Shown here: piece after piece, positions 1 to 64,000 of the stretch
Numbering within the stretch: the stretch's first letter is position 1
Layout: each line of letters begins with the position of its first letter
Assembly: GCA_009780675.1 (NCBI GenBank)
Contig: WQZP01000001.1
Span: 6,327 to 70,326 of the forward strand
Source of the DNA: Spirochaetaceae bacterium
GTDB taxonomy: Bacteria > Spirochaetota > Spirochaetia > CADAEX01
DNA length: 64,000 bases
Reading direction: 5' to 3'
Program-made: the position numbers and the translations under genes
The notes under the pieces: generated by a model
Databases searched by the model: none
The model's input: the letters and a program-made list of their open reading frames with translations, nothing else
Told to the model about the DNA's origin: nothing

Positions 1-1
1 G

Positions 2-661
2 ATCGCAGACTTCTCCAGGCGATTTGGTTTGGGCCAAAGGACAGGCATTGATATACCCGGAGAAGTACGCGGTCTTGTGCCAACTCCCGAATGGAAGCTT
101 TCTACTTTTAATATTCCATGGGTTGGGGGAGATACTCTTAACATTTCCATTGGAGAAGGATTCCTTGAAACAACTCCTTTACAGCTCGCAAATGCAATTT
201 CAATGGTTGTTAACGAAGGTGTAAATTATGTTCCGCGACTGGTTAAAGAAATAAGAGACCCTGTATCTGGTAAAGTTATTGAATCATTTGAGCCCAGGGC
301 CCTTAATAAAGCTTCTATTCGGGGGGAAACATTCAGAAGAACACAGGAAATCATGAGATACGCAGTTACACACGGAACTCCAAGAGTTGTACTTACTACC
401 AGGGCTACGCAGGTTGCGGGAAAAACAGGCACAAGCGAAGTAGGGCTTGCAGATAGATGGATATCGTGGTTTGGCGCGTATGCACCGTATCAAACAGATA
501 ATCCTGATGAGCAGGTTGTAGTGGTTGTAATGGTTGAGGCAACGAATGATTGGGAGTGGTGGGCTCCAAAAGCCTCTAATGTAATTTTTCAGGGGATATT
601 TGCAAATCAAACTTTTGAGCAAGCAGTAGCCGCCCTTAATGTCTGGTACCTTAGGCCATAA
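2..661 (+). CDS. mrdA: Penicillin-binding protein 2 (transpeptidase), C-terminal part; gene begins upstream of the window
   Basis: The frame is open from the window edge. FGLGQRTGIDIPGE and the KTG motif (VAGKTGTSEV) are typical of the PBP2 transpeptidase domain, and rodA follows immediately. Confidence 0.8.
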   Translation: MADFSRRFGLGQRTGIDIPGEVRGLVPTPEWKLSTFNIPWVGGDTLNISIGEGFLETTPLQLANAISMVVNEGVNYVPRLVKEIRDPVSGKVIESFEPRALNKASIRGETFRRTQEIMRYAVTHGTPRVVLTTRATQVAGKTGTSEVGLADRWISWFGAYAPYQTDNPDEQVVVVVMVEATNDWEWWAPKASNVIFQGIFANQTFEQAVAALNVWYLRP

Positions 662-2003
662 TCCTGGAGAGAGCAAAGTGAATGTAAAAACAAATCTGAA
701 TTTTGATTTTTTAATTCTTATAAGCGTTATCTCTCTTGTATTTATAGGGGTTTGCTTTATATATTCGAGCAACATTACTTCGGATGGAACAATCCTTTCA
801 AATGAATACACCAAGCAAATTGTTTGGGCTTTGATAGGTCTTGTTTTAATGGCAGCTATAATCATGTTTGATTATAAAACTTTTGAAACTTTTGCAATCT
901 ATATATATTTGGTGTCTATTGTTCTTCTTGTTATTACTCTGCTTTTTGGAAATGTGGTGAATGGTTCCAGAAGATGGCTGGGAATAATGGAGTTTGGAAT
1001 TCAGCCTTCGGAATTTGCGAAAATAACTACAATAATATTGCTGGGAGCATTTTATGCAAAAAACTCCAATGCTATGACAAGGATAACAACGTTACTTAAA
1101 GGGTTTTTAATAATTTTGTTTCCTGTTGTATTAATAGTTCTCCAGCCCGACATGGGTACTGCATTGGTTTATTTTCCGATTTTTCTGGTTATGAGTTTTA
1201 CTGCTGGCGCAAAAGTGCGACATGTTATGTATATTGCTTTAGTAGGAATACTTACAATGGTTTTAATAGTAATACCTGTGTGGTTTAGGCATATATATAG
1301 CGGAAGCGAAGCTGTTATTAACTTTTTTGTTGATTCCAGATTTTATTACATTATATTGATTTCCGGTCTGGCAATTATGGCCATATCGCTTTTCGCATAC
1401 TTTTTTACAAAAAAGGGATTTTACTATTATTATTTTACATATTTTTCATCAATAATTGTGATTTCAACTATAGGAGCAATTATTGGTAAGATGGTTTTGA
1501 AAAGTTACCAGATTATGAGGCTGGTTATATTTCTTGATCCTAACATAGACCCAAGAGGCGCGGGCTGGCATTTTATACAATCCATAACAGCTGTAGGGTC
1601 TGGCGGTATTTTTGGTAAAGGTTTTTTGAATGGAACCCAGAGCAATCTCAGGTTTTTGCCACAGCAGTCAACAGATTTCATTTTTTCAATAATCGCAGAA
1701 GAGATTGGTTTTATGGGATGCCTTTTGGTTTTTTTCCTGTTTCTTATAATTATTGTGCGGGGCTATATGATTGCTATAGCTGCAAAAGATTTGTTTGGAA
1801 CAAATTTAGCCAGTGGAATTTCTACAATGATCCTTTTTCATTTTATGGTTAATATTGGAATGACTATAGGGATAATGCCTATAACAGGTATACCGCTTTT
1901 TTTCATCTCTTATGGTGGGTCATCTTTGTGGACTGCCATGATAGGCGTTGCGCTGCTTATTAATGTTTACTATAGACGGTATAGGTTTTCACTGAATGCA
2001 TAG
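639..2003 (+). CDS. mrdB: SEDS-family peptidoglycan polymerase RodA/FtsW; an alternative GTG start at 678 sits behind the RBS GGAGAGAG
   Basis: About 10 TM helices. RWLGIMEFGIQPSEFAKI and DFIFSIIAEEIGFMG are SEDS hallmarks. The gene directly follows PBP2, which fits RodA rather than FtsW. Confidence 0.85.
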   Translation: MSGTLGHNPGESKVNVKTNLNFDFLILISVISLVFIGVCFIYSSNITSDGTILSNEYTKQIVWALIGLVLMAAIIMFDYKTFETFAIYIYLVSIVLLVITLLFGNVVNGSRRWLGIMEFGIQPSEFAKITTIILLGAFYAKNSNAMTRITTLLKGFLIILFPVVLIVLQPDMGTALVYFPIFLVMSFTAGAKVRHVMYIALVGILTMVLIVIPVWFRHIYSGSEAVINFFVDSRFYYIILISGLAIMAISLFAYFFTKKGFYYYYFTYFSSIIVISTIGAIIGKMVLKSYQIMRLVIFLDPNIDPRGAGWHFIQSITAVGSGGIFGKGFLNGTQSNLRFLPQQSTDFIFSIIAEEIGFMGCLLVFFLFLIIIVRGYMIAIAAKDLFGTNLASGISTMILFHFMVNIGMTIGIMPITGIPLFFISYGGSSLWTAMIGVALLINVYYRRYRFSLNA

Positions 2004-4512
2004 TGGTCTCGCGGAAAAAGATATTAGAGCTATACTAATGCAGGTGGAAAATCCCGGCCGCTATGCAGGCGGCGAATATGGAAGCCACAATAAAAATGCG
2101 CAGGCTGTGTTTAAAATAGCTATATCATATCCTGATATGTATGATATAGGGATGGCGAATAACGCTGTAAGAATACTCTATAACTTGTCGAATAGTGTTG
2201 ATAATGTTGTGTGCGAGAGGGTTTTTGCCCCTGCGCCTGATTTTGAAAAAGTCTTAAAAGAATCATCACTGCCATTGTTTACTCTTGAGAATAATATCCC
2301 GCTTTGCGATCTTGATATGCTTGGATTTACTTTTGGTTATGAACTTACTGCGACAAATTTATTAAATATTTTAGATCTTGGAAAAATTCCTGTTTATAAT
2401 TCCTGCAGGGATAAAAATCACCCTATAATTATTGCCGGAGGGCCAGGTGTTACAAATCCTGTTCCATACGGAGACTTTATAGACCTCTTTTTTATTGGAG
2501 AGGCTGAAGAAGAATTTGAAAAACTTCTTTGCAAAGCAGTTGAGCTAAAAAAAGCAGGCGCAGAAAGAGATGAAATTTTTTCAATGATGGCTAAAAGCGA
2601 GAATGTGTGGCACAAAGGGAAAAAGGAAAAAGTATGCAGGGCAGTGTATGGCAAATTCTCCGAAGAATATATAAAAAGAAAATATAACCTTGTCCCATCG
2701 GTAAAACCTGTGCAGGATAATGGTGTAGTTGAAATAATGAGGGGCTGCCCCAATGGATGCAGATTTTGCCATGCAGGTTTTTTCTATAGGCCAAAAAGGG
2801 AAAAGGATTATAAAATAATTGACAGGGAAATCGAAGAGTTGGTTTTTGAAGCTGGTCATAGGGAGATAACTTTATCTTCTTTATCTTCGGGCGATTATTC
2901 ATCTGTAGACAATATTATTAAAAAATTAAATAAAAAGTATTCAGGGCTTGGGGTTTCTTTTTCATTACCTTCGCTAAAAATTAATTCATTTACAGTATCT
3001 CTGTTGTCAGAAATAGGGGAGGTTAGAAAGAGCGGTCTTACATTTGCGGTTGAAACTCCGGACCCAGCTTCCCAAAGAGGGATCAATAAAGAAATTAATA
3101 TTGAGCAAACTATTGCAATTATTAAAGAGGCAAAACTTTTAGGGTGGAGGGTCGCAAAATTTTATTTTATGCTAGGCCTCCCTTCTGTATATAAAAATTC
3201 CAATGATGAGGAACTCTATTATCAGGAAAGCGACAATATAATTAATTTTCTTTTTAAAATTCATGGAGCAACAGGCATAGATATAAATGTAAATATAGGA
3301 ACATTTGTTCCTAAACCTCATACCCCTTATCAGTGGGCAGCGCAAATGAAAGAAGATGCAGCCATGAAGCAGATACACTATATAAGAAACAGGCTCAAAG
3401 GGAAAAATATAAAAGTTGGTTACCATTCTCCAATGATGTCATTTGTTGAAGGGGTATTTTCCCGTGGCGATGAAAGAACAGGTAAGCTCCTTTTTGATGC
3501 ATGGCAAGCAGGCGCAAAATTTGACGCGTGGGAAGAGCATTTTGATATGGCACTATGGAAAAAAGTTATAGAATCCCAAAGCTGGAATGTAGAGGAAGAG
3601 ATAGCCAGAGAAAGAGATATTGCAGAAAAATTCCCATGGTCTGGAATATCAATGAATATATCTGAAAAATATCTGCTTGATGAATATGACAATTCATGTA
3701 ATTCAAAACTTACGCCAAAATGTGAAACAGTATGCGCGCATAACTGTGGAGTGTGCGGCTGCAATGCTGGAATTGTAAACTCTGAAATAAAAGAGGAAAC
3801 AGGTGTTGAGGAAGATATTGTTTATTCGCTTGGAAAAGGCGAGGAGAGATATAGGGTAATATTTAGTTTTTTTAAAAAAGGGAAACAGATATATCTTGGG
3901 CACCTGGATATTTTAAGGCTTTTTGAAAAAGCTTTTCAGAGAAGCAGGCTTGGTGTGAGATTTACAGAGGGTTTTAATCCCAAACCTAAACTTGAGTTTG
4001 CAAATCCGCTGACTCTTGGAGTGGAATCTGAAGGGGAAATTGCATCAGTGGAAACTTACTTGGAATATGACAAGGATCAATTTGTAGGGAAATTAAATGA
4101 CGCTCTTCCCGCTGGAATCAAGATAATAGATGCTTTTTCCCATAAACTTAATTGCGGGAATAAAAAAATATCACTGATGTCTCTTTACACCGGAAGTGTG
4201 TACAGGATTTATTTTCCAAAAGATGAATGTTATAGAAGTTTGCTGGAAGAATATATATGTGGAAATTCGCTTGACGAGTCTGTAAGGCTGGAGGAACTTG
4301 AGGGTTCTGATGATTCTGCTAACGATGCTGGGGTTGCCTGGTCTGGTGTGCGGGTGAGGATTGCTGTAAAGCCGGGGAGCAAAAGTCTTTTTAAAATATT
4401 GAAAGAAGCATTGAATTTGGAAGCTCCTCTTTCAAAAGTTATTGCAATACGGGAAGAAATTTTTGCAGGAGAGGGTTTAAGGAATTATTTTTCGTTTTTT
4501 AGGAAAGCTTAG
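1996..4512 (+). CDS. Radical SAM protein (TIGR03960-like, B12-binding-like N-terminus) fused to a DUF2344 C-terminal domain
   Basis: CPNGCRFC is a Cx3Cx2C radical-SAM cluster motif. The 838-aa length and C-terminal region fit a TIGR03960 plus TIGR03936 fusion. The start overlaps the rodA stop by 8 nt. Confidence 0.75.
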   Translation: MHSGLAEKDIRAILMQVENPGRYAGGEYGSHNKNAQAVFKIAISYPDMYDIGMANNAVRILYNLSNSVDNVVCERVFAPAPDFEKVLKESSLPLFTLENNIPLCDLDMLGFTFGYELTATNLLNILDLGKIPVYNSCRDKNHPIIIAGGPGVTNPVPYGDFIDLFFIGEAEEEFEKLLCKAVELKKAGAERDEIFSMMAKSENVWHKGKKEKVCRAVYGKFSEEYIKRKYNLVPSVKPVQDNGVVEIMRGCPNGCRFCHAGFFYRPKREKDYKIIDREIEELVFEAGHREITLSSLSSGDYSSVDNIIKKLNKKYSGLGVSFSLPSLKINSFTVSLLSEIGEVRKSGLTFAVETPDPASQRGINKEINIEQTIAIIKEAKLLGWRVAKFYFMLGLPSVYKNSNDEELYYQESDNIINFLFKIHGATGIDINVNIGTFVPKPHTPYQWAAQMKEDAAMKQIHYIRNRLKGKNIKVGYHSPMMSFVEGVFSRGDERTGKLLFDAWQAGAKFDAWEEHFDMALWKKVIESQSWNVEEEIARERDIAEKFPWSGISMNISEKYLLDEYDNSCNSKLTPKCETVCAHNCGVCGCNAGIVNSEIKEETGVEEDIVYSLGKGEERYRVIFSFFKKGKQIYLGHLDILRLFEKAFQRSRLGVRFTEGFNPKPKLEFANPLTLGVESEGEIASVETYLEYDKDQFVGKLNDALPAGIKIIDAFSHKLNCGNKKISLMSLYTGSVYRIYFPKDECYRSLLEEYICGNSLDESVRLEELEGSDDSANDAGVAWSGVRVRIAVKPGSKSLFKILKEALNLEAPLSKVIAIREEIFAGEGLRNYFSFFRKA

Positions 4513-4556
4513 CTTGGGAGTTTAGTTCGGAAAAGCTTAGGTCAGGAAAGTTTAAG

Positions 4557-5366
4557 TCAAGAAAGTTTAGCTTCTTCCCATAGTTTGTCCATTATTTCAA
4601 GATTTTCATGCGTCATATTGATTCCCTTCTCTGCCATCCCTTTTTCAACTTTTTTAAAACGGTTTAAAAATTTTTCATTTGTTCTATGAAGAGCTATGGA
4701 TGAGTCGATTTTAATAAATCTTGCCATATTGATAACCGAGAAAAGAATATCTCCAAGTTCTTCTTCGATTTTATCTTTATTTATATTTTCCGCAGCAAGT
4801 TCATATTCAAGTTCATTTATTTCTTCTTTTACTTTTCCAAGCACATCTTCAACCTTATTCCAGTCAAAGCCTGCTTTGGCAGCTTTTTTTTGCAGCCTAT
4901 AAGCTCTTTCCAGCGGTGGGATACTCTTTGAGATACCATCAAGTCTTGATTTTGTTTCTTCGTTATTTTCTGGTGCATTGCTGTTGGCAGCTTCGTTTTT
5001 TTTGATTATCTCCCAGTTTGTGATAACTTCGTCCGGAGTTTTTGCAGTGGTATTGGAAAACACATGAGGATGTCTCCTTATAAGTTTTTCCGATACTCTG
5101 TCTATTACTTCTTTAAAAGTAAAAGCATTTTCTTCTTCTTTTATTCTGACAATAAAACTTACTACAAGCAGAATATCGCCAAGTTCTTCTGCTGTATGGA
5201 AGTCATCATTTTTGGATATAGCTTCTATACATTCATATACTTCTTCGAGCAGATTGGTTCTTACAGAGTTTGCTGTTTGCTCCTTGTCCCATGGGCACCC
5301 ATCTTTGCTTCTTAATTTGATTATTACATTATAAAAATTCTCAAAGGATTTTAGTAGGTCGTTCAT
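4557..5366 (-). CDS. mazG: Nucleoside triphosphate pyrophosphohydrolase MazG; the ORF extends to 5516, but an internal Met at 5366 with a GGAGAAA RBS is the likely start
   Basis: Tandem MazG motifs: EEVYECIEAI, ELGDILLVVSF, RRHPHVF, ELGDILFSV. Confidence 0.85.
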   Translation of the reverse strand: MNDLLKSFENFYNVIIKLRSKDGCPWDKEQTANSVRTNLLEEVYECIEAISKNDDFHTAEELGDILLVVSFIVRIKEEENAFTFKEVIDRVSEKLIRRHPHVFSNTTAKTPDEVITNWEIIKKNEAANSNAPENNEETKSRLDGISKSIPPLERAYRLQKKAAKAGFDWNKVEDVLGKVKEEINELEYELAAENINKDKIEEELGDILFSVINMARFIKIDSSIALHRTNEKFLNRFKKVEKGMAEKGINMTHENLEIMDKLWEEAKLS

Positions 5367-5490
5367 TTTTCCATTTCTCCGCATATAACAGGATGTGTTT
5401 TTTATAGTCTCTATTTTATAGATGATTTTTTCAAGATTAATTTTGACAAGTATTGGATAATATAATACTCTAAACGCATGAAACTTATCG

Positions 5491-5751
5491 GTGTTAAAAA
5501 TGAATAGAAGAATCATATTAATTATACTTTTTGTGTTGATTGCAGGTTATATGTTTACGCAACTTGAACCTGCTGAACTTAAAGAAAAATTCACGACGAT
5601 CCACCCTATAACTGCAATAAGTTTAGTTATTATAGTCGCCTACATAGTAGTCAGAATAAAATACAAGAAAAAGCAGACAGAAGAAGATGAAGCAGATTCC
5701 ACTAAAAGTGAATCCCCAGCAGATTCTGATAAAACGGCAGAGGATAAATAA
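5491..5751 (+). CDS. Small 2-TM membrane protein with an acidic C-terminal tail (hypothetical)
   Basis: Two hydrophobic helices followed by a TEEDEADSTKSESPADSDKTAEDK tail. Its 3' end and downstream region form the left copy of a ~160-bp direct repeat. Confidence 0.35.
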   Translation: MLKMNRRIILIILFVLIAGYMFTQLEPAELKEKFTTIHPITAISLVIIVAYIVVRIKYKKKQTEEDEADSTKSESPADSDKTAEDK

Positions 5752-5777
5752 AGCCATCTCAAATTAAAAAATGATGG
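5620..5777. repeat. Left copy of a ~160-bp imperfect direct repeat; the partner copy is at 7451-7611
   Basis: Hand alignment of ...agtcgcctacatagtagtcagaataaaatacaagaaaaagcagacagaagaag...ataaagccatctcaaattaaaaaatgatgg against ...agtcgcctaaatagatagttagaataaaatacaagaaaaaacaggcagaagaag...ataaagccatctcaaacaaaatgaaatgg gives roughly 75% identity with indels. Confidence 0.75.
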
Positions 5778-5794
5778 AGAATTTCCACCGAATT

Positions 5795-5885
5795 CAGTTA
5801 TTAAGGATTACTTAATAACTGCCGCTGATGGCAAGTAAAATGATGTTACTTATCTTTAACTTTCTATAATAGAAAGTTAAAGATA
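5795..5885. promoter_or_regulatory. Two perfect hairpins at the left insert junction: 11-bp stem cagttattaag/cttaataactg (5795-5821) and 14-bp stem tatctttaactttc/gaaagttaaagata (5851-5885)
   Basis: Exact inverted repeats read from the sequence. They lie 3' of both the small ORF (plus strand) and the Mrr-like gene (minus strand), so they could be terminators and/or recombination-site structures. Confidence 0.5.
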
Positions 5886-5976
5886 AATTTGCTTAGATAA
5901 ATAATTATAAGTAAAAAATACTGGATTGAAAAATACCGAAAAGATATTGGCGAAAATTAAGCTTTCAAAAACATTA

Positions 5977-7056
5977 TTAAAAACTTTCTGGAACAAGGGC
6001 TAATTTATTTATAGACTCATGCACTCTGACAAGGGCATCATATACTGCCAAAACATCATCCGAGTTCCATGTGCGTAAAGATTTTTCATCAATTACACCC
6101 TTGCTTTCAATAATTATTTTCTCAAGTTGAGCTTCATCAGCAACAGCAACAACAGCTTGTACTGCCGCATTGCTTTGAGCTTTTTTCAGGTTTAGAATCA
6201 GGCTGTCAATTGATCCTTTAGACTGCACTTCAAAGACGTAAATGGCTTTGCCCATGTTTCCAATTTTGGCTTCCCATACGGCATCTACAACTGCACCTGA
6301 GGCAATGTGTACTTCAGAGCGGCTTTCAAAACCTAGAAGCTCTCCGATTGATACAAGTTTTTCTTTAATTTCATCATGAAGTGATGTTAATTCTTTATTG
6401 GAAATTTTTACAGTATCAATGGTTTTTTCAGTTATTGATAGTACTTTCTTTTCTGCAGATGGCAATACCTCATCCCAAAGGAAGTAATCCACCGACAACA
6501 GATCTGCTTCTTTGATGCCACTTTTAATAAGCCGAGAGGATATTTCTTTTGCAATGCTGCATATTTCCAGATATTTTTTACCAGTATACTGATAGTTGTA
6601 CTTTGGCATCCCATCAATCTCGAGGTATGTAAAACACTGGATTGTAGTCTTATTAAGAATTACATATTCTTGTGGGTTGATATACATTAAAAGTTCGCTT
6701 ATGGTTGCAGGCCCAAAACCTTTAACATCTTTTAAGAAATTATCCCAGCGGGTTTCGATTGGATTTGTGTTAAAAAGTAATTCGGTTAATCGTTTCTTTA
6801 GATTTTCAAACCCATTATCTGCAACAATTTTATCCACTATATATTTTTTATTGCCCCAAATGAGCATTGACCAAAGCTTGCTGATATATTCATAGAAAGC
6901 CTCTACAGTCATTCCTAGAAGTTTATCTTCTGAAAAAGACTGATAATATTCTCTTCGTTCTTTTCGTTCTGCTCTCTGCTCGGAATAATATGTGGGATTA
7001 GTTTCTTGTTTATTTTTATAGTTTTGTATTGCTGTTTGTAATTTTATATCATGCAT
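5977..7056 (-). CDS. Uncharacterized protein with an N-terminal HhH(-GPD-like) DNA-binding module and a C-terminal Mrr-type (PD-(D/E)xK) restriction endonuclease-like domain; candidate modification-dependent nuclease
   Basis: N-terminus: LKDVKGFGPATISELLMYINPQEYVILNKTTIQ resembles the HhH-GPD helix-hairpin-helix (G-h-G..tA..iL), but the usual Asp position holds Asn. C-terminus: VVDAVWEAK...AIYVFEVQSKGS matches the Mrr_cat pattern D...(I/V)xVQxK. A GGAG lies 10 nt upstream of the ATG. Confidence 0.6.
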   Translation of the reverse strand: MHDIKLQTAIQNYKNKQETNPTYYSEQRAERKERREYYQSFSEDKLLGMTVEAFYEYISKLWSMLIWGNKKYIVDKIVADNGFENLKKRLTELLFNTNPIETRWDNFLKDVKGFGPATISELLMYINPQEYVILNKTTIQCFTYLEIDGMPKYNYQYTGKKYLEICSIAKEISSRLIKSGIKEADLLSVDYFLWDEVLPSAEKKVLSITEKTIDTVKISNKELTSLHDEIKEKLVSIGELLGFESRSEVHIASGAVVDAVWEAKIGNMGKAIYVFEVQSKGSIDSLILNLKKAQSNAAVQAVVAVADEAQLEKIIIESKGVIDEKSLRTWNSDDVLAVYDALVRVHESINKLALVPESF

Positions 7057-7227
7057 TAGTCCTAATCTCCATCGACATTCAGAATTATAATTAGAAGGAT
7101 ACTAACTTCTTAGAAAAATAACAATCGCAGATTACAACAGGATTAATTGTCTGTTGTTATTAAATACAGGAGGGCATACTGTCAAATTCAACGCTTAGAG
7201 GAAGAGAGAGTTTTTATTTTTTAAAGA

Positions 7228-7409
7228 TCAGCTCCAATCGATGTCTTCGTGTCTGGTGTATTTGCCTTGCTTAAGCGCTTCCCTGCCTGCATGAATAGCT
7301 TCTACTTCATACTCCGCACCTAATAGTTTTTGGAATCGCTGATAGACATCTTCATCAAAGCAGGAAATTTGCCATACGTATTCCAAGAAGTCTACACGCT
7401 AGTCTTGCT
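7228..7409 (-). pseudogene. Open frame without an ATG start (possible TTG at 7396), encoding (L)EYVWQISCFDEDVYQRFQKLLGAEYEVEAIHAGREALKQGKYTRHEDIDWS; likely a gene remnant inside the inserted segment
   Basis: Manual translation of the minus strand. The frame is bounded by a stop at about 7410 and TGA at 7228. There is no Met, and the ORF is too short for the supplied ORF track. Confidence 0.3.
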
Positions 7410-7450
7410 ATGGAAGCTAAAAAAGATGGCGTATTTCTTAACCAATATGC

Positions 7451-7611
7451 GCTTTATCAATTAAGTAGTCGCCTAAATAGATAGTTAGAATAAAATACAA
7501 GAAAAAACAGGCAGAAGAAGCTGAGGCAAAATCCGCTAAAATGAATCATCAGCAGATCCCGATAACCCATCTCCCCCAAAAAAATAAAGCCATCTCAAAC
7601 AAAATGAAATG
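7451..7611. repeat. Right copy of the ~160-bp direct repeat; a decayed duplicate of the 3' end and downstream region of the 5491-5751 ORF
   Basis: Aligns to 5620-5777. Its coding frame is interrupted by stops. It ends about 13 nt before the 3' end of tRNA-fMet. Confidence 0.75.
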
Positions 7612-7624
7612 GCTTGTTTTGTGT

Positions 7625-7697
7625 TAGCAGGGGCAGGAGTTGAACCTGCGACCTCCGGGTTATGAGCCCGACGAGCTGCCAGCTGCTCTACCCTGCG
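7625..7697 (-). tRNA. tRNA-Met (CAU), initiator-like
   Basis: The reverse complement CGCAGGGTAGAGCAGCTGGCAGCTCGTCGGGCTCATAACCCGGAGGTCGCAGGTTCAACTCCTGCCCCTGCTA folds as a cloverleaf with anticodon CAT. Three consecutive G-C pairs close the anticodon stem, and position 1-72 is mismatched (C1/U72), both initiator hallmarks. It is close to E. coli tRNA-fMet, and CCA is not encoded. Confidence 0.85.
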
Positions 7698-7831
7698 GCA
7701 TCTGAGTCATTAATATACGGATATTAAGTAGTTGTGTCAATAAGATAAAGGCTATTTTTATAACTATTACAAAGATTTAGCTGTTTTCATAAAAATATTC
7801 TATAAAAGAGAATCTTTTATAGCAGCATAGG

Positions 7832-8551
7832 TCAATTTGTATCTGTTTTCTCGGTTGTATCAGCATTTTGAGAAAGTTTATATAACCTATATCCTGCCAA
7901 TAAAAGCAAAGGTATTGCCAGGAAAGAAATAAAAGCTTTTAAAGAAATCAAAAAATTATACAGGCCATGAATTAAAAATGCTTCTCCAAAACCCCGTACA
8001 TTGCTAAATTTTTTGGAATGAATAATTTTTACAGAGAAATATCCGATGATCCCTGCTGTTATTATATGAAGCGGTATGGCGCTGAATAGTCTAAACATCA
8101 CAACAAATGAGGCATCAAGACTATACATGATATTTTCAAGACATGCAAAGCCAGTTCCCACAGCTACGGCTGTAGCAATCCCATCTCTCAAGTTGTTTAT
8201 TTTTCTAATAAAAAACAAGATTTGTATTACCAAAAATTTTGTTGCTTCTTCTACAAGAGAAGCTATAAAAAATGCATCAATAAAAGTTTTAAATAAACCA
8301 GTTGCAGCCCCGGTTTTGATTGACAGCAGGTATATAATAAAAATAGCAGGATAAACTGCGCAGAGTCCGGTTATCATTGATATTAATATTTCTTCTACTT
8401 TTAGATTACTTTTGCGAAAAAGAATTATAAAAATAAGAATTCCAAATAAAACTGAAAGCAGAACATTGATAAATAAATTTCCCATAATTAATTTAAACCA
8501 GATTGTATAATATGCTTCATATAAAGTCGATACCTGAAAAAATATTACCAA
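7832..8551 (-). CDS. prsW: PrsW-family intramembrane glutamic protease (the ORF begins at TTG 8551; an ATG at 8485 is an alternative start)
   Basis: Polytopic membrane protein carrying the PrsW motifs EEATK (EExxK), FACLEN and a downstream HGLYNF (HxxxN). Confidence 0.55.
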   Translation of the reverse strand: MVIFFQVSTLYEAYYTIWFKLIMGNLFINVLLSVLFGILIFIILFRKSNLKVEEILISMITGLCAVYPAIFIIYLLSIKTGAATGLFKTFIDAFFIASLVEEATKFLVIQILFFIRKINNLRDGIATAVAVGTGFACLENIMYSLDASFVVMFRLFSAIPLHIITAGIIGYFSVKIIHSKKFSNVRGFGEAFLIHGLYNFLISLKAFISFLAIPLLLLAGYRLYKLSQNADTTEKTDTN

Positions 8552-8647
8552 GAAAATAAATTTGACTACTGCTTTTTAATTTTTTATCTTTTATTATGAA
8601 GAATATTACAAAAGATAGTAAAAAATATAATAAGTACAGAGGGAATT

Positions 8648-11233
8648 ATGAGATATGATAAGCTTACTATTAAGGCAGAAGAAGCAATACAAAGTGCCGA
8701 AACAATAGCGCATAAATATAATAATCCGGAAATTGCTATAGAACATCTTCTTTATGTTTTATTGACTCAAAAAGATGGTGTTATCCCTCCGCTTGTTGAT
8801 AAACTTGGCGTAAGCAAAGATATGCTTATTTCTGATGTTGAACAAGCTATTATCTCTAAACCTAAGGTATATGGAGATGATACAGTAATAAATATATCTT
8901 CCGAAGTTAGTAAAATTCTTAACAGGTCAGAAAAAGAAGCAGAAATCTTAAAAGATGAGTATATAAGCACAGAACACATTTTTCTTGCTATTCTTGAGTC
9001 AGGAACAAAGATCGGAGAGCTTTTAAAAAAAGCTGGAGTTAGCAGAAATGATGTTCTTAAAACACTGGTCTCGATAAGGGGAAACCAGCGTGTTACAGAT
9101 CAAAACCCCGAAAACAGGTATCAGACCCTGGAAAAATATTGCAGAGATCTTACTATTCTTGCTGCCAAGGAAAAAATAGACCCAGTAATAGGGAGAGATG
9201 AAGAAATCAGAAGAGTTATGCAGGTTCTCTCAAGAAGGACCAAAAATAATCCTGTATTGATAGGGGAGCCTGGAGTAGGAAAAACAGCAGTTGTTGAAGG
9301 GCTTGCAAGGCGAATAGTTTCCGGAGATGTGCCGGATTCACTTAAAAACAAAAAGTTACTTGCTCTTGATATGGGAGCTCTGGTAGCAGGCGCAAAATTC
9401 CGGGGAGAGTTTGAAGAAAGATTGAAAGCAGTAATTAATGAAATAACACAAAGTGATGGCGAGATAATCCTGTTTATAGATGAGCTCCATACCCTTATGG
9501 GCGCAGGAGCTGGAGAAGGGGCAATGGATGCTTCCAACTTGCTAAAGCCAGCGCTTGCACGCGGAGAACTTAGGTGCATTGGCGCTACAACGCTTGATGA
9601 ATACAGAAAACATATAGAAAAAGATGCTGCTTTTGAAAGAAGATTCCAAACAGTTTTTACCAAAGAGCCAAGTGTTGAACACACAATAGCAATACTTAGA
9701 GGGCTTAAAGAACGTTATGAGATCCATCACGGAGTGCGCATAAAAGACGAAGCAATAATCGCTGCTGCCACACTTTCAAATAGATATATCACTTCAAGAT
9801 TTTTGCCGGATAAAGCAATTGACCTTGTTGATGAAGCTGCAAGCAGGCTTAAAATGGAAATAGAAAGTCAGCCTACTGAGCTTGATCAGCTTGAAAGAAA
9901 AATGCTCCAACTTAATATAGAAAAACAGGCGCTCTCAAGAGAAGAGGACCAGGGATCAAAAGAGCGGCTTGCGGTTCTTGAAAAAGAACTTGCAGAGATA
10001 AAAACAAAAAGAGATGCAATGCAGCTTCAGTGGCGCAATGAGAAAAAAGTTATTGATGAGATCAGGAATTTAAAACAGAAAATCGAAGATCTTAAAATCG
10101 AAGAGACAAAATATGAGCGCGAAGGTAATCTTGCAAAAGCTGCTGAGATAAAACATGGACTTCTTCCTAAAGTTAAATCTGATTTGGAACAGAAAAGTAT
10201 TGAGCTCGACAAAGTCCAGGCAGGAAATGTATTGCTGCAGGAAGAGGTTGGGGAAGAGGATATTGCGCAAGTTGTCTCCACGTGGACAGGGATACCTGTT
10301 GCGAAAATGCTTTCCTCTGAAATGCAAAAATATCTTAATCTTGAAGATACTCTTGTGTCCCGTGTTGTGGGGCAGGATAAAGCAATAAAATCAATTGCAG
10401 ATGCTATAAGAAGAAACAAGACAGGGCTTTCGGAAGAATCAAAGCCGTTAGGCGCTTTTATTTTTATAGGACCTACGGGTGTGGGGAAAACAGAACTCGC
10501 AAAAGCCCTTGCGGAATTTCTTTTTAATGACGAGAAAGCTCTTACAAGGATCGATATGAGCGAGTATATGGAAAAGCACTCTGTATCAAGACTGATAGGA
10601 GCTCCTCCGGGATACGTGGGATATGATCAGGGTGGGCAACTTACAGAAACAGTTAGAAGGCGGCCATATTCTGTAATTCTTTTTGATGAAATTGAAAAAG
10701 CGCATCCAGATGTATTTAATGTAATGCTTCAGCTTTTTGATGAAGGGCGACTTACAGACGGGCAGGGGAGAGTTGTAGATTTTAGAAATACAATAATTAT
10801 AATGACAAGCAATATTGGAAGCGATTATATCCTTAATGCAACAAAATTGGATGAGGCAAAAACACAGATCGATAAACTCCTTAAAGCATCGTTTAAGCCG
10901 GAGTTCCTTAACAGGATTGATGAGATAATAATGTTTAACCGCCTTGAAAAAGAACAGATCGAAAAGATTATTGATATAGAACTTAACAAACTCGTGAAGA
11001 GGGTCAAGTCAAAAAAATATACTATTGTATTTACAAAAAAAGCAGAAGAGTTTCTTGTGGAAACAGGATATGATCCTCTTTTTGGAGCAAGACCTCTTAA
11101 AAGAACAATACAAAACTATGTTGAAAACCCTTTGGCAAAACTTATTTTATCAGGTTCGTTTTCCGAAGGAGATGCAATAAATGTTGATTTAAAAGATGGT
11201 GAACTAAAGTTTGTTAAAAAGAAAAAACAGTAG
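8648..11233 (+). CDS. clpB: ATP-dependent chaperone ClpB
   Basis: 861 aa with an N-domain and two AAA+ modules. Walker A motifs [15 protein letters not shown] and [15 protein letters not shown], a long coiled-coil M-domain, and a ClpB C-terminus. Confidence 0.95.
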
Positions 11234-11296
11234 GCTACAGTCGTTCGCCTCTACCCCGTACGGTGCTGTGGAACAAAGGTAAATCTTTAGATAAAT

Positions 11297-12061
11297 CTAC
11301 GGGGTACAGCTTCGCTTATCCTTAGTAATTTTGGTTTTGGTATGCGGATCAATATTTTTTATGATTTCCGGGAAACTTCCCGCAATACCTATTTTATCAT
11401 TCTTTACGATTAAAACTCCTTGAACACCTTTTATAGAAATAACTTTTTCAAGAGCATCAGGTATATCTTTTTCTTCTTTCACAAGATTACCGGCAAGCGT
11501 TGAGGCAGAGTCCGCAAGAGCTCCGTCTGTTGATATAACAGTTGCCAGATTACAATCTCCAAAACTTAGAGAGTGCCCCATTTTACTTGAAGAAGAACAT
11601 ATTGATATTGGCGTAGCTTCTGGTTTAATTAAAACCGCAAGATTTGACGCAATAGTTGAATTGCCTGCATATAACGCTATTTTTGTTTCGTTTTTGGAGA
11701 AAATATAAATATCCCCCCCGTTTTCAATTACTGCCTCGTCTGCACCTGCCGCAACCGCTGCTTCCGCTGCTATTTGCGCAGTTACTCCTGCTACAGATGC
11801 CATAGGCCCTACTCCTGTTAAAAGCGATGCTTTGTGCATCCTCCTTACTATATCAGGAGCATCGGAATCTATTTCCTGCAATGGAACCAGCGATTCCACA
11901 AAATCTTTATATTTTATAATATAATTGCTTAAAATAGTTCGCTGCTTAATAATTTCATCTTTTATTATATCAAATGCCGAGGATATTATTTTAAAATTAG
12001 CCCCTTTCCAGGAAAACGACCGGACTATTCTGTTATTGGATAAAAAAAAGTTGTTTGCCAT
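11297..12061 (-). CDS. UPF0280 family protein (ApbE-like), last gene of the DUF39 homocysteine cluster
   Basis: LLTGVGPMASVAGVTAQIAAEAAVAAGADEAVIENGGDIYIF is characteristic of the UPF0280 family. It is co-directional and adjacent to the NIL-ferredoxin and DUF39 genes. Confidence 0.55.
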   Translation of the reverse strand: MANNFFLSNNRIVRSFSWKGANFKIISSAFDIIKDEIIKQRTILSNYIIKYKDFVESLVPLQEIDSDAPDIVRRMHKASLLTGVGPMASVAGVTAQIAAEAAVAAGADEAVIENGGDIYIFSKNETKIALYAGNSTIASNLAVLIKPEATPISICSSSSKMGHSLSFGDCNLATVISTDGALADSASTLAGNLVKEEKDIPDALEKVISIKGVQGVLIVKNDKIGIAGSFPEIIKNIDPHTKTKITKDKRSCTP

Positions 12062-12076
12062 AATATTGCAAAAACA

Positions 12077-12490
12077 TTATTGAAAACATATTGAACTGCA
12101 CGCGCCAAAAGGGCAATTTTCAATACAGCTAAGGCACTGTATACATTTCTCCATATTATATTCCATTCGCCTTGATTTTCTGTCTATTATAAATAGCGCA
12201 TCTGTAGGGCAGTGCGATAGACAATTGCCGCATTGGATACAAGTATCTTTATCCCAGCGTATGCCGTTATCAGTTTCATTTATTTCTATATTTTCCGATT
12301 TTAGAAATTTAAGAGCTTTTTTTATATTTTCCTCCTCGCCACTAATATCAAGGACAAGATACCCGGTTTCATCGGGTGTTATTTTTGCTCTGAATATATT
12401 AACAACAAGATCATGATCTTTTACAAGACGATATACTATAGGTTTTTCTGTATCGTTTTTTTTAAAATGAAGAAGAAGTTTTTTTGTCAT
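12077..12490 (-). CDS. NIL-domain protein fused to a 2x[4Fe-4S] ferredoxin (MA1822-like)
   Basis: N-terminal NIL-like region, then two CxxCxxCxxxCP clusters (CIQCGNCLSHCP, CIQCLSCIENCP). There is a 4-nt overlap with the upstream DUF39 gene. Confidence 0.7.
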   Translation of the reverse strand: MTKKLLLHFKKNDTEKPIVYRLVKDHDLVVNIFRAKITPDETGYLVLDISGEEENIKKALKFLKSENIEINETDNGIRWDKDTCIQCGNCLSHCPTDALFIIDRKSRRMEYNMEKCIQCLSCIENCPFGACSSICFQ

Positions 12491-13680
12491 TTTTTCTTCC
12501 CCTTGATTTGCAGACCCCTTACCGATTGATTTTTAGGCAAAGAAGATGATGGCTTTGAGATAAGAAAATCGCCGCGCTTGATTTCATCTTTAAGAATTTC
12601 TGTAATTTCAAGAGCCTTGTTATATGAAGACAATGAGCTTATCTCAACTTTTTTCCCCAGTATGTTTATATCATCCTGCATTATCAACTGCTCGTAATTT
12701 ACCTTTGTAATAATCTTGCCTGTTTTGTGTTGATAATCATGACTGTAGTCAATAACGCAAGCTTCAATGTCTCTGTTTTTTACAGTTACATACTTTAATA
12801 TATTTTCATTAAGAATAGGTATTGGAATACCTACACCAACAGAAAGTGAAACTCCATAACCCTTAAGACTTGCGCCCCGTACAAATTCCTTTTTCATTTT
12901 TTTCATATCTGCTGTAAGGGCAAGTGTTCCGGCCCCTTCTATGGGAACTCCGTTTTCCCCCCGTTGGCATGTGGGGCTGTGCTGTGTCCCTTCGGCGTAA
13001 ACTAGCCCTCTGCTTCCGGCAAGCCACACACTTGTTCCAATCCCTATGGTTTCATAAAAAGGGTCATTAAGAAGCGGAGATAATTGTCCTGCAGAGCAAA
13101 AAGTAAGATTCTGCATTTTGGGTTTAAGTATTCCAAGATATGTATAAACAGTTTTATCCGAGCAATTTATTGCAACATTATAATTCTGGTAACAGTTTCT
13201 GGGATTTACCATTATAGCCTGATTAAGGTCATTTATATCAAACAAAGTTCTTATCTCTTTTAAAGGGTAATCATCTGTTCCGTATGATAGCGCAAAAAGC
13301 TGACACTTTTCCCCTGCGACAAGTTTTTCTATTACATGACCGCCGCCAAATTTAAATTCTCCGGGATAGTTCATATTTGCAGGGTCATTATGTCTAAGCT
13401 GCGTTGCTCCAAGATAAATATCTACAGCCGCGACTCCTGAGTAACAAAGAACATCATCTATCCATGCTTCTGTTATTCTCATTCTTGGATTTGAATGCCC
13501 AAAATTTAAAAAACAGCCCGATGAACACATAGGCCCAAAAGTAGCAGTAGTTACAATATCTACTTCTTTTGCTGCTTTTTCGATCCCTTTTTTATCTACA
13601 TAATCGATAATTTCTTCTGCAGTAAGAACAACTGCTTTTCCAGATTCAATTTTTTTGTTTATATCTTCATAGGTTTTCAT
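12487..13680 (-). CDS. DUF39/COG1900 homocysteine biosynthesis protein (L-aspartate semialdehyde sulfurtransferase-like, MA1821 family), without the CBS pair
   Basis: The N-terminus MKTYEDINKKIESGKAVVLTAEEIIDY...DIVTTATFGPMCSSGCFLNFGHS and the overall 397-aa profile fit COG1900. Confidence 0.7.
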   Translation of the reverse strand: MKTYEDINKKIESGKAVVLTAEEIIDYVDKKGIEKAAKEVDIVTTATFGPMCSSGCFLNFGHSNPRMRITEAWIDDVLCYSGVAAVDIYLGATQLRHNDPANMNYPGEFKFGGGHVIEKLVAGEKCQLFALSYGTDDYPLKEIRTLFDINDLNQAIMVNPRNCYQNYNVAINCSDKTVYTYLGILKPKMQNLTFCSAGQLSPLLNDPFYETIGIGTSVWLAGSRGLVYAEGTQHSPTCQRGENGVPIEGAGTLALTADMKKMKKEFVRGASLKGYGVSLSVGVGIPIPILNENILKYVTVKNRDIEACVIDYSHDYQHKTGKIITKVNYEQLIMQDDINILGKKVEISSLSSYNKALEITEILKDEIKRGDFLISKPSSSLPKNQSVRGLQIKGKKK

Positions 13681-13793
13681 TTCACTATATCATATTATTT
13701 ATGAAAAAATAATTCAATAAAATTATTTTAAAAATCCTGGAAGTGCTTATTAAGGGCTTGAAACTATTGTATTAAACAGTATAAATATTCATT

Positions 13794-14774
13794 ATGCAGA
13801 TATTATCTTCTATTAAGAAAAATTGGCTCATAATTGGTATCTTTGTAGCAGTAATTTGTGGCTACTATTTTCCGGAATTCGCGAAAATAATAAATAAGGA
13901 CAGAATGTTTTCGACTTTTCTTGTGATTTTTTTGTTTTTTATACAAGGTTTTATTCTACAAAAAGAAAAAGTCTTTTCAGGGATCAAAAATTTAAAACTT
14001 CATGTCACTATGTTGTTTTTTACTTTTATATTCTATCCATTATATTTTTTTATTTTTGTGAACATCCTTCCTCTCACAGATAATGAAGGAGTTATTGCCG
14101 GGCTTTTTATCCTTGCCTGTTTACCTACAACTATTGCCAGTTGCGCAGTATTTACAAGCCTGGCAGGTGGAAATACAAGCGGCGTTATTTTTAATACAGT
14201 TATTTCCAATACAGCCGGAGTTTTTATTACACCACTGCTATTTTCTTTTATGGTAACAACAGCAGCATTGGTACTTCCTCTTTCCATGCTTTCTGAAGTC
14301 CTGGTTGGTCTTGTGATAAGGATAATTATACCTATGGCATTGGGAATGATTCTGCGCAATTTTTTCATTGAATTTATTGATAAAAACAGAAAGAAATTTT
14401 CCACAGCCAGCAGCATTGCAATTCTGTGTATACTGTTTTTGGCATTTGCAGAAAGTTCAAATTATATAACTTCGGATTTGGTTGCAACGTTATATCCTGT
14501 GTTCATTTTTTTAGCAGTATCATATTTTATAATATCTTTTATTATTTACAAAACAGCATCCTTGCTCGGCTTTCCGGAAGAAGATATAATAGCAAGTGTT
14601 TTTACAGGTGCGCAAAAAACACTTGCAGGCGCGCCACTTATAACACTATTTTTTAAAGATAGCCCACATATGTTGGGAATAGTGTTGATTCCTCTTCTTT
14701 TCTTCCATCCATGGCAGCTTTTTTCATCCACTTTTATAGTAAAATATTTTTTAAGAAAAAAAGAGTCTGGATAA
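13794..14774 (+). CDS. Polytopic membrane transporter, probably bile acid:sodium symporter (BASS) family
   Basis: About 9-10 TM helices. Small-residue-rich helices (LPTTIASCAVFTSLAGGNTSGVIFNTVISNTAGVFITPLL) are typical of the BASS/ACR3 fold. Confidence 0.4.
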   Translation: MQILSSIKKNWLIIGIFVAVICGYYFPEFAKIINKDRMFSTFLVIFLFFIQGFILQKEKVFSGIKNLKLHVTMLFFTFIFYPLYFFIFVNILPLTDNEGVIAGLFILACLPTTIASCAVFTSLAGGNTSGVIFNTVISNTAGVFITPLLFSFMVTTAALVLPLSMLSEVLVGLVIRIIIPMALGMILRNFFIEFIDKNRKKFSTASSIAILCILFLAFAESSNYITSDLVATLYPVFIFLAVSYFIISFIIYKTASLLGFPEEDIIASVFTGAQKTLAGAPLITLFFKDSPHMLGIVLIPLLFFHPWQLFSSTFIVKYFLRKKESG

Positions 14775-15107
14775 TTATGCGCTAAGCAATTTTGCGATTT
14801 CAGCAGATACATTGAACTGATTTTTTTTTGTAGAAAGAATAGCAATATTTTCTCCCTTTGCAGCTTGTATCATATCTTCGGGAGCAGTTTTTCCATTGCA
14901 GATAACAATTACTCTTGCGCCCACAAGAGTTGCAACCGCAACTGTATTTTTATGTGCCTGGATTGTTATTAGAGCAGAATCAGAAGGGGTATTTGCCATT
15001 ACATCGCTTAAAAGGTCCCCTGCGTACCCTGCTTTTATTTCAGTATTGTTATCCCCTTCAGAAAGAACCAGGTAACCTGTTCTTGCAATAAAATCCGCTA
15101 GTTTCAT
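14775..15107 (-). CDS. Standalone DRTGG-domain protein
   Basis: GDLLSDVM...ALITIQAH...VAVATLVGARVIVICNGKTAPEDMIQAAKGENIAILST matches the DRTGG-domain pattern. Confidence 0.5.
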   Translation of the reverse strand: MKLADFIARTGYLVLSEGDNNTEIKAGYAGDLLSDVMANTPSDSALITIQAHKNTVAVATLVGARVIVICNGKTAPEDMIQAAKGENIAILSTKKNQFNVSAEIAKLLSA

Positions 15108-15141
15108 TTTTTGCGTAGACTGATGCGTCTAATGAAGGTAT

Positions 15142-15483
15142 TTAACATTTTCCCAACAGTTTTCCCAATAAAATACACACTTCAAACATACTCAAGCTTG
15201 TTGATAGAAGAGTGATATCTGATTCTACTGTAAGATTACGCATTGAATTCTGAGGTTGTTTACCATTTAAAAGAATAACGCCAATAGCTTTAACACTTTC
15301 TGCTGTTTTTATTACTTGATCCGTAGTAAGCGTTGTAACAATAATTCTATTTTCTTCATCGCTAAGAAAAACTTCGCCCATTATATCGCCGGCGAAAATA
15401 TTTATAATACTTGCAGTATTAAAGTTATTCCCCTTATGAATAACCTCACACTTCAAAACATCGATAATTTGTTCAAATGTCAT
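15142..15483 (-). CDS. Second standalone DRTGG-domain protein, paralogous to 14775-15107 (start placed at an internal Met with RBS GGAG)
   Basis: AGDIMGEVF...IVTTLTTDQVIKTAESVKAIGVILLNGKQP has the same architecture as its neighbour. GGAGTAAAAATG gives a good RBS for the Met at 15483. Confidence 0.45.
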   Translation of the reverse strand: MTFEQIIDVLKCEVIHKGNNFNTASIINIFAGDIMGEVFLSDEENRIIVTTLTTDQVIKTAESVKAIGVILLNGKQPQNSMRNLTVESDITLLSTSLSMFEVCILLGKLLGKC

Positions 15484-15696
15484 TTTTACTCCGACTCTTT
15501 GGGGTTTGTATAGCAATATCAATCTTATACTATATAATATATTTTTTGCCAATCATCCCTGTTTAGAAAGTAAGCATACTTTATAGAATAATGATTTATT
15601 TATATGATATAATATATAGAAAATTTAATTATAAAATGATATAATAATCTATATAAATATGTGAAACATTATTTTGAGTTAATGTGGGAGAACTGA

Positions 15697-16191
15697 ATGA
15701 GAAAAACAGTATTATTCTTGATTTCGGTCTGGATTATTATTGGATTATTATCCTGTACTACTTATAGCCAAAGAAAAAGTTCATCAAATAAAATAGTAGA
15801 CCTTGTTAATGCGCAAAATAGCGCTGTATTAAGCGAGATTACCTCTTTGCCTTTTCTTTTTGATAGGGAAATAATTGTCCTTGAAAGGGATCGCAACATG
15901 ATATGGCAAAATATAAGTAATGCAGGTTTTAGTTTTGAAGGAATTATTAGTACAGAATCAATCCCTGTCTCTTCCGGAGATTATTTATTTTTTGGAAATA
16001 CTTTTGAAGTACGAACATGGTTTGAAAAATATCTTCCTCAAAGAGCTTCGCTTGTGAAAATCAACACCAGAAATGGTCTTTATTATATGATTTTGGGCAG
16101 CAGAACAAAGGTTAGAATAAATTTACCCGGAGGAAGGGGAAGTTTTCCAACTATACATGGATTTACAGGCCCTGTACAGGAGGCTAGATAA
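15697..16191 (+). CDS. Putative lipoprotein (hypothetical)
   Basis: Signal peptide with a lipobox-like LLSC. The stop overlaps the next start (ATGA). Confidence 0.4.
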   Translation: MRKTVLFLISVWIIIGLLSCTTYSQRKSSSNKIVDLVNAQNSAVLSEITSLPFLFDREIIVLERDRNMIWQNISNAGFSFEGIISTESIPVSSGDYLFFGNTFEVRTWFEKYLPQRASLVKINTRNGLYYMILGSRTKVRINLPGGRGSFPTIHGFTGPVQEAR

Positions 16192-17216
16192 TGAAAAAAA
16201 ATATTATATTCATATTAATTTTTACAATATTTGCATCAACTCTTTATGCGCAGAGTATTGCCAGAGTAGCTTTTGTAGATGGCTGGGTTGATGTCAGAAC
16301 TGCTGCAGGAGTTGTTGACGAGGCGTTAATTGGAGATGACCTTTCTGCCGGCAGTTCTATTATTACAGGGAGAGATGGTTATGCCGAGCTTCTTGAAAGG
16401 CCATCTGGCAGCACATTTAGAGTATCTCCAAATACAGTGTTTGCCATAAGGGAGAGAGAAGTCAATGGCAGAAACGAAAGTGTTCTTGCTGTTGCAGTTG
16501 GCGAAGTTGCTTTTAAGGTCAACAGAGTAGCAGGTTCAGGAACTTTGGTTGCAACAAACAGCACTGTTGCTGGTGTAAGAGGCACAGAATTTGTTGTTTT
16601 CTCTGGTTCAGATGGCACTACGCTTATTGCTGTTGCAGAAGGGCTTGTTGAAGTTGAAGCTTATGGCAGAAGCGTTGAGCTTTATGCTGATGAAGCTGTT
16701 GAGGTAAGACCCGGAAGCCCACCAGGTCCAAAAATTCAGCTTCTTGGAAGAGCTCTTGATTTTAGTCAATGGAATGAAAGCAGGCGACAGGAATTTCTTA
16801 ATGACCCTGTTGCAGCTTTAAGAGCAGTTGACAGAAGGCTTGATTATTATAATGAGAAGATACAAGAGCTTCAGCCGCAGTTTCTTGAGATGACAGAAAG
16901 AGTACTCCAGATGTGGGCAGAGCTTGATAGAATATATTTGGAACAAGGTCAGGATGCTGCTACCCAGTATGACCGCACTGTTTTGGGACCAGCAAGTATT
17001 AATGCAGTACATATAGGGCTTAATGTAAGATATTATGCGCTTTCCGCGCTTTCAATGAGACGTTTTGTTGTTGGAAATATGTATGCAGAGATGAAGTCAA
17101 GGTATATTACAAGACTAAATGATCCTGTTTTTATAGAATTTAGAAATTTATATAATGAAGTACTTAGAAAATTTGAAGAAATAACGATCTCTAGAATAAA
17201 CGCAACAGATATTTAA
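16191..17216 (+). CDS. Secreted FecR-domain protein
   Basis: Signal peptide, and DGWVDVRTAAGVVDEALIGDDLSAGSSIITGRDGYAELL...STFRVSPNTVFAI fits the FecR fold pattern. Confidence 0.5.
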   Translation: MKKNIIFILIFTIFASTLYAQSIARVAFVDGWVDVRTAAGVVDEALIGDDLSAGSSIITGRDGYAELLERPSGSTFRVSPNTVFAIREREVNGRNESVLAVAVGEVAFKVNRVAGSGTLVATNSTVAGVRGTEFVVFSGSDGTTLIAVAEGLVEVEAYGRSVELYADEAVEVRPGSPPGPKIQLLGRALDFSQWNESRRQEFLNDPVAALRAVDRRLDYYNEKIQELQPQFLEMTERVLQMWAELDRIYLEQGQDAATQYDRTVLGPASINAVHIGLNVRYYALSALSMRRFVVGNMYAEMKSRYITRLNDPVFIEFRNLYNEVLRKFEEITISRINATDI

Positions 17217-17233
17217 AAATTAAGGAGAAACAA

Positions 17234-17626
17234 ATGAAAAAAAATATTTTAGTTTTATTAGTTATTTTTGTTTTAATAATTTCTGTTTTTACAGGGTGTA
17301 AACAAGACCCAGAGCCAGATCCCGTATCCATAGAAGGGAGAATAAACCAATTTGTGGGAGATTTAAATACAGCATCAGGCAGGAGTGGTATTAGCAAACA
17401 TTTTCATTCTTCACATCCATTTTCTAATATAGATGCTGACGTATTAATTCCTTTGTTTCCCACATTACCTGATGGGTCTAGCTATTCTGTTGGAAGTATT
17501 TCTTCAGGAGATTCGACCAGAACTGTAGTTATAAATAGAACATCCTTAGCTTCCATCGGGCGAACTTTTATAATGTTAGCAGCAGGAAATAATTGGTATA
17601 TTTTAAATATTACGGTTGCGCCATAA
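17234..17626 (+). CDS. Putative lipoprotein (hypothetical)
   Basis: Signal peptide with the lipobox FTGC. Confidence 0.4.
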   Translation: MKKNILVLLVIFVLIISVFTGCKQDPEPDPVSIEGRINQFVGDLNTASGRSGISKHFHSSHPFSNIDADVLIPLFPTLPDGSSYSVGSISSGDSTRTVVINRTSLASIGRTFIMLAAGNNWYILNITVAP

Positions 17627-17655
17627 TAAGAATCGTTGCTTGATAAAAAGCCAAA

Positions 17656-17700
17656 AGAGTTGTCCGTTGTGCGACACTACGCAATTCTCCGGACAGCTCT
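17656..17700 (+). terminator. Hairpin terminator after the 15697-17626 operon
   Basis: agagttgtccg ... cggacagctct is an 11-bp stem with one mismatch, followed by TTTT. Confidence 0.45.
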
Positions 17701-17701
17701 T

Positions 17702-18490
17702 TTAGTGTAATTCCAGTAACTTTGCCCCTCTCTGGAGCAGCCTTTCGATTTTAGCATCAGAAAATTTTGCCTTTTCTTCCAGCAGCTTGATTTCTGTAAC
17801 AGGGTCTCCCAAAGGATAATCACTTCCAAAAAGAAAAAAATCCTCAGGAAAAGTATTAAGAATTTCTTTTAAAAGTTGGTCAGGAATAAATTTCAATGAA
17901 CTGGATGTATCCATATAAAAATTAAGTTTTGACAATGATTCCTTGACCCATTGCCAGTGTGCATAACCCCCAAAATGAGCAGCAATTGCAGTAAGCGATG
18001 GAAAGTTTTTTAAAACATTTGCGAATTTTTGCGGTGACGAGGGGTTTATATCAGGATGATGAACATCACCAATATGAAAAGTTACAACAAACTTTCCGGC
18101 AATAGCTTCATATATTGGAAACATTATTTTTGAATCAAGATGAAACCCCTGGAAATCAGGATGAAATTTAATCCCTTTTATGCCATGTTTTTTTAGCCTT
18201 TCAAGCTCTTTTTCCCAATCTGGATAATTTGGGTGGACAGTGCCAAAGGGGATAAATCTTGGGTTTTCTGAAAGCGCAATAGCCCAGTCATTGGCAGGTA
18301 CTACCTGTTCGGGAACTGTTGCTGCGCAAAGAACAACAGATTTATCTATCCTTGCCTTATCCAAAAAAGAGATAAGGTCTTCTTTTATTCCTGTCCCGGC
18401 GGCAAGGTGTTTATAATGATTTACAAGATGTTTTATTGCCTTTTCTGCGATTTTGTCATGAAAAGCATGAGTATGCATATCGATTCTCAC
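17702..18490 (-). CDS. Amidohydrolase-2 family metal-dependent hydrolase (TIM barrel)
   Basis: N-terminal MHTHAF, later His/Asp residues, and a length typical of PF04909-like hydrolases. Confidence 0.55.
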   Translation of the reverse strand: MRIDMHTHAFHDKIAEKAIKHLVNHYKHLAAGTGIKEDLISFLDKARIDKSVVLCAATVPEQVVPANDWAIALSENPRFIPFGTVHPNYPDWEKELERLKKHGIKGIKFHPDFQGFHLDSKIMFPIYEAIAGKFVVTFHIGDVHHPDINPSSPQKFANVLKNFPSLTAIAAHFGGYAHWQWVKESLSKLNFYMDTSSSLKFIPDQLLKEILNTFPEDFFLFGSDYPLGDPVTEIKLLEEKAKFSDAKIERLLQRGAKLLELH

Positions 18491-18493
18491 TTT

Positions 18494-19657
18494 CTATCTC
18501 CTTACTACTCTGAATCCGATTTTTCTGGTATCTCTATCTTCCGGGAATCTGCTTTCTGGAAATGAACTTTCCCTGTAAGCTAACGAACTTTTTTCTTCAC
18601 TTGTTGCCCAACTGCCGCCTGCAACAGCTCTTTGAATTGCCATTGAGTCAAGAATAAATCTTGTATCAGGCAACCCCGCGCCCCTGTAATCTGTGTGGTC
18701 TTCTTTTGGCAATCTTATTAAAGCAATCCCATCTCTTACCAAAGGCGGGGCGCTTGTATCGCCTCTGTCTTGAGAGATTTCGTTATATATTTCTTCTGCA
18801 ATGCCTGTAATATCCCAGCACCACTCCATTACATTACCTGTCATGTCAAATAATCCCAGAGCATTGGGGTTTTTTCTCCCTACAGGGTGGGGGTTATTTC
18901 CGCTATTTGCAATATGCCATGCATAATCGTTTATGTGATTTAGCCCAGTATCACCTGAAAACTCTCTGTCTTGAGTATTTGTTCCCCCCAAAGCTGCCCA
19001 TAAAAATTCCATCTCTGTGGGTAGCCTGTATCCATTAGCATTCCAGTTGACTTCAATTCTGTTCCATAGGGAAATATGACTATCCTCAATAGTTTTTTCA
19101 GAATCACTATCGGTCATAGAGTGAGTTCCAGGAATAGCGCCCCAATTATCCGGGTTTGTCCCTTTTCCTGGTAAAGTGTATACAGGTGTTAGATTTTCTC
19201 TTATGCTCAATCTGTTACAAAAAACAATTGCTTCAAACCAATTCATCCCTGTTGCAGGAATGCGCTCTATATCTTCTTCGCTGAATATGTCGGAAAGGGA
19301 GTATGGATCATAAGCTTCATTCAGCCAAGGTTTTTCTCCCATTATTTTATAATACTCTGCTCTTGTTATTTCATATTTTCCAATATGAAAAGGCGAAATT
19401 GTCATTTCCCCAAAATCTGCAGCAGGATGAAAAGAGCCTCCTGCTACAAATATTAAATCAGAAACATTATCAGATACATGAGTTTCTTGATTACTGATAT
19501 TTCTGGCTGGTAAAACAGATTCTGTTATACTGCGTTCTCTTCTTTCCCTGTCTTCAAAATTTCCAAAAATACTGCTACCAGAATTATCACAGCCAATTAT
19601 TATAATCCCTATGATTAGTATAAATAACAAATAGAGATATATAGGTTTTACTTTCAA
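18494..19657 (-). CDS. Secreted formylglycine-generating-enzyme (FGE-sulfatase/SUMF1) family protein
   Basis: Signal-anchor N-terminus. GGSFHPAADFGEM, NWFEAIVFCNRLS, GYRLPTEMEFLWAALGG and GNVMEWCWD match the FGE-sulfatase domain. Confidence 0.75.
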   Translation of the reverse strand: MKVKPIYLYLLFILIIGIIIIGCDNSGSSIFGNFEDRERRERSITESVLPARNISNQETHVSDNVSDLIFVAGGSFHPAADFGEMTISPFHIGKYEITRAEYYKIMGEKPWLNEAYDPYSLSDIFSEEDIERIPATGMNWFEAIVFCNRLSIRENLTPVYTLPGKGTNPDNWGAIPGTHSMTDSDSEKTIEDSHISLWNRIEVNWNANGYRLPTEMEFLWAALGGTNTQDREFSGDTGLNHINDYAWHIANSGNNPHPVGRKNPNALGLFDMTGNVMEWCWDITGIAEEIYNEISQDRGDTSAPPLVRDGIALIRLPKEDHTDYRGAGLPDTRFILDSMAIQRAVAGGSWATSEEKSSLAYRESSFPESRFPEDRDTRKIGFRVVRR

Positions 19658-19800
19658 TTTCCGCTCCGAACATAATTTAGAGACATAATAACATAATATT
19701 ACAAGAAAATATTATAAATTTTATGAAATATAAAAATATCTTTTGCCGATATAGTAAATGATACAGTCCTTTATGATAACTGACAATCCAGGAGAAGCAG

Positions 19801-20757
19801 ATGATGGATGAAATAAAAAAAATGGACAAAGATATGAAAATCGGCTGGATTGGTACTGGTGTTATGGGGTTTTGGATGTGCCATCATCTTATTAAAGCAG
19901 GATATAAAACACATATTTATAATAGAACAAAAGAAAAAGCAAATTCTCTTATTGATATGGGCGCTCAGTGGAGCGATTCTCCTGCAGAAGTTGCTGCTAA
20001 TTCAGATATAGTTTTTTCAATAGTAGGTTATCCCAAAGATGTAGAGGAAATTTATTTTGGAGAAAATGGAATCCTTAAAGGGTGCTCTTCCAATAGGGAA
20101 GCGTCCGGCAAATCAAAATATTTGGTAGATATGACTACCACAAAGCCATCACTATCAATAGAAATATATAACAAGGCAAAAGAAATTGGTTGTTATGCTT
20201 TGGATGCGCCTGTTTCCGGAGGAGATGTTGGTGCGCGTGAAGCAGGGCTTACGATTATGGTTGGTGGTGATAAAAATATATATGATTTTTTGATGCCTGT
20301 TTTTTCCCATATTGGAAAAAATATAAAGTATGCTGGAAAAGCAGGTTCTGGTCAGAATACAAAGATGTGTAATCAAATTGCCATAACTGGAGTAATAATA
20401 GGGATGTGTGAATCGCTGCTTTATGGGTATAAAGCAGGGCTTAATCTTGAAGAAATGGTAAATACTATTAAAACAGGAGCTGCTGGCAGTTGGGCGCTGG
20501 AGAATTATGCCCCAAGAATTTTCAAAGAGGATTATGCGCCTGGTTTTATTGTAGAACATTTTATAAAGGATATGGAAATAGCTCTTGAAGAATCAAGAAA
20601 AATGGGGCTTAACTTACCGGGTCTTGTGCTTGTTAATCAGTTATATGTTGTTTTAAAAGCAATGGGATATGGGAAGTCAGGAACACACTCATTAATGTTT
20701 GCGCTTAACCGGCTTTCCAATTCCAACTTTCCGCAGCCAGAACCTATGGTTAAATAA
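19801..20757 (+). CDS. NAD(P)-dependent 3-hydroxyisobutyrate dehydrogenase family oxidoreductase
   Basis: Rossmann motif IGWIGTGVMGFWMCHHL, and VDAPVSGG is the catalytic region of the HIBADH/6PGDH-like family. Confidence 0.75.
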   Translation: MMDEIKKMDKDMKIGWIGTGVMGFWMCHHLIKAGYKTHIYNRTKEKANSLIDMGAQWSDSPAEVAANSDIVFSIVGYPKDVEEIYFGENGILKGCSSNREASGKSKYLVDMTTTKPSLSIEIYNKAKEIGCYALDAPVSGGDVGAREAGLTIMVGGDKNIYDFLMPVFSHIGKNIKYAGKAGSGQNTKMCNQIAITGVIIGMCESLLYGYKAGLNLEEMVNTIKTGAAGSWALENYAPRIFKEDYAPGFIVEHFIKDMEIALEESRKMGLNLPGLVLVNQLYVVLKAMGYGKSGTHSLMFALNRLSNSNFPQPEPMVK

Positions 20758-20778
20758 ATACAGCTATAAATTAATAGC

Positions 20779-21546
20779 TTGGGCGTGTATGTGGTGATAA
20801 AAAAAGATTTAGATAAAATCATAACGTTGCTCGAAAATTCCAAAAAAACAAAACCTGTTGAGTGTCCCTATCTTCCAAGTAAAGTATTTGTCCAGAGATA
20901 CTTTGTCCACAATAGTTTAAGCGAATATGAATTTGAATATTTGCTGTCTCAGGGATGGAGAAAATTTGGTTATTATTTTTTCAAACCCGAATGTCCTGAA
21001 TGTTTTGAGTGTACTCCAATAAGGGTTTTAACAGAGGAGTATTCCCCTGCAAAAAGTCAAAGAAGGGTTTTGGGAAAAAATAATGCTACAGAGATTTATA
21101 TAACGGAAAGCAGTTTTTCCGAAGAGAGGTATGAAATTTTTAAAAAACATTCAGAAATCAGATTTAATCAAAAAGCAACAAAAGAAAATTTTGAATATAA
21201 TTTTTGCATAAGCGCTGTCCCTTCATTTATTATGGAATACAAAATAGAGGAAAAACTTTTTGGTACAGGTTATATTGATAGTTCCTCAAAAGGGTTAAGC
21301 TCTGTATATTTTGCTTTTGACCCTGATTTTAGCTATCTTTCACCTGGAATACTGGGCTGCATTGTTGAGATACATACAGCAAGGAAATTTGGTAAAAAGT
21401 ATTATTATCTTGGTTATTATATTAAAAACAATAAAACTATGGAGTATAAAATAAAGTTTCCCCCTTATGAGCATTATAACTGGCTGGAGAAAAAGTGGGA
21501 AAAACACGCTTTGGATAGGGAGGGGATGCTTCCAAATAAAATCTAA
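20779..21546 (+). CDS. bpt: Arginyl/leucyl-tRNA-protein transferase (Bpt/ATE family)
   Basis: N-terminal Cys-rich ATE_N-like region: GWRKFGYYFFKPECPECFECTPIRV...PAKSQRRVL. The ~250-aa size fits bacterial Bpt. Confidence 0.55.
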   Translation: MGVYVVIKKDLDKIITLLENSKKTKPVECPYLPSKVFVQRYFVHNSLSEYEFEYLLSQGWRKFGYYFFKPECPECFECTPIRVLTEEYSPAKSQRRVLGKNNATEIYITESSFSEERYEIFKKHSEIRFNQKATKENFEYNFCISAVPSFIMEYKIEEKLFGTGYIDSSSKGLSSVYFAFDPDFSYLSPGILGCIVEIHTARKFGKKYYYLGYYIKNNKTMEYKIKFPPYEHYNWLEKKWEKHALDREGMLPNKI

Positions 21547-21734
21547 GCAAAAAAAGTTTGTTATTTTTAAAAAAAAATGCTAATATATCACTGTGAATCT
21601 GGCATTTTTGATGTAAATATGCTCAACAGGCAAGACAATTATGTGGCCGAACATCATTTTAACAATTATTCGTATTGTCTTATAATTAATCCGGCTGAAA
21701 ATGCCGGCTGTCCATGAAAAAGGAGTTTTCTGGA

Positions 21735-23150
21735 ATGAAAAAGATTTTCAAATTATTTGGGATAGCTGTGTGTGTAGCAGTAATCGGACTTCTTGCAGCA
21801 GGTTGTAGCAACAATGTGCTGTCAGACGACATCCCTGATGATCCAGATGACTACCCTACTGCCCCAGAGCACATGCCTGCTGTTATTACAATAACTACAC
21901 AACCAAGTCTAAAAACAAGTGTAGGAGTTGGAGGAAGTGACATTCTGAATGTGGTGGCAAGAATTATAGAGGGTGCGGAGCATAGTTACCAATGGTTCCG
22001 CAACGACGTTAACAGCAATGTTGGTGGTACTGAAATAATCGGAGCAACAAGCGCAAGTTTTACTATACCCACGAATCTCTCTACAGGTATGCATTTTTAT
22101 TTTGTCGAAGTTAGGGCAACCAGCGAGGACGAGGCAGTTTCTTTCCGCTCTAGCGTGGCAAGGGTTGTGGTGGGGACACTGCCTATACTCCCTATAGAGA
22201 TGGTGTTGGTGCATGGTGGTACTTTTATGCTGGGCAGGGAGCTTGGACCTGTTGGCACCGTTACATTTGACATCGTTCGAACTGGCACCGTTGATACAGC
22301 TCATGTGTCTACAGTAACACTAGAAGGTTTTCGCATAGGCAAGTTTCAGGTAACCCAAGCGCAGTTTGAGACAGTGATGACAGGGAATACCAATGGTATC
22401 AATTCCAATCCAATCAATCCAAGACCAAGTTGGTTTTGTTATAGGCATCCATATCTTAGGGACCCCGCTGTATGCGAAATTCCGGACAGGCGGCCTGTTG
22501 AGAGAGTAAGTTGGTATGATGCAATAGTATTTTGTAATAGATTGAGTATTATGGAAGGTCGTAGCCCTGCGTATCGCTTTCCGATTCACTGGCCTGATCC
22601 AAATCCTGATAACCCTGCTCATTGGTCTACTAATCCTGCTGTTTGGGGACCTGTACCCACAACCTGGAAGTCACCAACTGATGATCCAGACGAGGAAAAT
22701 CCATTGAGAGCTAGATGGGATGCTGTTAGGATAGTTCCCGGTGTTAATGGTTTTCGTTTGCCGACCGAAGCGCAGTGGGAATTTGCAGCAAAGGGAGGTA
22801 ATACTACACCCAATAACTTTACATTCTCTGGGAGCAATAATCCTAATGCTGTAGCGTGGCACTGGGGTAACAGCGGAGGCAAAACCCGTGAAGTTGGACG
22901 TTTGGCTTCTAATGGTTTGGGAATATACGATATGAGCGGGAATGTTTGGGAGTGGTGCTGGGACTGGCATGCTGCTTACACAACTGGTGCAAAGACAAAT
23001 CCTGAGGGCCCTCCCTCGGGGACTACTCGCGTGGCACGCGGTGGAAGGTGGAATAGTTCAGCTGCAGGCACGCGTTCTGTTGCTAGATACGGCCTCACTC
23101 CGACCGTTCAGGATAAATTCATTGGTTTTCGCGTTGTTCTTCCCGAATAG
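21735..23150 (+). CDS. Secreted or lipoprotein FGE-sulfatase-family protein with an N-terminal beta-rich domain (alternative upstream ATG at 21714)
   Basis: Signal peptide plus AAGCSNN lipobox. C-terminal FGE motifs: SWYDAIVFCNRLS, GFRLPTEAQWEFAAKGG, GNVWEWCWDW, GFRVV. The gene is visibly GC-richer than its flanks. Confidence 0.75.
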   Translation: MKKIFKLFGIAVCVAVIGLLAAGCSNNVLSDDIPDDPDDYPTAPEHMPAVITITTQPSLKTSVGVGGSDILNVVARIIEGAEHSYQWFRNDVNSNVGGTEIIGATSASFTIPTNLSTGMHFYFVEVRATSEDEAVSFRSSVARVVVGTLPILPIEMVLVHGGTFMLGRELGPVGTVTFDIVRTGTVDTAHVSTVTLEGFRIGKFQVTQAQFETVMTGNTNGINSNPINPRPSWFCYRHPYLRDPAVCEIPDRRPVERVSWYDAIVFCNRLSIMEGRSPAYRFPIHWPDPNPDNPAHWSTNPAVWGPVPTTWKSPTDDPDEENPLRARWDAVRIVPGVNGFRLPTEAQWEFAAKGGNTTPNNFTFSGSNNPNAVAWHWGNSGGKTREVGRLASNGLGIYDMSGNVWEWCWDWHAAYTTGAKTNPEGPPSGTTRVARGGRWNSSAAGTRSVARYGLTPTVQDKFIGFRVVLPE

Positions 23151-23335
23151 GCTTGTGGAGCAAAGGTTAATCTATGCATAAACCTTCGGGCAACATTTTA
23201 TTACCCTTAGTCTGATGCTAATGAACTTTGCTCTTAAACCAGATGTATCCGGGAAGTAAAGTAAATACTGTTTTCTTATAACGCTATAGACAATAGTGGA
23301 ATAGAGTTGTTATATTTACTCAAAAGGAGTCAGAT

Positions 23336-24292
23336 ATGAATCTTCACAAAAGCGAAGCTTATAATAATATAGTTATTGCCGGAGTAGGCGGGGTAGGGGG
23401 CTACTATGGTGGAATGATTGCTTTGAATATTACAAGCAATTACAAAGATAAGAGAAATATTGTTTTTATAGCGCGTGGCGAACATCTTGCAGCGATTCAG
23501 AGAAAGGGCCTTACAATAAAAGCATTTGGCGGAGAGCCAGTAATATGTACACCAAATGTTGCAACACATAAAGTATCTGATCTTAACATGATAAATCTTC
23601 TTATAGTTGCAGTAAAAAGTTACGACCTGCATCTAACACTGAATTCGTTTAAAGATAAAATAATGACTGACACAGTAATAGTGCCTCTTCTTAATGGCGT
23701 GGGCATTGATGAAAGAATAAGAAAAGTAATTACAAAAGGGATAATCCTTCCAAGTTGTACATATCTTTCTTCTAAAATAGAAGAGCCAGGCGTAGTAAAT
23801 ATGATGAGTGATATTGCAAAGATTGTTATAGGGCCAGACCCTCTTAATCCTGGTTATGACAAAGAAGAGATAATAGCTTTTTTCAAAAGTATGGGTATTA
23901 AAATCACTTGGGCAGAAAATCCTCAAGTTGCTATTTGGCAAAAATTTATGTTTATAGCGCCTGCTGCCTTAATAACTGCTGCCAATAATACTACAATAAA
24001 TGGTATTGTTCAAAATGAAGATTATAAAAAAGACTATTGCGATATAATGGCTGAGATAAGAAAAATTGCAGAAAAGAAAAATATAATTCTGCCTGAGGAT
24101 GCAGAGGCTAAATCTTTAAAAATAGCTGAAGAAATCAACAAAAATGCCAGAACATCATTTCAGCTTGATGTTGAAAATAAAAAGCCAAAAACAGAAATAG
24201 ATTTATTCGGCTATGATATAGTAAGAATGGGAAAAGAGACCTCTGTAGATACGCCTGTTACCGAGAAATTGTTATCAAAAATTAAAGTATAA
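23336..24292 (+). CDS. panE: 2-dehydropantoate 2-reductase (ketopantoate reductase, ApbA/PanE family)
   Basis: N-terminal Rossmann IVIAGVGGVGGYYGG and the family-typical length. Confidence 0.75.
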   Translation: MNLHKSEAYNNIVIAGVGGVGGYYGGMIALNITSNYKDKRNIVFIARGEHLAAIQRKGLTIKAFGGEPVICTPNVATHKVSDLNMINLLIVAVKSYDLHLTLNSFKDKIMTDTVIVPLLNGVGIDERIRKVITKGIILPSCTYLSSKIEEPGVVNMMSDIAKIVIGPDPLNPGYDKEEIIAFFKSMGIKITWAENPQVAIWQKFMFIAPAALITAANNTTINGIVQNEDYKKDYCDIMAEIRKIAEKKNIILPEDAEAKSLKIAEEINKNARTSFQLDVENKKPKTEIDLFGYDIVRMGKETSVDTPVTEKLLSKIKV

Positions 24293-24315
24293 TCAACAAT
24301 CTCACCTTGTAGATG

Positions 24316-24340
24316 GCCTGCCAACAGGTGCGTGGCAGGC
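24316..24340. terminator. Hairpin between the convergent genes panE and tatD
   Basis: gcctgcca-acaggtgcg-tggcaggc forms an 8-bp GC-rich stem. Confidence 0.4.
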
Positions 24341-24354
24341 ATAGGGTAGGTATA

Positions 24355-25176
24355 TTACGCAAGCTCGCAGCGGAATAACCGCAAAAAATTATCTTTTATA
24401 TTAATAATAAAACTATTAATATCTTCTCCACGTTGTTCTGCAATAAACTTATAGGTATAACCAATAAATGCAGGATTATTGGGAACAGTTCTTACTTGCT
24501 GCGGCGAAAGATACGGGGAATCTGTTTCCAAAAGGATTGATGAAACAGGAATTTTTTTAGCAGCCTCCTGGATCGCTGTATTTTTTTCATACGTTACGTT
24601 ACCTGCGAAAGATATATAAAATCCCAGGTCAATGCATTTTGAGGCAAAGCTGTAATTCGAAGAAAAACAATGTATTATCCCGCCCCTTGAAGGCGCTTTT
24701 TTCTTTAAACTATTAAGAATTTCTTTATCTGCTTCCCTGTTGTGAACAACTATGGGCAGGTCAAATTTTTGCGCGATTTCAAGCTGTTTTTCAAAAAGGA
24801 AAATTTGCCTTTCCGGTGTTCCATGCTTCCAATGCCAGTCAAGACCTGTTTCTCCTACTGCGATAAGCTTGTTTGTTGCTTTTGCATCAATTATTTGAGT
24901 TTCAAGAACTTCTGTCATTTTTTCAAGTTCTTCGATCTGATTCTCTGCTTTCCCAGGGCTAATACCAGAGGTTATAAAAAGATTTGTATGCTCCAGCGCA
25001 AATTTAAGCCTTGTATCATAATTGAAAATGCCTGTAGATATATCAACTACTGCCTTCATCCCCTGGTCAAAGCAATTTTTAAGCAATTTTGCTGGATCAA
25101 GCCCTTTTTTTATCATTTCGATATAGTGAAAATGAGAATCTATCATTCCGGGCAGCAGTGGTGAATCTTGTATCAT
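24355..25176 (-). CDS. TatD-family metal-dependent hydrolase (DNase)
   Basis: MIDSHFHY at the N-terminus, and the conserved His/Glu/Asp pattern of the TatD family. Confidence 0.8.
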   Translation of the reverse strand: MIQDSPLLPGMIDSHFHYIEMIKKGLDPAKLLKNCFDQGMKAVVDISTGIFNYDTRLKFALEHTNLFITSGISPGKAENQIEELEKMTEVLETQIIDAKATNKLIAVGETGLDWHWKHGTPERQIFLFEKQLEIAQKFDLPIVVHNREADKEILNSLKKKAPSRGGIIHCFSSNYSFASKCIDLGFYISFAGNVTYEKNTAIQEAAKKIPVSSILLETDSPYLSPQQVRTVPNNPAFIGYTYKFIAEQRGEDINSFIINIKDNFLRLFRCELA

Positions 25177-25305
25177 TTGAATCTCTACTATTATTATATA
25201 CCATACTTCGAGGATTTGTTAATTAAATATTTTTTTATAAGCAAGGCTGCGCATTGCTATTATTGTATTTACCTAAATCCAATAATTTAAATATAATAGA
25301 TAATA

Positions 25306-26100
25306 ATGAGCAAAAAAATAAGCAGCGATGAGATGGAAAAAGTAGCTGAAAAAATAAGAAAAAAATATAACGATATTATCGTATCATATATGCTTAGTCC
25401 CCGTATAAAAGAGGGCTTTGATGATAGATATAATGAAATAAAAAAGTATGGGGTTGACCCTCTAAGATTTTTTAATGATGAAATAACTGCTCTAAAAGAT
25501 ATCGAGCAGAAAGAAAAAGAAAAAATAAATAAGGCAGCAAAAAACAAAAATATTGAACATAATGAAAATAACAATAAAGAAACAGACAAAAAAGATTTTG
25601 CAGATAAAGTCATAGAGCAAATATTTAAAAAAATTGAAAAATATCCAACTTTTTTTATTCATCAAAATGCAAATAAAGAAATTGAAAAACTTTTTGGCGC
25701 TCTTATAGATTTTGACAAAAATATGTGGAAAGAATATGAGAATATTGCAAAAAAGTATAGGGTCATTAAGTACGATCTTGCCTATATAAATCTGGAAAAA
25801 ATGCTTAATAATTTTACGAGGATATTTTCCGGAAACGTTACTGTGCGCCTTTTAAACTATAAAAATATGCTGAATTCCCCTTTTTCCAAAACAAACAATA
25901 TTGATAAAGAAGAAAAAAGCTGTATTATGGAATCTGCTTTTCTTATTAAGATGCTTATGGATACAGCAAATGGGCTTATTGATTACCCCCATATTCTTAA
26001 AGAGGAAAAAGAAAAACTTCAAAAACTTATCAATTATCTTGATATAATGCTCGATGATTTTCGCTTAAAAGATCTGCTACTGTTTAGGAATAAAAAATGA
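25306..26100 (+). CDS. Hypothetical Lys/Glu-rich protein
   Basis: Long ORF with coding-like composition. No recognisable motifs. Confidence 0.4.
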   Translation: MSKKISSDEMEKVAEKIRKKYNDIIVSYMLSPRIKEGFDDRYNEIKKYGVDPLRFFNDEITALKDIEQKEKEKINKAAKNKNIEHNENNNKETDKKDFADKVIEQIFKKIEKYPTFFIHQNANKEIEKLFGALIDFDKNMWKEYENIAKKYRVIKYDLAYINLEKMLNNFTRIFSGNVTVRLLNYKNMLNSPFSKTNNIDKEEKSCIMESAFLIKMLMDTANGLIDYPHILKEEKEKLQKLINYLDIMLDDFRLKDLLLFRNKK

Positions 26101-26158
26101 TGCATGTGGGGCTGCCATTACTTATCGGACAGCCCCACATGGTTTCTACAGACCAGTA

Positions 26159-27184
26159 TTATGGGTTATGGACTGCATCACTATTGACTCTGCCAAATGT
26201 GTGCCCGCCTGTAGGTACAATATGCCAGTCATACTTTGTGTTTGTATCATCAGATTTGCTGTTTCTGTTAATCGAACGTGTTGCTGTTGAAAGACTGGGG
26301 TTAATACAATCTTCCGGAGTTATTTGATCTCCCTCGAAAAACCACCCGTTTTTTTCAGCAATACATTCTGCTCTATGGAGCATATTTGTAGACCCAAAGC
26401 CCCTGTAACGTACATCCGAAGAAGAAGTTCTGTTGCTGTATAAAACCGCATCAAGAAGAGTGCCTCCGGGCGATGAAAAAATAGTAATAGCGCCATTGTT
26501 GGTAGATAGCCCTCTGCCACCCCTTACCCAGAAATCTCTTGCATACGGAGTGGCGCCACGCCCTCCAGATACATCTTTTGCCCCTGTTTCATCTATTTCT
26601 TCGGGGATTCCTTGTGGCCTTGTGTGTATCACAATGTATTCTCCTGCAACAACTTCAAATGGAGGAAAAATCAGTTCCTGATCATTTATACACCCACAGC
26701 CTGCATAATATACAACTCCTGCCATGTTCCCCCCTTTAGTTATGAATAACTCAATTTTCTCCTGATGGTTTGTGCTATTAGCTGTAGCAAATTCATTTAT
26801 AAGAATACCCGGTATCCTTGGATTAAATCCAAAAAACGTTTTACTAAAAGAGAGGGAGTTTCCATGACCATCTTTTACCCTCCCTTTTATAAAATACTCT
26901 TTTCCAGGGGACTGCTCTTCTGAAAATCTTACGAATACAGATCTGTCATTCATTTCACAATAGATATCTCCTAAATGTGGGGTTATCTCAAAAGAAGATG
27001 AAGATGCAATAACTTCTTTTGAAAATATGAATTCGATTGTGCTGCTTTCAGTAATTTTAAATCCTATTATTTTGGGAGCAGCCATATTATGGTCCAATTC
27101 TGTTGTTCTTGACTCTACTGGAGCGCAAGAGTATAAAATTAATAAAGAAACAAAAATAACAATACAAAAAACTGTTCTATACAT
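26159..27184 (-). CDS. Secreted protein with a lamin-tail-domain (LTD)-like region
   Basis: Signal peptide. GILINEFATANSTNHQEKIELFITKGG...IFPPFEVVAGEYIVIH resembles the LTD consensus (INE..EfvEL.N.g...). Confidence 0.4.
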   Translation of the reverse strand: MYRTVFCIVIFVSLLILYSCAPVESRTTELDHNMAAPKIIGFKITESSTIEFIFSKEVIASSSSFEITPHLGDIYCEMNDRSVFVRFSEEQSPGKEYFIKGRVKDGHGNSLSFSKTFFGFNPRIPGILINEFATANSTNHQEKIELFITKGGNMAGVVYYAGCGCINDQELIFPPFEVVAGEYIVIHTRPQGIPEEIDETGAKDVSGGRGATPYARDFWVRGGRGLSTNNGAITIFSSPGGTLLDAVLYSNRTSSSDVRYRGFGSTNMLHRAECIAEKNGWFFEGDQITPEDCINPSLSTATRSINRNSKSDDTNTKYDWHIVPTGGHTFGRVNSDAVHNP

Positions 27185-27296
27185 AAATATCTCCTATGAC
27201 GATATTTATGTAACTGTTAATTGTGTAAATTGATTCAATATAAAAGGCTGTTAATATTTTAGACACACTATGAACAGCCAACAGGGGTGAGGTTAT

Positions 27297-27899
27297 ATGT
27301 CAGATATTGCACTTTTTGAGAAATATGGAACAAGTTTTGTTAATAATGAGATTATCTTTAAAGAAGGCGAAGAAGGTAATCAAATGTATATAATACAGGA
27401 AGGATCTGTAAAAATATCAAGAGTTATTGGTACTGTAGAACATACAATCGATATTCTCAAAAAAGGGGATTTTTTTGGGGAAATGGCTATTGTAAGCAGA
27501 ATTAAAAGAACTGCAAATGCAACTGCTATCGGAAATGTGCAGCTTCTTGCATTTAATAGAGAAGGGTTTATTCAAATGATTGAAAAAAATGCAAAGATAG
27601 GTCTCAATATTATTGATAGGCTGTGTAGAAGGCTTGAACATGCCAATACGCAAATAAAAAGGCTTGTTAAAAAAGACATAAAAAGCCTTATTGCAATGAA
27701 CCTCTATTATCTTATTCAGGGAAAAGAAATAGATGTAAATAATCTTCATTATGACAGAACTACACATAACATTGCCCAAAATATGGAATTACCTTTAAAA
27801 TTAGTGCAGGAGAAATTCATAGATTTTGAAAAGGAAGCAGTAATCACCATATCTGATAATAAAATAATTATAAATAATATAGATAAACTAAAAGAATAA
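27297..27899 (+). CDS. Crp/Fnr-family cyclic-nucleotide-binding transcriptional regulator
   Basis: cNMP-binding beta-barrel (GDFFGEMAI...RTANATA) and a C-terminal HTH region. Confidence 0.7.
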   Translation: MSDIALFEKYGTSFVNNEIIFKEGEEGNQMYIIQEGSVKISRVIGTVEHTIDILKKGDFFGEMAIVSRIKRTANATAIGNVQLLAFNREGFIQMIEKNAKIGLNIIDRLCRRLEHANTQIKRLVKKDIKSLIAMNLYYLIQGKEIDVNNLHYDRTTHNIAQNMELPLKLVQEKFIDFEKEAVITISDNKIIINNIDKLKE

Positions 27900-27941
27900 A
27901 TGTAATATCTTTTTGTTAAATCAAAAGAAGAAGGTTGAATA

Positions 27942-29765
27942 ATGTGCGGAATAGTTGGATATTGCGGAAGTAAGCCTGCATCCGGGATCTTGCTCGAAGG
28001 GTTAAAAAGGCTGGAATACAGAGGATACGATTCAGCAGGTATATGTGTAGGGACTGATACTGGATTCAAAGTTATTAAAAAAACAGGAAAAATAAGAGAT
28101 TTAAAAGCAATAGTTTCTGAAAACTCTTTTGGCCGCAATGGTATAGGTCACACAAGATGGGCAACCCATGGCGGAGTTACAGATGAAAATGCCCACCCGC
28201 ACACAGATTGTACTGGAAAAATATCTTTGGTTCATAACGGTATTATTGAAAATTATAATCAGCTTAAAGATAAACTCGTTGCAAAAGGGCATATTTTTAA
28301 GTCAGAAACCGATACAGAAGTAATTGTCCATCTTATTGAAGATCTATATGCAGGGGATCTTACGCAAGCTGTAAGAGAAGCCATAAAACATCTTAAAGGG
28401 ACATATGGAATAGTTGTTATGCACTATGATAACCCCAATTTACTTGTGGGAGCAAGGAATGGATCCCCATTGATCCTTGGAGTTGGCGAGAACGAAATGT
28501 TTATTGCATCAGATGTAAATGCAATGATTTCATATACCAAACAGGTTGTGTATCTTGAAGATGGTGAAATTATTACTATCAAGCCAAATGAATATAAAAT
28601 ATCTGATTTTCATGAAAAAGATATATCTAAGCCTGTAAATGAAGTGGATTGGGAATTTGAATCCTTTGAAAAAGGGAAGTTCGGACACTTTATGATAAAA
28701 GAGATATTTGAGCAAAAAGAGTCTGTTGTTCGTGGAATGGCAGGCAGGCTTGATCTTAATCTTGCAACAGGACATTTGGGCGGGCTTAACATGACAAGCA
28801 GCGAGCTTCTTAATATCGAAAGGGTAATAATTGTTGCAGCAGGAACTTCTTTTCATGCTGGCCTTGTTGCTTCATATCTTTTGGAATCGCTCGCGAGAAT
28901 TCCTGCATCTGCGGAGCTTGCATCAGAATTAAGATACAGGAATCCCATTATTCAGAAAAACGCTCTTTACTTTGTTGTGTCGCAATCAGGAGAAACAGCA
29001 GATACGCTCTATGCAATGCGGGAATTAAAAAGAAAAGGGGCAAAAGTTCTTGGAATATGTAATGTTGTAGGTTCTACGATCGCGCGAGAGACAGATGGCG
29101 GAGTTTATATTCACTCAGGGCCTGAAATCGCTGTTGCATCAACAAAAGCATTTACATCGCAGCTTGTTGCCATGTATATATTTACTTTGCTTATGGCAAG
29201 AATGAGAGATATGTCTTTTGAAGCTGGGTGCGAGTTTGTAAAGCAAATGACTTCTCTTCCGGATGTTATTGAGAAAGCATTATCCAAAGCTGATGAGATA
29301 AAGGATCTTGCAAAAAAATATAGTTTTGCCAGAAGTTTTCTTTTTCTTGGCAGAGGTATAAATTATCCTGTTGCAATGGAAGGCGCTCTAAAGCTTAAAG
29401 AAATATCATATATCCATGCAGAGGGATTTAGCGCTGCGGAAATAAAGCATGGCCCTATTGCTCTGATTAATGAAGAGACGCCATCGCTTTTTCTTGTTCC
29501 GAATGACAGGTTAAGGGAAAAAATAATTTCAAGTTTGAAAGAAGTAAAAGCGAGAAAAGGGAAAGTTATAGCTATTGCAGCAGAAGGGGATACAGAAGTT
29601 GCCCAAATAGCTGATGATGTAATTACTGTTCCTCATGTTTCTGAGCATATATACCCTTTTGTAATGACTGTACCTCTTCAGCTTTTTGCTTATTATATGG
29701 CGTGTGAACTGGGCAGGGATGTTGATCAACCCAGAAATCTTGCAAAGAGTGTTACTGTTGAATAA
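27942..29765 (+). CDS. glmS: Glutamine--fructose-6-phosphate aminotransferase
   Basis: MCGIVGY N-terminal nucleophile, a class-II glutaminase domain and two SIS domains. The C-terminus ...NLAKSVTVE is typical of GlmS. Confidence 0.95.
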   Translation: MCGIVGYCGSKPASGILLEGLKRLEYRGYDSAGICVGTDTGFKVIKKTGKIRDLKAIVSENSFGRNGIGHTRWATHGGVTDENAHPHTDCTGKISLVHNGIIENYNQLKDKLVAKGHIFKSETDTEVIVHLIEDLYAGDLTQAVREAIKHLKGTYGIVVMHYDNPNLLVGARNGSPLILGVGENEMFIASDVNAMISYTKQVVYLEDGEIITIKPNEYKISDFHEKDISKPVNEVDWEFESFEKGKFGHFMIKEIFEQKESVVRGMAGRLDLNLATGHLGGLNMTSSELLNIERVIIVAAGTSFHAGLVASYLLESLARIPASAELASELRYRNPIIQKNALYFVVSQSGETADTLYAMRELKRKGAKVLGICNVVGSTIARETDGGVYIHSGPEIAVASTKAFTSQLVAMYIFTLLMARMRDMSFEAGCEFVKQMTSLPDVIEKALSKADEIKDLAKKYSFARSFLFLGRGINYPVAMEGALKLKEISYIHAEGFSAAEIKHGPIALINEETPSLFLVPNDRLREKIISSLKEVKARKGKVIAIAAEGDTEVAQIADDVITVPHVSEHIYPFVMTVPLQLFAYYMACELGRDVDQPRNLAKSVTVE

Positions 29766-29812
29766 AAAAATTATCAGGCTTGTTTGCCTTGCCAGCCAAA
29801 TGAGGTGATTCG

Positions 29813-30283
29813 TTGCTGCAAAAATTAAAAATTTGGTCAGTTATTTTATTTTTTTTAGTATTAAGTATAAATTCTCTTGAAGCGCGAGGCAGGGCATTTC
29901 TTGGCTCCGGACCTTTTTTATCCGAAGCTATGCCAGGTATAGGGGCTAACTCTATACAGGGATTTCGTGGTGTTTATATGCTTCCTGCAGAAAGTCCAGA
30001 GTCAGCTCAAACTTCTATAACTGTTTATTTTGCCCAGACAGCTATTTCTGTTTTTGACACATGGAGAACAGTGGCTTCATCCCCATTTACAATATATGCG
30101 ACAGAATCAGAAACAGTTTATGTTTATGTTCATGCCCGAAATTGGTCGTTTTTTATAGATTTTCAAAAAGTAGAAAATATAAATCTCTATTTTGCGGAAG
30201 ATGTTATAAGGCAGATGATTTTTTTTGCAGGAGATGGCAGTAATTTTATTAATTCTTCATTTCCCGCATTCGTGGAATTTTAA
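29813..30283 (+). CDS. Hypothetical secreted protein
   Basis: N-terminal signal peptide. No recognisable motifs. Confidence 0.35.
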   Translation: MLQKLKIWSVILFFLVLSINSLEARGRAFLGSGPFLSEAMPGIGANSIQGFRGVYMLPAESPESAQTSITVYFAQTAISVFDTWRTVASSPFTIYATESETVYVYVHARNWSFFIDFQKVENINLYFAEDVIRQMIFFAGDGSNFINSSFPAFVEF

Positions 30284-30291
30284 AAAAAATT

Positions 30292-30729
30292 ATGATTTGT
30301 TCAGTTATAAAAAAAGATTATCCTAATTTATCAAAAATCTGGGAAAAAGCAGCAAAAGATACCTCTGATTTTCTAAAAGTAGAAAATGTTGAATTTTATA
30401 GAAAATATAAGATGCCTTACTATTTTGATCAAATATCTTTTTTTGCCTATATAGACCAAAAAGGGAAAATGAAAGGGTTTTTAGGGGTATCAAAAGAAAA
30501 AATAGAAATGCTCTTTGTAGATGATAAATCCAGAAGAAAAGGCATTGGGAAAAAGCTCATGGATTTTGCTATTAATAATTTAAAAATCTGTAAAGTTGAT
30601 GTAAATGAGCAAAATAAGAATGCAGTCTTATTTTTTAATTCCTTGGGATTTAAAGTAATTGGGAGCTCAGAAACTGATAAAGAAGGAAAAATCTACCCTG
30701 TATTGTGTTTAGAAAAATCAGTGTCATAA
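30292..30729 (+). CDS. GNAT-family N-acetyltransferase
   Basis: Acetyl-CoA binding motif VDDKSRRKGIGKKLMDFA (Q/RxxGxG/A). Confidence 0.7.
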   Translation: MICSVIKKDYPNLSKIWEKAAKDTSDFLKVENVEFYRKYKMPYYFDQISFFAYIDQKGKMKGFLGVSKEKIEMLFVDDKSRRKGIGKKLMDFAINNLKICKVDVNEQNKNAVLFFNSLGFKVIGSSETDKEGKIYPVLCLEKSVS

Positions 30730-30842
30730 TTGCCCCTGGCTGGAGTTAATTATCTTTATTAATCAACTGAGCGAGAGTCGCGACACCGCGCTGGTTTAGC
30801 CATAATTCTTTATTAATAAAAATTTATCCCGATAATTAAATT

Positions 30843-31970
30843 ATGAGAAAAGCTATTTCCATAATTTTATTTTTTACTTTGATATGCAATCTCTATTCGC
30901 AAAACAACCCCACCCTGAGCGCTCTTGTTATAGTGCCTGAAGATGTTGTGATTGATGAAGGGTATGGCGGATACCATTTATGGGTAAAAGCCAAAGAAGG
31001 TCTTGGCTCTGTAATGATAACAGAATCTACAAGAGATGCTACAATGACTCATCCTGTTTATAGCCTTAGGGCATTAACCTGGAATCCAATAAATGGAAAT
31101 GAAAGAAGAATTCTTGACGGAGAAGTAATAAGTCGCGATAGAAACCTCTTTTTCCTTATAGATTCAACACCAGAACCGCATGAAAAATTAGGTATGGCTT
31201 TTCATATATTTATACCATATGTAACTGAATTTGGATATCCATGGAGCAGGAACGGTGAGGTTTCTGTAGCTCCAGGAACATTTCTTAATCTAAGAACTTT
31301 TGAAAAACAATTTGGAGATTACACAGGCGCTTTTATGGATAATCCATTTATTCTGGACGTTATCCAGCTTCCTGTTTCTATGGTGCGGCCTGTGCTTCCA
31401 GATATATATATGCAAGATGCAATTGATGATTTTACAGAAATTGCAGAGAGAACACAGGGCGAAATTGTGTTTTCTACTCAGGAAACACTTTTGGATGATA
31501 TAGAAGAAACTATTGGAAAGTTTTCCGGACCTTCGATTGATTTGGTTTTCGCAATAGATACAACTGAAAGTATGCTGCCTCATTTTGGACCCCTAAGAAG
31601 AGGATTTGGGCGACTTTTAGAGGATAGTATAAAAAATTATGAGCAATATAGAATAGGGCTTGTGTTTTTTAAAGATTATCATGATGAATACCTTACAAGA
31701 GCGCACCAATTTACAACTGATATTTCGATAATAAGAAGGCATGTGGAAGCTAAAAGACCAAGGGGCGGCGGCGACAGGCCGGAAGCTGTATTTGAAGCTT
31801 TGTATGAAGCGCTTACAGCATTTCCATGGGCAGCAGATGACAAAGTAATAATTCTTATAGGCGATGCGCCTGGACACCCCAGACCACGAGGCAGAATTAC
31901 CAGAGAAATGGTATATGCAGAAGCTGCTAACAGGGGAGTGACGATCCATACAATATTATTGCCGCCATGA
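30843..31970 (+). CDS. Secreted von Willebrand factor A (VWA) domain protein
   Basis: Signal peptide. VFAIDTTESM (MIDAS-like DxTxS), later DRPEAVFEAL and IILIGDAPGHP follow the VWA fold pattern. Confidence 0.55.
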   Translation: MRKAISIILFFTLICNLYSQNNPTLSALVIVPEDVVIDEGYGGYHLWVKAKEGLGSVMITESTRDATMTHPVYSLRALTWNPINGNERRILDGEVISRDRNLFFLIDSTPEPHEKLGMAFHIFIPYVTEFGYPWSRNGEVSVAPGTFLNLRTFEKQFGDYTGAFMDNPFILDVIQLPVSMVRPVLPDIYMQDAIDDFTEIAERTQGEIVFSTQETLLDDIEETIGKFSGPSIDLVFAIDTTESMLPHFGPLRRGFGRLLEDSIKNYEQYRIGLVFFKDYHDEYLTRAHQFTTDISIIRRHVEAKRPRGGGDRPEAVFEALYEALTAFPWAADDKVIILIGDAPGHPRPRGRITREMVYAEAANRGVTIHTILLPP

Positions 31971-32073
31971 TGAGTCGAGGCAGCAAAAGCTGGTATCCAT
32001 ACTGTATTGATCTGAATCCCAGCTTTTCAACGGAATGATGTTTCCAATGGGATGATGGGCTGTGTGGGGTTGG

Positions 32074-32511
32074 TTATCTTCCTGCTCTTCTTCCGTACTG
32101 TCTTTGATCTATTGTTTCAAGGATTCTTATTGAGAGTACTCTTGGCCATTCGTTAAAATGGATGCTTTCGGGTGTTTCATATTGGGCAAGTATTGATTCA
32201 AACCTTCTTCTGGCTTCATCATAGTGCCTTCTTTTAAAATGTATAAAAGCAATCTCATATTCAGCTTCTATAATTTTTCCCCGCATATCCGGAAATCTGT
32301 TGATAAATTCTTCATAATAAAAAAGAGCTGCTCTGTGGTTTCCCCAATCAACCATTGCAGTTTGAGCAAGTCTAAAAAACTCTTCGGGGAGTAGGTCATC
32401 TGGTATTTCTCTGGGTACGCTCCTGCAGCCAGCTATTATAAAAATAATGATTAGTAAAAGCGCTATATATAATTGATCTTTTTTGAATTTCATTTTTGCC
32501 CTATTTTTCAC
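32074..32511 (-). CDS. Putative lipoprotein with a TPR-like helical region
   Basis: Signal peptide and AGC lipobox, then helical repeats. Confidence 0.35.
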   Translation of the reverse strand: MKNRAKMKFKKDQLYIALLLIIIFIIAGCRSVPREIPDDLLPEEFFRLAQTAMVDWGNHRAALFYYEEFINRFPDMRGKIIEAEYEIAFIHFKRRHYDEARRRFESILAQYETPESIHFNEWPRVLSIRILETIDQRQYGRRAGR

Positions 32512-32514
32512 TTT

Positions 32515-32835
32515 TTATTGGTATAACTCGTCTTTTATTGGGAGGGTGTTTTTAAGCTCTTTGATATATTCTTTAGGTTCTCCCATAGGTATATAAGCGT
32601 CACAATGAGGAAGGCTCCGTCTGGCTACTGTAAAGTATTTATAAAATTTTTCTCCGCCAAGTTTTTTTACCCATTTTCCAGCAGAACATCTTACCCTAAG
32701 GTAATATTGAACCCCATTTCCTTCGGGCGTCTTGACAATTTTGCAATTACAACAGTTTGCGCAATATATCTTGTCCGATGAGTATACTTCGTCTTGAGAG
32801 AAACTTTCACTATCCTCAATTTCGACATATTCCAT
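32515..32835 (-). CDS. Small Cys-rich (zinc-ribbon-like) hypothetical protein
   Basis: CANCCNC...C...C spacing. Confidence 0.3.
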   Translation of the reverse strand: MEYVEIEDSESFSQDEVYSSDKIYCANCCNCKIVKTPEGNGVQYYLRVRCSAGKWVKKLGGEKFYKYFTVARRSLPHCDAYIPMGEPKEYIKELKNTLPIKDELYQ

Positions 32836-32933
32836 CAGCTTCTCCTTTATTCACGTTAAAATAATAGCATAATCATCTTTTTGGCGTCAATAGTATTAGG
32901 TTAGGATTGAACCAGCTATTTTATACATAATAC

Positions 32934-34277
32934 TTAAAATATTTCTTCGTGCTCATCCATAATATGGATATAAACGATTTTGCTTTTTACAAAATCAAAT
33001 GCATCAATTTTTGCTATGGCTTTACGCATATTTTCTTCTTTTACTTTATGGGTGATGATTATAACAGGCACATAAGCTCCTGTTATTTGCTCCCCTGCTG
33101 TTTCTTCTACCAACTCTTTTTGAAGAACGCTCGATATGCTTATATCATTTTCTGCAAAAACCGATGCGATTTTTGAAAGAACACCAGCGCAGTCTTTTGC
33201 ATTGATCCTTAGATAGTATCTTCCTTTTCCTTCTCCATCAGGAAGCAGTGGAGCTGGTTTTGTTTTATCGGGCCATATTGGGAGAGTTGAGAAAGTTTTT
33301 TCTGCTGTTCCCAGGAATACACTTATAATATCTGATACAACCGCAGAAGCTGTAGGAGAACCGCCTGCTCCCCGTCCATAATACATTGAGTGGCCAAGAG
33401 CATGGCTATACAAGCTTATTGCATTAAAAGAGCCTGTTACCCACGCAAGAGGGTGTTCTTTTCGTATAAATGATGGCGCAACTCTAATTGCAAGCTTTCC
33501 ATCAACAAGTCTTGCCATTGCAATAAGCTTTATTATATAACCCAATTCTTTTCCTGAGTTGATGTCAAGCAGGTCAAGTTTATCAATACCTGAAACAGGT
33601 ATTGAGTCAACATCTATCTGCATTCCAAAAGTTATTGAACTTAATATCGCGAGTTTGTGGGCAGAATCCATTCCCGACACATCAAGTGTAGGATCAGCTT
33701 CGGCAAGCCCTTTTTCCTGAGCTTCTTTAAGAGCTTTTTTATATGAAACCCCATTTAAAGTCATTTCTGTAAGGATATAATTACACGTGCCATTTACTAT
33801 TCCATAGAGAGCATCTTGTTTATTTGCTATAAGTCCATCATAAATAGCTCTTATTATTGGAATCCCGCCACCGCAAGAGGCTTCAAAAGATATAGATACC
33901 TTGTTTTTTCTGGCAGCAGCAAATAACTCTACTCCATGCATTGCCAATAGCGCTTTATTTGCTGTAACAAGATGTTTTTTTGCATTTAATATTTTTAGGG
34001 CTGCATTTTTTGCAAATGTTGTTCCACCTACCAACTCAACAACAACTGCAACTTCCGGATCCTCAAGAACTTCGTCCAGATTGCTCTTAAAAAGAGAACT
34101 GTCAAGATTGAGTTCTTTTGCGCGCGCAAAGTTAGTATCGATAATATATTTCAGGAAAAAAGTGAGATTTGTCCTTTTTTTTAAGAAGTCGATATCTTGT
34201 GTAAGAAGCTTTGCAGTGGCGCCACCTACAACGCCGCATCCAAGAATAGCTATAGCTTGTTTTTTTACTCTGTCCAT
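32934..34277 (-). CDS. hom: Homoserine dehydrogenase with a C-terminal ACT domain
   Basis: N-terminal Rossmann IAILGCGVVGG, the catalytic region, and an ACT-like C-terminus. Confidence 0.85.
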   Translation of the reverse strand: MDRVKKQAIAILGCGVVGGATAKLLTQDIDFLKKRTNLTFFLKYIIDTNFARAKELNLDSSLFKSNLDEVLEDPEVAVVVELVGGTTFAKNAALKILNAKKHLVTANKALLAMHGVELFAAARKNKVSISFEASCGGGIPIIRAIYDGLIANKQDALYGIVNGTCNYILTEMTLNGVSYKKALKEAQEKGLAEADPTLDVSGMDSAHKLAILSSITFGMQIDVDSIPVSGIDKLDLLDINSGKELGYIIKLIAMARLVDGKLAIRVAPSFIRKEHPLAWVTGSFNAISLYSHALGHSMYYGRGAGGSPTASAVVSDIISVFLGTAEKTFSTLPIWPDKTKPAPLLPDGEGKGRYYLRINAKDCAGVLSKIASVFAENDISISSVLQKELVEETAGEQITGAYVPVIIITHKVKEENMRKAIAKIDAFDFVKSKIVYIHIMDEHEEIF

Positions 34278-34453
34278 AATACTACCCTCTTTTATTATGC
34301 TTATAGAATTAAATAAACTGAAATCCTAATTACTTTTTTATGCGATTAATATAATTATAAAACGTTATTCCGTCAGCGGGCTTTATACCTTCTGCTCATC
34401 CTATTATATTTAAGAGTTGGCATGAATGTCAAGCTACGCGCAGGGCTTATCTT

Positions 34454-35077
34454 TTACCTTTGCAATGTTAAGGTGTAGAAAAATGTGATATCTGCAGCTC
34501 TGGCCCCGTCAACGGTTGTAAATGGAAGAACAAGTTCTGTTGGAACATCTCTCCCTCTGAAAGGTCCCATAAATACAAGATACCCTGTTTGCGTTCCATA
34601 CCCTCTGATAGTTGTTATATGTGGAAGCATGAACTCTTGTGCAACTTGATTTTCTCTTAATATGTACCTTCTTTCAGCATGTTCTTCGATTTTCGCTTCC
34701 ATATCAGATCTGCTCATAGGGGCAAATCTTCTATCACCAAAATGGAGCTCAACACGCCTGTTATCGAGTCTTATGGGCGCGCTTTCTGTATTTGTAATTG
34801 TAAGCTCAAGAACTATCATTTTCACAGGGGTAACAGCGAAATCTGGTGGGATAAATGGATTTGCCCTAAAACCATGTCGTTTTGTAATATCGATCAAATT
34901 CAAGTGAAGACACTCTACAAGGATTCCATTTTGTTCTGCCTCCTGTTTTGCAGGCTCTGTTGATGTAAGATGTGGTCTTGTGGTGTCGCATGATGAAATT
35001 AGTAATAATAGGATAAAAATCAGTGAAAAAGCAGTATATAGCCTGAAAGCAGATTTGGTTGTAAAAAAATGTTTCAT
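34454..35077 (-). CDS. Putative lipoprotein (hypothetical)
   Basis: Signal peptide and SSC lipobox. Confidence 0.35.
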   Translation of the reverse strand: MKHFFTTKSAFRLYTAFSLIFILLLLISSCDTTRPHLTSTEPAKQEAEQNGILVECLHLNLIDITKRHGFRANPFIPPDFAVTPVKMIVLELTITNTESAPIRLDNRRVELHFGDRRFAPMSRSDMEAKIEEHAERRYILRENQVAQEFMLPHITTIRGYGTQTGYLVFMGPFRGRDVPTELVLPFTTVDGARAADITFFYTLTLQR

Positions 35078-35191
35078 TGGAACCCTCTTTTATTATTTTC
35101 TATAACAGTATCTTTAATATTTTTTTTTGTCAAATTATGAATCAAGTCAAATAATTAGCTTGTTAATATTTTTATAAAAACGGAGGTAAAA

Positions 35192-35587
35192 ATGAATAAT
35201 CTTAATTCAATACTTGTAGAAGGGAATCTTACAAAAGATCCTGTTTTTACAGAAAACACTAAAGGGACATCTATCTGTTCATTCTCTATTGCAACAAACA
35301 GGTATTATAAACAAGAAGATGAATATCAGAGCGAAGTTTCATATCTGGATGTTGAAACCTGGGCAAAACTGGCAGAAGCGTGCAGAGATCATCTTACAAA
35401 GGGCAGGGGCGTGCGTGTTGTAGGCAGAGTCAAGCAGGATAGATGGATGGATCAAGGAGGTAAAAACAAATCAAAAGTAAAAATAGTTGCTGAACATGTG
35501 GAATTTAAGCCTTTTAAAAAAAATGATGAAGCAAAAGAGGGGGCAGATGAAGCAAAAAATGAGTTAATAGAAGTAGAAGAAATGTAA
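35192..35587 (+). CDS. ssb: Single-stranded DNA-binding protein
   Basis: OB-fold signature LVEGNLTKDP...NRY, and an acidic C-terminus. Confidence 0.85.
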   Translation: MNNLNSILVEGNLTKDPVFTENTKGTSICSFSIATNRYYKQEDEYQSEVSYLDVETWAKLAEACRDHLTKGRGVRVVGRVKQDRWMDQGGKNKSKVKIVAEHVEFKPFKKNDEAKEGADEAKNELIEVEEM

Positions 35588-35593
35588 AACCTT

Positions 35594-35611
35594 CCCCGCC
35601 GCAAGGCGGGG
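35594..35611 (+). terminator. GC-rich hairpin after ssb (CCCCGCC-GCAA-GGCGGGG)
   Basis: 7-bp GC stem with a GNRA-like loop. No clear U-tract. Confidence 0.35.
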
Positions 35612-35735
35612 GTGAGGTGAAAAGGCAACAAATATAGTAGTCAAAAATATCGTTATTTCAGCTATTCAGCTATCTGATTATTGCTGGGAGGTATACCAAA
35701 TTTTAAGCTAGATTATTTATAAGGCAATGCGTATA

Positions 35736-35764
35736 CTTGACTAACTGTTATTTCAAAAGTATGA
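35736..35764 (+). promoter_or_regulatory. Sigma70-like promoter for tRNA-Leu (TTGACT-17nt-TATGAT)
   Basis: Consensus-like -35 and -10 hexamers with 17-nt spacing, ending 18 nt before the tRNA 5' end. Confidence 0.4.
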
Positions 35765-35781
35765 TATTTACTATATAAGTT

Positions 35782-35868
35782 GCCGAAGTGGTGGAATTGG
35801 TAGACACAGAGGACTTAAAATCCTCCGACCCCTCAAAGGTTGTTCCGGTTCAAGTCCGGTCTTCGGCA
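35782..35868 (+). tRNA. tRNA-Leu (UAA)
   Basis: GCCGAAGTGGTGGAATTGGTAGACACAGAGGACTTAAAATCCTC... has anticodon loop CUUAAAA, a long variable arm, and acceptor GCCGAAG/CTTCGGC. Confidence 0.9.
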
Positions 35869-36068
35869 ATATTTTGCTTTTTCACATAAAAATATAAGGT
35901 AAGTTTTGCCTGATCCTATTTGTTGAATTGCGAATTTTGTTTATATAAAATCGCTCCCGAAAAATAAATATATAGGAGGGAGTCCTGCCTGAAAAATCTT
36001 ATAAAATAAACGAAATTGCTGCGCGGACTCGTTTTTTAAACACTATATTTATTGTTGTTGCCTTATTT

Positions 36069-39000
36069 TTGTTCTTATTGGTGGCTCTTTTTTTTATTAG
36101 TGAAATCAATAGGCGTGATTCTGAAAACAGGGCGCTTTTATATTCTATCAGGGCAGCAGACAAATTCCATTCTCATCTAATCTACGACCTCGCTCTTGTA
36201 CAAAAAATAGCCCATTCAAATACCGTGCTCAATTGGTTTACTGACGAGAGAGACAATGAGAAAAAACTTGCTGCTTACCATGATATAATGGGCTATTTTA
36301 ATGTATTTGAAGATGGTTATTTATACTTTGTAATCAATGAAACTTTAAATAAATACTATATAAGTAACGAATTGATTTTTTCTGACTTTCTCCCCTTTGC
36401 CAGGCTCAACCCGGTAAGTAGAGACGATTTTTGGTATTTTGAATCTATTGAAAATGAAAGTGATTACTTATTGGAAATCGGCGTTGATAAAAACACGAAT
36501 ATATGGAAATTATGGATCAATCACAAGATCAAAAAAGATGGAGAAATATTGGGTGTATTGCGTTCAGTATTGCCCATTCAAAGTTTGTTCGATGATATGT
36601 TTTTCCATCATGTCAATAAAGATAACTGGGGGTATATTATTGACAAACATGGCGCTGTTATTAAAGGAAGTATCTATTCTGAAAATTTCAACAGAGAAGA
36701 AAGACGCTATATTCATGATGTACTCAATTATCCTGCTCTTGTTTCTGTGATTGAAAGATATCTCAAAAATATAGACAGTTATTTTATTGATAATGATGCG
36801 CAGGCTAGAGTTGTCAAGTTGACGCGATGGGGGAATAGATATGCAGCGCTCTCTCCGGTAACTGGTTCAACATGGTCGATCGTTATCTTCTACAACAGTA
36901 AAAGTCAGACAGGGATTTCCGATATAGCCAAGCTTATTCCATTTTTGCTCCTGATGCTGTTTGTATTGATTCTGTACACTTCTGCCAGAAGTATGATAAT
37001 AAAGAAGCATATTTTCTTGCCATTGAATACTATGCGGGAGAGTATATCTGAATCCAAAACAGGCAATACAGCTATCTATGGCGTGGATCGCGATGATGAA
37101 ATCGGTATGTTGGCGCGGAGTATTAAGGAAATGCAGGATTCCATAATAGCACAGTCCGATGATATCCGCAAAGCATATGATTTTACAAGACTGGTTCTGG
37201 ATGAAATGCCGCTTTGTTTCCAATTGTGGGACAAAAATTTAAAAATATTGGATTGTAACACCGAAGCTGTAAAGACCTTCTTTTTGAATAGTAAGCAGGA
37301 ATTTATCGAGAAATTTTGGAATTTTAACCCTACTTATCAACAGGATGGAACACTTTCATCTGAAAGAGTTACCACATATATGAAAAAAGCATTCGAGAAA
37401 GGCAAGTGTAATTTTAAATGGATCCACAGATTACCGGACAATACTCTGTTGCAGATGGATGTTCATCTGGTTCGCCTTAGTATGGAAGATGATTATGTTG
37501 TTGTTAGTTATGCAAAAAATCTGCAGGAATATTATCGAATAATAAAAGAGATACAACGGCAGGATAGCTTATTAAAAACAGTGAACAGCGCTTCTACCAT
37601 ACTGCTTCAATCAGAGCCCGAAGAATTTGAAAGTAATTTACATAATTGTATGGGAATGATAGCTCACGTTGTACACGCAGACCGCATATCCATCTGGAAA
37701 AGTCAAATAGTTGATGAAGATCTGTGTTGCAAAAAATTATATGAATGGTCTGGAACCACTGATTTGGTGCAAGGCAGTGATTTAATCCCTTACAAAAATG
37801 TTCCGGGTTGGCAGGAAACATTGTCAAATGGGCTTTGCATAAAAAACATAGTGCGTGATATGCCGCCTAAGGAACAGGCCTATCTTCTTCCGCAAGGTAT
37901 ATTGTCCATTTTAGTGGAGCCGGTGTTTGTGCGGGATAAGTTTTGGGGTTTTGTTGCTTTTGATAACTGCCATGCTGAGCGGATATTTACCGAAAGTGAA
38001 GAATCTATCCTGCGCTCCGCAAGTCTTTTAATTACCAATGCACTGTTGCGCAGTGAAATGACTTTGGACATCCGCGCCAGTTCTATACAACTGGAATCAG
38101 CTCTTAAAAAAGCGCAGGAAGCAAACAACGTTAAAAATAATTTTTTAGCTAATATAAGCCATGAAATGCGTACCCCGCTTAATGCTGTAATTGGTTTGGC
38201 AAGGATAATTCTTACTGACAATTTGCAAAAAGATGAGTTTCAGCCAATTATTGAAAAGATATATAAATCAGCAGTAGATCTTCTTGCTTTGATCAACGAC
38301 ATTCTGGATATTTCAAAAATCGAAGTAGGCAGGCTTACGCTTATTTTGGCTGAGTACGACCTCATCAGTCTGATAAATGATTCTATTATCCAAAGCAGTA
38401 TACACCTTGAGGGAAAGCCTATCAAGTTTGCTCTGGATGTAAGAGAGGACCTTCACGTTGCCCTTTGTGGAGATGCAACCCGTATTAAGCAGATCTTAAA
38501 TAATCTTTTGTCTAATGCTTTCAAATACACCAGGAAAGGGGTAGTAAAGCTGAGCATAAGCGATGAACGTGATGGTGATAATTCCTGGCTTACAATTTGT
38601 GTTCGGGATACTGGTGTTGGTATTCGGGAGGAAGATATTGGCTCTTTGTTTAAAGAATATTCTCAGATTGAGCTGGAATCTAATCGTAAAATAGAAGGGA
38701 CAGGTCTAGGGCTTTCGATCACGAAAAAAATAGTGGAGATGATGGGCGGTACTATTTCCGTGGAAAGCGAATATGGAAAAGGTAGTGTCTTTACTGTAAG
38801 GCTTATGCAGAAGCTGGTAAGTGATAGCACATTAGGTCCGCAGGCAAAGGAAAAGCTGGAAAATTTTTGTTATGAAACCAATAAATATGATTTGGATTTT
38901 AAGACAGAATACATTAAGCTGCCCTACGCCAGAGTGTTGGTGGTAGATGATGTGATGACCAATCTTGACGTAGCCAAGGGTATGATGAGTCCCTATGGTA

Positions 39001-40001
39001 TGCAGATTGACTGTGTAACCAGTGGCCAAAGCGCAATTGATGTTATTCGCAATGAAAAAGTAATATACGATGCTGTATTCATGGATCATATGATGCCCGA
39101 AATGGATGGAGTGGAAGCTGCCAGAATAATTCGGGAAATTGGAACAGAATACGCTAAAAATGTGCCTATAATAGCTCTTACTGCCAATGCTGTTGTAGGA
39201 AGTGAAAAAATGTTTTTAAGCAAAGGTTTTCAGGCTTTTATATCCAAACCAATTGAAATGGAGCGCCTTGACGCAGTTATTATGGAGTGGCTGTGGAATA
39301 AGGAAAAAGATGCAGAGCTGGCAGCGAATATTGATCAACGTATTGGGGATGAAAAAACAGATTTGGATATTCGCAGCAAGCAGGATAGTAACGTTATTCC
39401 GGGCAGGAATAGCGAAATTGACAGGTATAGGGTAGGCAATACTATTGCTGGTATTGATATGGCCAGAGGGATAATGCTTTTTGAAAACAGCGAGGCGAAT
39501 TTTCAAAAAATCCTGCATTCATTTGCAGTAAATACCAGGCCGCTTCTTGAGATAATTAAGGATGTGGATGAAAATAGTCTTGATGAATATGCTGTGGCTG
39601 TTCACGGGATAAAGGGTTCTGCACGCGGTATATGCGCAAGTATTTTAGGTAACAGGGCAGAGGGTTTGGAAAATGCTGCCAAGGTCGGAGATTTAGAGCT
39701 TGTGAAAGCCATCAATCCTTATTTTCTTGAAAATGTACTTCAGCTTATTGCAGATATTGAGAACTATTTGGATAAAGTGAAAGTGGTAAGCAATAAGCCT
39801 AAAAAGGAGAAGCTGGAAAAGGAAGAATTGGCCAGGCTTCTTGTTGCTTGCGAAAATTATAATATCAGCGAAATAGATGCAGTTATGGCAGATATTGAGA
39901 GCTACGAATACGAATTTGATGATGGCCTTGCGATCTGGCTGCGGGAGAACGTGGATCAAATGAATTATACAGAAATTATTGAAAAACTTTCATTTTTATA
40001 A
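36069..40001 (+). CDS. Hybrid sensor histidine kinase/response regulator: periplasmic sensor, TM, HAMP, PAS, GAF, HisKA, HATPase_c, REC, HPt (true start probably upstream; see findings)
   Basis: H-box FLANISHEMRTPLNAVIG. N/G boxes LNNLLSNAFKYT and GTGLGLSITKKIVEMMGG. REC VLVVDDVMTNLD...FMDHMMPEMDG...IIALTANA. C-terminal HPt HGIKGSARG. Confidence 0.85.
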   Translation: MFLLVALFFISEINRRDSENRALLYSIRAADKFHSHLIYDLALVQKIAHSNTVLNWFTDERDNEKKLAAYHDIMGYFNVFEDGYLYFVINETLNKYYISNELIFSDFLPFARLNPVSRDDFWYFESIENESDYLLEIGVDKNTNIWKLWINHKIKKDGEILGVLRSVLPIQSLFDDMFFHHVNKDNWGYIIDKHGAVIKGSIYSENFNREERRYIHDVLNYPALVSVIERYLKNIDSYFIDNDAQARVVKLTRWGNRYAALSPVTGSTWSIVIFYNSKSQTGISDIAKLIPFLLLMLFVLILYTSARSMIIKKHIFLPLNTMRESISESKTGNTAIYGVDRDDEIGMLARSIKEMQDSIIAQSDDIRKAYDFTRLVLDEMPLCFQLWDKNLKILDCNTEAVKTFFLNSKQEFIEKFWNFNPTYQQDGTLSSERVTTYMKKAFEKGKCNFKWIHRLPDNTLLQMDVHLVRLSMEDDYVVVSYAKNLQEYYRIIKEIQRQDSLLKTVNSASTILLQSEPEEFESNLHNCMGMIAHVVHADRISIWKSQIVDEDLCCKKLYEWSGTTDLVQGSDLIPYKNVPGWQETLSNGLCIKNIVRDMPPKEQAYLLPQGILSILVEPVFVRDKFWGFVAFDNCHAERIFTESEESILRSASLLITNALLRSEMTLDIRASSIQLESALKKAQEANNVKNNFLANISHEMRTPLNAVIGLARIILTDNLQKDEFQPIIEKIYKSAVDLLALINDILDISKIEVGRLTLILAEYDLISLINDSIIQSSIHLEGKPIKFALDVREDLHVALCGDATRIKQILNNLLSNAFKYTRKGVVKLSISDERDGDNSWLTICVRDTGVGIREEDIGSLFKEYSQIELESNRKIEGTGLGLSITKKIVEMMGGTISVESEYGKGSVFTVRLMQKLVSDSTLGPQAKEKLENFCYETNKYDLDFKTEYIKLPYARVLVVDDVMTNLDVAKGMMSPYGMQIDCVTSGQSAIDVIRNEKVIYDAVFMDHMMPEMDGVEAARIIREIGTEYAKNVPIIALTANAVVGSEKMFLSKGFQAFISKPIEMERLDAVIMEWLWNKEKDAELAANIDQRIGDEKTDLDIRSKQDSNVIPGRNSEIDRYRVGNTIAGIDMARGIMLFENSEANFQKILHSFAVNTRPLLEIIKDVDENSLDEYAVAVHGIKGSARGICASILGNRAEGLENAAKVGDLELVKAINPYFLENVLQLIADIENYLDKVKVVSNKPKKEKLEKEELARLLVACENYNISEIDAVMADIESYEYEFDDGLAIWLRENVDQMNYTEIIEKLSFL

Positions 40002-40022
40002 AACTGGTATTTTATTTCACTG

Positions 40023-40586
40023 TTATTTTAGCAGTTTTGGCGCAACACCAATGGTACCACCCTTAAGGGTTGAGACATCATTGGTAATGATCATTGCAGA
40101 GCTTTCAAGGTTGTGAATTTCATTAATGATTTCTTCACTGCCCTTGCGGTTGGCGAAGATCATAAGCACTGTTTTTTCAGAATCACGGCCTTGAGCATCC
40201 ATGGTAGTAACTGCGTACCCTTTTTGGCGCAGAGCTCTAACCAATGAGCTGGATTTTTCTTTTGAGATAATTGTCTGGATCAACACCTGCCCCATACCAA
40301 TGTGACTTTCTATGACAGAACCCAGATAGACCCCAATAGAAAAAGCAATGCTGTACACAATAGCTTTTATTGGCGCTTCGAGTATACCTATGATAACCTT
40401 GGTAACAATAAAGACCCACAGCAATACTTCAATAAACGAGAGCACTGTCCCTTGTGTCCTGTGTCCCTTATTTATAAAAATAATCCGCAATGTAGAGATT
40501 GCAACTTCAGTGATTTTGAAAATAAAAATAATGAATAATTCAAGGGGGGATGCAGCTGTCAAAAATTTTACAATATGCTCTAGCAT
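40023..40586 (-). CDS. UPF0316/DUF2179-family membrane protein
   Basis: N-terminal TM helices and the C-terminal DUF2179-like soluble domain (GYAVTTMDAQGR). Confidence 0.45.
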   Translation of the reverse strand: MLEHIVKFLTAASPLELFIIFIFKITEVAISTLRIIFINKGHRTQGTVLSFIEVLLWVFIVTKVIIGILEAPIKAIVYSIAFSIGVYLGSVIESHIGMGQVLIQTIISKEKSSSLVRALRQKGYAVTTMDAQGRDSEKTVLMIFANRKGSEEIINEIHNLESSAMIITNDVSTLKGGTIGVAPKLLK

Positions 40587-40744
40587 AAGAGAAATTATAG
40601 CGTATCAAAAAATAAATATCAATGCCTCTTTGCACAGAAGAACTCTGTAGGAGGCTAATTAGTTTTATGAATGACTTTACGAAATACTGGATATTATAGT
40701 AAAATAAAATTAATAAGTATGAATAAGAAAAGGATATTTTAATT

Positions 40745-41050
40745 ATGGCAATAGTAGCAGTGAATGTGGTCCCCATAGGAGTTGGACCGAGTGTTAGCAG
40801 TTATGTAGCAGCAGCAGAGAAAGCAATTCTGGATCGCCCTAATATCAAGCATCAGGCTGGACCGATGTTTACAACCCTGGAGGGAGATTTAGACGAAATC
40901 ATGGCTGCAATCCGCGATATGCAGGAAGCGGTTTTTGCAGCAGGAGCTGTACGGGTAGGTACCACTATAAAAATCGATGACCGGCGCGATAAAAAAGCTA
41001 CTATGGATAGTAAAATGGCTTCTTTGAACGCAAAAATAGAAATTAAGTAG
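40745..41050 (+). CDS. MTH1187/YkoF (UPF0045) family protein
   Basis: IVAVNVVPIGVGPSVSSYVAAAEKAI...PMFTTLEG matches the UPF0045 fold signature. Confidence 0.55.
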   Translation: MAIVAVNVVPIGVGPSVSSYVAAAEKAILDRPNIKHQAGPMFTTLEGDLDEIMAAIRDMQEAVFAAGAVRVGTTIKIDDRRDKKATMDSKMASLNAKIEIK

Positions 41051-41078
41051 AGCCTGCAGTCTTCGCGCACTGCAGGCT
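41051..41078. terminator. Perfect 10-bp hairpin (agcctgcagt/actgcaggct) between convergent genes
   Basis: Exact inverted repeat with an 8-nt loop. Confidence 0.45.
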
Positions 41079-41128
41079 GGCAGCGCGCTCACGGGCACTG
41101 CCAGATATCGTATGACGATTGGGAAGTT

Positions 41129-43219
41129 TTACTCCGAAGCAACTGTTGTCCCTCTTCTTGCTTTTGCTTCATTGATAATGGTTTCTGCGATTTTTCCGGA
41201 AATAGGGGAGTAGTGGTCAAACTCAACTTCAAAAGAGCCTGTTCCCGAAGTAATGGATTTTAAATCTATTGCATATTTCAGCAACTCTGCTTCGGGGACT
41301 TCTGCCTTTATCTCCTGAATTCCGCCGCCAATAGAATCCTGACCAAGAACTTTGCCCCTGCGCGAACTTAGGTCAGAAAGAACATCACCGATATATTGAT
41401 CATCACTATAAACAGTAAGTTTCATTATAGGTTCAAGAAGAGTGGGCGAAGCTTTTTCAAGCACAGCTTTAAGACACCCTTTTGCCGCGAGTTTGAATGA
41501 CATTTCAGAAGAGTCTACATCATGCTCTTTCCCGTCAAAAAGATTTACTTCAATATCTACAACAGGATACCATGCGAGAACCCCTTCCAGCATCCCTTCT
41601 GCAATACCTTTTTCTATTCCTGGAATATAACCTTTTGAAACAGCGCCGCCTTTTATTGTATTAATAAAAGAGAGATGTTTTCCCCGCTCAATTGGAGAAA
41701 TTTCAAAATGCACTTCTCCAAACTGACCGTGCCCTCCGGACTGTTTTTTATGTCTGTAACTGCCCGAAGCTTTTTTTGTTACTGTCTCCCGGTATGCGAC
41801 TTGAGGAGGTTTTGTGTTGACCTCGATTTTCTGTTTTTCTTTTAATTTATTCAAAATCATATTTATATGGAGCTCGCCCATTCCTGATATTATTGATTCT
41901 TTTGTTTCGGAATTAAATTTGATCTGGAATGTTAAGTCTTCTTCCGCAACTTTATGCAGAAACAGGTTTACTTTATCTTCATCCTTTTTGCTTTCCGCAG
42001 AGACGCATATTGAATAGATAGGATGTGGAATTCTCATGTGTCTGTATGGCTCTGGATTGTCATGCGTGCGAAGTGTGTCATTTGTAATTGCAGCAGGAAG
42101 TTTTATTGCAATACCTATATCTCCTGCGCTAAGTTCTTTAACTTCTTCCAGCTTTTTCCCCAAAGTTGTAAAAATTTTCCCAACTTTTTCTTTTTTGCTT
42201 TCACGGGGGTTATACAACTCTGTATCTGTTTTAATAACACCTGTTATAACTTTGATATAAGAAAGTTTACCTGAAAACTGATCAATACTTGTTTTAAAAA
42301 CAAATAACGATGGAGAAGCAGAAGAATCTATTGTAATTTCTCTTTCGGTTCCATCATCTTTTTTAATGTCCTCTTTTCTTATATTTGGTGTTGGAGATAC
42401 AGACTCTATAAAATTAAGAAGAGAAGCTATGCCTGAGTTTTGTGTTGCAGTTCCGCAAAGCACAGGGATTATTTTATTGTTGCTTAATCCCGATATAAGT
42501 CCGGTAATTATCTCTTCATTTGTAAGTGTTCCGTTTTCAAGATATTTTTCGGTTATTGAATCATCGCCTTCTGCTGCTGCTTCCATCATCAAAGCTTTAT
42601 ATTCTTCTACTTCTTTAGCCATATCTGGAGGAATTGCAGAACTTTCTTCTTTTTTTCCGCTTTCGGGTATTAAATATGCTTTTCCTTCAAGCAAATTTAC
42701 AATGCCTTTATATGCTGCTCCAACCCCTATAGGAATTGCGATAGGTACAAATGTTTTTTGAAATTTTGTTTTTAAATCATCAAAAGTTGCCTTGAAATCT
42801 GCTCTTTCTTTATCGCATTTATTGATAAAGATGAGTCTGGCCATATTTCTTTTATCAAGATTTCTCCACAATTTTATTGTTTCGATTTGGACTCCTGCGT
42901 CACACCCTACAACTACCAGCGCAGACTGGCATGCCCTAAAACCAGAGATTACTTCTCCTATAAAGTCACCAGATCCTGGAGTATCTATAAAATTAAGCTT
43001 TTTTTTATTCCATTCAATATTTGAAAGAGTAGAATAGATAGAAATTTTCTTTTCAATTTCTTCTTCTGCATAATCGCTTACAGTTCTTCCATTTTCAATT
43101 GTTTCAGCTTTGGCTATTTTTCCCCCTGTAAATAAGATATTTTCAAGAAGTGTTGTTTTTCCAGTGCTTACATGTCCAATAATAACTGTATTTTTGATAG
43201 AATCGGTAGAATAACTCAT
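41129..43219 (-). CDS. Elongation factor G family GTPase (EF-G paralog)
   Basis: G1 motif GHVSTGKTT, DTPG, NKCD, and EF-G domains II-V. The 696-aa length fits EF-G. Confidence 0.85.
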   Translation of the reverse strand: MSYSTDSIKNTVIIGHVSTGKTTLLENILFTGGKIAKAETIENGRTVSDYAEEEIEKKISIYSTLSNIEWNKKKLNFIDTPGSGDFIGEVISGFRACQSALVVVGCDAGVQIETIKLWRNLDKRNMARLIFINKCDKERADFKATFDDLKTKFQKTFVPIAIPIGVGAAYKGIVNLLEGKAYLIPESGKKEESSAIPPDMAKEVEEYKALMMEAAAEGDDSITEKYLENGTLTNEEIITGLISGLSNNKIIPVLCGTATQNSGIASLLNFIESVSPTPNIRKEDIKKDDGTEREITIDSSASPSLFVFKTSIDQFSGKLSYIKVITGVIKTDTELYNPRESKKEKVGKIFTTLGKKLEEVKELSAGDIGIAIKLPAAITNDTLRTHDNPEPYRHMRIPHPIYSICVSAESKKDEDKVNLFLHKVAEEDLTFQIKFNSETKESIISGMGELHINMILNKLKEKQKIEVNTKPPQVAYRETVTKKASGSYRHKKQSGGHGQFGEVHFEISPIERGKHLSFINTIKGGAVSKGYIPGIEKGIAEGMLEGVLAWYPVVDIEVNLFDGKEHDVDSSEMSFKLAAKGCLKAVLEKASPTLLEPIMKLTVYSDDQYIGDVLSDLSSRRGKVLGQDSIGGGIQEIKAEVPEAELLKYAIDLKSITSGTGSFEVEFDHYSPISGKIAETIINEAKARRGTTVASE

Positions 43220-43475
43220 ATAAGAAGGCTCCTCTGTGCTTTGATGAGATTGTCAATTCAATTTTATAATGATAACTTTGGTATTTTCTGTTGTCAACAA
43301 AAATTCTTTGGCAAAAATTCTACGACGTGGGCGCCCATTGAGGATGCTGCCAGGCGATTTTGCGCAACTTGGCGTTCCAGCAGCCATTTTTTTCAATGAA
43401 AATGTGAAAAAAGGTTGTTTTTTAAAAATAATCTGTGCTTTTTCGGTAATCTGCGGACTATTTCCCTGCCAGAAG

Positions 43476-44423
43476 TTACACGTTAAGTTTTTCCAGTAAT
43501 CTAATTATCTCAAGGCAAAAATGTCTGCTCACTTCTCTTTTTCCTGATTCGGACAGGGAAACATTATGATAATAATCATATTCTTTTTTAAGCCATTCTT
43601 TGATTTTTCCATCAAAAACTTTTATTGTCCGAACTGTTTCAAGTATTTTGAATTTTTCCCTGTCTGCAAAGTTAAATGTTACTTTGATTCTGTCTGATAT
43701 TTCTGCCTGTTTCTTTAAAAGCTCAACTATTGGTGAAAAATCATAAGTTTCAAAAATATGCAGCTTTTTTGAATTTTCCTGCATACCATCTGTTTCTTTT
43801 TTTAGAGCTTTGTAACTTGTTACAAGTTTTGATAATATGTCATTTATTGCATCTTTAGAGTTGGTTCTGAAATTTTCCTGTTTATCTGGAGGCAAATTTG
43901 GCAAGATTTTTTTAATTGATTCAAGCTCTTTTTTATATTTTTGCACCTGGATAAGTATATTTGTTACATTTTTATTTGATTTTAGGTCTGGCTGCGCTTT
44001 TATTTCATCTTGTATTTCTTTTACGATTTCACCAACTTTTGCAACACTATAATTTTTTTCTATTTCATCTTCTTCTTTGTCTTTATCTTGATCGAGCAAT
44101 ACTTTTGGTTTTATAACTTTTTTTGATATTAATCTTTGCAATAATATTACATAAGTAAGGCAATTGATATTATTTGCTACTTCTTTTAATAATGGGATAG
44201 CTGTTGAGTCAAAATTTAGCGAATTTATAATGGAAAATGGCTTTTCAAATGCTTTTTTCTTATATTCGATTATACCATCTTCAACAGATTCGTGAAGTTT
44301 TAGGATAGTATTCTTTATTTCTACATCACTAAGTTTAAAATAGTCTCTTAAATGTGTAATATTTTCAGTATTTGACTTAATTTCAAACCAGCTACCAATT
44401 ATTTCTTTTTCAAGTTCTGACAT
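43476..44423 (-). CDS. Hypothetical Lys/Glu-rich, coiled-coil-like protein
   Basis: ORF only. No motifs recognised. Confidence 0.35.
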   Translation of the reverse strand: MSELEKEIIGSWFEIKSNTENITHLRDYFKLSDVEIKNTILKLHESVEDGIIEYKKKAFEKPFSIINSLNFDSTAIPLLKEVANNINCLTYVILLQRLISKKVIKPKVLLDQDKDKEEDEIEKNYSVAKVGEIVKEIQDEIKAQPDLKSNKNVTNILIQVQKYKKELESIKKILPNLPPDKQENFRTNSKDAINDILSKLVTSYKALKKETDGMQENSKKLHIFETYDFSPIVELLKKQAEISDRIKVTFNFADREKFKILETVRTIKVFDGKIKEWLKKEYDYYHNVSLSESGKREVSRHFCLEIIRLLEKLNV

Positions 44424-44745
44424 TGTTTAATAATTATATACTGTTTTATAAAAAATCAATCATCATGGCATTGATAAATATTTTTTTTTGAATTAATTGT
44501 AACAGGATTTTGTAACTCTTTTGGCTTGGGCTTGTTTGTATTAGTGTGGAAAGTTTAACTTTTCCATATTACCTCCTTTTATAAATAATCCCCGGCTGGT
44601 TTTTTCTCCTTTTTCCGGCTGGGGGTTTTTTTTTAGTTTTTGGGCTGCGATAACACCCTATTGCTGACCAGCCCTTAAGGTAAGGAATTGGGCGTTGCAC
44701 AGGGAGGCCGATTAAAGCGCAGATGGAGCCGGAAAAATATATAAA

Positions 44746-46326
44746 CTATCTGAAAAGAGCGCTATAAGCATCAAGAACAGGATTTTCCTGAGCTCCTGCT
44801 AACACTTTGTTTGCCAGTTTTTTCCCAAGCTGCACCCCTTCCTGGTCAAATGAGTTTATATTCCATAAAAATCCCTGAAACATTGTTCTGTTTTCAAAAT
44901 GAGCTAATAGTGACCCTAGTGTTTCAGGTATTAGTTTTTGACCTATAAGGATATCTGAGTTCCTTCCTCCAGGGAAGTTTTTATTAGGGTTATCATCCTT
45001 ATGCCCAATCGCAAAAGCTGTTATTTGCGCTGCGAGGTTTGCATTAAGCTTTTTCTGGCAAGTGCTTCCTTGAAAATCAACATCATTAAGTTGTTGCGAC
45101 TCTTTAAATCCTATAAATTTTAGAGGGACAATATCTGTTCCCTGATGCAGCATTTGATAAAAAGAGTGTTGTCCATTAGTTCCTGGTTCTCCAAAGATAA
45201 CAGGACTGGTTTCATATTTTAGTAATTTGCCTTTAAAATTTACACTTTTACCATTACTTTCCATTATAAGCTGCTGCAAATGCGCAGGAAAACGGGAAAG
45301 AGCCTGGCTATAGGGCAATATTGCTTCGGTTGTTGTTTTAAGTATATTTCTGTCATAAACAGATAAAAGAGCATCAAGAAGAGGCGCGTTTTTTAATATA
45401 TCATTTTCCAGAGCCATTACATCATTACTATGAGCCCCTTCCAGTAATTTGTTAAATACATCACTCCCAAACGCAAGGCTTAATATAACTCCGCCAACCG
45501 CGCTTGTGGATGAATATCTTCCCCCAATAAAATCATCAATATAAAATGATTTATAAAACTCAAGGGGATTTTCCATGGGACTTCCCTTGCCAGTAACAGC
45601 TATCATGTGCTTTGCAATATCCAAAGACTTGGATTTTGACTTTATAAGGTCTTTTACAAGAGCTGTGTTGGCAAGGGTCTCCTGAGTTGTTCCACTTTTT
45701 GAAACAACTATAAAGAGAGTTGTTTCCGGATTTATGCGCGACATGACATCAGATGCGTCATCTGGGTCTACATTTGATATAAATTCGCAGTTAATTAAAG
45801 GTTTTTGCCCACCGCTTTGCATAAATCCTTTTAAAGCAAGGTAGAGCGCTCTGGGGCCAAGGTCTGATCCCCCAATACCAATTTGCACAGCAGTATCAAA
45901 CTTTGCTCCGCTTGACCCTTTTATTTTCCCGCTATGCACTTTTTCTGCAAAATCAGAAAACCTCTCTATCTGTTTTTTATATAGATTTATTTTTGAAGAA
46001 ACCCCTTTTTTATACTCAACATCATGCACCCCTCTTGTATAGTGGTGGAGCACCATTCTTTTTTCTCCGGGATTCATTATGCTGCCGTGTAAGATTTCTT
46101 TATATTTTTCAATTACCTGCTGCTCATCAGCTAATTGCTGAAAAAGCTTAAGTAGCTTTTTATCCACAGATTTTGCCGAATAATTATAGTCAAGACCAAT
46201 TCCTGTTTTAATATTGTACTTTGATATTCTTTCTGCTGAAAGGATATTTTTTATATCAGGAGTTGGGAAAGATACTAATTCTTTAAATGATTCTGCTTCT
46301 GTAAGATTTTTAAATTTTACACTCAT
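44746..46326 (-). CDS. pgi: Glucose-6-phosphate isomerase (start placed at the ATG with a GGAG RBS; the ORF extends to a GTG at 46338)
   Basis: Long-form PGI signatures (DYSKN-like region, GGRYS, conserved catalytic Glu/His region). Confidence 0.9.
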   Translation of the reverse strand: MSVKFKNLTEAESFKELVSFPTPDIKNILSAERISKYNIKTGIGLDYNYSAKSVDKKLLKLFQQLADEQQVIEKYKEILHGSIMNPGEKRMVLHHYTRGVHDVEYKKGVSSKINLYKKQIERFSDFAEKVHSGKIKGSSGAKFDTAVQIGIGGSDLGPRALYLALKGFMQSGGQKPLINCEFISNVDPDDASDVMSRINPETTLFIVVSKSGTTQETLANTALVKDLIKSKSKSLDIAKHMIAVTGKGSPMENPLEFYKSFYIDDFIGGRYSSTSAVGGVILSLAFGSDVFNKLLEGAHSNDVMALENDILKNAPLLDALLSVYDRNILKTTTEAILPYSQALSRFPAHLQQLIMESNGKSVNFKGKLLKYETSPVIFGEPGTNGQHSFYQMLHQGTDIVPLKFIGFKESQQLNDVDFQGSTCQKKLNANLAAQITAFAIGHKDDNPNKNFPGGRNSDILIGQKLIPETLGSLLAHFENRTMFQGFLWNINSFDQEGVQLGKKLANKVLAGAQENPVLDAYSALFR

Positions 46327-46529
46327 TTTTTTCTCCACAAATTGAATTTTAAGAAAAGACCTGTTAATTATATACTAGTTATAAAAAAATCAAAGTAAAT
46401 TTGTTTATTTATACAGATGAAGGAAGGTTCTTTACTCTATTTGTTTCAGGTTGGAGTTGTATATACTATAAAAATAGTCGAGGAATTTTTCAATTAATTA
46501 TTTGCCATTTTCAGTAATGACAGAGAGCA

Positions 46530-47795
46530 TTAGCTGTTTTTCAATGCCTGATCAATATCTTCGATAATATCATCAGCATCTTCAATCCCAATCGAAAGCC
46601 TTACAAGATCAGGCATAAGCCCTGCTTCTTCTTGCTCCTTTTCCGACATCTGGGAGTGTGTAGTGCTTGCTGGATGTATCGCAAGGGTTTTTATATCCCC
46701 AACATTTGCAACATGAGTTATAAGCTTTAGGCTGTCTATAAATTTTTTGCCGCCTTGCAAACCATTATCGATCCCAAAAACAACCATCCCCCCGAATTTG
46801 CCATTGTAATATTTTGATGCCAAATCCCATGATGGATCGGTTTTTAAACCCGGATAACGCACCCATTTTACTCTTGGATGGTTTTTCAGAAATTCTGCTA
46901 TTTTCATTGCATTCGCGCAATGTTTGTCCATTCTGAGCGGGAGCGTTGCAATCCCCTGGATAAAGAGCCATGCGCTGTCCGGACTTATACATGCTCCAAG
47001 GTTTCTTAGTGGCACAACCCTTAGGCGCGTAATAAAAGGGGGTATTGTTTCGGGGAGAGAACTAAACATCAGATTATTATATGAAGCATCGGGCTTGTTA
47101 TATAATTCAAATTTTTTATCTTTCCAGTCAAATTTTCCTCCATCAACAACAATCCCTCCAAGTCCATTATCATGGCCGCCAATCCATTTTGTAAGAGAAT
47201 GGATCACAATATCTGCTCCGTATTCAAGGGGCCGGAATATGTATGGTGTTGTAAATGTGCTGTCAACTGCCAATGGAATATTATTTTTTTTGGCAACTAC
47301 AGAAATCGCTTTAATGTCAGCAACATCAAGCACAGGATTTCCAATAGTTTCTGTAAAATATAGTTTTGTTTTTGATGTTGTAGCTTTGTCAAAATTTTCA
47401 GGGTTATTCGAATCAACAAAAACAGTTTTTATCCCAAATTCAGGTAAAATGGAGGCAAGCATGGTATATGTTCCGCCATAAAGTTTGCTTGAAGATATGA
47501 TCTCATCACCTTCTTTGCAAATATTTATTATAGTATAAAAAATGGCAGAGGTTCCCGAAGACAGGGCAAGCGCAGCTTTTCCCCCTTCGAGAGCAGCAAC
47601 TCTTTCCTCAAGCACTGCTTGCGTAGGATTCATCATTCTTGAGTATATGTTACCCGGCTTTTTAAGGCTGAAAAGGTCTGCGGCAAAGTCGGTGTTGTCA
47701 AAAACATATGCAGATGTTCTGTATATTGGCACGTTGTCCGAAGAATTATTTGTAGGATAATATCCTGAATGTACTGCTTTTGTAGAAAATTTCAT
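46530..47795 (-). CDS. metY: O-acetylhomoserine/O-acetylserine sulfhydrylase (PLP-dependent Cys/Met metabolism family)
   Basis: PLP-lysine region SLTKWIGGH, and the N-terminal YxxxxNPT motif. Confidence 0.85.
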   Translation of the reverse strand: MKFSTKAVHSGYYPTNNSSDNVPIYRTSAYVFDNTDFAADLFSLKKPGNIYSRMMNPTQAVLEERVAALEGGKAALALSSGTSAIFYTIINICKEGDEIISSSKLYGGTYTMLASILPEFGIKTVFVDSNNPENFDKATTSKTKLYFTETIGNPVLDVADIKAISVVAKKNNIPLAVDSTFTTPYIFRPLEYGADIVIHSLTKWIGGHDNGLGGIVVDGGKFDWKDKKFELYNKPDASYNNLMFSSLPETIPPFITRLRVVPLRNLGACISPDSAWLFIQGIATLPLRMDKHCANAMKIAEFLKNHPRVKWVRYPGLKTDPSWDLASKYYNGKFGGMVVFGIDNGLQGGKKFIDSLKLITHVANVGDIKTLAIHPASTTHSQMSEKEQEEAGLMPDLVRLSIGIEDADDIIEDIDQALKNS

Positions 47796-47847
47796 TTTTT
47801 TTACACCTCGATTTTATTGAATAGGGTCTGTTAATAATGTAGACACA

Positions 47848-48777
47848 TTATGGTTTGGCATTAAATATTCCTGTTGAAAGATATCTTTCTCCGCTATCGC
47901 AAAGAATAGTTACAATAACAAGCCCTTTATTTTTCTCTGATTCTGATATTGCTTTTGCTGCAAAAACATTTGCGCCTGATGAAATACCCACGAATATCCC
48001 TTCTGTTTTTAAAAGAGTGCGGGACATCTCTATTGCATCTCCGCTTTTTACTCTGATTACTTTATCAATAACTGATTTATCAAGGATTTCAGGAATAAAT
48101 CCTGCTCCTATCCCCTGAATACGGTGGATGCCTGCTGCTTCTCCAGACATTACAGATGATTCCTCTGGCTCTATGGCTGCCACTTTTACAGCGCTGTTTT
48201 TCTCTTTGAAATATTTACCGCAGCCCGAAACAGTGCCACCTGTTCCTACTCCAGCAACAAGCCAGTTGATTTTTCCATCAGTATCTTTCCATATCTCTGG
48301 ACCTGTTGTTTTATAATGAGCTTCCATGTTTGATATATTTGAAAACTGCATTGGCATAAAGCTGTTTTTGTTTGAGCTCCTTATTTCCTCTGCTTTTTTT
48401 ATTGCACCTGACATCCCTTCTGCTGCCGGAGTAAGAACAACTTCCGCGCCCATTGCTGCAAGGAGATTTCTCCTTTCAATACTCATTGACTCAGGCATTA
48501 CAAGTATAAGCCTGTATCCTTTTACTGCGCAAACAAGAGCAAGCCCTATTCCTGTATTGCCGCTTGTGGGCTCAACTATTATGCTGTTGGGCTGTAATTT
48601 CCCTTCTTTTTCTGCGTTGTCTATCATAAAAAGAGCAGCTCTGTCTTTAATGCTTGCAGCAGGATTCATGAATTCTGCTTTTGCAAGAACAGTATTTCCT
48701 GTTTCTTGAGATATTTTTTTTAATTTTATTAGCGGTGTTTTTCCAATAATATCTAAAACAGATTCCGCAAATACCAT
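47848..48777 (-). CDS. cysK: Cysteine synthase A (O-acetylserine sulfhydrylase)
   Basis: PLP-binding Lys motif (PAASIKDR) and the EPTSGNTGIGLA glycine loop. The start is placed at the Met with RBS GGAGGAG. Confidence 0.9.
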   Translation of the reverse strand: MVFAESVLDIIGKTPLIKLKKISQETGNTVLAKAEFMNPAASIKDRAALFMIDNAEKEGKLQPNSIIVEPTSGNTGIGLALVCAVKGYRLILVMPESMSIERRNLLAAMGAEVVLTPAAEGMSGAIKKAEEIRSSNKNSFMPMQFSNISNMEAHYKTTGPEIWKDTDGKINWLVAGVGTGGTVSGCGKYFKEKNSAVKVAAIEPEESSVMSGEAAGIHRIQGIGAGFIPEILDKSVIDKVIRVKSGDAIEMSRTLLKTEGIFVGISSGANVFAAKAISESEKNKGLVIVTILCDSGERYLSTGIFNAKP

Positions 48778-48837
48778 TACTCCTCCGGTATGTGCTAACA
48801 TCAGACTGAAAAAAATCGAAATCAGGTCTAATAATTA

Positions 48838-48895
48838 CCAATAAACTATTTTTTACAAAAAAAAGTAAAAAATTCAATAGTTTATTGATAATATT
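48838..48895. promoter_or_regulatory. Long imperfect palindrome upstream of the cysK-metY operon (CAATAAACTATT...AATAGTTTATTG with an internal TTTTTTAC/GTAAAAAA); candidate operator
   Basis: 12-bp perfect outer arms plus an inner inverted repeat, read directly from the sequence about 60-120 bp upstream of the cysK start. Confidence 0.4.
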
Positions 48896-48924
48896 TAGTT
48901 AAACAAATTGCAGATATTATAACA

Positions 48925-50088
48925 TTGTGTCATAATATAATTATGATGGATACTAGAATATTAGAAATAAAAACATTAGAAAACAAAATTAAAAACATTT
49001 ACTCAACGATTGATTTTCATTACATAGCGCTTGGTAATTATATTGTTGTGAATGAAGCATTTGAATATTCTGCTCTTGTAGAGAAGAATGGGCTTTTTGC
49101 TGATCTAAAAAGTATAAAAGATATTTTTCGCAGTTATGATCAAGCTACGGTTAAAAGAGAAAAATTGAATAATAATAAAGAAATGATATCTGAAATAGAT
49201 CGAAAAACAAAAGATACCCTAAAGCTAATAAATGAACTGGAAAAAGAGAATGGCAAACATTATATTGGAATAGCTGAAACACTGTATGACCTTTTTAAGC
49301 TGGATAATCATAAAATGGCAGCATTCGAGCACTATTTTTCCGAATTAGTCGTAATAGATAATAAAAACAAGGAAATAAGCGATAAAATAAAAGAGATAGA
49401 AAACGATAAAAAATCTTCTTTTTTTGGCAATCTTAAAGATATTGGCGAAAAGACAATCCTCAATACAAAGAAAAGGTATAACTATTCTCTAATGCTCTCT
49501 TACTTTAAGACAGCTGGGGAAAAGCTTTGTATAGACAAGGTATATGAAACTGCTACTGACAGCCAGATAGAAGCGTTGTTTGGTTCATATAAAAATAATT
49601 TGAAAATAGGCGAAGAGTATTCTCTGACTATTGAAGCATTGAGCGCTGAAAAAAACAGGCTTAGAGTGGAAAATGAAGATTTAATGAGGGAACTCGCTTT
49701 TGACCCTAATGCTTTTATAAAAGAAATCAAGACAAGGAAGGATGCTGCAGTACAGGATTTTGGCAAAAAAGTATTCTATATAATTAGTGGAGCAGAAAAA
49801 GTTAGTGATTCAGCAGTGCCTCTGGAGTTGGAAACAGAAGTAAACAGATTTATTGGTGAAATAAAAGTATTAAATAACGAAAAAAATGAACTTGACCAAA
49901 AGATGGAACAGGTTAAGCTGGCAATCGAAATAGATAAGACCGAAAAAGATATTATTAACTATAAAGCAGCTATAGATAAAAAGAATGAGAAAATCGGTGA
50001 TCTTAATAAAGAGATCGAAGAATATGTAAATATGATCAGTGTTGCTGAGACCCAGCTTGGTGAGCTCAAGAAAAAAGTTGTCAGGTAG
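48925..50088 (+). CDS. Hypothetical coiled-coil protein
   Basis: K/E-rich heptad-like sequence. No motifs recognised. Confidence 0.35.
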   Translation: MCHNIIMMDTRILEIKTLENKIKNIYSTIDFHYIALGNYIVVNEAFEYSALVEKNGLFADLKSIKDIFRSYDQATVKREKLNNNKEMISEIDRKTKDTLKLINELEKENGKHYIGIAETLYDLFKLDNHKMAAFEHYFSELVVIDNKNKEISDKIKEIENDKKSSFFGNLKDIGEKTILNTKKRYNYSLMLSYFKTAGEKLCIDKVYETATDSQIEALFGSYKNNLKIGEEYSLTIEALSAEKNRLRVENEDLMRELAFDPNAFIKEIKTRKDAAVQDFGKKVFYIISGAEKVSDSAVPLELETEVNRFIGEIKVLNNEKNELDQKMEQVKLAIEIDKTEKDIINYKAAIDKKNEKIGDLNKEIEEYVNMISVAETQLGELKKKVVR

Positions 50089-50215
50089 AATTATAAATTT
50101 TTTTTAATATAAAGCGGTGATATTTATTCCCAGCAGTGTTGATAGGCGTGACGCAGCTTTAAAAAATTAGTGAATACAGCGACCCTCCCTGGAGGCCAAT
50201 AAATTTAAGGTATAA

Positions 50216-51064
50216 TTGATGAAATATGTTGGAGCGCATGTAAGCGCTGCTGGTGGTGTACATAATGCGCCTATAGCTGCATCAGAAATTAAGGCAAAAG
50301 CGTTTGCGATTTTTACAAAAAATCAGAAACAATGGAGCGCAAAACCTCTTTCAGAAGAAGAAATCAATCTTTTCAAAAAAAATATTGCAGAATATGGTTT
50401 TAAAAGCGAACATATTCTTCCTCATGACAGTTATTTAATAAATCTTGGCAACTTTGATACTGAAAAAAGAGAAAAAGCTCTTGCTGCTTTTATAGATGAA
50501 ATAAAGCGGGCAGGCCAGCTTGGTCTTAAATACCTGAATTTCCACCCGGGCAGCCATTTAAATCAGGTAACAGAAGAAGAGTGTCTTGACCTTGTTGCAG
50601 AGTCAGTAAATATAGCGAACAGTAAGACAAAAGAGTATAACGTGGTATTGGTAGTTGAGAATACCGCAGGTCAGGGAAGTAATGTGGGTTATAAATTTGA
50701 ACATATACAAAGAATAATCAACAATGTTGAAGACAAAAAGAGAATTGGCGTTTGCATTGATACTTGCCACACTTTTTCTGCAGGATATGATATTTCAACG
50801 CCTGAGAAATTTGATGGAGTAATTGCTGAGTTTGATAAAATAGTAGGTGTAAAATATATTTGCGCGCTTCATCTGAATGATTCTAAAAAAGAGAAGGGGT
50901 CAAAAGTTGACAGACATGCTTCTATAGGGGAAGGAACTTTGGGTGTAGAGCCTTTTCGCTATATTATGAACCAAAAAATATTTGATAATATTCCCCTTAT
51001 TCTTGAAACACCTGATCCTTCATTATGGGAAAAAGAAATAAAGCTTCTTTATTCTATGACGTAG
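50216..51064 (+). CDS. nfo: Endonuclease IV (AP endonuclease, xylose-isomerase-like TIM barrel)
   Basis: MKYVGAHVSAAGG N-terminus and conserved metal-binding His/Glu/Asp positions (LNFHPGSH, HLNDSK). Confidence 0.9.
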   Translation: MMKYVGAHVSAAGGVHNAPIAASEIKAKAFAIFTKNQKQWSAKPLSEEEINLFKKNIAEYGFKSEHILPHDSYLINLGNFDTEKREKALAAFIDEIKRAGQLGLKYLNFHPGSHLNQVTEEECLDLVAESVNIANSKTKEYNVVLVVENTAGQGSNVGYKFEHIQRIINNVEDKKRIGVCIDTCHTFSAGYDISTPEKFDGVIAEFDKIVGVKYICALHLNDSKKEKGSKVDRHASIGEGTLGVEPFRYIMNQKIFDNIPLILETPDPSLWEKEIKLLYSMT

Positions 51065-51186
51065 AGAGGGTCGCGGGCAAGCAAGCTTGCACGCGACCGC
51101 GACCGAACGAGGATATAGAACAAAACCAAGGGTTTTACTCTCTTTGATGAAAAATATTTTTTGTAAGTAACGGAGTTATAAAGTTT

Positions 51187-52464
51187 ATGGGTAAATGGGA
51201 TTGTGTAATTGTTGGAACAGGGCCTGCAGGGCTTGGCGCTGCGTTTGCTCTAAAAAATTCAAAACCAGATCTTAAAATACTAATGATAGATCGGGAACGA
51301 TATTCAACAGGCGGACTCCGTAATGATTGTAAAATGAATTTTACTTTTCCTATTGGATTTCCAGCAGAGTACTGGAACCAGGAGTCTGCAGATTCTTATC
51401 TTACAAAAGTTGCTGAAATTCTTCAGCCGCCAATTATGGATAAATTCAAGCTGGATGTGTATCAGAAAAGGGCAGAAAGGCTTGATGTAACGCTCCTGAG
51501 TATTAAGCAAGCTCATCTTGGAACTGATGGAGGATTAAAACTCATAAAAGAACTTGTTGCTAGCCTAAAAGAAAAAGGGGTTGAATTTTCACTTGGAGAA
51601 GAAGCAACAGGTGTAAAGTACAGTAATAACATTTTGATTACTGAAAAAAGAGAGATTGAATATAAAAATCTTATAATTGCTCCGGGAAGAAAAGGCTTTA
51701 AATTTTTACAGGACATTATGAATAATCTTGATATATCATACTATGATAATATTGTTGATATTGGCATAAGAGTTGAATCACATGAAGCATTGTATCCTAT
51801 TGTAAGAGATTACTATGACCCAAAATTTCTTTTTCCAGGCAGCGTGCGAACATTTTGCACCAATAGCAGGGCAGCTTATGTTGTGCAGGAAAAATATATT
51901 TCAACTGATGGGGTTGAGTATTATTCGGTAAATGGACATGCCTGGTCTGATGAATCCAAAGTAAATAATCTTGTTAATTTTGCTCTTCTAAAAACATCCC
52001 ACTTGACACACCCTGTTGCAAGTGGACAAAAGTTTGCGGAAATTCTTGGGCTTCAGGCAAATCTTTGCGGCGGCGGACGACCTATAATGCAAAGAGTAGG
52101 TGATTTTAGAATAGGGAAAAGATCCAGTAAAGAGACTTTTAATAATGACCTTTATGATTTTAAACCAACTTTAAAGAGTTGCACTCCGGGAGATATTTCT
52201 CTTGTTGTTCCATATAAGATAATGAAATCGCTTTGGACCTCCATGAAACTTCTTGATACAGTAATTCCCGGGATTCTCCACCCAAGTACAATTATGTATT
52301 ACCCTGAAATAAAAATGTATGCCAATAAGCCAAAATTTCTGGATGAAAATTTTCAGGCCAAGAAAAATATTTATCTTATTGGAGATGGGGCAGGAACAAG
52401 CAGGGGGATAACGGTTGCCTGGGCAAGCGGAATAAGGGCTGCCGATGGTATTTTGAAATCATAA
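51187..52464 (+). CDS. FAD-dependent oxidoreductase (COG2509-like)
   Basis: GxGxxG dinucleotide-binding motif CVIVGTGPAGLGAA. Confidence 0.55.
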   Translation: MGKWDCVIVGTGPAGLGAAFALKNSKPDLKILMIDRERYSTGGLRNDCKMNFTFPIGFPAEYWNQESADSYLTKVAEILQPPIMDKFKLDVYQKRAERLDVTLLSIKQAHLGTDGGLKLIKELVASLKEKGVEFSLGEEATGVKYSNNILITEKREIEYKNLIIAPGRKGFKFLQDIMNNLDISYYDNIVDIGIRVESHEALYPIVRDYYDPKFLFPGSVRTFCTNSRAAYVVQEKYISTDGVEYYSVNGHAWSDESKVNNLVNFALLKTSHLTHPVASGQKFAEILGLQANLCGGGRPIMQRVGDFRIGKRSSKETFNNDLYDFKPTLKSCTPGDISLVVPYKIMKSLWTSMKLLDTVIPGILHPSTIMYYPEIKMYANKPKFLDENFQAKKNIYLIGDGAGTSRGITVAWASGIRAADGILKS

Positions 52465-52475
52465 TAAGTTTATTT

Positions 52476-52763
52476 TTACTTGAAAATATAGTGCTTCTTG
52501 ACAGGCTTTGAAACTTTCCATACGCAGGACAAGCCTTTTGGAAATACAACATAATCTCCAGCGCCAAAAGAAACGCTTCCCCCTTTATGCGAAACCACTA
52601 CCTCTCCCTCAACAAGAAGGCATGTTTCTTCGCTGTCGTAATACCAGTCAAATTCCGATACATCGCACCCCCATACAGGCTTTGTACTCATTTCAGCTTT
52701 TTCAGCTTCGGTTGCTTTTTTTACCTTAATATCCATCAGTTTCCTCCGTCTCTCTGAAAACAA
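52476..52763 (-). CDS. Small cupin-domain protein
   Basis: Beta-barrel cupin-like motif EGEVVVSHKGGSVSFGAGDYVVFPKG. Confidence 0.4.
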   Translation of the reverse strand: MFSERRRKLMDIKVKKATEAEKAEMSTKPVWGCDVSEFDWYYDSEETCLLVEGEVVVSHKGGSVSFGAGDYVVFPKGLSCVWKVSKPVKKHYIFK

Positions 52764-52875
52764 TTATAGACAAATATAGTGCGACTTGTCATCAATAAAA
52801 CTGCTTGTTAAAAAATATAGCTAAAACTGGTTCAACCGGTTCGACAAAGCTAAAATAATATTTTATAATCAAGCC

Positions 52876-54735
52876 ATGAAAGTTATGAAAGCAATGGTGA
52901 TGGTTTTGCTTTTATCGGTTTTATTCTCCTCTTGCTTCAGAGTAGAAGAGGTTTCGCTTAAGGAATGGGAAAGCATTACTGTTGCGGGGCTGTATGAATT
53001 GTTGACTATGACCCAAAGCAGACCCTGGCGTGGAGAAGAATTTGTTTCCGGGCCTCCTGGCGGTGTTTGGAATTCAGCAGTTGTTGCTGAGCCAAAAACC
53101 TTCAATCTTCTGGTAGCAGAACGGGATGCCCCTTCCAATACCATTGTCCGGATGATGCTTGATTCCCTGCTGGATTACGATATGGTGCGCCGGGAATGGA
53201 CACCGCGGGCTGCATCTTTTGAAATCGAAGTTGACGAAGCTGCCGGGACACTCCGGGTCATATATACACTTAGGGATGATCTCTATTGGAGTTTTTACAA
53301 TTCAGACAGAAAGGTACCGGTTACAAGCAATGACGTTATCTTCTGGTACAATGAAATTCAGGGGGACAGGGCATTCCTTAGTTCTGCATTTAATAGTCAG
53401 TTTATTATGCTGGAAGATGGCAGTGCAGCTCGCGTTACCATCGAAAGAATCAACGATAAACGCTTTGCTTTCTTTTTCCCACGCATTGTGGCAGACCCTC
53501 TCCTTAGCACGAACATGACTTTTGGCCCCAGCTTTATTTTTGAAGAAGCAAAAAGAGAAAGAGGTGTTCAGGGGGTGATGGATCTTTTTAGTATTGCTTC
53601 TGACCCAAGAGAGATTCCCTCTTTTGGCCGATGGTTCCTTATAGAATATGTTCCGGGCTTGCGCATGGTATTCCGCAGAAACCCCAATCATTGGGAGAGA
53701 GATGATACTGGTTTTTCTTTTCCCTACGCCAGTGAAAATATAGTCCAAATTTTACCGGACACAGGTACCCAGTTTCTGGTTTTCCAGGAAGGCAGGCTTG
53801 ATACCTACGGAGCAAGACCCGAAGACCTGGATGTGCTTATCAGGGGTCAGGGGCGTGGTAGGAATAACCGCATCAGGAGCAACCGGGGAGACTACACAGT
53901 ATTTAACGCCGAAGGTTCTCTGGGCGCGCCTTTGTGGAGCTTTAATCAGAATCCGCGGAACAAGGATCAACCCTTTTATGAGTGGTTTACGCAAAAAGAA
54001 TTCCGCCAGGCCATGAGCTCTATTCTCAACAGGGACAGGATTGTATCCCAGGTGTTTCGGGGACTTGCAGAACCCAAGCTTGATTTTTTCCCTGCCCCAA
54101 ATCCATTTTATAATCCGGATATACGACTCCAGTTTACCTATGATCCTCAAAGGGCCATTGAACTTCTTGCTTCCATAGGTATGAACAGGGATGTTGCTGG
54201 CGTGATGCGGGATGCGCAGGGCAGGGCTGTGGAATTTGATCTTTCGATTTCAAGTGATGTAACGATACTTTCAGACACTGCTTCCATTATTGCAGATGAA
54301 GCTGCAAAGATTGGAATAAGGATAACCATTAGGCCTACAGATTTTCAAAGACTGGTGGATCAGTTGACTAATACTTATGATTGGTCTTCTGTAATTATTG
54401 CTTTGGGCGCTAATCTCTTTCCTTCACAGGGGAGTAACGTATGGCCATCAAGCGGCAATCTCCATCTATGGCATCCCCTGCAGACAGAGCCTGCCACTTA
54501 TTGGGAAGCGCGTATTGATTTTCTGTACAATGAAGGCAGCTTTACAGTTGACCCTGAAAAAGCATGGGTTATTTGGGATGAATTTCAGAGTATAATTCTG
54601 GAATACTTGCCTGTGATCTATCTTATCAGGTCGCGAAGTTTTTTCGCTATTCAGAATCGCTGGGATTTTACAAACTTTTACTTTGATAATCTCAATGGCG
54701 CAGAGATTTCCTATTTATTTTTGAGGTCGCATTAA
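52876..54735 (+). CDS. ABC transporter substrate-binding protein, family 5 (oligopeptide/dipeptide, OppA/DppA-like)
   Basis: Signal peptide with SSC lipobox. The ~600-aa SBP-5 architecture. Its start lies in a GC-rich segment. Confidence 0.75.
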   Translation: MKVMKAMVMVLLLSVLFSSCFRVEEVSLKEWESITVAGLYELLTMTQSRPWRGEEFVSGPPGGVWNSAVVAEPKTFNLLVAERDAPSNTIVRMMLDSLLDYDMVRREWTPRAASFEIEVDEAAGTLRVIYTLRDDLYWSFYNSDRKVPVTSNDVIFWYNEIQGDRAFLSSAFNSQFIMLEDGSAARVTIERINDKRFAFFFPRIVADPLLSTNMTFGPSFIFEEAKRERGVQGVMDLFSIASDPREIPSFGRWFLIEYVPGLRMVFRRNPNHWERDDTGFSFPYASENIVQILPDTGTQFLVFQEGRLDTYGARPEDLDVLIRGQGRGRNNRIRSNRGDYTVFNAEGSLGAPLWSFNQNPRNKDQPFYEWFTQKEFRQAMSSILNRDRIVSQVFRGLAEPKLDFFPAPNPFYNPDIRLQFTYDPQRAIELLASIGMNRDVAGVMRDAQGRAVEFDLSISSDVTILSDTASIIADEAAKIGIRITIRPTDFQRLVDQLTNTYDWSSVIIALGANLFPSQGSNVWPSSGNLHLWHPLQTEPATYWEARIDFLYNEGSFTVDPEKAWVIWDEFQSIILEYLPVIYLIRSRSFFAIQNRWDFTNFYFDNLNGAEISYLFLRSH

Positions 54736-54746
54736 CGATATAAATT

Positions 54747-55844
54747 ATGAAAATTATGAAAACTTCAAAAGGCTTTGTTGACTTTCTTACAAGACCCATT
54801 TTCCTCTTTAGAAAAAAAGCCCCTCTTCTTTCCTATATAGTGGGCCGTCTCCTTGTGATGATGCTGATGCTTTTTCTTCTGGGGCTCTCGGTTTTTGGAC
54901 TTATGGCGCTGGCGCCAGGGGATATTGTAAACCAGATAATGATTCAGCAGATCATGAGTTCATCTGAAGGGCGGGCTAATGTTACCCAGCAAGACCTGAC
55001 AGGAGAATGGGCCGAAGCCATGCGAAGGGAGCTTGGCCTTGACCAGCCATTCTATATCCAGTATTTCAGGTGGCTTAGACAGGTGGTTGTCCATCAGGAC
55101 CTTGGGGTAAGCCTTATTTCGCGGGCCCCGGTCTCTTTTTTGATAAGCTCCAGGCTTTGGAATTCTTTACTTCTTAATATGATATCACTTGTGCTGATTA
55201 CTTTTTTTTCGTTTTTGCTTGGAGTTTATTTTTCAACTAAGGCTGGAACCAAAACCGATGTTGCGGTTACTTTTTTTGCTCTGGCTCTTCACGCTTTTCC
55301 AGGCATATTGCTTTTGATTTTGTTGCAGCTCTTTGCTTTCTTTTCAGGGCTTTTTCCGGTAACTGCTTACCCGCCATTCCCTTTCCGGTATGCGCCCGGA
55401 CAATTTGTTTTTTCTTATGCGCACCATATTTTTCTGCCTCTGCTTGCTGCGTTTCTTGGCGGCATAGGCGGCACACTCAGGATAGTGCGGGCCATGATGC
55501 TGGATCAGTTGGGTCAGCCATATATCACGAGCCTCCGTTCCCGGGGCATTGCTGAATGGCGGATCTATCTTGTCCATGCTTTCAGAAATACTCTTAATCC
55601 ATTTATAACCGGAAGCGCCAATATGTTGGCTGGGCTTTTTTCCGGCTCCCTTATTTTGGAAATTATTTTCGCTTATCCTGGCATAGGGCGGCTTATGTAC
55701 GAGGCAGTGCTGCAGCAGGATGTTAATTTGGTTATGGCCAATATGATGCTTATTTCCTCCCTGGTTCTGGTGGGTATGGTCATAAGCGATATTTGTCTTG
55801 CGTTAGCTGACCCTCGTATCCGCTATGGGAAGGAAGGGAAGTGA
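54747..55844 (+). CDS. Opp/Dpp-type ABC transporter permease (OppB-like)
   Basis: Six TM helices, an N-terminal BPD-transporter region, and the EAA-like motif in the cytoplasmic loop. Confidence 0.8.
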   Translation: MKIMKTSKGFVDFLTRPIFLFRKKAPLLSYIVGRLLVMMLMLFLLGLSVFGLMALAPGDIVNQIMIQQIMSSSEGRANVTQQDLTGEWAEAMRRELGLDQPFYIQYFRWLRQVVVHQDLGVSLISRAPVSFLISSRLWNSLLLNMISLVLITFFSFLLGVYFSTKAGTKTDVAVTFFALALHAFPGILLLILLQLFAFFSGLFPVTAYPPFPFRYAPGQFVFSYAHHIFLPLLAAFLGGIGGTLRIVRAMMLDQLGQPYITSLRSRGIAEWRIYLVHAFRNTLNPFITGSANMLAGLFSGSLILEIIFAYPGIGRLMYEAVLQQDVNLVMANMMLISSLVLVGMVISDICLALADPRIRYGKEGK

Positions 55845-58012
55845 AGCGCTTTTTTATCTACCTAAGGAGCCGGCCACTGGGTATGGCTTCGGTGATTGTT
55901 TTGATCGTTCTCTATTTGTCGATGATCTTCGCTGAGTTTATCGCTCCTTATGGTCCTAATACTTCTTTTCCTGAATATACCTGTCATCCGCCTAATGTGC
56001 GTTTTTATCAGGGAAGATTCATGGTGCAGGAACACCGTGTTATAAACACAGTGAACTGGAAATATGTCCGCATCAGCGAACAGTTCACGGAGATTAGGCT
56101 TTTTGGCAAAGCTGAGCCATACAAACTTTGGGGGCTTATCCCTATGGAGAGGCGCCTTTTTACAACTGGCAGTGGTTATCCGGTTTTTCTTATGGGCGCA
56201 GACACTTTGGGGCGGGATCTTTTCTCGCGCATTATATATGGTTCGCGCATATCGCTGACCATTGGTTTTGTTGCTACTGCTATTTCACTGCTGCTGGCGA
56301 TTTTCTTTGGGGGCTTGGCTGGCTACTTTGGCGGCAGAACTGACTGGGCAGTGATGCGGTTTGCGGAATTTCTCATGCTTATTCCAAGCCTTTACCTCAT
56401 ACTCTTTTTGCGCTCACTTTTAGTGGGGCAAATGGACACTGGCCAGGCTTTTATGATGATAACGCTTATCCTTTCTTTGGTGGGCTGGCCAGGCACAGCC
56501 CGTACACTGAGGGGTATGATCCACTCTATCAAGCGGGAGGAATTTATCCTGAATGCCCAGCTTGAGATGATCCCTTCGATGGTGATAATCTTCCGGCACA
56601 TCATCCCCCAGATTGCGAGCCTCCTTATCGTGAGCATAGCTCTTTCAGTACCTGGATTCATTATGACAGAAACTGTCCTTTCTTACCTGGGCTTGGGAAT
56701 TGCAGATCCAGCAGTAAGCTGGGGCTCCCTTATTCGGCGAGATATCTCCACTATCTCTAACCTAATGGCTTACCCTTGGCTGCTTAGTCCAGTGTGGTTT
56801 CTTTTAGCTGTAACACTTGGCTTTAACTTTTTGGGTGATGCTCTTAGGGATTACTTTGATCCGTATCATACAGTGTTTAGGAAAAGGCGAATTCCATTTT
56901 CCAGGATTTTCTCGCGCAGAGGTGTAGAGCGCGACATCCATGTTGCTGAGGCGCAAAGTACGCAAAAAGAATTGGAAGCAACTACAGCGCCTAAAACATC
57001 AAACATTGGCAGTTTGCTGGAAGTGGGTGACTTGCAAGTGACTTTTTCCGTGCTTCGTGGCAAGAAGGTTCTTTTGGTACATGCTGTGCGGGGTGTTTCG
57101 TTCACACTTGAAAAAGGCAAAGTGCTTGGCATAGTAGGAGAATCTGGTTCAGGCAAGAGCGTTACTACGCAGGCGATTCCTGGCTTGCTTCCCGGAAGCG
57201 CTACAGTATCAGGCTCAATTTTTTACGAGGGAAAAAATATCCTTGGCCTCTCCACACAGGAACTAAAAGCATACCGTGGAAAGAAAATCGGCATGATTTT
57301 CCAGGAACCTGGCCGCTCTTTTGATCCGCTCCAGAACATGAAAAGTGTTTTTCTTGAAACTTTCAGAAACAGCGATCCTGAAATAACTAAAGAAGCAGCT
57401 GTAGAAAAAGCTGTGACTCTTCTTGATGAAGTGGGTCTCCCCAATGGCAGGGAACGGCTTTCCAACTTTCCTCACCAGTTCTCTGGAGGCCAGCTCCAGC
57501 GCATTGGCATTGCTTTGGCTCTGGCTCAGGGCTGCGATCTTCTTATTGCAGACGAACCAACTACAGCGTTAGACGTTACCATACAAAAGCAGATTATGGA
57601 CCTTCTGAAAGAACTCAGAAGGACAAGACATATTTCGATCATCTTTATCAGCCATGACATTGACCTTGTGGCAGATATTTCCGACCGTATTTTTGTGATG
57701 TACGGCGGCTTGGTAATGGAGGCTGCGCCCGCGGACTCCATTTATTCAAGCGCGATCCATCCTTATACAAAAGCCCTGCTTGCTGCAAGCCCACGCTTTG
57801 GCAGTCATTATACAGAGGAGCGGCTCAAAGTTATTCCCGGCAAAGTGGCTGACCCTGCGAATCCGGAACCTGGCTGCCCTTTTGCACCACGCTGCGCAGA
57901 AGCTGTTGAGGAGTGCCGCCTGGCTATCCCGCCCATTGTCAGGCTCGAAGATGATGCTCATGAATTCCGTTGTATAAGGCAAGATAGAGTTTTAACCACT
58001 TCTAACCAGTAG
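55841..58012 (+). CDS. Fused Opp/Dpp permease (OppC-like, N-terminal ~340 aa) and ABC ATPase (OppD-like) with an oligopeptide-transporter C-terminal Cys-rich extension
   Basis: TM domain, then Walker A GESGSGKSVT, signature LSGGQLQRIGIALALA, Walker B LLIADEPTTALD, and C-terminal CPFAPRC. Confidence 0.8.
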   Translation: MKRFFIYLRSRPLGMASVIVLIVLYLSMIFAEFIAPYGPNTSFPEYTCHPPNVRFYQGRFMVQEHRVINTVNWKYVRISEQFTEIRLFGKAEPYKLWGLIPMERRLFTTGSGYPVFLMGADTLGRDLFSRIIYGSRISLTIGFVATAISLLLAIFFGGLAGYFGGRTDWAVMRFAEFLMLIPSLYLILFLRSLLVGQMDTGQAFMMITLILSLVGWPGTARTLRGMIHSIKREEFILNAQLEMIPSMVIIFRHIIPQIASLLIVSIALSVPGFIMTETVLSYLGLGIADPAVSWGSLIRRDISTISNLMAYPWLLSPVWFLLAVTLGFNFLGDALRDYFDPYHTVFRKRRIPFSRIFSRRGVERDIHVAEAQSTQKELEATTAPKTSNIGSLLEVGDLQVTFSVLRGKKVLLVHAVRGVSFTLEKGKVLGIVGESGSGKSVTTQAIPGLLPGSATVSGSIFYEGKNILGLSTQELKAYRGKKIGMIFQEPGRSFDPLQNMKSVFLETFRNSDPEITKEAAVEKAVTLLDEVGLPNGRERLSNFPHQFSGGQLQRIGIALALAQGCDLLIADEPTTALDVTIQKQIMDLLKELRRTRHISIIFISHDIDLVADISDRIFVMYGGLVMEAAPADSIYSSAIHPYTKALLAASPRFGSHYTEERLKVIPGKVADPANPEPGCPFAPRCAEAVEECRLAIPPIVRLEDDAHEFRCIRQDRVLTTSNQ

Positions 58013-58091
58013 TCTGCTATCATTTTATTGTTCGATAACGCTTTTGACAGCAAATTAGAGGGTGAAAAGTTTCTTCCCGCCAGAGTATATC

Positions 58092-59531
58092 TTATTGTTT
58101 TTTTATCAGATTGGGCTTTTCAATATGGTTTGGCAAATATTTGGCAAAAAGTTCTACTCTGCTGTGGATGTTAAGTTTTCGATACAGGTTTTTTGCATGA
58201 AAGCGAACAGTTTCATAGCTTACTTTAAGGGTGCAGGCAATTTCTTTGGGAACTTTGCGGGCAAGCAGCATGGTAAAAACTTCTTCTTCCCGGTCTGTCA
58301 GGTTAAAATCTTCTTTTAAATTAAGCGCTTCTGTTTCTGCTAATGGCTGGGTATATTCTTCATTATCACGCAAGTGCAATCCATCGCTCCAGTCAACTGA
58401 GAACAGCTTTTTTTGCATGAGCGGCGACAACAGGATGCAGACAGAGCATAAAATCAGTACAATGCAAAAAGCCAAATAATGGTTCGGCCATACAAAACTG
58501 TCTAAGGCAAGGGCAAATATTCCAGAGATAAAAAAATATTCGAGAAAGAGTACAAAGCAAAAGAGCCTGAGCATTTTGAGTGACTTGCTTTTTTTAATTG
58601 CTCCAGCACAAAGATAATAGATAATAATGTAACCAAGCCCATCTCCGAGTCCGTATGTAAATGACCCCAAATTGCGGGTAACAGGAGAATCCAGGATAAG
58701 AATACCCACTCCAAACAAGGAGAGCGCAAGGAATAAAAGCCATATATACAATGCACTGTGGTTTTTCAATAGTTGGATAATAATGATTGCGGCAACAGAA
58801 GCAAAAGCGCCAAGGCCAAACATCATGCTGGACACGCTGGTTTCTGCCCATTCAATGTAATTGATCATGCACATAATCATGTAATAAACAATGCTCAAGC
58901 CTATAACAAAGGAAGCTTCGGAATTTTTGCCGCGCTCTTTTGCAGTTGCCAGCCCTTCGTATTTTTGCCTGATGCACGCAAAAACCACAACAAGATAAAG
59001 CGCCACTAATATCGCTGCTGCCCAGGTTTTTCCAGCTGCCTGAACAGCAGGGAGCGCTCTCCAAATCGTATAGTAAAAACCGTAATAAAACTGGATAAGT
59101 GACATGGCAAGCAGCCGCTCAACATTATTCAGCTCAAAGCAAAAAACAAAAAAAGCACAGGCTGTGCATATCCCGCTGAACAGCTGGAAAGCCATAAAAA
59201 AGGCAAGCTGCCCCATATCATCAGTTAGTAGAAACTGAAAAGGGAGCAGGAGAGCAGAGCAAGCTGCTGCTATCTGGAGAAGAGGTAATATTAGTTTTTT
59301 GGGAACAAAAAATAAAACAAGCCAGCCCAGTCCCAAGGGGAACAGCATTAGTTCATAAGACTGGAAACCAGCTACTGCGATTCCAAGGTCAAAGTAGCGC
59401 AAGTCTCCCACAATAACAGAGAGAGGAAAAACCAACAGTACAGGCCACAAAGCGACCCTGATATTTTGAAATGATAATTCATCGCGTGTTTGGAAAAGTT
59501 TTTTGATAGTTGTACTTAGCTTGCCAGACAA
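58092..59531 (-). CDS. Polytopic membrane protein (~12 TM) with a C-terminal LuxR-type HTH domain (membrane-anchored one-component regulator)
   Basis: C-terminal LTDREEEVFTMLLARKVPKEIACTLKVSYETVRFHAKNLYRKL is the LuxR/GerE family HTH signature. The N-terminal ~380 aa are hydrophobic helices. Confidence 0.6.
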   Translation of the reverse strand: MSGKLSTTIKKLFQTRDELSFQNIRVALWPVLLVFPLSVIVGDLRYFDLGIAVAGFQSYELMLFPLGLGWLVLFFVPKKLILPLLQIAAACSALLLPFQFLLTDDMGQLAFFMAFQLFSGICTACAFFVFCFELNNVERLLAMSLIQFYYGFYYTIWRALPAVQAAGKTWAAAILVALYLVVVFACIRQKYEGLATAKERGKNSEASFVIGLSIVYYMIMCMINYIEWAETSVSSMMFGLGAFASVAAIIIIQLLKNHSALYIWLLFLALSLFGVGILILDSPVTRNLGSFTYGLGDGLGYIIIYYLCAGAIKKSKSLKMLRLFCFVLFLEYFFISGIFALALDSFVWPNHYLAFCIVLILCSVCILLSPLMQKKLFSVDWSDGLHLRDNEEYTQPLAETEALNLKEDFNLTDREEEVFTMLLARKVPKEIACTLKVSYETVRFHAKNLYRKLNIHSRVELFAKYLPNHIEKPNLIKKQ

Positions 59532-59535
59532 AGCT

Positions 59536-60474
59536 TTATGCTTCTTTATAGTTGCTTTTTTCTATTTTAATCATTTTTTTTGCCAACATCTCAACCAGGT
59601 AGATAGTAAAAATTCCAACAATAAACCAGGCAAAGGCTATTGCAAATTCTGTGTTCATCTGCGGCAAGTTCCATTCAAAACCAGTTATTACTTCTTTTTC
59701 TCCAAAGGTTTCAATAATTGATTTTTTCCACGGCCACAATGTTCCAAGTGATCCTAAAATAAAACCAGTCAGAAGTGATATTGTTGAGTCGTGAAAGCGT
59801 TTTAAAAGCCACGATAAAAAATGAGAAAAAGGGATTAGTCCAAGAATGGCTCCGGCAATAAAAGGCAAAAGTATTTCAAATCTTGCGTGACTAACGGCAT
59901 CAACCATAATAAGGTAGTAGTTGCCCATCAATAGAAGTACAAAAGCGCCGCTGGTTCCGGGTAAAATCTTGCAGCATATTGCAATAGCTCCGCAAAGCAT
60001 AAGGTACCAAAAGGTGGCGTTTTCCATACCAGGAGTGGCAATTGAAATAAAAACAGCAATGATTGTTCCAATTAAAAAAGCTACAATGTATCCAATATGC
60101 CATTTTTTTATTCTTTTCCCCAGAAAAAAAACAGATGCAAATACCAGTCCAAAAAAATAAGCCCAGATATAAACCGGATAATCGCGAAAAAGAATTTCGA
60201 ATAACTTTGCCAATGAAACAATTGCTACCAGATTTCCTATCAATATATTCATTAGAAAAATCAAATCTACATACCGTGCGAATTCACGGAATTTGCCTGT
60301 AAACAATAACTTGGCTGCGGATAAGTCAAATGATTTTATTGAGTTGATTATCCGTTCAAAAACACCTGTGATCATGGCAATCGTGCCGCCGGAAACTCCT
60401 GGAATCGCGTTGACCGAACCCATTGCAAGCCCTTTAGTGAATATAAGTAATTGTTCTTTAATCCAATTTTTCAT
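59536..60474 (-). CDS. DUF368-family membrane protein (family proposed as undecaprenyl-phosphate translocases)
   Basis: GLAMGSVNAIPGVSGGTIAMITG is the DUF368 N-terminal signature. The gene is 4 bp from the downstream LuxR-membrane gene. Confidence 0.65.
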   Translation of the reverse strand: MKNWIKEQLLIFTKGLAMGSVNAIPGVSGGTIAMITGVFERIINSIKSFDLSAAKLLFTGKFREFARYVDLIFLMNILIGNLVAIVSLAKLFEILFRDYPVYIWAYFFGLVFASVFFLGKRIKKWHIGYIVAFLIGTIIAVFISIATPGMENATFWYLMLCGAIAICCKILPGTSGAFVLLLMGNYYLIMVDAVSHARFEILLPFIAGAILGLIPFSHFLSWLLKRFHDSTISLLTGFILGSLGTLWPWKKSIIETFGEKEVITGFEWNLPQMNTEFAIAFAWFIVGIFTIYLVEMLAKKMIKIEKSNYKEA

Positions 60475-60789
60475 ATATTTTGACGAGGTGCATCACAAGT
60501 CATCTCCCTATAGGTTTCTTCAATAATCTGACGAAAGATTTTCTCATATTTTACTATCTATTTCAATAATCTATTTTCAGGATTATCTAAAATATTGATT
60601 TTTTTTCACTGCTGGAAATGCGCTTTTTATAGATATTGACAGGAAAGTATTGCAATTGATGTGATGTGCCGTCATGATAATCTTATGCAATGGTTTTATT
60701 CTTTCTTTATTGTAATTTTATCAATTTTGCAAGAAACTTTGCACAGACATTGAGCGAGTAGAAAAATATATGGAGGAGAAGCTTTAGTC

Positions 60790-61329
60790 ATGAAAAAAAC
60801 AATTGTACTTTATCGATCAAAATATGGGGCTACTAAAAAATATGCAGACTGGTTGGCAGAAGAATTATCTTGTGATGTGCTCGATACAAAACAAGCTGAT
60901 ATATCAAAAGTAGGGCAGTATGATATTGTTATTTTGGGCGGAGGTATCTATGCTGGCGGCATAGCTGGGCTTTCCTTTATCAAAAAGCATTATAAGGCAT
61001 TGAAGGACAAAAAAATAATCATATTCGCAGTAGGCGCTGTAGCACCTGGTGCTGAAAAAAACATTGAAGAGATAAAAGCGCGTCATCTAAAAAATGATTT
61101 GGCAAACATCCCTTTCTTTTACTTCCGGGGCGCATGGAATGAAGAAGTCATGACATGGATAGATCGCAAGTTATGCACTATGCTTCAGAAATCGCTTGTA
61201 AAAAAAGACCCTACAAAGCGTGAGCCGTGGGAATCAGCATTCGTACAGTCAATAGGCTTAAAATTAGATTGGACAAACAAAGAAAGCCTTAAACCGATTA
61301 TTGAAATGGCTATGCAAAATGAATGTTAA
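60790..61329 (+). CDS. Flavodoxin-domain protein
   Basis: N-terminal KTIVLYRSKYGATKKYADWLAEEL FMN-binding loop. Confidence 0.55.
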   Translation: MKKTIVLYRSKYGATKKYADWLAEELSCDVLDTKQADISKVGQYDIVILGGGIYAGGIAGLSFIKKHYKALKDKKIIIFAVGAVAPGAEKNIEEIKARHLKNDLANIPFFYFRGAWNEEVMTWIDRKLCTMLQKSLVKKDPTKREPWESAFVQSIGLKLDWTNKESLKPIIEMAMQNEC

Positions 61330-62173
61330 AAAAATGATAGAGCAGATGACCACGCTTCCGTTGTCCATTATTCCCATTCTTATATTAACTTTTGGATTTA
61401 TATATTTCGCTCAAAATTGGATGATTTTCCATAATACCAATGATCCTGAAAGCCGCATTTTTTTGCGGGACAGGCCCGGCTTCCGGGAGGTTGTGGTTAC
61501 TGCAGAAAGCGGCAAAACCTATCATGGTATGATGTATCAGGCTAGCAGCGGGAAAGCGCCACTGGTTATTTATTTTGGCGGTAACGCTGAGGTTTCTTAC
61601 ACCAATCTGCTTATGCGCGAACTGCTTGACCAATGGGGATACTTTGCAGGGTATCATTATCTGTTTGTGGATTATGAGGGTTATGGTTTTAACAGGGGCC
61701 GCGCAAGTTACTTGAATATGTATGAGCAATCGTTAGCAGTATTTGATTATGCTGTCGCACTTCCGAATGTTGACAGCAGCCGTATTGTCGCAATGGGTTT
61801 TAGTTTGGGGACAGGGAGCGCAGTGCATCTCGCAGCTAACCGGCCAGTTGCCGGGTTGATTATTGTCGCCCCCTTTGCTAATGGGTATGATCTCTATAAT
61901 AATGTGCTCCCGATTTTTTTTGGACCAATGAGATTGTTGGTGAGGCAGAAACTTCCATCGGATGAGTTTGCTCCTAAGGTAACATCCCCTGTTTTGATTA
62001 TTGCGTCACGCGGAGATGAGATTGTTCCGTTTTCATCATCAGAGCGATTGGCAAAACTTTTTCCAGGTCAGGTGGGTTTTATGAAACTTGACAGAGTTCG
62101 TCATAACTTTATTTTTCAACCCAGTGTCTTTGTAAGAATCCAAAGCTTTCTTGAGAGTATTGCATCAAAATAA
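61301..62173 (+). CDS. Alpha/beta hydrolase fold protein
   Basis: Nucleophile elbow GFSLGTG (GxSxG) and the downstream Asp/His pattern. Overlaps the upstream gene by 29 nt. Confidence 0.6.
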   Translation: MKWLCKMNVKKMIEQMTTLPLSIIPILILTFGFIYFAQNWMIFHNTNDPESRIFLRDRPGFREVVVTAESGKTYHGMMYQASSGKAPLVIYFGGNAEVSYTNLLMRELLDQWGYFAGYHYLFVDYEGYGFNRGRASYLNMYEQSLAVFDYAVALPNVDSSRIVAMGFSLGTGSAVHLAANRPVAGLIIVAPFANGYDLYNNVLPIFFGPMRLLVRQKLPSDEFAPKVTSPVLIIASRGDEIVPFSSSERLAKLFPGQVGFMKLDRVRHNFIFQPSVFVRIQSFLESIASK

Positions 62174-62213
62174 ACGGTTGCATCAAAACAAACAGGTACG
62201 TCAAGATAAAAAA

Positions 62214-63962
62214 TCAAGATAAAAAAGCTATTTCGCTTTTGATATAATTATATTGCTCTTCATCGATTGAAAATGCATTGCAAATAATCTTATCTATTTT
62301 TTCCTGAAATAAAACTAAGTTATTTTTTTCAGAAAATGTTTCAGAAAGTGCTTCGGAAAAAGTTTTATTGTACAGATCAAAAATAAATTGATGCGTTTCA
62401 TCTGATAATATAGGCAATGGCAAACTCTGCAAATGAGATTTTAATACCTTCTTTGAATGGAATTTTTTTCTGAAAATAAATGTATATATATCACTATTAA
62501 ATAATGAAACAATAGTCTCCATAGGGTATTTTTTCGATATAAAAAGGTTCGCGCTGTTTAGTAAAAGATTACCCCCTTTATCAAGCGCGCAAACAAGTTT
62601 ATCACCTATAAAGCGGTAAACAATTTTTTCCTGCTGGTAATACTCTGCAGGCGCTACTTGCTGATATAGGGCTGGCTGAAATTCAAGATAATATCTTGGC
62701 TGCAATAATTTATATTTATCAATATCTTTACCGCGAAATATAGGTTCTGATTTTGAAACTCTTTCCTCGGACAAGTACTTTTTATTATTGCCTGTAACAA
62801 TGCCAAGACTAAATATTGCATCTTCTTTTAATGTAGTAAATTTGGTCTTGTATATTTTATCAATAAGCAGAGCATCTTCTATTTTACTGATAGCGCTAAC
62901 TATATAATCTGGAGGTGTAATATTTTCTAATGGCAGTTGATAAGTATTGTTGTTTTTGTTTTGAATAAAAACACTTTTTTCAACAGAATTATTTTTTAGA
63001 TGCAACAAAATACTTTCTGAAAAAACACCTTTAAAAACTTTGCCCAGTAATTTAATTGAAATTTTATTCTCTCCATTAAACAAATAACTTCTTATTTTTT
63101 TATGTGTTGCTACATTTAAAAATGAATGAGGCAGAAAAAAGTAAAGCTCGCTGTTTTCTTTAAGCATTTTTGTGGCATTATACAAAGCTATGCTGAATAT
63201 TTCTGCTGTCTCAAGATTTGGATATAATTTGCAAAGCGATTCTTTTTGCTGCGCTGTAAATTTACTGCCCCACGGCGGGTTGGTTACAATATAATCAAAT
63301 TTTTCGTTACTGGAAAGTATTATATCTTGTTTTGATATGTTGGGTATAATATTTTTATTGTTAAAAAACAGCGCCAAATTTATATAACAAATTTTTAAAG
63401 CAACTTCATCTATATCCCTTGCAAATATTTTTGTCGGGTCATGTGCTTTTGTTAATATATTGAGCAAAATGCCGCCGCTCCCGCAACACGGATCAAGTAT
63501 TGTTTTATCTAAAGGAATTTTTATGTCATCCAATAATTCAGCAGGGGTATAATATGAACCAGAGCTTGATTTTTGCGAAATATTTTGTATTGATTGATAA
63601 AATGCGCCCAATATATCATCATCAAAATTTGGTATCTCATATTGATTGTAAAAATTTTTAACCTCATTTTGATTAGCGTTTTTTTGCAGCCACTCCGAAA
63701 GCAATGTATCAAGCCTTGAAGCTGTATTGATTTGCCAGTTTGTATCAATAAGTTTGTTGGAACGCAATATCGCAAATGAAACTGCTAGGACCCCATCATC
63801 AAATGACAATTTAGAATTTTCAAAATCATTAACAATATTTGACAGTAATTTTTTTCTCTCTTTATTTGTTATACCTAAATAATATAAAGCTTTTTTTTTC
63901 TGCAGTGTTCTGTTTGCTCTGGAATTAAGGCGGCCAACTAATTTCTGGTCGCTTTTTACCAT
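62214..63962 (-). CDS. N6-adenine DNA methyltransferase (gamma-class, Eco57I/TaqI-like) with a TaqI-type C-terminal target-recognition domain
   Basis: Motif X YYTP, motif I DPCCGSGGILL, motif IV NPPWG. The C-terminal ~250 aa resemble the TaqI_C specificity region. Confidence 0.8.
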   Translation of the reverse strand: MVKSDQKLVGRLNSRANRTLQKKKALYYLGITNKERKKLLSNIVNDFENSKLSFDDGVLAVSFAILRSNKLIDTNWQINTASRLDTLLSEWLQKNANQNEVKNFYNQYEIPNFDDDILGAFYQSIQNISQKSSSGSYYTPAELLDDIKIPLDKTILDPCCGSGGILLNILTKAHDPTKIFARDIDEVALKICYINLALFFNNKNIIPNISKQDIILSSNEKFDYIVTNPPWGSKFTAQQKESLCKLYPNLETAEIFSIALYNATKMLKENSELYFFLPHSFLNVATHKKIRSYLFNGENKISIKLLGKVFKGVFSESILLHLKNNSVEKSVFIQNKNNNTYQLPLENITPPDYIVSAISKIEDALLIDKIYKTKFTTLKEDAIFSLGIVTGNNKKYLSEERVSKSEPIFRGKDIDKYKLLQPRYYLEFQPALYQQVAPAEYYQQEKIVYRFIGDKLVCALDKGGNLLLNSANLFISKKYPMETIVSLFNSDIYTFIFRKKFHSKKVLKSHLQSLPLPILSDETHQFIFDLYNKTFSEALSETFSEKNNLVLFQEKIDKIICNAFSIDEEQYNYIKSEIAFLS

Positions 63963-64000
63963 ATTGATTATGTAAGCAAAGGTCTTTTGGGTGTAGCAAT

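Follow-up and report, generated by a model that had tools for sequence, protein, structure and literature searches.

Next to the 3′ end of a tRNA-fMet gene, the 64,000-nt stretch of spirochaete DNA analyzed here (the window) carries a segment between two similar sequences, which raises the question of what this segment is and how it came to lie there. The first-pass annotation had described a small, decayed islet inserted beside the tRNA, possibly a defence islet or a satellite, between direct repeats of ca. 160 bp. On balance, we read the segment as a recombinase-less defence islet of ca. 1.7 kb, placed where a small membrane-protein gene faces the 3′ side of tRNA-fMet, a site that is an insertion hotspot across the lineage. 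The islet is real but ordinary and decayed, and its insertion mechanism is of an already known kind, not a new one. It would serve as a worked example of a one-gene defence islet that persists in a tRNA-side hotspot after its vehicle has gone, with a duplicated gene end as the only scar.

Direct repeats and the small membrane-protein gene

BLASTN comparison of the window with itself returned one repeat pair (78.9% identity over 147 columns, E = 1e-25), which was unique within the 64 kb; a third copy was absent. The repeat extended over 5633–5768 (or 5773) and 7466–7604 (or 7611), placing 136 bases of the end of a small gene on both sides of the islet. The longer repeat proposed at first (5620–5777/7451–7611) therefore has to be trimmed: its outer ca. 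13 nt (5620–5632/7451–7465) were only ca. 50% identical by our own count on the alignment and lie outside it. The two copies were 79–85% identical with three small indels, the mean column identity in the MAFFT alignment was 83%, and the ungapped blocks of 60, 23, and 15 nt were 87%, 91%, and 93% identical, respectively. The longest identical run was 20 nt; this lack of a long identical core counts against the insertion model described below. With only two copies in the window, a common intergenic repeat was rejected.

Table 1 Features at and around the islet (window coordinates; a dot denotes no assigned strand).
Feature	Position	Strand	Basis and details
Small membrane-protein gene, intact (target)	5500..5751	+	ORF; 83 aa from ATG 5500, 86 aa from GTG 5491
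Left repeat copy	5633..5768	+	Second half of helix 2, tail, stop codon 5749–5751, first 17 nt of ancestral terminator
Short G+C hairpin followed by T-run 5763–5772	5773..5789	-	Terminator scan
Perfect hairpin	5795..5821	.	11-bp arms 5795–5805/5811–5821, 5-nt loop
Palindrome element	5833..5920	.	Perfect 18-bp inverted repeat as core, 5850–5867/5869–5886
Intact gene (359 aa), predicted END-type nuclease	5977..7056	-	ORF; predicted fold
Start-less ORF	7228..7395	-	ca. 55 codons, ends ...HEDIDWS*; four in-frame stops upstream
Right repeat copy, displaced 3′ end of small gene	7466..7604	+	Alignment with left copy; stop codon 7585–7587
Bidirectional intrinsic terminator (AAGCCAT...ATGGCTT)	7587..7615	.	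Terminator scan and folding; between convergent small gene and tRNA
tRNA-Met (CAT), initiator type	7625..7697	-	ARAGORN; Rfam 59.8 bits; 3′ end towards islet

The product of the small gene consists of two hydrophobic helices followed by an acidic tail. Only five homologous proteins were found, all in similar metagenomes, and a metagenome scan for relatives, which suffered from poor patterns, returned two loci. The N-terminus and the helices were kept in the related loci L004, L088, L090, L091, L092, and L094; the best-conserved stretch was AGAATAAAATACAAGAAAAA, and the tail is fast-evolving. Copies of the gene in related genomes were located after CsrA (L088 and L091) and after PrsW (L094), and in L091 a further copy, without a start, lay at a distance of 6.5 kb. 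These small-gene neighbourhoods are synteny breakpoints.

The right copy retains the ancestral junction

On the left, the repeat copy forms the end of the intact 83-aa gene. In contrast, the right copy contained a TAA nonsense codon (7474–7476), a +1 insertion near 7481, a −1 deletion within a run of A residues (near 7540), and three extra bases in frame near 7565. It is nevertheless not simply the decayed duplicate described earlier. With one A restored it reads ...KQAEEAEAKSAKNESSADPDNPSPPKK*, sharing the stop codon of the left copy, and its tail is a diverged coding allele, differing by one frameshift and an in-frame 3-nt indel. Furthermore, its flank is the ancestral sequence, contiguous up to the tRNA, and it is in the right copy that the ancestral junction survives, the tail of the gene and its stop codon being followed by the bidirectional terminator hairpin and tRNA-fMet. 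Similarity between the two copies stopped 14–21 nt short of the tRNA, close to the ca. 13 nt estimated previously. The initiator type of this tRNA was read by eye from the GGG/CCC anticodon stem.

In the window, the ancestral terminator was complete only beside the right copy; it was also intact in relatives, adjoining the tRNA in L100/L101 and the small gene in L004/L089. In L004/L089, the small gene, the full terminator, and TTTTGTGTTAGCAG as in the right copy formed one unbroken piece. The homology of the left copy to the terminator of L004 and to that of the right copy broke at 5768, in the hairpin loop. At polarised sites, the left copy and L090 shared four derived characters, the right copy and L090 shared one or two, and the left and right copies shared none. 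In this comparison, the right copy branched before the split between the left copy and L090, the nearest relative of the left copy. The grouping of the left copy with L090, which has other cargo and another breakpoint, counts against the insertion model.

A hotspot with variable cargo

The gene order ClpB, PrsW, tRNA was kept in L096–L101, and the cargo of the interval differed in every relative examined. In L090, a P-loop gene began exactly behind the stop codon. L091 carried Fic, L092 carried RlaP and the start of a serine recombinase, and L096 and L098 had ORFs resembling truncated integrase N-termini by eye. In L100/L101, the tRNA and the same terminator were followed by a short remnant of the tail and then by a tyrosine-integrase island; a tyrosine-integrase/AbiE island is among the cargo of this interval, and its far-end att repeat in L100 was not found in the DNA compared. 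The breakpoints also varied, lying at the stop codon in L090, at 5768 in the window, and ca. 30 nt before the stop in L100. Since both breakpoints and cargo differ between relatives, the interval is a lineage-wide hotspot, defined here on a handful of spirochaete contigs of termite-gut type, all metagenomic, and not on a pangenome.

Among the relatives examined, we found no clean empty site with small gene, terminator, intact tRNA, and PrsW on one contig, which again counts against the insertion model. L004 had only a degenerate tRNA 3′ fragment at this place. In L004/L089 and in L100/L101, the tail of the small gene, the terminator, and the tRNA flank form one unbroken piece. This piece, together with the variable cargo and the END-type fold described below, bears out the reading as a small, decayed defence islet by a tRNA.

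Defence hotspots in E. coli (PMC10121019) and core defence hotspots in Pseudomonas (PMC10250203) likewise hold cargo without a recognisable mobile element. As in those, the flanks here are fixed, the content varies (END, AbiE, Fic, a NucS_C protein, and RlaP), and mobilisation is often not evident; unlike those, the present hotspot rests on the handful of contigs mentioned above.

Contents of the islet

The segment between the repeat copies (5769–7465; 1,697 bp) showed a sharp loss of homology at both borders in the alignments. It contained one intact gene, a start-less ORF, and two perfect hairpins at the left junction, all as noted at first from the sequence, and no recombinase. Outside the nuclease ORF, its DNA homology to the compared loci was limited to 5833–5920. 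Its GC content was 0.345 (22nd percentile of same-size windows), and its tetranucleotide distance lay at the 30th percentile, a profile typical for the window. A foreign composition was therefore rejected, the segment being indistinguishable from its surroundings, and this too counts against the insertion model.

The nuclease ORF and the start-less ORF had no family match in Pfam, NCBIfam, PADLOC, or PHROGs; hence, in line with the first reading, no integrase or transposase was found in these two ORFs. In tblastx of the non-coding parts of the segment against all compared loci, no recombinase or recognisable remnant of one was detected, and the palindrome was the sole match. The tRNA was the sole Rfam match over 5000–8200.

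The short hairpin at the left junction, whose T-run straddles that junction, is probably the terminator of the nuclease gene, as judged from its sequence. The fold of 5745–5835, around this and the perfect hairpin, had z = −4.2, and the palindrome element folded with −18 to −20 kcal/mol (z = −5.3 to −7.0). The palindrome element had two counterparts in L091 (83–86% identity), found upstream of the Fic genes that follow small-ORF copies there, and its 37-nt perfect palindrome recurred at the end of both Fic modules of L091. The 37-nt palindrome was missing from the other small-gene loci. An integron cassette was rejected on this ground together with the absence of an integron integrase. The start-less ORF had no match in plasmids, phages, or any compared locus, and from its position it may be what is left of the 3′ part of a lost gene that was truncated near the right junction. 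The 77-aa gene upstream of the L082 nuclease homologue was considered as its ancestor and showed no likeness by eye.

A phage satellite, the other possibility raised at first, found nothing in support: the 1.7 kb hold one defence gene, and neither this gene nor the palindrome had relatives in the viral-contig scans.

Origin of the islet

We infer that the islet most likely originated by a single crossover with an incoming gene 3′ end. The ancestral order would have been MazG (leftward), small gene (rightward), bidirectional terminator, tRNA-fMet (leftward), and PrsW (leftward). Foreign DNA bearing its own allelic version of the 136 bp, now represented by either the left or the right copy, would have entered within these last 136 bp of the small gene by a crossover that was either site-specific and att-like or a RecA-type Campbell event. 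The gene would have remained intact on the left, while the second copy, with terminator and tRNA, was stranded on the right and then gained its nonsense codon and frameshifts. Mobility genes would have been lost afterwards, which fits the leftover pieces, namely the start-less ORF and a palindrome that lies upstream of Fic genes elsewhere. Among the explanations considered, the best model is a crossover, whether att-like or homologous, within the 3′ end of the protein gene, and we lean to it with restrained confidence.

Classical islands insert at the 3′ end of their target, a tRNA or protein gene, and repair that gene with a copy of their own (Williams 2002, as summarised in PMC10121019); such islands and their decayed derivatives without an integrase are a close parallel. 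The present case is similar in that the direct repeats derive from the 3′ end of the target gene and one copy keeps the gene whole; the tRNA-side location, the variable cargo, and the use of the interval by an integrase-bearing island (L100) are likewise shared. It differs in that no integrase was found in the two ORFs scanned, and in that the repeat consists of the end of the adjacent protein gene (its 3′ part) and does not include the tRNA 3′ end, so that the locus is indeed not a classical tRNA att duplication. Moreover, classical att repeats are usually identical, whereas the copies here are ca. 80–85% identical and lack a long identical core, and the composition of the islet is not atypical.

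A rather unlikely alternative is import, in which the segment came from a related strain through illegitimate recombination facilitated by homology, no site-specific element having taken part. A linear donor carrying the small gene and cargo would have recombined homologously on the left and illegitimately on the right at 7465/7466, the resident 3′ end remaining as the right copy. The lack of a recombinase, the varying breakpoints among relatives, the start-less ORF that abuts the right junction as though cut there, and a composition that is donor-like and clade-typical all suit such an event, as does the nearest homologue of the nuclease (77% identical), which comes from the same metagenome assembly series (ERZ272572xx–273xx) as most of the related loci. 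On the other side, integrase-bearing islands use this interval in relatives (L100, and possibly L096/L098 with their truncated integrases). The final structure predicted by import is the same as that of the single crossover, so the present data do not separate the two.

The paralogues of the small gene elsewhere (L091 and L094) keep an origin by paralogy and rearrangement in play, although we consider it unlikely. Two old paralogues, one on the MazG side and the other convergent with tRNA-fMet, would have stood here, deletions and cargo turnover would have removed the 5′ part of the second, and the repeat would reflect paralogy. Several copies of the gene in varied contexts (L088, L091, and L094), the synteny breaks at their neighbourhoods, the early branching of the right copy, and tails that differ like coding alleles are in its favour. 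However, L004/L089 have a single MazG-linked small gene joined straight to the terminator and tRNA-side flank, which implies one ancestral gene at this position, and the left copy with its first 17 nt of the same terminator, broken inside the loop, resembles an insertion junction.

It is very unlikely that the small gene serves in these spirochaetes as a dedicated landing pad, with several paralogous copies in each genome, behind which single-gene modules (END, Fic, RlaP, and P-loop ATPase) are swapped without a resident integrase and the 37-nt perfect palindrome acts as a recombination site at the module end; if true, this would be an undescribed cassette-exchange system, loosely like integron attC or plasmid pdif modules. 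Also highly improbable is a tandem duplication in which the gene's 3′ end was copied on the spot, the downstream copy decayed, and unrelated DNA was inserted later. The copies are direct in orientation and cover the same 136 bp, as such a duplication would predict, but it requires two independent events at one spot, and the left copy shares derived characters with L090 (four) and none with the right copy. In addition, the two copies end at a common stop codon and one of their three indels preserves the frame, which indicates that they diverged under coding constraint instead of decaying once duplicated. An assembly artefact that merged two strain variants into an apparent duplication is scarcely credible: the source is a metagenome-assembled genome and the related contigs L088 and L090 end in this strain-variable region, but the junctions lie outside shared k-mers, the copies stand 1.7 kb apart with unique sequence, including an intact gene, between them, and the exact protein is recorded in several databases and on two contigs, the longest of 157.6 kb.

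The cargo gene is predicted to encode an END-type nuclease

The single intact gene, preceded by a weak promoter-like match (by eye), encodes a protein with no family match at E ≤ 0.1 in Pfam and NCBIfam. A PDB search with one sequence and two profiles gave chance matches only. The C-terminal domain was resolved in the AF2 model built on a diverse alignment, but not in that built on a shallow one. The predicted structure comprises an Ogg2-like helix-hairpin-helix domain (ca. residues 1–205) and a NucS/BamHI-like PD-(D/E)xK nuclease domain (ca. residues 225–359; D258 and E276-V-Q278). The three top structural matches of the N-terminal domain were SsOgg, MjOgg, and Tm Ogg, and PF21790 matched 8 of the 46 members of the nuclease family. 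In the stretch GFGPATISELL...VILNK, Ala117 falls, by motif position only, where the Lys would be expected, and the near-invariant Asn135, 18 residues on, where the Asp would be, the motif spacing being read by eye; K120 and D138 of E. coli Nth have the same spacing. The sensor domain appears, from this motif spacing, to lack the glycosylase Lys and Asp and may be catalytically dead. The third motif of the nuclease domain is E-x-Q/H, as in BglII, and not E-x-K.

The gene had been called Mrr-like. The PD-(D/E)xK nuclease domain accords only loosely with that name, and Mrr and other type IV enzymes similarly combine such a domain with a modification-reading domain and no methyltransferase. An identity with Mrr was nevertheless rejected: no Mrr catalytic or N-terminal domain was matched in Pfam and NCBIfam (E ≤ 0.1) or PADLOC, and the reader is a glycosylase-derived helix-hairpin-helix domain, not a winged helix.

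Closer likeness was found to END nucleases, which cut phage DNA with modified bases (Yee et al. 2025, bioRxiv, PMC12191111). END-Mag (MDV2503288) is a NucS-like PD-DExK/iEndoIII fusion that restricts phages with modified G, and the structural matches of its sensor are SsOgg, MjOgg, and Thermotoga Ogg (PMC12191111). The same three Ogg structures match both sensors, the likeness being drawn from the fold and the published description. END nucleases and the window protein share an EndoIII/Ogg-like (PF21790-type) helix-hairpin-helix domain fused to a nuclease; that of END nucleases is PLD or NucS-like PD-DExK, and the window domain matches NucS and other PD-(D/E)xK enzymes. Both are single genes without a methyltransferase, the window gene standing alone in the islet and its homologues alone in L081 and L095. 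[quoted passage not shown] Thus, the gene is predicted to have the fold of an END-type modification-dependent nuclease. By analogy with the published enzymes, the Ogg2-like base-flipping domain would sense non-canonical bases and the PD-(D/E)xK domain would cut the DNA, and the protein may restrict phages with modified genomes without a methyltransferase.

The assignment would place a widespread unannotated family in the END-nuclease class. The family, whose entries bear no annotation beyond hypothetical protein, comprises ca. 850 clusters at 50% identity and is a good candidate for sensing modified DNA of phages in gut communities. No relatives were detected in the viral-contig scans. The homologues in L081 and L095 are solitary between housekeeping genes, and that in L082 lies beside a type III R-M system; DNA homology of these loci to the window was confined to the ORF. 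None of the three had long flanking direct repeats, and the repeat was thus rejected as a hallmark of END-gene mobility. Family members 72–77% identical to the window protein came, where the organism is named, from Firmicutes, Clostridia, and this spirochaete, and the family also occurs on bacterial and archaeal plasmids.

Structure of the islet and its direct repeat

The object is a decayed, single-gene, putative defence islet of an ordinary kind in an integration hotspot. The first-pass annotation, which had proposed from sequence alone an islet bracketed by ca. 160-bp direct repeats beside tRNA-fMet, was essentially right, and the finding is real. The gene order is radical SAM enzyme, MazG, small membrane-protein gene (83 aa), islet, tRNA, PrsW, and ClpB.

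Features of the islet locus and of related loci (window coordinates unless a locus is named)
Feature	Position	Strand	Remark
Radical SAM enzyme	1996-4512		housekeeping flank
MazG	4557-5369	-	housekeeping flank
Small gene	5500-5751	+	
Left copy	5633-5768		
Hairpin with T-run	5773-5789	-	terminator scan
Perfect hairpins	5795-5821; 5850-5886		
Palindrome element	5833-5920		
Intact ORF	5977-7056	-	359 aa
Start-less ORF	7228-7395	-	
Right copy	7466-7604		
Hairpin of right copy	7587-7615	-	T-run after hairpin; terminator scan
tRNA-Met(CAT)	7625-7697	-	
Promoter TTGACA-17-TATATT	7712-7740	-	near consensus
PrsW	7832-8551	-	housekeeping flank
ClpB	8648-11233		housekeeping flank
Weak inverted repeat	18813-18865 / 22911-22963		77% over 53 nt, E=5e-4
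L091 modules	3006-4570; 9511-11130		
L096 DUF7669 + NucS_C gene	8618-9355		245 aa
L100 island	5994-10648		

The left copy recurs in direct orientation as the right copy with 83% mean column identity (MAFFT), including ungapped blocks of 60 nt at 87%, 23 nt at 91%, and 15 nt at 93%, and a start-to-start spacing of 1833-1836 nt. The BLASTN check with the repeat, run as a self-comparison of all 64 kb, returned this pair (78.9% over 147 columns, E=1e-25) and no third copy of either unit in the window; therefore, the repeat is neither dispersed nor a chance match. The pair was as proposed, except that ca. 13 nt at its outer left ends match at only about half of their positions, as counted on the small-gene 3'-end alignment. 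One other, marginal self-match was observed, a weak inverted repeat.

Between the copies lie 1,697 bp with one intact ORF, a start-less ORF, and two perfect hairpins, and the tRNA stands beside this segment, all as annotated. Neither ORF matched a recombinase or any other family, in agreement with the reported lack of integrase and transposase; the start-less ORF had no match in any search, abuts the right junction, and looks as if cut there. The T-run of the hairpin at 5773-5789 crosses the left junction, and this hairpin is probably the terminator of the nuclease gene. The suggested check for atypical composition showed the segment to be unremarkable compared with the window. A near-consensus promoter was located just upstream of tRNA-fMet.

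Ancestral junction and origin of the two copies

We aligned all available small-gene 3' ends. The ancestral order 3' of the stop is the hairpin AAGCCAT-loop-ATGGCTT, TTTTGTGT, and the tRNA 3' end, and the right copy has all of these parts. Its hairpin is followed on the plus strand by GTTTTGTGTT, and we take it to terminate transcription from both sides, that of the small gene and that of the tRNA, which converge here. In the relatives' loci L004 and L089, the same hairpin and 'TTTTGTGTTAGCAG' come after an intact small gene, and in L100 and L101 the tRNA is followed by this hairpin and a short tail remnant of the small gene. The left copy retains only the first 17 nt of the common sequence after the stop, diverging at 5768/5769 inside the hairpin loop, and the right copy has a sharp start at 7466, midway through helix 2 of the small-gene protein. 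An insertion of DNA that brought along its own version of the last 136 bp would leave this structure, which does not resemble the simple decayed duplicate that the right copy had been taken for; the right flank retains the ancestral junction.

The data establish the duplication, the two sharp junctions, the ancestral right flank, and the hotspot, and the modeled protein folds are counted among these points. Entry would most likely have occurred by a single crossover, att-like or RecA-dependent, with an incoming molecule that bore a homologous 136-bp segment, and mobility genes would have been lost afterward. Import from a related strain, homologous on one side and illegitimate on the other, predicts the same structure, and the present data do not separate the two; we consider such import unlikely. 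An origin of the copies from two paralogues, to which the multiple small-gene copies of relatives lend some plausibility and against which L004/L089 speak, is quite unlikely.

Over 7466-7565, the left copy is 94.0% and the right copy 88.9% identical to L090, the nearest relative, and the copies are 84.8% identical to each other. Polarised with five outgroups, the variable sites group the left copy with L090 through four derived states and the right copy with L090 through one or two; the two copies have none in common. These few sites suggest that the right copy split off before the window lineage and L090 separated, in which case either the event may be old or one copy may come from another lineage. 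Starting from the 20-nt identical core and with a single A restored, the right copy encodes RIKYKKKQAEEAEAKSAKNESSADPDNPSPPKK and terminates at the same stop codon as the left copy; of the three indels, one is a triplet that keeps the frame. Therefore, the tails probably diverged largely as coding alleles. Duplication of the gene's 3' end in place is very improbable given the derived-site pattern and the in-frame indel.

The cargo encodes a predicted END-like nuclease

The 359-aa protein, listed as hypothetical in a Spirochaetaceae metagenome-assembled genome (MAG), has 2,088 homologues, the best 120 of which show 71-77% amino-acid identity. Among the listed homologues, the few with an organism name are from Firmicutes, Clostridia, and this spirochaete. 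At 50% identity the family falls into about 850 clusters, most of them 340-370 aa long, with plasmid copies in Monoglobus pectinilyticus (70%) and archaea (29-35%); all copies lack annotation. Such unusually high conservation suggests frequent recent transfer under strong constraint.

An AlphaFold model from a diverse alignment (pLDDT 91.8, pTM 0.86) contains an N-terminal domain matching the Ogg2-type 8-oxoguanine glycosylases MjOgg, SsOgg, and Tm1821, and a C-terminal domain matching AF1548, NucS, BamHI, NgoMIV, FokI, and other PD-(D/E)xK nucleases; homologues match PF21790. The gene is not Mrr, and its first annotation as Mrr-like holds only loosely. Conserved residues include D258 and E276-V-Q/H278, the latter similar to the third motif of BglII. 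By eye, Ala117 and the near-invariant Asn135 of the helix-hairpin-helix motif stand, equally spaced, where the catalytic Lys and Asp would lie, with Nth K120/D138 as reference. END nucleases are inactivated EndoIII/Ogg sensors fused to a nuclease, and END-Mag, a NucS-like PD-DExK fusion, restricts phages with modified guanine (Yee et al., PMC12191111). The best structural matches of END-Mag are the same three glycosylases (PMC12191111). The predicted protein fits this architecture, and on this model the cargo would be a candidate member of that recently described class.

Homologues are solitary in L081 and L095 and lie beside a type III R-M system in L082. DNA similarity goes no further than the ORF, and no repeats were found to flank these three; therefore, the repeat is a property of this locus rather than of the gene.

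Variable content of the locus in relatives

The closest loci are in MAGs (isolate names Lab288 and Cu122, among others) that we take to come from termite guts. Content 3' of the small gene differs in every relative: a P-loop protein gene beginning right after the stop codon (L090), RlaP and the start of a serine recombinase (L092), Fic, twice (L091), and other genes with a sigma-factor fragment (L094). The ClpB, PrsW, tRNA-fMet order is conserved, and the content beyond the tRNA varies. In L100, an island directly follows tRNA-fMet, the terminator, and the tail remnant; it carries a tyrosine integrase, an HTH_17 protein, a DUF6922/AbiEii pair, and an IS256-like transposase fragment, and no far-end repeat was found in the stretch of L100 searched. 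L096 and L098 have other terminators and ORFs resembling, by eye, short integrase N-termini. The L096 DUF7669-NucS_C gene, in the tRNA-fMet hotspot, adds another PD-(D/E)xK candidate for a defence gene, distinct from that of the islet. The breakpoints vary from locus to locus, and this speaks against a single fixed core site.

Synteny with L001-L003 stops at the MazG start (window 5381). RsmI is the immediate upstream neighbour of MazG in L001 (7235-8804; TsaE, TsaB, RsmI, MazG) and L004 (3102-3866), and the window lacks RsmI there and has the small gene in its place; therefore, the left side of the small gene is also a synteny breakpoint. Given the varied cargo, unlike breakpoints, and synteny loss, the interval is a rearrangement and insertion hotspot. 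Hotspots, some with no identifiable means of mobilisation, are already known (PMC10121019).

Each L091 module consists of a small-gene copy (ATA instead of ATG in the second), a convergent Fic gene following it, a promoter that is sigma-70-like by eye (TTGACT-17-TATAGT), and a 37-nt palindrome just upstream of it. The modules are 86% identical over 1,281 nt, and the duplicated stretch stops at the palindrome. The palindrome element of the islet is 83-86% identical to both L091 copies and may be an operator or recombination site, or what is left of an earlier Fic module.

The L094 fragment (2480-2760), 3' of a PrsW-linked small gene, resembles by eye sigma-70 C-terminal region 4 and is a gene remnant. 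In L004, a direct repeat of ca. 60 nt (CATTGAAATATCATTG.AAGAA.GC...) at ca. 2140-2200 and ca. 1000-1060 (minus-strand reading) surrounds a 277-aa OmpA-like gene; the first copy adjoins 'TAGCAG...AGGAGT', which looks like a degenerate tRNA-fMet 3' fragment. This gene and its repeat may be another islet at the same tRNA.

Follow-up and report, generated by a model that had tools for sequence, protein, structure and literature searches.

A reading frame of 359 codons with an ATG start, taken from a program-made list of open reading frames, was found on the minus strand of the window, i.e. the whole 64,000-nucleotide stretch of Spirochaetaceae DNA analysed here, within a decayed islet of approximately 1.7 to 1.8 kb beside a tRNA-Met gene (Table 1). 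A GGAG Shine-Dalgarno sequence, read from the DNA, lies 10 nt 5' of the ATG. An earlier sequence-only reading had proposed for this frame a helix-hairpin-helix (HhH) module fused to an Mrr-type nuclease and had quoted peptide strings from it; frame and strings were all present as described (VKGFGPATISELL, residues 111-123; VVDAVWEAK, residues 256-264; AIYVFEVQSKGS, residues 271-282). The codons of Asp258 (6283-6285) and Glu276-Val-Gln278 (6223-6231) were, as that of Asn135, read directly in the DNA.

Homologues of the 359-aa protein form 2088 clusters at 90% identity (E<=1e-3) and 679 clusters at 50% identity, and family members are nearly all of approximately 355-365 aa and align end to end. 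Given these homologous clusters and their end-to-end alignment, the frame is a real gene and not a chance ORF. Run against the profiles of Pfam, NCBIfam and PADLOC, the window protein returned only noise, all below threshold, and against PHROGs only a weak match without an assigned function. Sequence searches against PDB chains, performed with the protein, with a full-family profile (A1) and with a profile of the C-terminal domain (A2), returned nothing meaningful. Pfam, NCBIfam and PADLOC do not detect the family, whose members carry no annotation beyond 'hypothetical protein'; the deposited protein with 100% identity is named 'hypothetical protein FWD87_00060 [Spirochaetaceae bacterium]'.

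Table 1. Features of the islet and of the gene that it carries (positions in the window).
Feature	Position	Strand	Basis or remarks
Direct repeat, left copy; functional 3' end of an 86-aa membrane ORF (5491..5751); left edge of islet	5633..5768	+	repeat families D1, D2, D8
AT-rich perfect palindrome, 11-nt arms (CAGTTATTAAG...CTTAATAACTG)	5797-5823		
Perfect palindrome, 18-nt arms, ~90 nt past the gene's stop codon	5850..5886	.	inverted repeat I6, 100% complementary; terminator-like site
Complete CDS (359 aa + stop codon); candidate modification-dependent nuclease, probably END-type	5977..7056	-	ORF list, homologues, AF2 model
PD-(D/E)xK restriction-endonuclease-fold domain, residues 220-359	5980..6399	-	candidate active site H227, E248, D258, E276-V-Q278
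Flexible interdomain linker, residues 209-219	6400..6432	-	low model pLDDT; variable, gapped alignment region
All-helical sensor domain, residues 1-208, Ogg2/EndoIII-like HhH-GPD fold, predicted catalytically inactive	6433..7056	-	
Asn135 codon, 18 residues past position 117	6652..6654	-	codon read directly
Helix-hairpin-helix motif V111-I126, KGFGPATISELL	6679..6726	-	family tally
52-aa orphan ORF ending '...AIHAGREALKQGKYTRHEDIDWS'	7228-7386	-	no Pfam match
5'-truncated HicB-family antitoxin remnant	7380..7484	+	PF05534, E 6.4e-6, 26.4 bits vs cut-off 21, profile positions 24-50 of 51
Direct repeat, right copy; diverged non-coding duplicate of the 86-aa ORF 3' end; right edge of islet	7466..7604	+	D1 (87%), D2 (91%), D8 (93%)
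tRNA-Met (CAT) flanking the islet	7625..7697	-	ARAGORN

Setting of the gene beside tRNA-Met

The gene is flanked by two copies of a 135-bp direct repeat, which are 87-93% identical over matched segments and spaced 1833-1836 bp apart. The copies have diverged, which points to an event of some age or to acquisition through recombination with a related strain. The repeat duplicates the 3' end of the 86-aa ORF, as would be expected of an integrating element that carries its own target-gene end. Between the repeats lie the gene, two palindromes, the 52-aa orphan ORF and the HicB remnant and nothing else, and no integrase was found within the islet. Both palindromes are AT-rich and occupy the stretch that separates the left repeat from the gene's stop codon; they could be bidirectional terminators or remnants of recombination sites. 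The HicB remnant and the orphan ORF look like what is left of a mobile element that has decayed. The orphan ORF resembles an antitoxin-type fragment.

The loci of four related spirochaete metagenome-assembled genomes (MAGs), which have the PrsW/tRNA-Met neighbourhood in common with the window, were compared, and the gene was absent from all of them. Following the same tRNA-Met, one of these loci (L010) contains a fragmented tyrosine integrase (PF00589 pieces, 8305-10302) and another (L013) an integrase N-terminus (Arm-DNA-bind_5 plus Phage_int_SAM_5, 8826-9460). As relatives carry integrases at this site without carrying the gene, integration at tRNA-Met has recurred in the lineage, which makes the site a hotspot and the gene an accessory one. 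The direct repeats beside tRNA-Met and the absence of the gene from related spirochaetes bear out the location in an inserted islet that had been proposed from the sequence, while a housekeeping gene in conserved synteny, the alternative named at the time, is ruled out by the comparison of the four loci.

A further reading takes the gene for a passenger left behind by the decayed mobile element, a non-functional relic that is no longer expressed or active in this genome. The degraded islet with its HicB fragment and without an integrase would agree with such a relic, as would the lack of a strong sigma-70-like promoter directly upstream of the ATG in a generic scan not tuned to spirochaetes, but the ORF is of full length, has kept every conserved residue of the family and retains its GGAG ribosome-binding site, and we regard this reading as extremely unlikely.

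Two further observations concern the flanks of the islet. In one related locus (L011, 1457-2461) a small membrane ORF is situated directly downstream of a PrsW-like gene, co-directional and with no tRNA between them, whereas in the window the small membrane ORF and the PrsW-like gene converge with tRNA-Met between them; the two arrangements imply a local rearrangement in one lineage. On the other side, the start ATG of the longest MazG ORF (4557-5516, minus strand) overlaps the start of the divergent ORF 5491-5751 (plus strand). Since the Pfam MazG domain begins no earlier than residue 80, translation of MazG probably starts at a Met further downstream.

A glycosylase-type domain fused to a PD-(D/E)xK domain

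An AlphaFold2 model was computed from a diverse alignment of 46 sequences (pLDDT 92.3, pTM 0.86). The model consists of a helical domain spanning residues 3-208, a linker (mean pLDDT 57 for residues 211-220, below 50 at residues 211-213) and a second domain in which residues 220-350 follow the order helix, three strands, helix, strand, helix, strand, helix. Foldseek searches with the model returned nothing at E<=1e-3; the high-probability matches were the Ogg2 enzymes 3n0u, 3knt/3fhf and 3fhg together with MspJI, HindIII and BamHI, and AspBHI was also among the structural matches. Viral structures matched were RecB-family, restriction-endonuclease and Mrr-domain proteins. By virtue of the Ogg2 and restriction-endonuclease matches, structure prediction and fold search, which had been recommended as checks, showed both fold assignments of the sequence-only reading to be right at the superfamily level.

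The N-terminal domain adopts the full glycosylase fold, a six-helix barrel plus HhH, and 164 of its residues align with Ogg. By profile search, PF00730 was matched neither by the window protein nor by 46 family members. PF21790 ('OGG', putative 8-oxoG glycosylase OGG-like) was matched by two 74%-identical homologues, P0028 and P0033, with 30.4 bits against a cut-off of 27 and over residues 28-178; at E<=0.01 it was matched by 8 of 46 diverse family members and not by the window protein itself. The N-terminal half is thus of the HhH-GPD type, as proposed, through the Ogg2-like fold of the model and the PF21790 matches of homologues, and not of an unrelated fold.

Key positions were tallied over 60 full-length representatives of the family. 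Position 117 is Ala in 36/60 and Ser in 19/60 representatives and Lys in none, while position 135 is Asn in 54/60 and never Asp. From the spacing G-x-G...(18)...D found in E. coli Nth and hOGG1 we take position 117 to be the site of the catalytic Lys and position 135 that of the catalytic Asp. The sensor domain would therefore have lost both glycosylase catalytic residues, the equivalence of the sites being set by motif spacing and not by structural superposition; the replacement of the catalytic Asp by Asn, suspected from the single sequence, recurs at the site so placed throughout the family. Glu121 is present in 57/60 representatives and Trp62, Lys70 and Tyr162 are nearly invariant, and these four residues are candidates for a base-binding pocket. 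The Ogg2 glycosylases of known structure (Tm1821, 3n0u; MjOgg, 3knt/3fhf; S. solfataricus, 3fhg) differ from the window protein in that the places of their catalytic Lys and Asp, as judged by motif spacing, are taken here by Ala/Ser and Asn. Identity to these enzymes is 14-20%, and the window protein has an extra fused nuclease and a mobile, defence-associated context instead of a housekeeping one.

In the C-terminal domain, Asp258, Glu276 and His227 are each conserved in 59/60 representatives and Glu248 in 50/60. In the model, Asp258 (strand 2) and Glu276 (strand 3) oppose each other across a hairpin, as in canonical PD-(D/E)xK sites. Position 278, where the motif has its 'K', is Gln in 37/60, His in 19/60, Glu in 4/60 and Lys in none of the representatives; K280 occurs in 17/60, and a basic residue at position 279 or 280 is common and not fixed. 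The conserved motif is D258...E276-V-Q/H278, without the lysine of (D/E)xK. Variants of this motif are E-x-Q in BglII and E-x-E in BamHI, and D258...E276-x-Q/H278 would by analogy be a variant of the BglII/BamHI kind. With the canonical (D/E)xK lysine missing, the catalytic competence of the domain is predicted from this analogy. Likeness to these type II enzymes is confined to the fold level: unlike BglII and BamHI, the window protein lacks both a module for sequence-specific recognition and a cognate methyltransferase. As sequence searches against the PDB gave no meaningful match, it is from the conserved motif, together with model and fold search, that the domain is assigned as a nuclease.

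We then weighed whether the protein is a true Mrr-family type IV enzyme, in which the HhH would be a generic, sequence-independent DNA clamp and modification would be sensed elsewhere or not at all. The PD-(D/E)xK fold is common to the window protein and Mrr, but the Mrr_cat profile PF04471 was matched neither by the window protein at E<=10 nor by 46 family members at E<=0.01, the lysine of Q-x-K is not conserved (K280, as tallied above), and the N-terminal domain is a complete glycosylase fold and no bare HhH clamp. The missing PF04471 match and the infrequency of K280 led us to reject an identity as Mrr_cat; they leave the label 'Mrr-type' of the sequence-only reading unsupported, and replace its D...VQxK motif by the one given above; a reading as a true Mrr-family enzyme is decidedly unlikely. 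For the two signatures that had been proposed as a test of the nuclease half, Mrr_cat proved absent and the PD-(D/E)xK fold was recovered by model and fold search. AF1548, the nearest solved nuclease domain, may be Mrr-like.

Modularity and genomic context of the homologues

Both domains also occur in other combinations. P0249 is a fusion of the nuclease domain (46% identity, E 7e-41) with an EVE modified-base reader, and P0236 one of the sensor domain (40% identity, E 1e-40) with an McrB-like AAA_5 module. These domain swaps represent the reader-plus-effector shuffling that is typical of modification-dependent restriction enzymes. In a separate set of database proteins (P0143, P0138, P0164, P0122 and P0124), a nuclease domain, sometimes with part of the sensor, 73-88% identical to the window protein is joined in frame to HsdR (T1R_D3-like), TOPRIM/OLD, N6_Mtase/Eco57I, AAA_21 or HsdS fragments. 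The joins to HsdR, HsdS, methyltransferase and TOPRIM sequences could be recombination scars within defence islands or chimeras of assembly or gene calling; as truncation or misassembly may account for them, they were kept out of the architecture evidence.

Most homologues are located in defence islands. Their neighbours include an Eco57I-type methyltransferase, HipA and AAA_21 (L001); AAA_14, SIR2_2, toxin-antitoxin genes and TIR (L002-L004); Fic and AbiH (L005-L008); type I R-M, DUF3800 and TIR-WD40 (L036); HsdS, AAA_21 and PIN toxin-antitoxin (212-kb ENA contig ERZ1426829); AbiH, type I/IIG R-M and ThsB-TIR (L039); and barstar and WG-repeat genes (a Monoglobus replicon). Some homologues stand alone among housekeeping genes, as in L034, where the gene follows secG. 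No neighbour was constant over 8 independent contexts, and as none recurs consistently we conclude that the gene forms a single-gene system, in agreement with the single-protein nuclease that had been put forward as a candidate; the homologues are found as a stand-alone gene in defence islands. A two-gene system with AbiH or a methyltransferase was considered and rejected: neighbours vary everywhere, and AbiH was encountered twice, on opposite sides of the gene. Of the adjacent methyltransferases, one lies beside a Methylase_S specificity gene and the other beside an unannotated gene, as expected for parts of separate R-M systems.

Sequences with 70-77% identity to the window protein were present in MAGs of Spirochaetaceae, Clostridia and Bacillota, and the family extends to Aenigmarchaeota, Methanothermobacter and haloarchaeal plasmids. 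Such identity across phyla, together with the reach into archaea, indicates horizontal transfer. A tblastn search of phage genomes gave no match and no sign of phage carriage, and a plasmid search gave only 4 matches. Among the latter, H2-H4 are distant family members (29-35% identity) borne by archaeal plasmids of Methanothermobacter tenebrarum, Halomarina and Natronosalvus; the matches on the plasmids of halophiles cover only approximately residues 11-292, which may mean a variant C-terminus.

Distribution and context also bear on the reading that the protein is a housekeeping or accessory repair endonuclease, whose Ogg-like domain would find damaged bases, e.g. 8-oxoG, and which would nick beside the lesion in the manner of NucS/EndoMS. 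By fold comparison the closest solved structures are indeed the repair enzymes Ogg and NucS, and some homologues lie between housekeeping genes (L034). Against a repair function stand the patchy distribution with approximately 70-77% identity across phyla, the absence of the gene from the syntenic locus of related spirochaetes, the islet setting with integrase and toxin-antitoxin debris, and the prevalence of defence islands among the contexts of homologues. Compared with NucS/EndoMS, the protein lacks the NucS N-terminal domain and a PCNA-binding context, and no NucS model was among its Pfam matches. We judge a repair endonuclease to be very unlikely.

Relation to END nucleases and proposed function

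A class of single-gene, methyltransferase-less defence nucleases is described in a 2025 preprint (Yee et al. 2025; PMC12191111) under the name END: hypermodified bases are sensed by an inactivated EndoIII/Ogg1-like domain, and cleavage falls to the nuclease fused to it. In END-PaCF1, with which the class was founded, a PLD (HxK) nuclease forms the N-terminal part and the sensor the C-terminal part, and the experimentally tested END-Mag (MDV2503288.1) is a fusion of a 'NucS-like PD-DExK' domain with an inactive EndoIII/Ogg domain, which restricted the modified-guanine phages Pa5oct and Bas19/20/21/25 and did not restrict modified-T, modified-C or unmodified phages. In the same account, the authors judged the sensor domains of END nucleases inactive. 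The domain pairing, which the sequence-only reading did not recall as characterised, is thus already covered by the fusions of this kind in the preprint. As the sensor-plus-nuclease design was reported there in 2025 (PMC12191111), the gene opens no new category, and the suggestion of a new kind of single-protein system is not upheld.

The window protein shares with END nucleases, as described there, an HhH-GPD fold without the catalytic residues (by motif spacing), a fused nuclease with a conserved site, and a stand-alone position in defence islands with no cognate methyltransferase; its sensor type is likewise also found fused to an McrB-like GTPase. With END-Mag in particular, likened by the preprint's description, it has in common one polypeptide carrying an HhH-GPD domain without catalytic residues and a PD-(D/E)xK nuclease, as well as the structural neighbours, namely the Ogg enzymes of S. 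solfataricus, M. jannaschii and T. maritima, and NucS. It differs from END-PaCF1, as the latter is described, in that its sensor is N-terminal and its PD-(D/E)xK nuclease C-terminal, and in the comparison with END its nuclease motif is E-x-Q/H and not E-x-K. MDV2503288.1 was not among the 10 NCBI-sourced clusters of the family that were looked up by accession. On the comparison by description only, the window protein and END-Mag likely belong to the same family.

The gene product is probably a restriction endonuclease of the modification-dependent (type IV-like) kind that acts as a stand-alone enzyme and belongs to the END class. The fusion of a modified-base reader to a nuclease, as suggested from the sequence, thereby stands with regard to fold, residue loss and modularity, and falls with regard to the Mrr subtype. 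In the mechanism that we propose, the inactive Ogg2/EndoIII-type module would flip hypermodified bases of the phage type into a pocket (W62, K70, E121, Y162) without excising them; END-Mag suggests, by analogy, modified guanines of the 7-deazaguanine type as the likeliest targets. Binding would bring the PD-(D/E)xK nuclease (D258, E276-x-Q/H278, H227, E248), probably acting as a dimer, onto the DNA, and cleavage would follow. A methyltransferase would not be needed because host DNA would be without the modification. The gene was probably transferred horizontally, carried into the tRNA-Met site by a small integrative islet that later lost its integrase and kept only toxin-antitoxin debris.

Base-excision restriction would be a different mechanism, in which the Ogg-like domain would still be an active, non-canonical glycosylase, using Glu121 or acting in a TAG-like manner on labile cationic adducts, and the nuclease would cut the abasic site. 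Some HhH glycosylases, e.g. TAG, work without the catalytic Asp, and the conservation of Glu121 (57/60) would be in line with such an activity. In addition, stand-alone HhH glycosylases (Dag1, Dag2 and relatives) defend against modified-guanine/deazaguanine phages (10.1101/2025.10.29.685425). In the present family, however, both catalytic positions are replaced throughout (Ala/Ser at 117; Asn, never Asp, at 135), and the fusions of the sensor to an McrB-like GTPase and of the nuclease to EVE fit the logic of reader plus effector. The END authors moreover judged the homologous domains inactive (PMC12191111). Base excision is thus unlikely.

A more novel reading, which we regard as possible and rather doubtful, is that the family is a lineage distinct from END-Mag with its own specificity set by E121/W62/K70/Y162, or a two-step enzyme of non-canonical excision and cleavage. 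A distinct lineage might, for example, read selectively cationic 7-deazaguanine derivatives or a new base modification of gut or termite-gut phages.

With 679 clusters at 50% identity the family is abundant in bacteria and archaea, and it is a common find in metagenomes of gut and rumen; labelling it as END-type would fill an annotation gap in the mapping of defence islands. The END-type reading would imply that phages with hypermodified DNA exert significant pressure in anaerobic gut communities, including the spirochaetes of termite guts. Being compact (359 aa), the enzymes could also be of use as reagents with which hypermodified DNA is detected or cut. In the logic of a base-flipping reader joined to a PD-(D/E)xK cutter, the protein of the window resembles MspJI and AspBHI (SRA plus PD-(D/E)xK) and the EVE/PUA-nuclease fusions, and it differs from all of these in that its reader is a glycosylase-derived HhH-GPD fold in place of an SRA, EVE or PUA beta-barrel.

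Follow-up and report, generated by a model that had tools for sequence, protein, structure and literature searches.

An already annotated bacterial operon with a predicted role in homocysteine synthesis from aspartate semialdehyde and sulfide in an uncultured spirochaete

Among the closest described systems, the one in Desulfovibrio comprises a DUF39 protein (Dde_3007, DvMF_1464, DVU2938), a NIL/ferredoxin protein (DvMF_0262) and a COG2122 protein (DvMF_0044), each of which is genetically required for homocysteine synthesis (PMC4045070, PMC5764234). Judged by the locus tags, the three genes are scattered in D. vulgaris Miyazaki. In Dehalococcoides, the genes are arranged as an operon (DET0921:DET0919; PMC5764234). 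In Methanosarcina acetivorans, the equivalent proteins are MA1821, its partner MA1822 with a NIL domain and two [4Fe-4S] clusters, and the accessory COG2122 protein MA1715, whose gene is not adjacent to MA1821-22, judged by gene number. MA1821 carries a C-terminal CBS pair, which is thought to sense SAM. Its Cys54 is essential, and Cys131 is dispensable as the C131A variant is still active (PMC12068725). Homoserine is not an intermediate of this route (PMC5764234). The pathway is already contained in MetaCyc and GapMind (bioRxiv 10.1101/741918). A further member of the fold family is MMP16/ComF (COG1900d, TIGR03287), which performs an analogous aldehyde-to-thiol conversion (PMC12068725); here, a ferredoxin domain is inserted in the COG1900 domain, and the conserved cysteines are located elsewhere.

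In the 64-kb stretch of Spirochaetaceae DNA analyzed here (referred to as the window), three minus-strand genes at 11297-13680 very probably represent an ordinary, already annotated bacterial operon, for which the sequence predicts homocysteine synthesis from aspartate semialdehyde and sulfide (Table 1). All three open reading frames are present exactly within this interval. The stop codon of the DUF39 gene and the start codon of the NIL-ferredoxin gene have 4 bp (ATGA) in common, and a gap of 15 bp separates the NIL-ferredoxin gene from the COG2122 gene. The three genes form a single tight operon like that of Dehalococcoides, in contrast to the scattered genes of D. vulgaris Miyazaki; the COG2122 gene lies within the operon, unlike MA1715. 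With Desulfovibrio, the locus shares the same three families (a likeness at the family level), a bacterial DUF39 protein without CBS and an anaerobic host. With M. acetivorans, it shares the essential COG1900a cysteine, the NIL and 2x[4Fe-4S] partner and the COG2122 accessory protein, a likeness at the level of families and motifs.

Table 1 Features of the homocysteine-related genes in the window (positions refer to the 64-kb window)
Feature	Coordinates	Strand	Remarks
COG2122 / UPF0280 / ApbE-like accessory protein, MA1715- and DvMF_0044-type	11297..12061	-	254 aa
NIL-domain + 2x[4Fe-4S] ferredoxin subunit, MA1822-type	12077..12490	-	137 aa
DUF39 / COG1900a / PF01837 HcyBio, predicted catalytic subunit of L-ASST, the sulfurtransferase for L-aspartate semialdehyde	12487..13680	-	397 aa, without CBS pair
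Divergent intergenic region, AT-rich, presumed operon promoter	13681..13793	.	113 bp; weak sigma-70-like matches
Homoserine dehydrogenase (hom), C-terminal ACT domain	32934..34277	-	PF00742 E 7.5e-60, PF03447, PF01842
MetY-type O-acetylhomoserine/O-acetylserine sulfhydrylase (MCL2791501.1)	46530..47795	-	TIGR01326 579.9 bits, cutoff 495.1
Cysteine synthase A (cysK), directly upstream of metY	47848..48801	-	TIGR01139 425.8 bits, cutoff 351

The family identities given in the original prediction (DUF39/COG1900, NIL-ferredoxin and UPF0280/COG2122) were borne out by profile searches. The DUF39 protein matched PF01837 HcyBio over the full length of the profile (1-349 of 349, residues 16-374, E 2.9e-140). 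It is 100% identical to MCL2791469.1, which NCBI names a "homocysteine biosynthesis protein," and its relatives are named "L-aspartate semialdehyde sulfurtransferase" by JGI. The 137-aa protein matched PF09383 NIL at residues 6-71 (E 2.7e-17) as well as 4Fe-4S families, with two Fer4 matches. We observed two CX2CX2CX3CP 4Fe-4S motifs in this protein, which start at residues 84 (CIQCGNCLSHCP) and 116 (CIQCLSCIENCP). The 254-aa protein gave no match in the local Pfam copy; its public gene call has a precomputed match to PF27030 AbpE_bact, and it matched PDB entry 2O34 at E 1.6e-33. Against the NCBIfam PRK04334 models (PRK04334.1-3), it scored 211.8 bits (E 9.8e-63), where the equivalog cutoff is 271. 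Its sequence homology to COG2122/UPF0280 is clear at the family level, below equivalog status. The E-values of these profile matches lie well outside the range expected by chance.

A methanogen-type operon in a bacterium, as the original prediction puts it, is not unusual. Close relatives of the DUF39 protein are found in at least 580 species genomes, with an identity of about 70% across bacterial phyla. The 80 bacterial loci that we sampled among these genomes belong to Spirochaetia, Desulfobulbales, Planctomycetota, Lentisphaerae/Victivallales, Verrucomicrobiota, Myxococcales, and others. The NIL-ferredoxin gene directly follows the DUF39 gene in all 80, and the COG2122 gene follows both in 75; at least three of the five loci that lack it there end at contig borders. 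Together with the Desulfovibrio genetics, this makes the trio a known one, and its assignment is correct but ordinary for a bacterium.

The absence of the CBS pair was also confirmed, as the profile search of the 397-aa protein returned no CBS match, whereas MA1821 has such a pair and the 504-aa representative P0123 contains two CBS stretches. As a peculiarity of this protein, however, the absence did not stand. Bacterial DUF39 members normally have no CBS pair, genetically validated ones included, which was reported in 2014 (PMC4045070), and hence the CBS pair does not define the family. A PDB search for a DUF39/COG1900 relative returned no solved structure. The CBS-free, highly conserved 397-aa bacterial form would be a reasonable target for crystallography or cryo-EM.

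Cys52 of the DUF39 protein lies in the motif FGPMCSSG, which aligns with the same motif in the CBS-bearing and other representatives, and all of the 120 close homologs have this cysteine. We equate Cys52 with Cys54 of MA1821 on the basis of motif and spacing (PMC12068725). At the position of MA1821 Cys131, the second "nearly universal" cysteine within the GTDC motif, the window protein has Asp137, a minor variation. Among the 120 close homologs, the equivalent residue is aspartic acid in 100, glutamic acid in 19, and cysteine in one, while 10 of 12 divergent representatives bearing Cys52 have cysteine there. As the C131A variant of MA1821 keeps its activity (PMC12068725), an aspartic acid at this position is compatible with membership in the L-ASST group. 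We considered Cys163 as a relocated second cysteine that compensates for the loss. It did not covary cleanly and is also present in some members that have the Cys131 equivalent, and the idea was rejected. In a very large bacterial L-ASST clade, the archaeal model enzyme's second conserved cysteine is missing, and the mechanistic candidates are narrowed to Cys52.

By analogy with the characterized homologs, the activity, electron donor, and regulation of the trio may be pictured as follows. Cys52 of the DUF39 subunit would carry sulfur as a persulfide and hand it on to aspartate semialdehyde at its aldehyde carbon. Electrons for reducing the intermediate to homocysteine would come from the two 4Fe-4S clusters of the NIL-ferredoxin, and the COG2122/ApbE-like protein may aid the mobilization or loading of sulfide. 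Methionine feedback probably acts via the NIL domain. Homoserine would be bypassed.

Upstream of the operon, sigma-70-like matches are weak (TTGAAT, 17 nt, TATGAT at 13717-13689), and a scan for promoters and terminators gave a number of sites that was not clearly higher than in shuffled sequences. No Rfam family reached its gathering score in the whole window, and no riboswitch was found. At E<=10, the region 13500-14000 gave noise only, with no methionine- or SAM-responsive element upstream of the operon. This negative result counts against the assignment to homocysteine synthesis, as do Asp137 and the COG2122 score below the equivalog cutoff.

Besides the DUF39 operon, the original prediction listed cysK, a MetY-type enzyme, and hom in the same window, and all three are present. 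The true start of cysK is probably at 48777, where the alignment to the CysK of a relative begins. The presence of hom is uninformative with respect to a second route because homoserine lies outside the DUF39 route and hom is required for threonine regardless (PMC5764234). Two routes to homocysteine in one genome had been considered remarkable. M. acetivorans, the reference organism, however, is known to have another methionine route that is orthogonal to the first (PMC12068725, section 10), and in two related spirochaete chromosomes (MetY 66-67% identical), the DUF39 operon and cysK-metY-metA (with HTS, PF04204) are both present. The window shares with these relatives the orthologous cysK and metY genes and the order nfo, a Thi4-like gene, a gene for an unknown protein of 370-387 aa, cysK, and metY. 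It differs in that metY is followed by pgi and not by metA. Of the two routes, the second was not seen in complete form here, as metA/HTS and metX are absent from the 64 kb. A search with HTS proteins by tblastn found no metA in the window (best E 0.75), the NCBIfam scan of the window gave no MetX-like match, and the upstream flank of about 10 kb on the 157,621-bp source contig contains only dnaG, rpoD, mreBCD, and PBP2 and neither of the two genes. HTS homologs compared with the MCL279xxxx accession block gave none inside the block, where most clusters have no listed accession; P0427, an HTS candidate with a matching source pattern, derives from other samples. A second complete homocysteine route in this genome is therefore unproven, since metA and metX are not in the 64 kb and metA is absent from the position it has in the relatives. 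The cysK-metY pair may serve as a second route only if the genome encodes a homoserine O-acyltransferase.

From these data, one could argue that this lineage has no functional route to homocysteine other than the L-ASST operon. In that case, the classical route would be in the course of being dismantled: an ancestral cysK-metY-metA operon would have lost metA, while MetY would be kept for another role such as O-acetylserine sulfhydrylation together with CysK. The distribution of HTS fits this reading, as the gene follows metY in the more distant relatives but is missing there in the window and in three closer relatives (MetY 76-87% identical). The negative searches for HTS and MetX are in line with it, and TIGR01326 describes a subfamily of bifunctional OAH/OAS sulfhydrylases. 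However, MetY is intact and strongly conserved, and metA or metX may be located elsewhere because the inspected sequence comprises the 64 kb and about 10 kb of upstream flank. We consider the loss of the classical route possible but rather doubtful.

Two other explanations touch the DUF39 operon itself, and both fall far behind its assignment to homocysteine synthesis. The DUF39 protein could be a paralogous COG1900 enzyme that forms another thiol from another aldehyde, like MMP16/ComF, which makes coenzyme M from sulfoacetaldehyde. Functionally distinct subfamilies do exist within COG1900 (PMC12068725, PMC4045070), and the window protein is missing the second conserved cysteine of L-ASST. Yet the TIGR03287 model for MMP16/ComF gave 120.3 bits, where the cutoff is 363.95, a profile search detected no inserted ferredoxin domain of the MMP16 kind, and the cysteine of the COG1900a PMCSSG motif is present. 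In addition, the gene is linked to NIL-ferredoxin and COG2122 genes as in validated homocysteine systems (PMC5764234), and the scanned window ORFs include no coenzyme M genes, so that a paralogous function is very unlikely. Even less probable is a recent horizontal acquisition of the cluster from methanogenic archaea, although the pathway was first characterized in methanogens and the DUF39 identity of about 70% across bacterial phyla would fit a degree of lateral spread among bacteria. All of the nearest homologs come from bacteria, and identity to the CBS-bearing representative is only 46%. The operon has a native composition (GC 0.33-0.38, GC3 0.25-0.29), similar to the housekeeping genes of the window, and together with part of its neighborhood (the ClpB and DRTGG genes), it is syntenic in related Spirochaetia. 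A recent transfer into this genome was rejected on the basis of the composition and the synteny.

Taken further, this Spirochaetaceae sub-lineage might be replacing the classical route. With metA lost, it would obtain homocysteine from the DUF39 operon alone and keep MetY for a different sulfur reaction. At the same time, the large bacterial DUF39 clade to which the window protein belongs might use Cys52, Cys56, and Cys163, with aspartic or glutamic acid in place of Cys131. We regard this combined picture as speculative and unlikely. If the altered cysteine set is real, the core mechanism would do without the second cysteine known from the archaeal model enzyme. The missing metA in the cysK-metY operon of the sub-lineage is possibly a snapshot of pathway replacement.

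The main value of the assignment lies in annotation. Like many anaerobes, this uncultured spirochaete can probably convert aspartate semialdehyde and sulfide directly to homocysteine and thereby supply itself with methionine. In metabolic reconstructions, the spirochaete should not be scored as a methionine auxotroph, even without metA or metX.

Our ORF calls in the window gave three co-directional genes on the minus strand, with coordinates identical to those of the original prediction, which had named a DUF39 protein, a NIL-ferredoxin and a UPF0280 partner. PF01837 (HcyBio, formerly DUF39) matches the first protein over the whole profile (1–349 of 349). As Pfam found no second domain in it, the CBS pair is absent, as had been claimed. 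In the second protein, the NIL domain occupies residues 6–71 with the 4Fe-4S families C-terminal to it, and the sequence holds two complete CX2CX2CX3CP motifs, CIQCGNCLSHCP at residue 84 and CIQCLSCIENCP at residue 116. The profile searches thus bear out both names. The third protein gave no match in the Pfam copy searched; NCBIfam PRK04334 models match it (best E 9.8e-63, scoring under the equivalog cutoffs), its public gene call has a precomputed match to PF27030 (AbpE_bact), and PDB 2O34 aligns with E 1.6e-33.

Window features discussed in the text
Feature	Coordinates	Strand	Evidence
DUF39/HcyBio protein, 397 aa	13680..12487	minus	PF01837 E 2.9e-140
NIL-ferredoxin, 137 aa	12490..12077	minus	PF09383 (E 2.7e-17) + 4Fe-4S families
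COG2122/UPF0280-type protein, 254 aa	12061..11297	minus	PRK04334 models, PF27030, PDB 2O34
metY	46530..47795	minus	TIGR01326
pgi	44746-46338	minus	
metY–pgi gap, 191 bp	46339-46529		
DRTGG-like small ORF	15552..15142	minus	
DRTGG-like small ORF	15107..14775	minus	
SBF-like transporter	13794-14774	plus	PF13593/BASS family
FGE-sulfatase/SUMF1-like protein	18494-19657	minus	
FGE-sulfatase/SUMF1-like protein	21714-23150	plus	
Opp-type peptide ABC transporter cluster	52876-58012	plus	SBP_bac_5, permease
Flavoprotein, 425 aa	51187-52464	plus	weak Thi4 and Pyr_redox_2 similarity
Radical SAM protein, 838 aa	1996-4512	plus	Radical_SAM_N2, Radical_SAM, DUF2344
Hybrid histidine kinase, 1310 aa	36069-40001	plus	GAF, HisKA, HATPase_c, receiver

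The three genes form one operon. The stop codon of DUF39 and the start codon of the NIL-ferredoxin gene overlap (ATGA), 15 bp separate the NIL-ferredoxin gene from the third gene, and the operon is bordered 5′ by a divergent intergenic region of 113 bp and 3′ by convergent clpB. Nothing points to recent import, as GC (0.33–0.38) and GC3 (0.25–0.29) of the three genes are like those of the window's housekeeping genes. Rfam detected no riboswitch, for SAM or otherwise, either in the whole window (gathering thresholds) or in the region 5′ of the operon (E ≤ 10), and the promoter-like hexamers in that region were not significant.

Upstream of the operon lie two DRTGG-like ORFs, 34 bp apart. Related Spirochaetia (loci L087:5306-7762, L005, L006, L071 and L077) have the same pair on either side of a CBS+HATPase_c gene, followed by a PHP-domain gene; this four-gene module sits just 5′ of DUF39, in the same orientation. 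In the window, the CBS-HATPase and PHP genes are entirely missing. An SBF-like transporter, divergent from the operon and weakly similar in NCBIfam to the pantoate/pantothenate transporter PanS, sits where relatives have the PHP gene, and it also adjoins in L004, the closest relative (DUF39 91% identical).

Scanning one genome per species, we found at least 580 species genomes with a close DUF39 relative. The best 80 of these show 68–91% identity and include Spirochaetia, Desulfobulbales, other Desulfobacterota, Lentisphaerae/Victivallales, Planctomycetota (Phycisphaerae, Sedimentisphaerales, Pirellulales), Verrucomicrobiota and Myxococcales. In tblastn of the window proteins against these best 80 loci, NIL-ferredoxin lies directly 3′ of DUF39 in 80/80, and a COG2122 homolog was detected 3′ of DUF39 in 75/80, directly after NIL-ferredoxin in about 69 and after a 1–2 kb insert in 6 (some Spirochaetaceae); COG2122 was not detected in 5, at least 3 of them at contig ends. 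The window operon is therefore the canonical bacterial arrangement. Hence, the description as a methanogen-type cluster in a bacterium holds for the gene families but not for the suggestion that they are unusual there. We also searched 1.84 billion cluster representatives exhaustively and without profiles; the DUF39 protein matched 836 clusters at 50% identity (E ≤ 0.001), with CBS-bearing (504 aa) and ferredoxin-fused (437–441 aa) architectures among them.

Desulfovibrio alaskensis needs the DUF39 protein Dde_3007 for homocysteine synthesis; like the window protein, Dde_3007 lacks the CBS domain found in archaeal MJ0100, and ferredoxin and COG2122 often adjoin DUF39 orthologs (Kuehl et al. 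2014, PMC4045070). Price et al. highlighted the Dehalococcoides three-gene cluster DET0921:DET0919 (PMC5764234), and MetaCyc and GapMind already include the pathway (bioRxiv 10.1101/741918). In MA1821-22 of Methanosarcina acetivorans, aldehyde sulfurtransfer is the work of the COG1900 domain, with electrons coming from the ferredoxin subunit (PMC12068725). The domains, Fe–S motifs, catalytic cysteine and operon linkage are observed in the window system, and we infer all of its enzymatic steps by homology. Sulfide would be mobilised with the help of the COG2122 protein, and Cys52 in the DUF39 subunit would carry its sulfur as a persulfide. The persulfide sulfur would attack the aldehyde of aspartate semialdehyde, and the NIL-ferredoxin subunit, with its 2x[4Fe-4S] clusters, would donate two (or four) electrons to reduce the adduct to homocysteine. 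Methionine is thought to bind NIL and SAM to bind CBS (PMC12068725). As the CBS pair is absent, feedback would depend on the NIL domain.

Aligned with divergent representatives, Cys52 falls in a conserved FGPMCSSG motif, common to the CBS-bearing member. The GTDC-YP motif holds a second conserved cysteine, 76 residues past the first in P0123 (the 504-aa CBS-bearing representative) and 77 in MA1821, where it is Cys131; the window protein instead has Asp137. We compared 120 close homologs with 12 divergent representatives chosen for keeping Cys52. Position 52 is Cys in 120/120 and, by selection, 12/12, whereas position 137 is Asp in 100, Glu in 19 and Cys in 1 of the close homologs and Cys in 10/12 of the divergent set. 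Cys163 (120/120 versus 4/12) was considered as compensation, but some keepers of the GTDC cysteine also have it, which leaves no clear-cut case for compensation; Cys56 occurs in 114/120 and 0/12. In MA1821, Cys54 is essential and Cys131 dispensable (PMC12068725). As C131A is active, Asp137 is a clade-level variant and no reason to doubt function.

The claimed cysK, metY and hom are all in the window: cysK matches TIGR01139 over cutoff, the MetY-family enzyme scores 579.9 bits against a TIGR01326 cutoff of 495.1, and hom carries an ACT domain. As threonine needs hom whichever route is used (PMC5764234), hom is uninformative on a second route. Directly 3′ of metY, more distant relatives carry metA (PF04204, homoserine O-succinyl/acetyltransferase; L085:9273-10172, L086:9272-10171); in the window, pgi follows. 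Searches with the relatives' HTS proteins found no metA in the 64-kb window (best E 0.75), no MetX-like protein was detected there, and the 10 kb upstream of the window contain no met genes. Hence, the evidence confirms MetY but not a complete second route to homocysteine. In three closer relatives (L088, L089, L090; MetY 76–87% identical), metA is likewise absent after metY; the sub-lineage has apparently lost it from the cysK-metY-metA operon.

Two routes in one genome had been considered notable. Two single-chromosome relatives carry both systems: in one, of 3,052,020 bp, cysK-metY-metA lies at ~0.47 Mb, with the DUF39 operon at ~0.75 Mb, and the other, of 3,785,768 bp, also has both. Co-occurrence is therefore a lineage trait rather than a curiosity, and M. 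acetivorans, where the DUF39 system was defined, itself has two coexisting routes (PMC12068725).

The flavoprotein gene adjoins nfo and the cysK-metY locus in all relatives examined (L085, L086, L088, L089). A thioredoxin gene between nfo and a 370–387-aa ORF in L085, L086 and L090 is missing in the window. Elsewhere, the Opp-type cluster (GC 0.43–0.48 versus 0.37 for the window) includes a 723-aa ORF fusing an OppC-type permease to ABC ATPase and oligo_HPY domains, and it is possibly a foreign segment or an unusual fusion. Between the FGE-sulfatase/SUMF1-like genes, <4 kb apart, lie genes for a 3-hydroxyisobutyrate-dehydrogenase-like protein and an arginyl/leucyl-tRNA protein transferase (ATE), and we noticed no sulfatase gene in the vicinity. 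The radical SAM gene directly follows rodA, with a 4-bp-type overlap, and closes an mreBCD-PBP2-rodA cell-shape cluster seen in L084. The histidine kinase gene begins 200 bp 3′ of tRNA-Leu(TAA), and its ~520-aa N-terminal region has no Pfam match.

NCBI MCL2791469.1 is 100% identical to the window DUF39 protein, and JGI labels close relatives "L-aspartate semialdehyde sulfurtransferase". The protein is encoded on an ENA contig of 157,621 bp, where the window corresponds to 37,509-101,508. The annotation of the operon is correct, and the operon is a textbook example of a system already described and annotated; both CBS absence and coexistence with MetY were documented before. Only two points are mildly new: metA was apparently lost in the sub-lineage, and the non-essential second cysteine is replaced across the clade.
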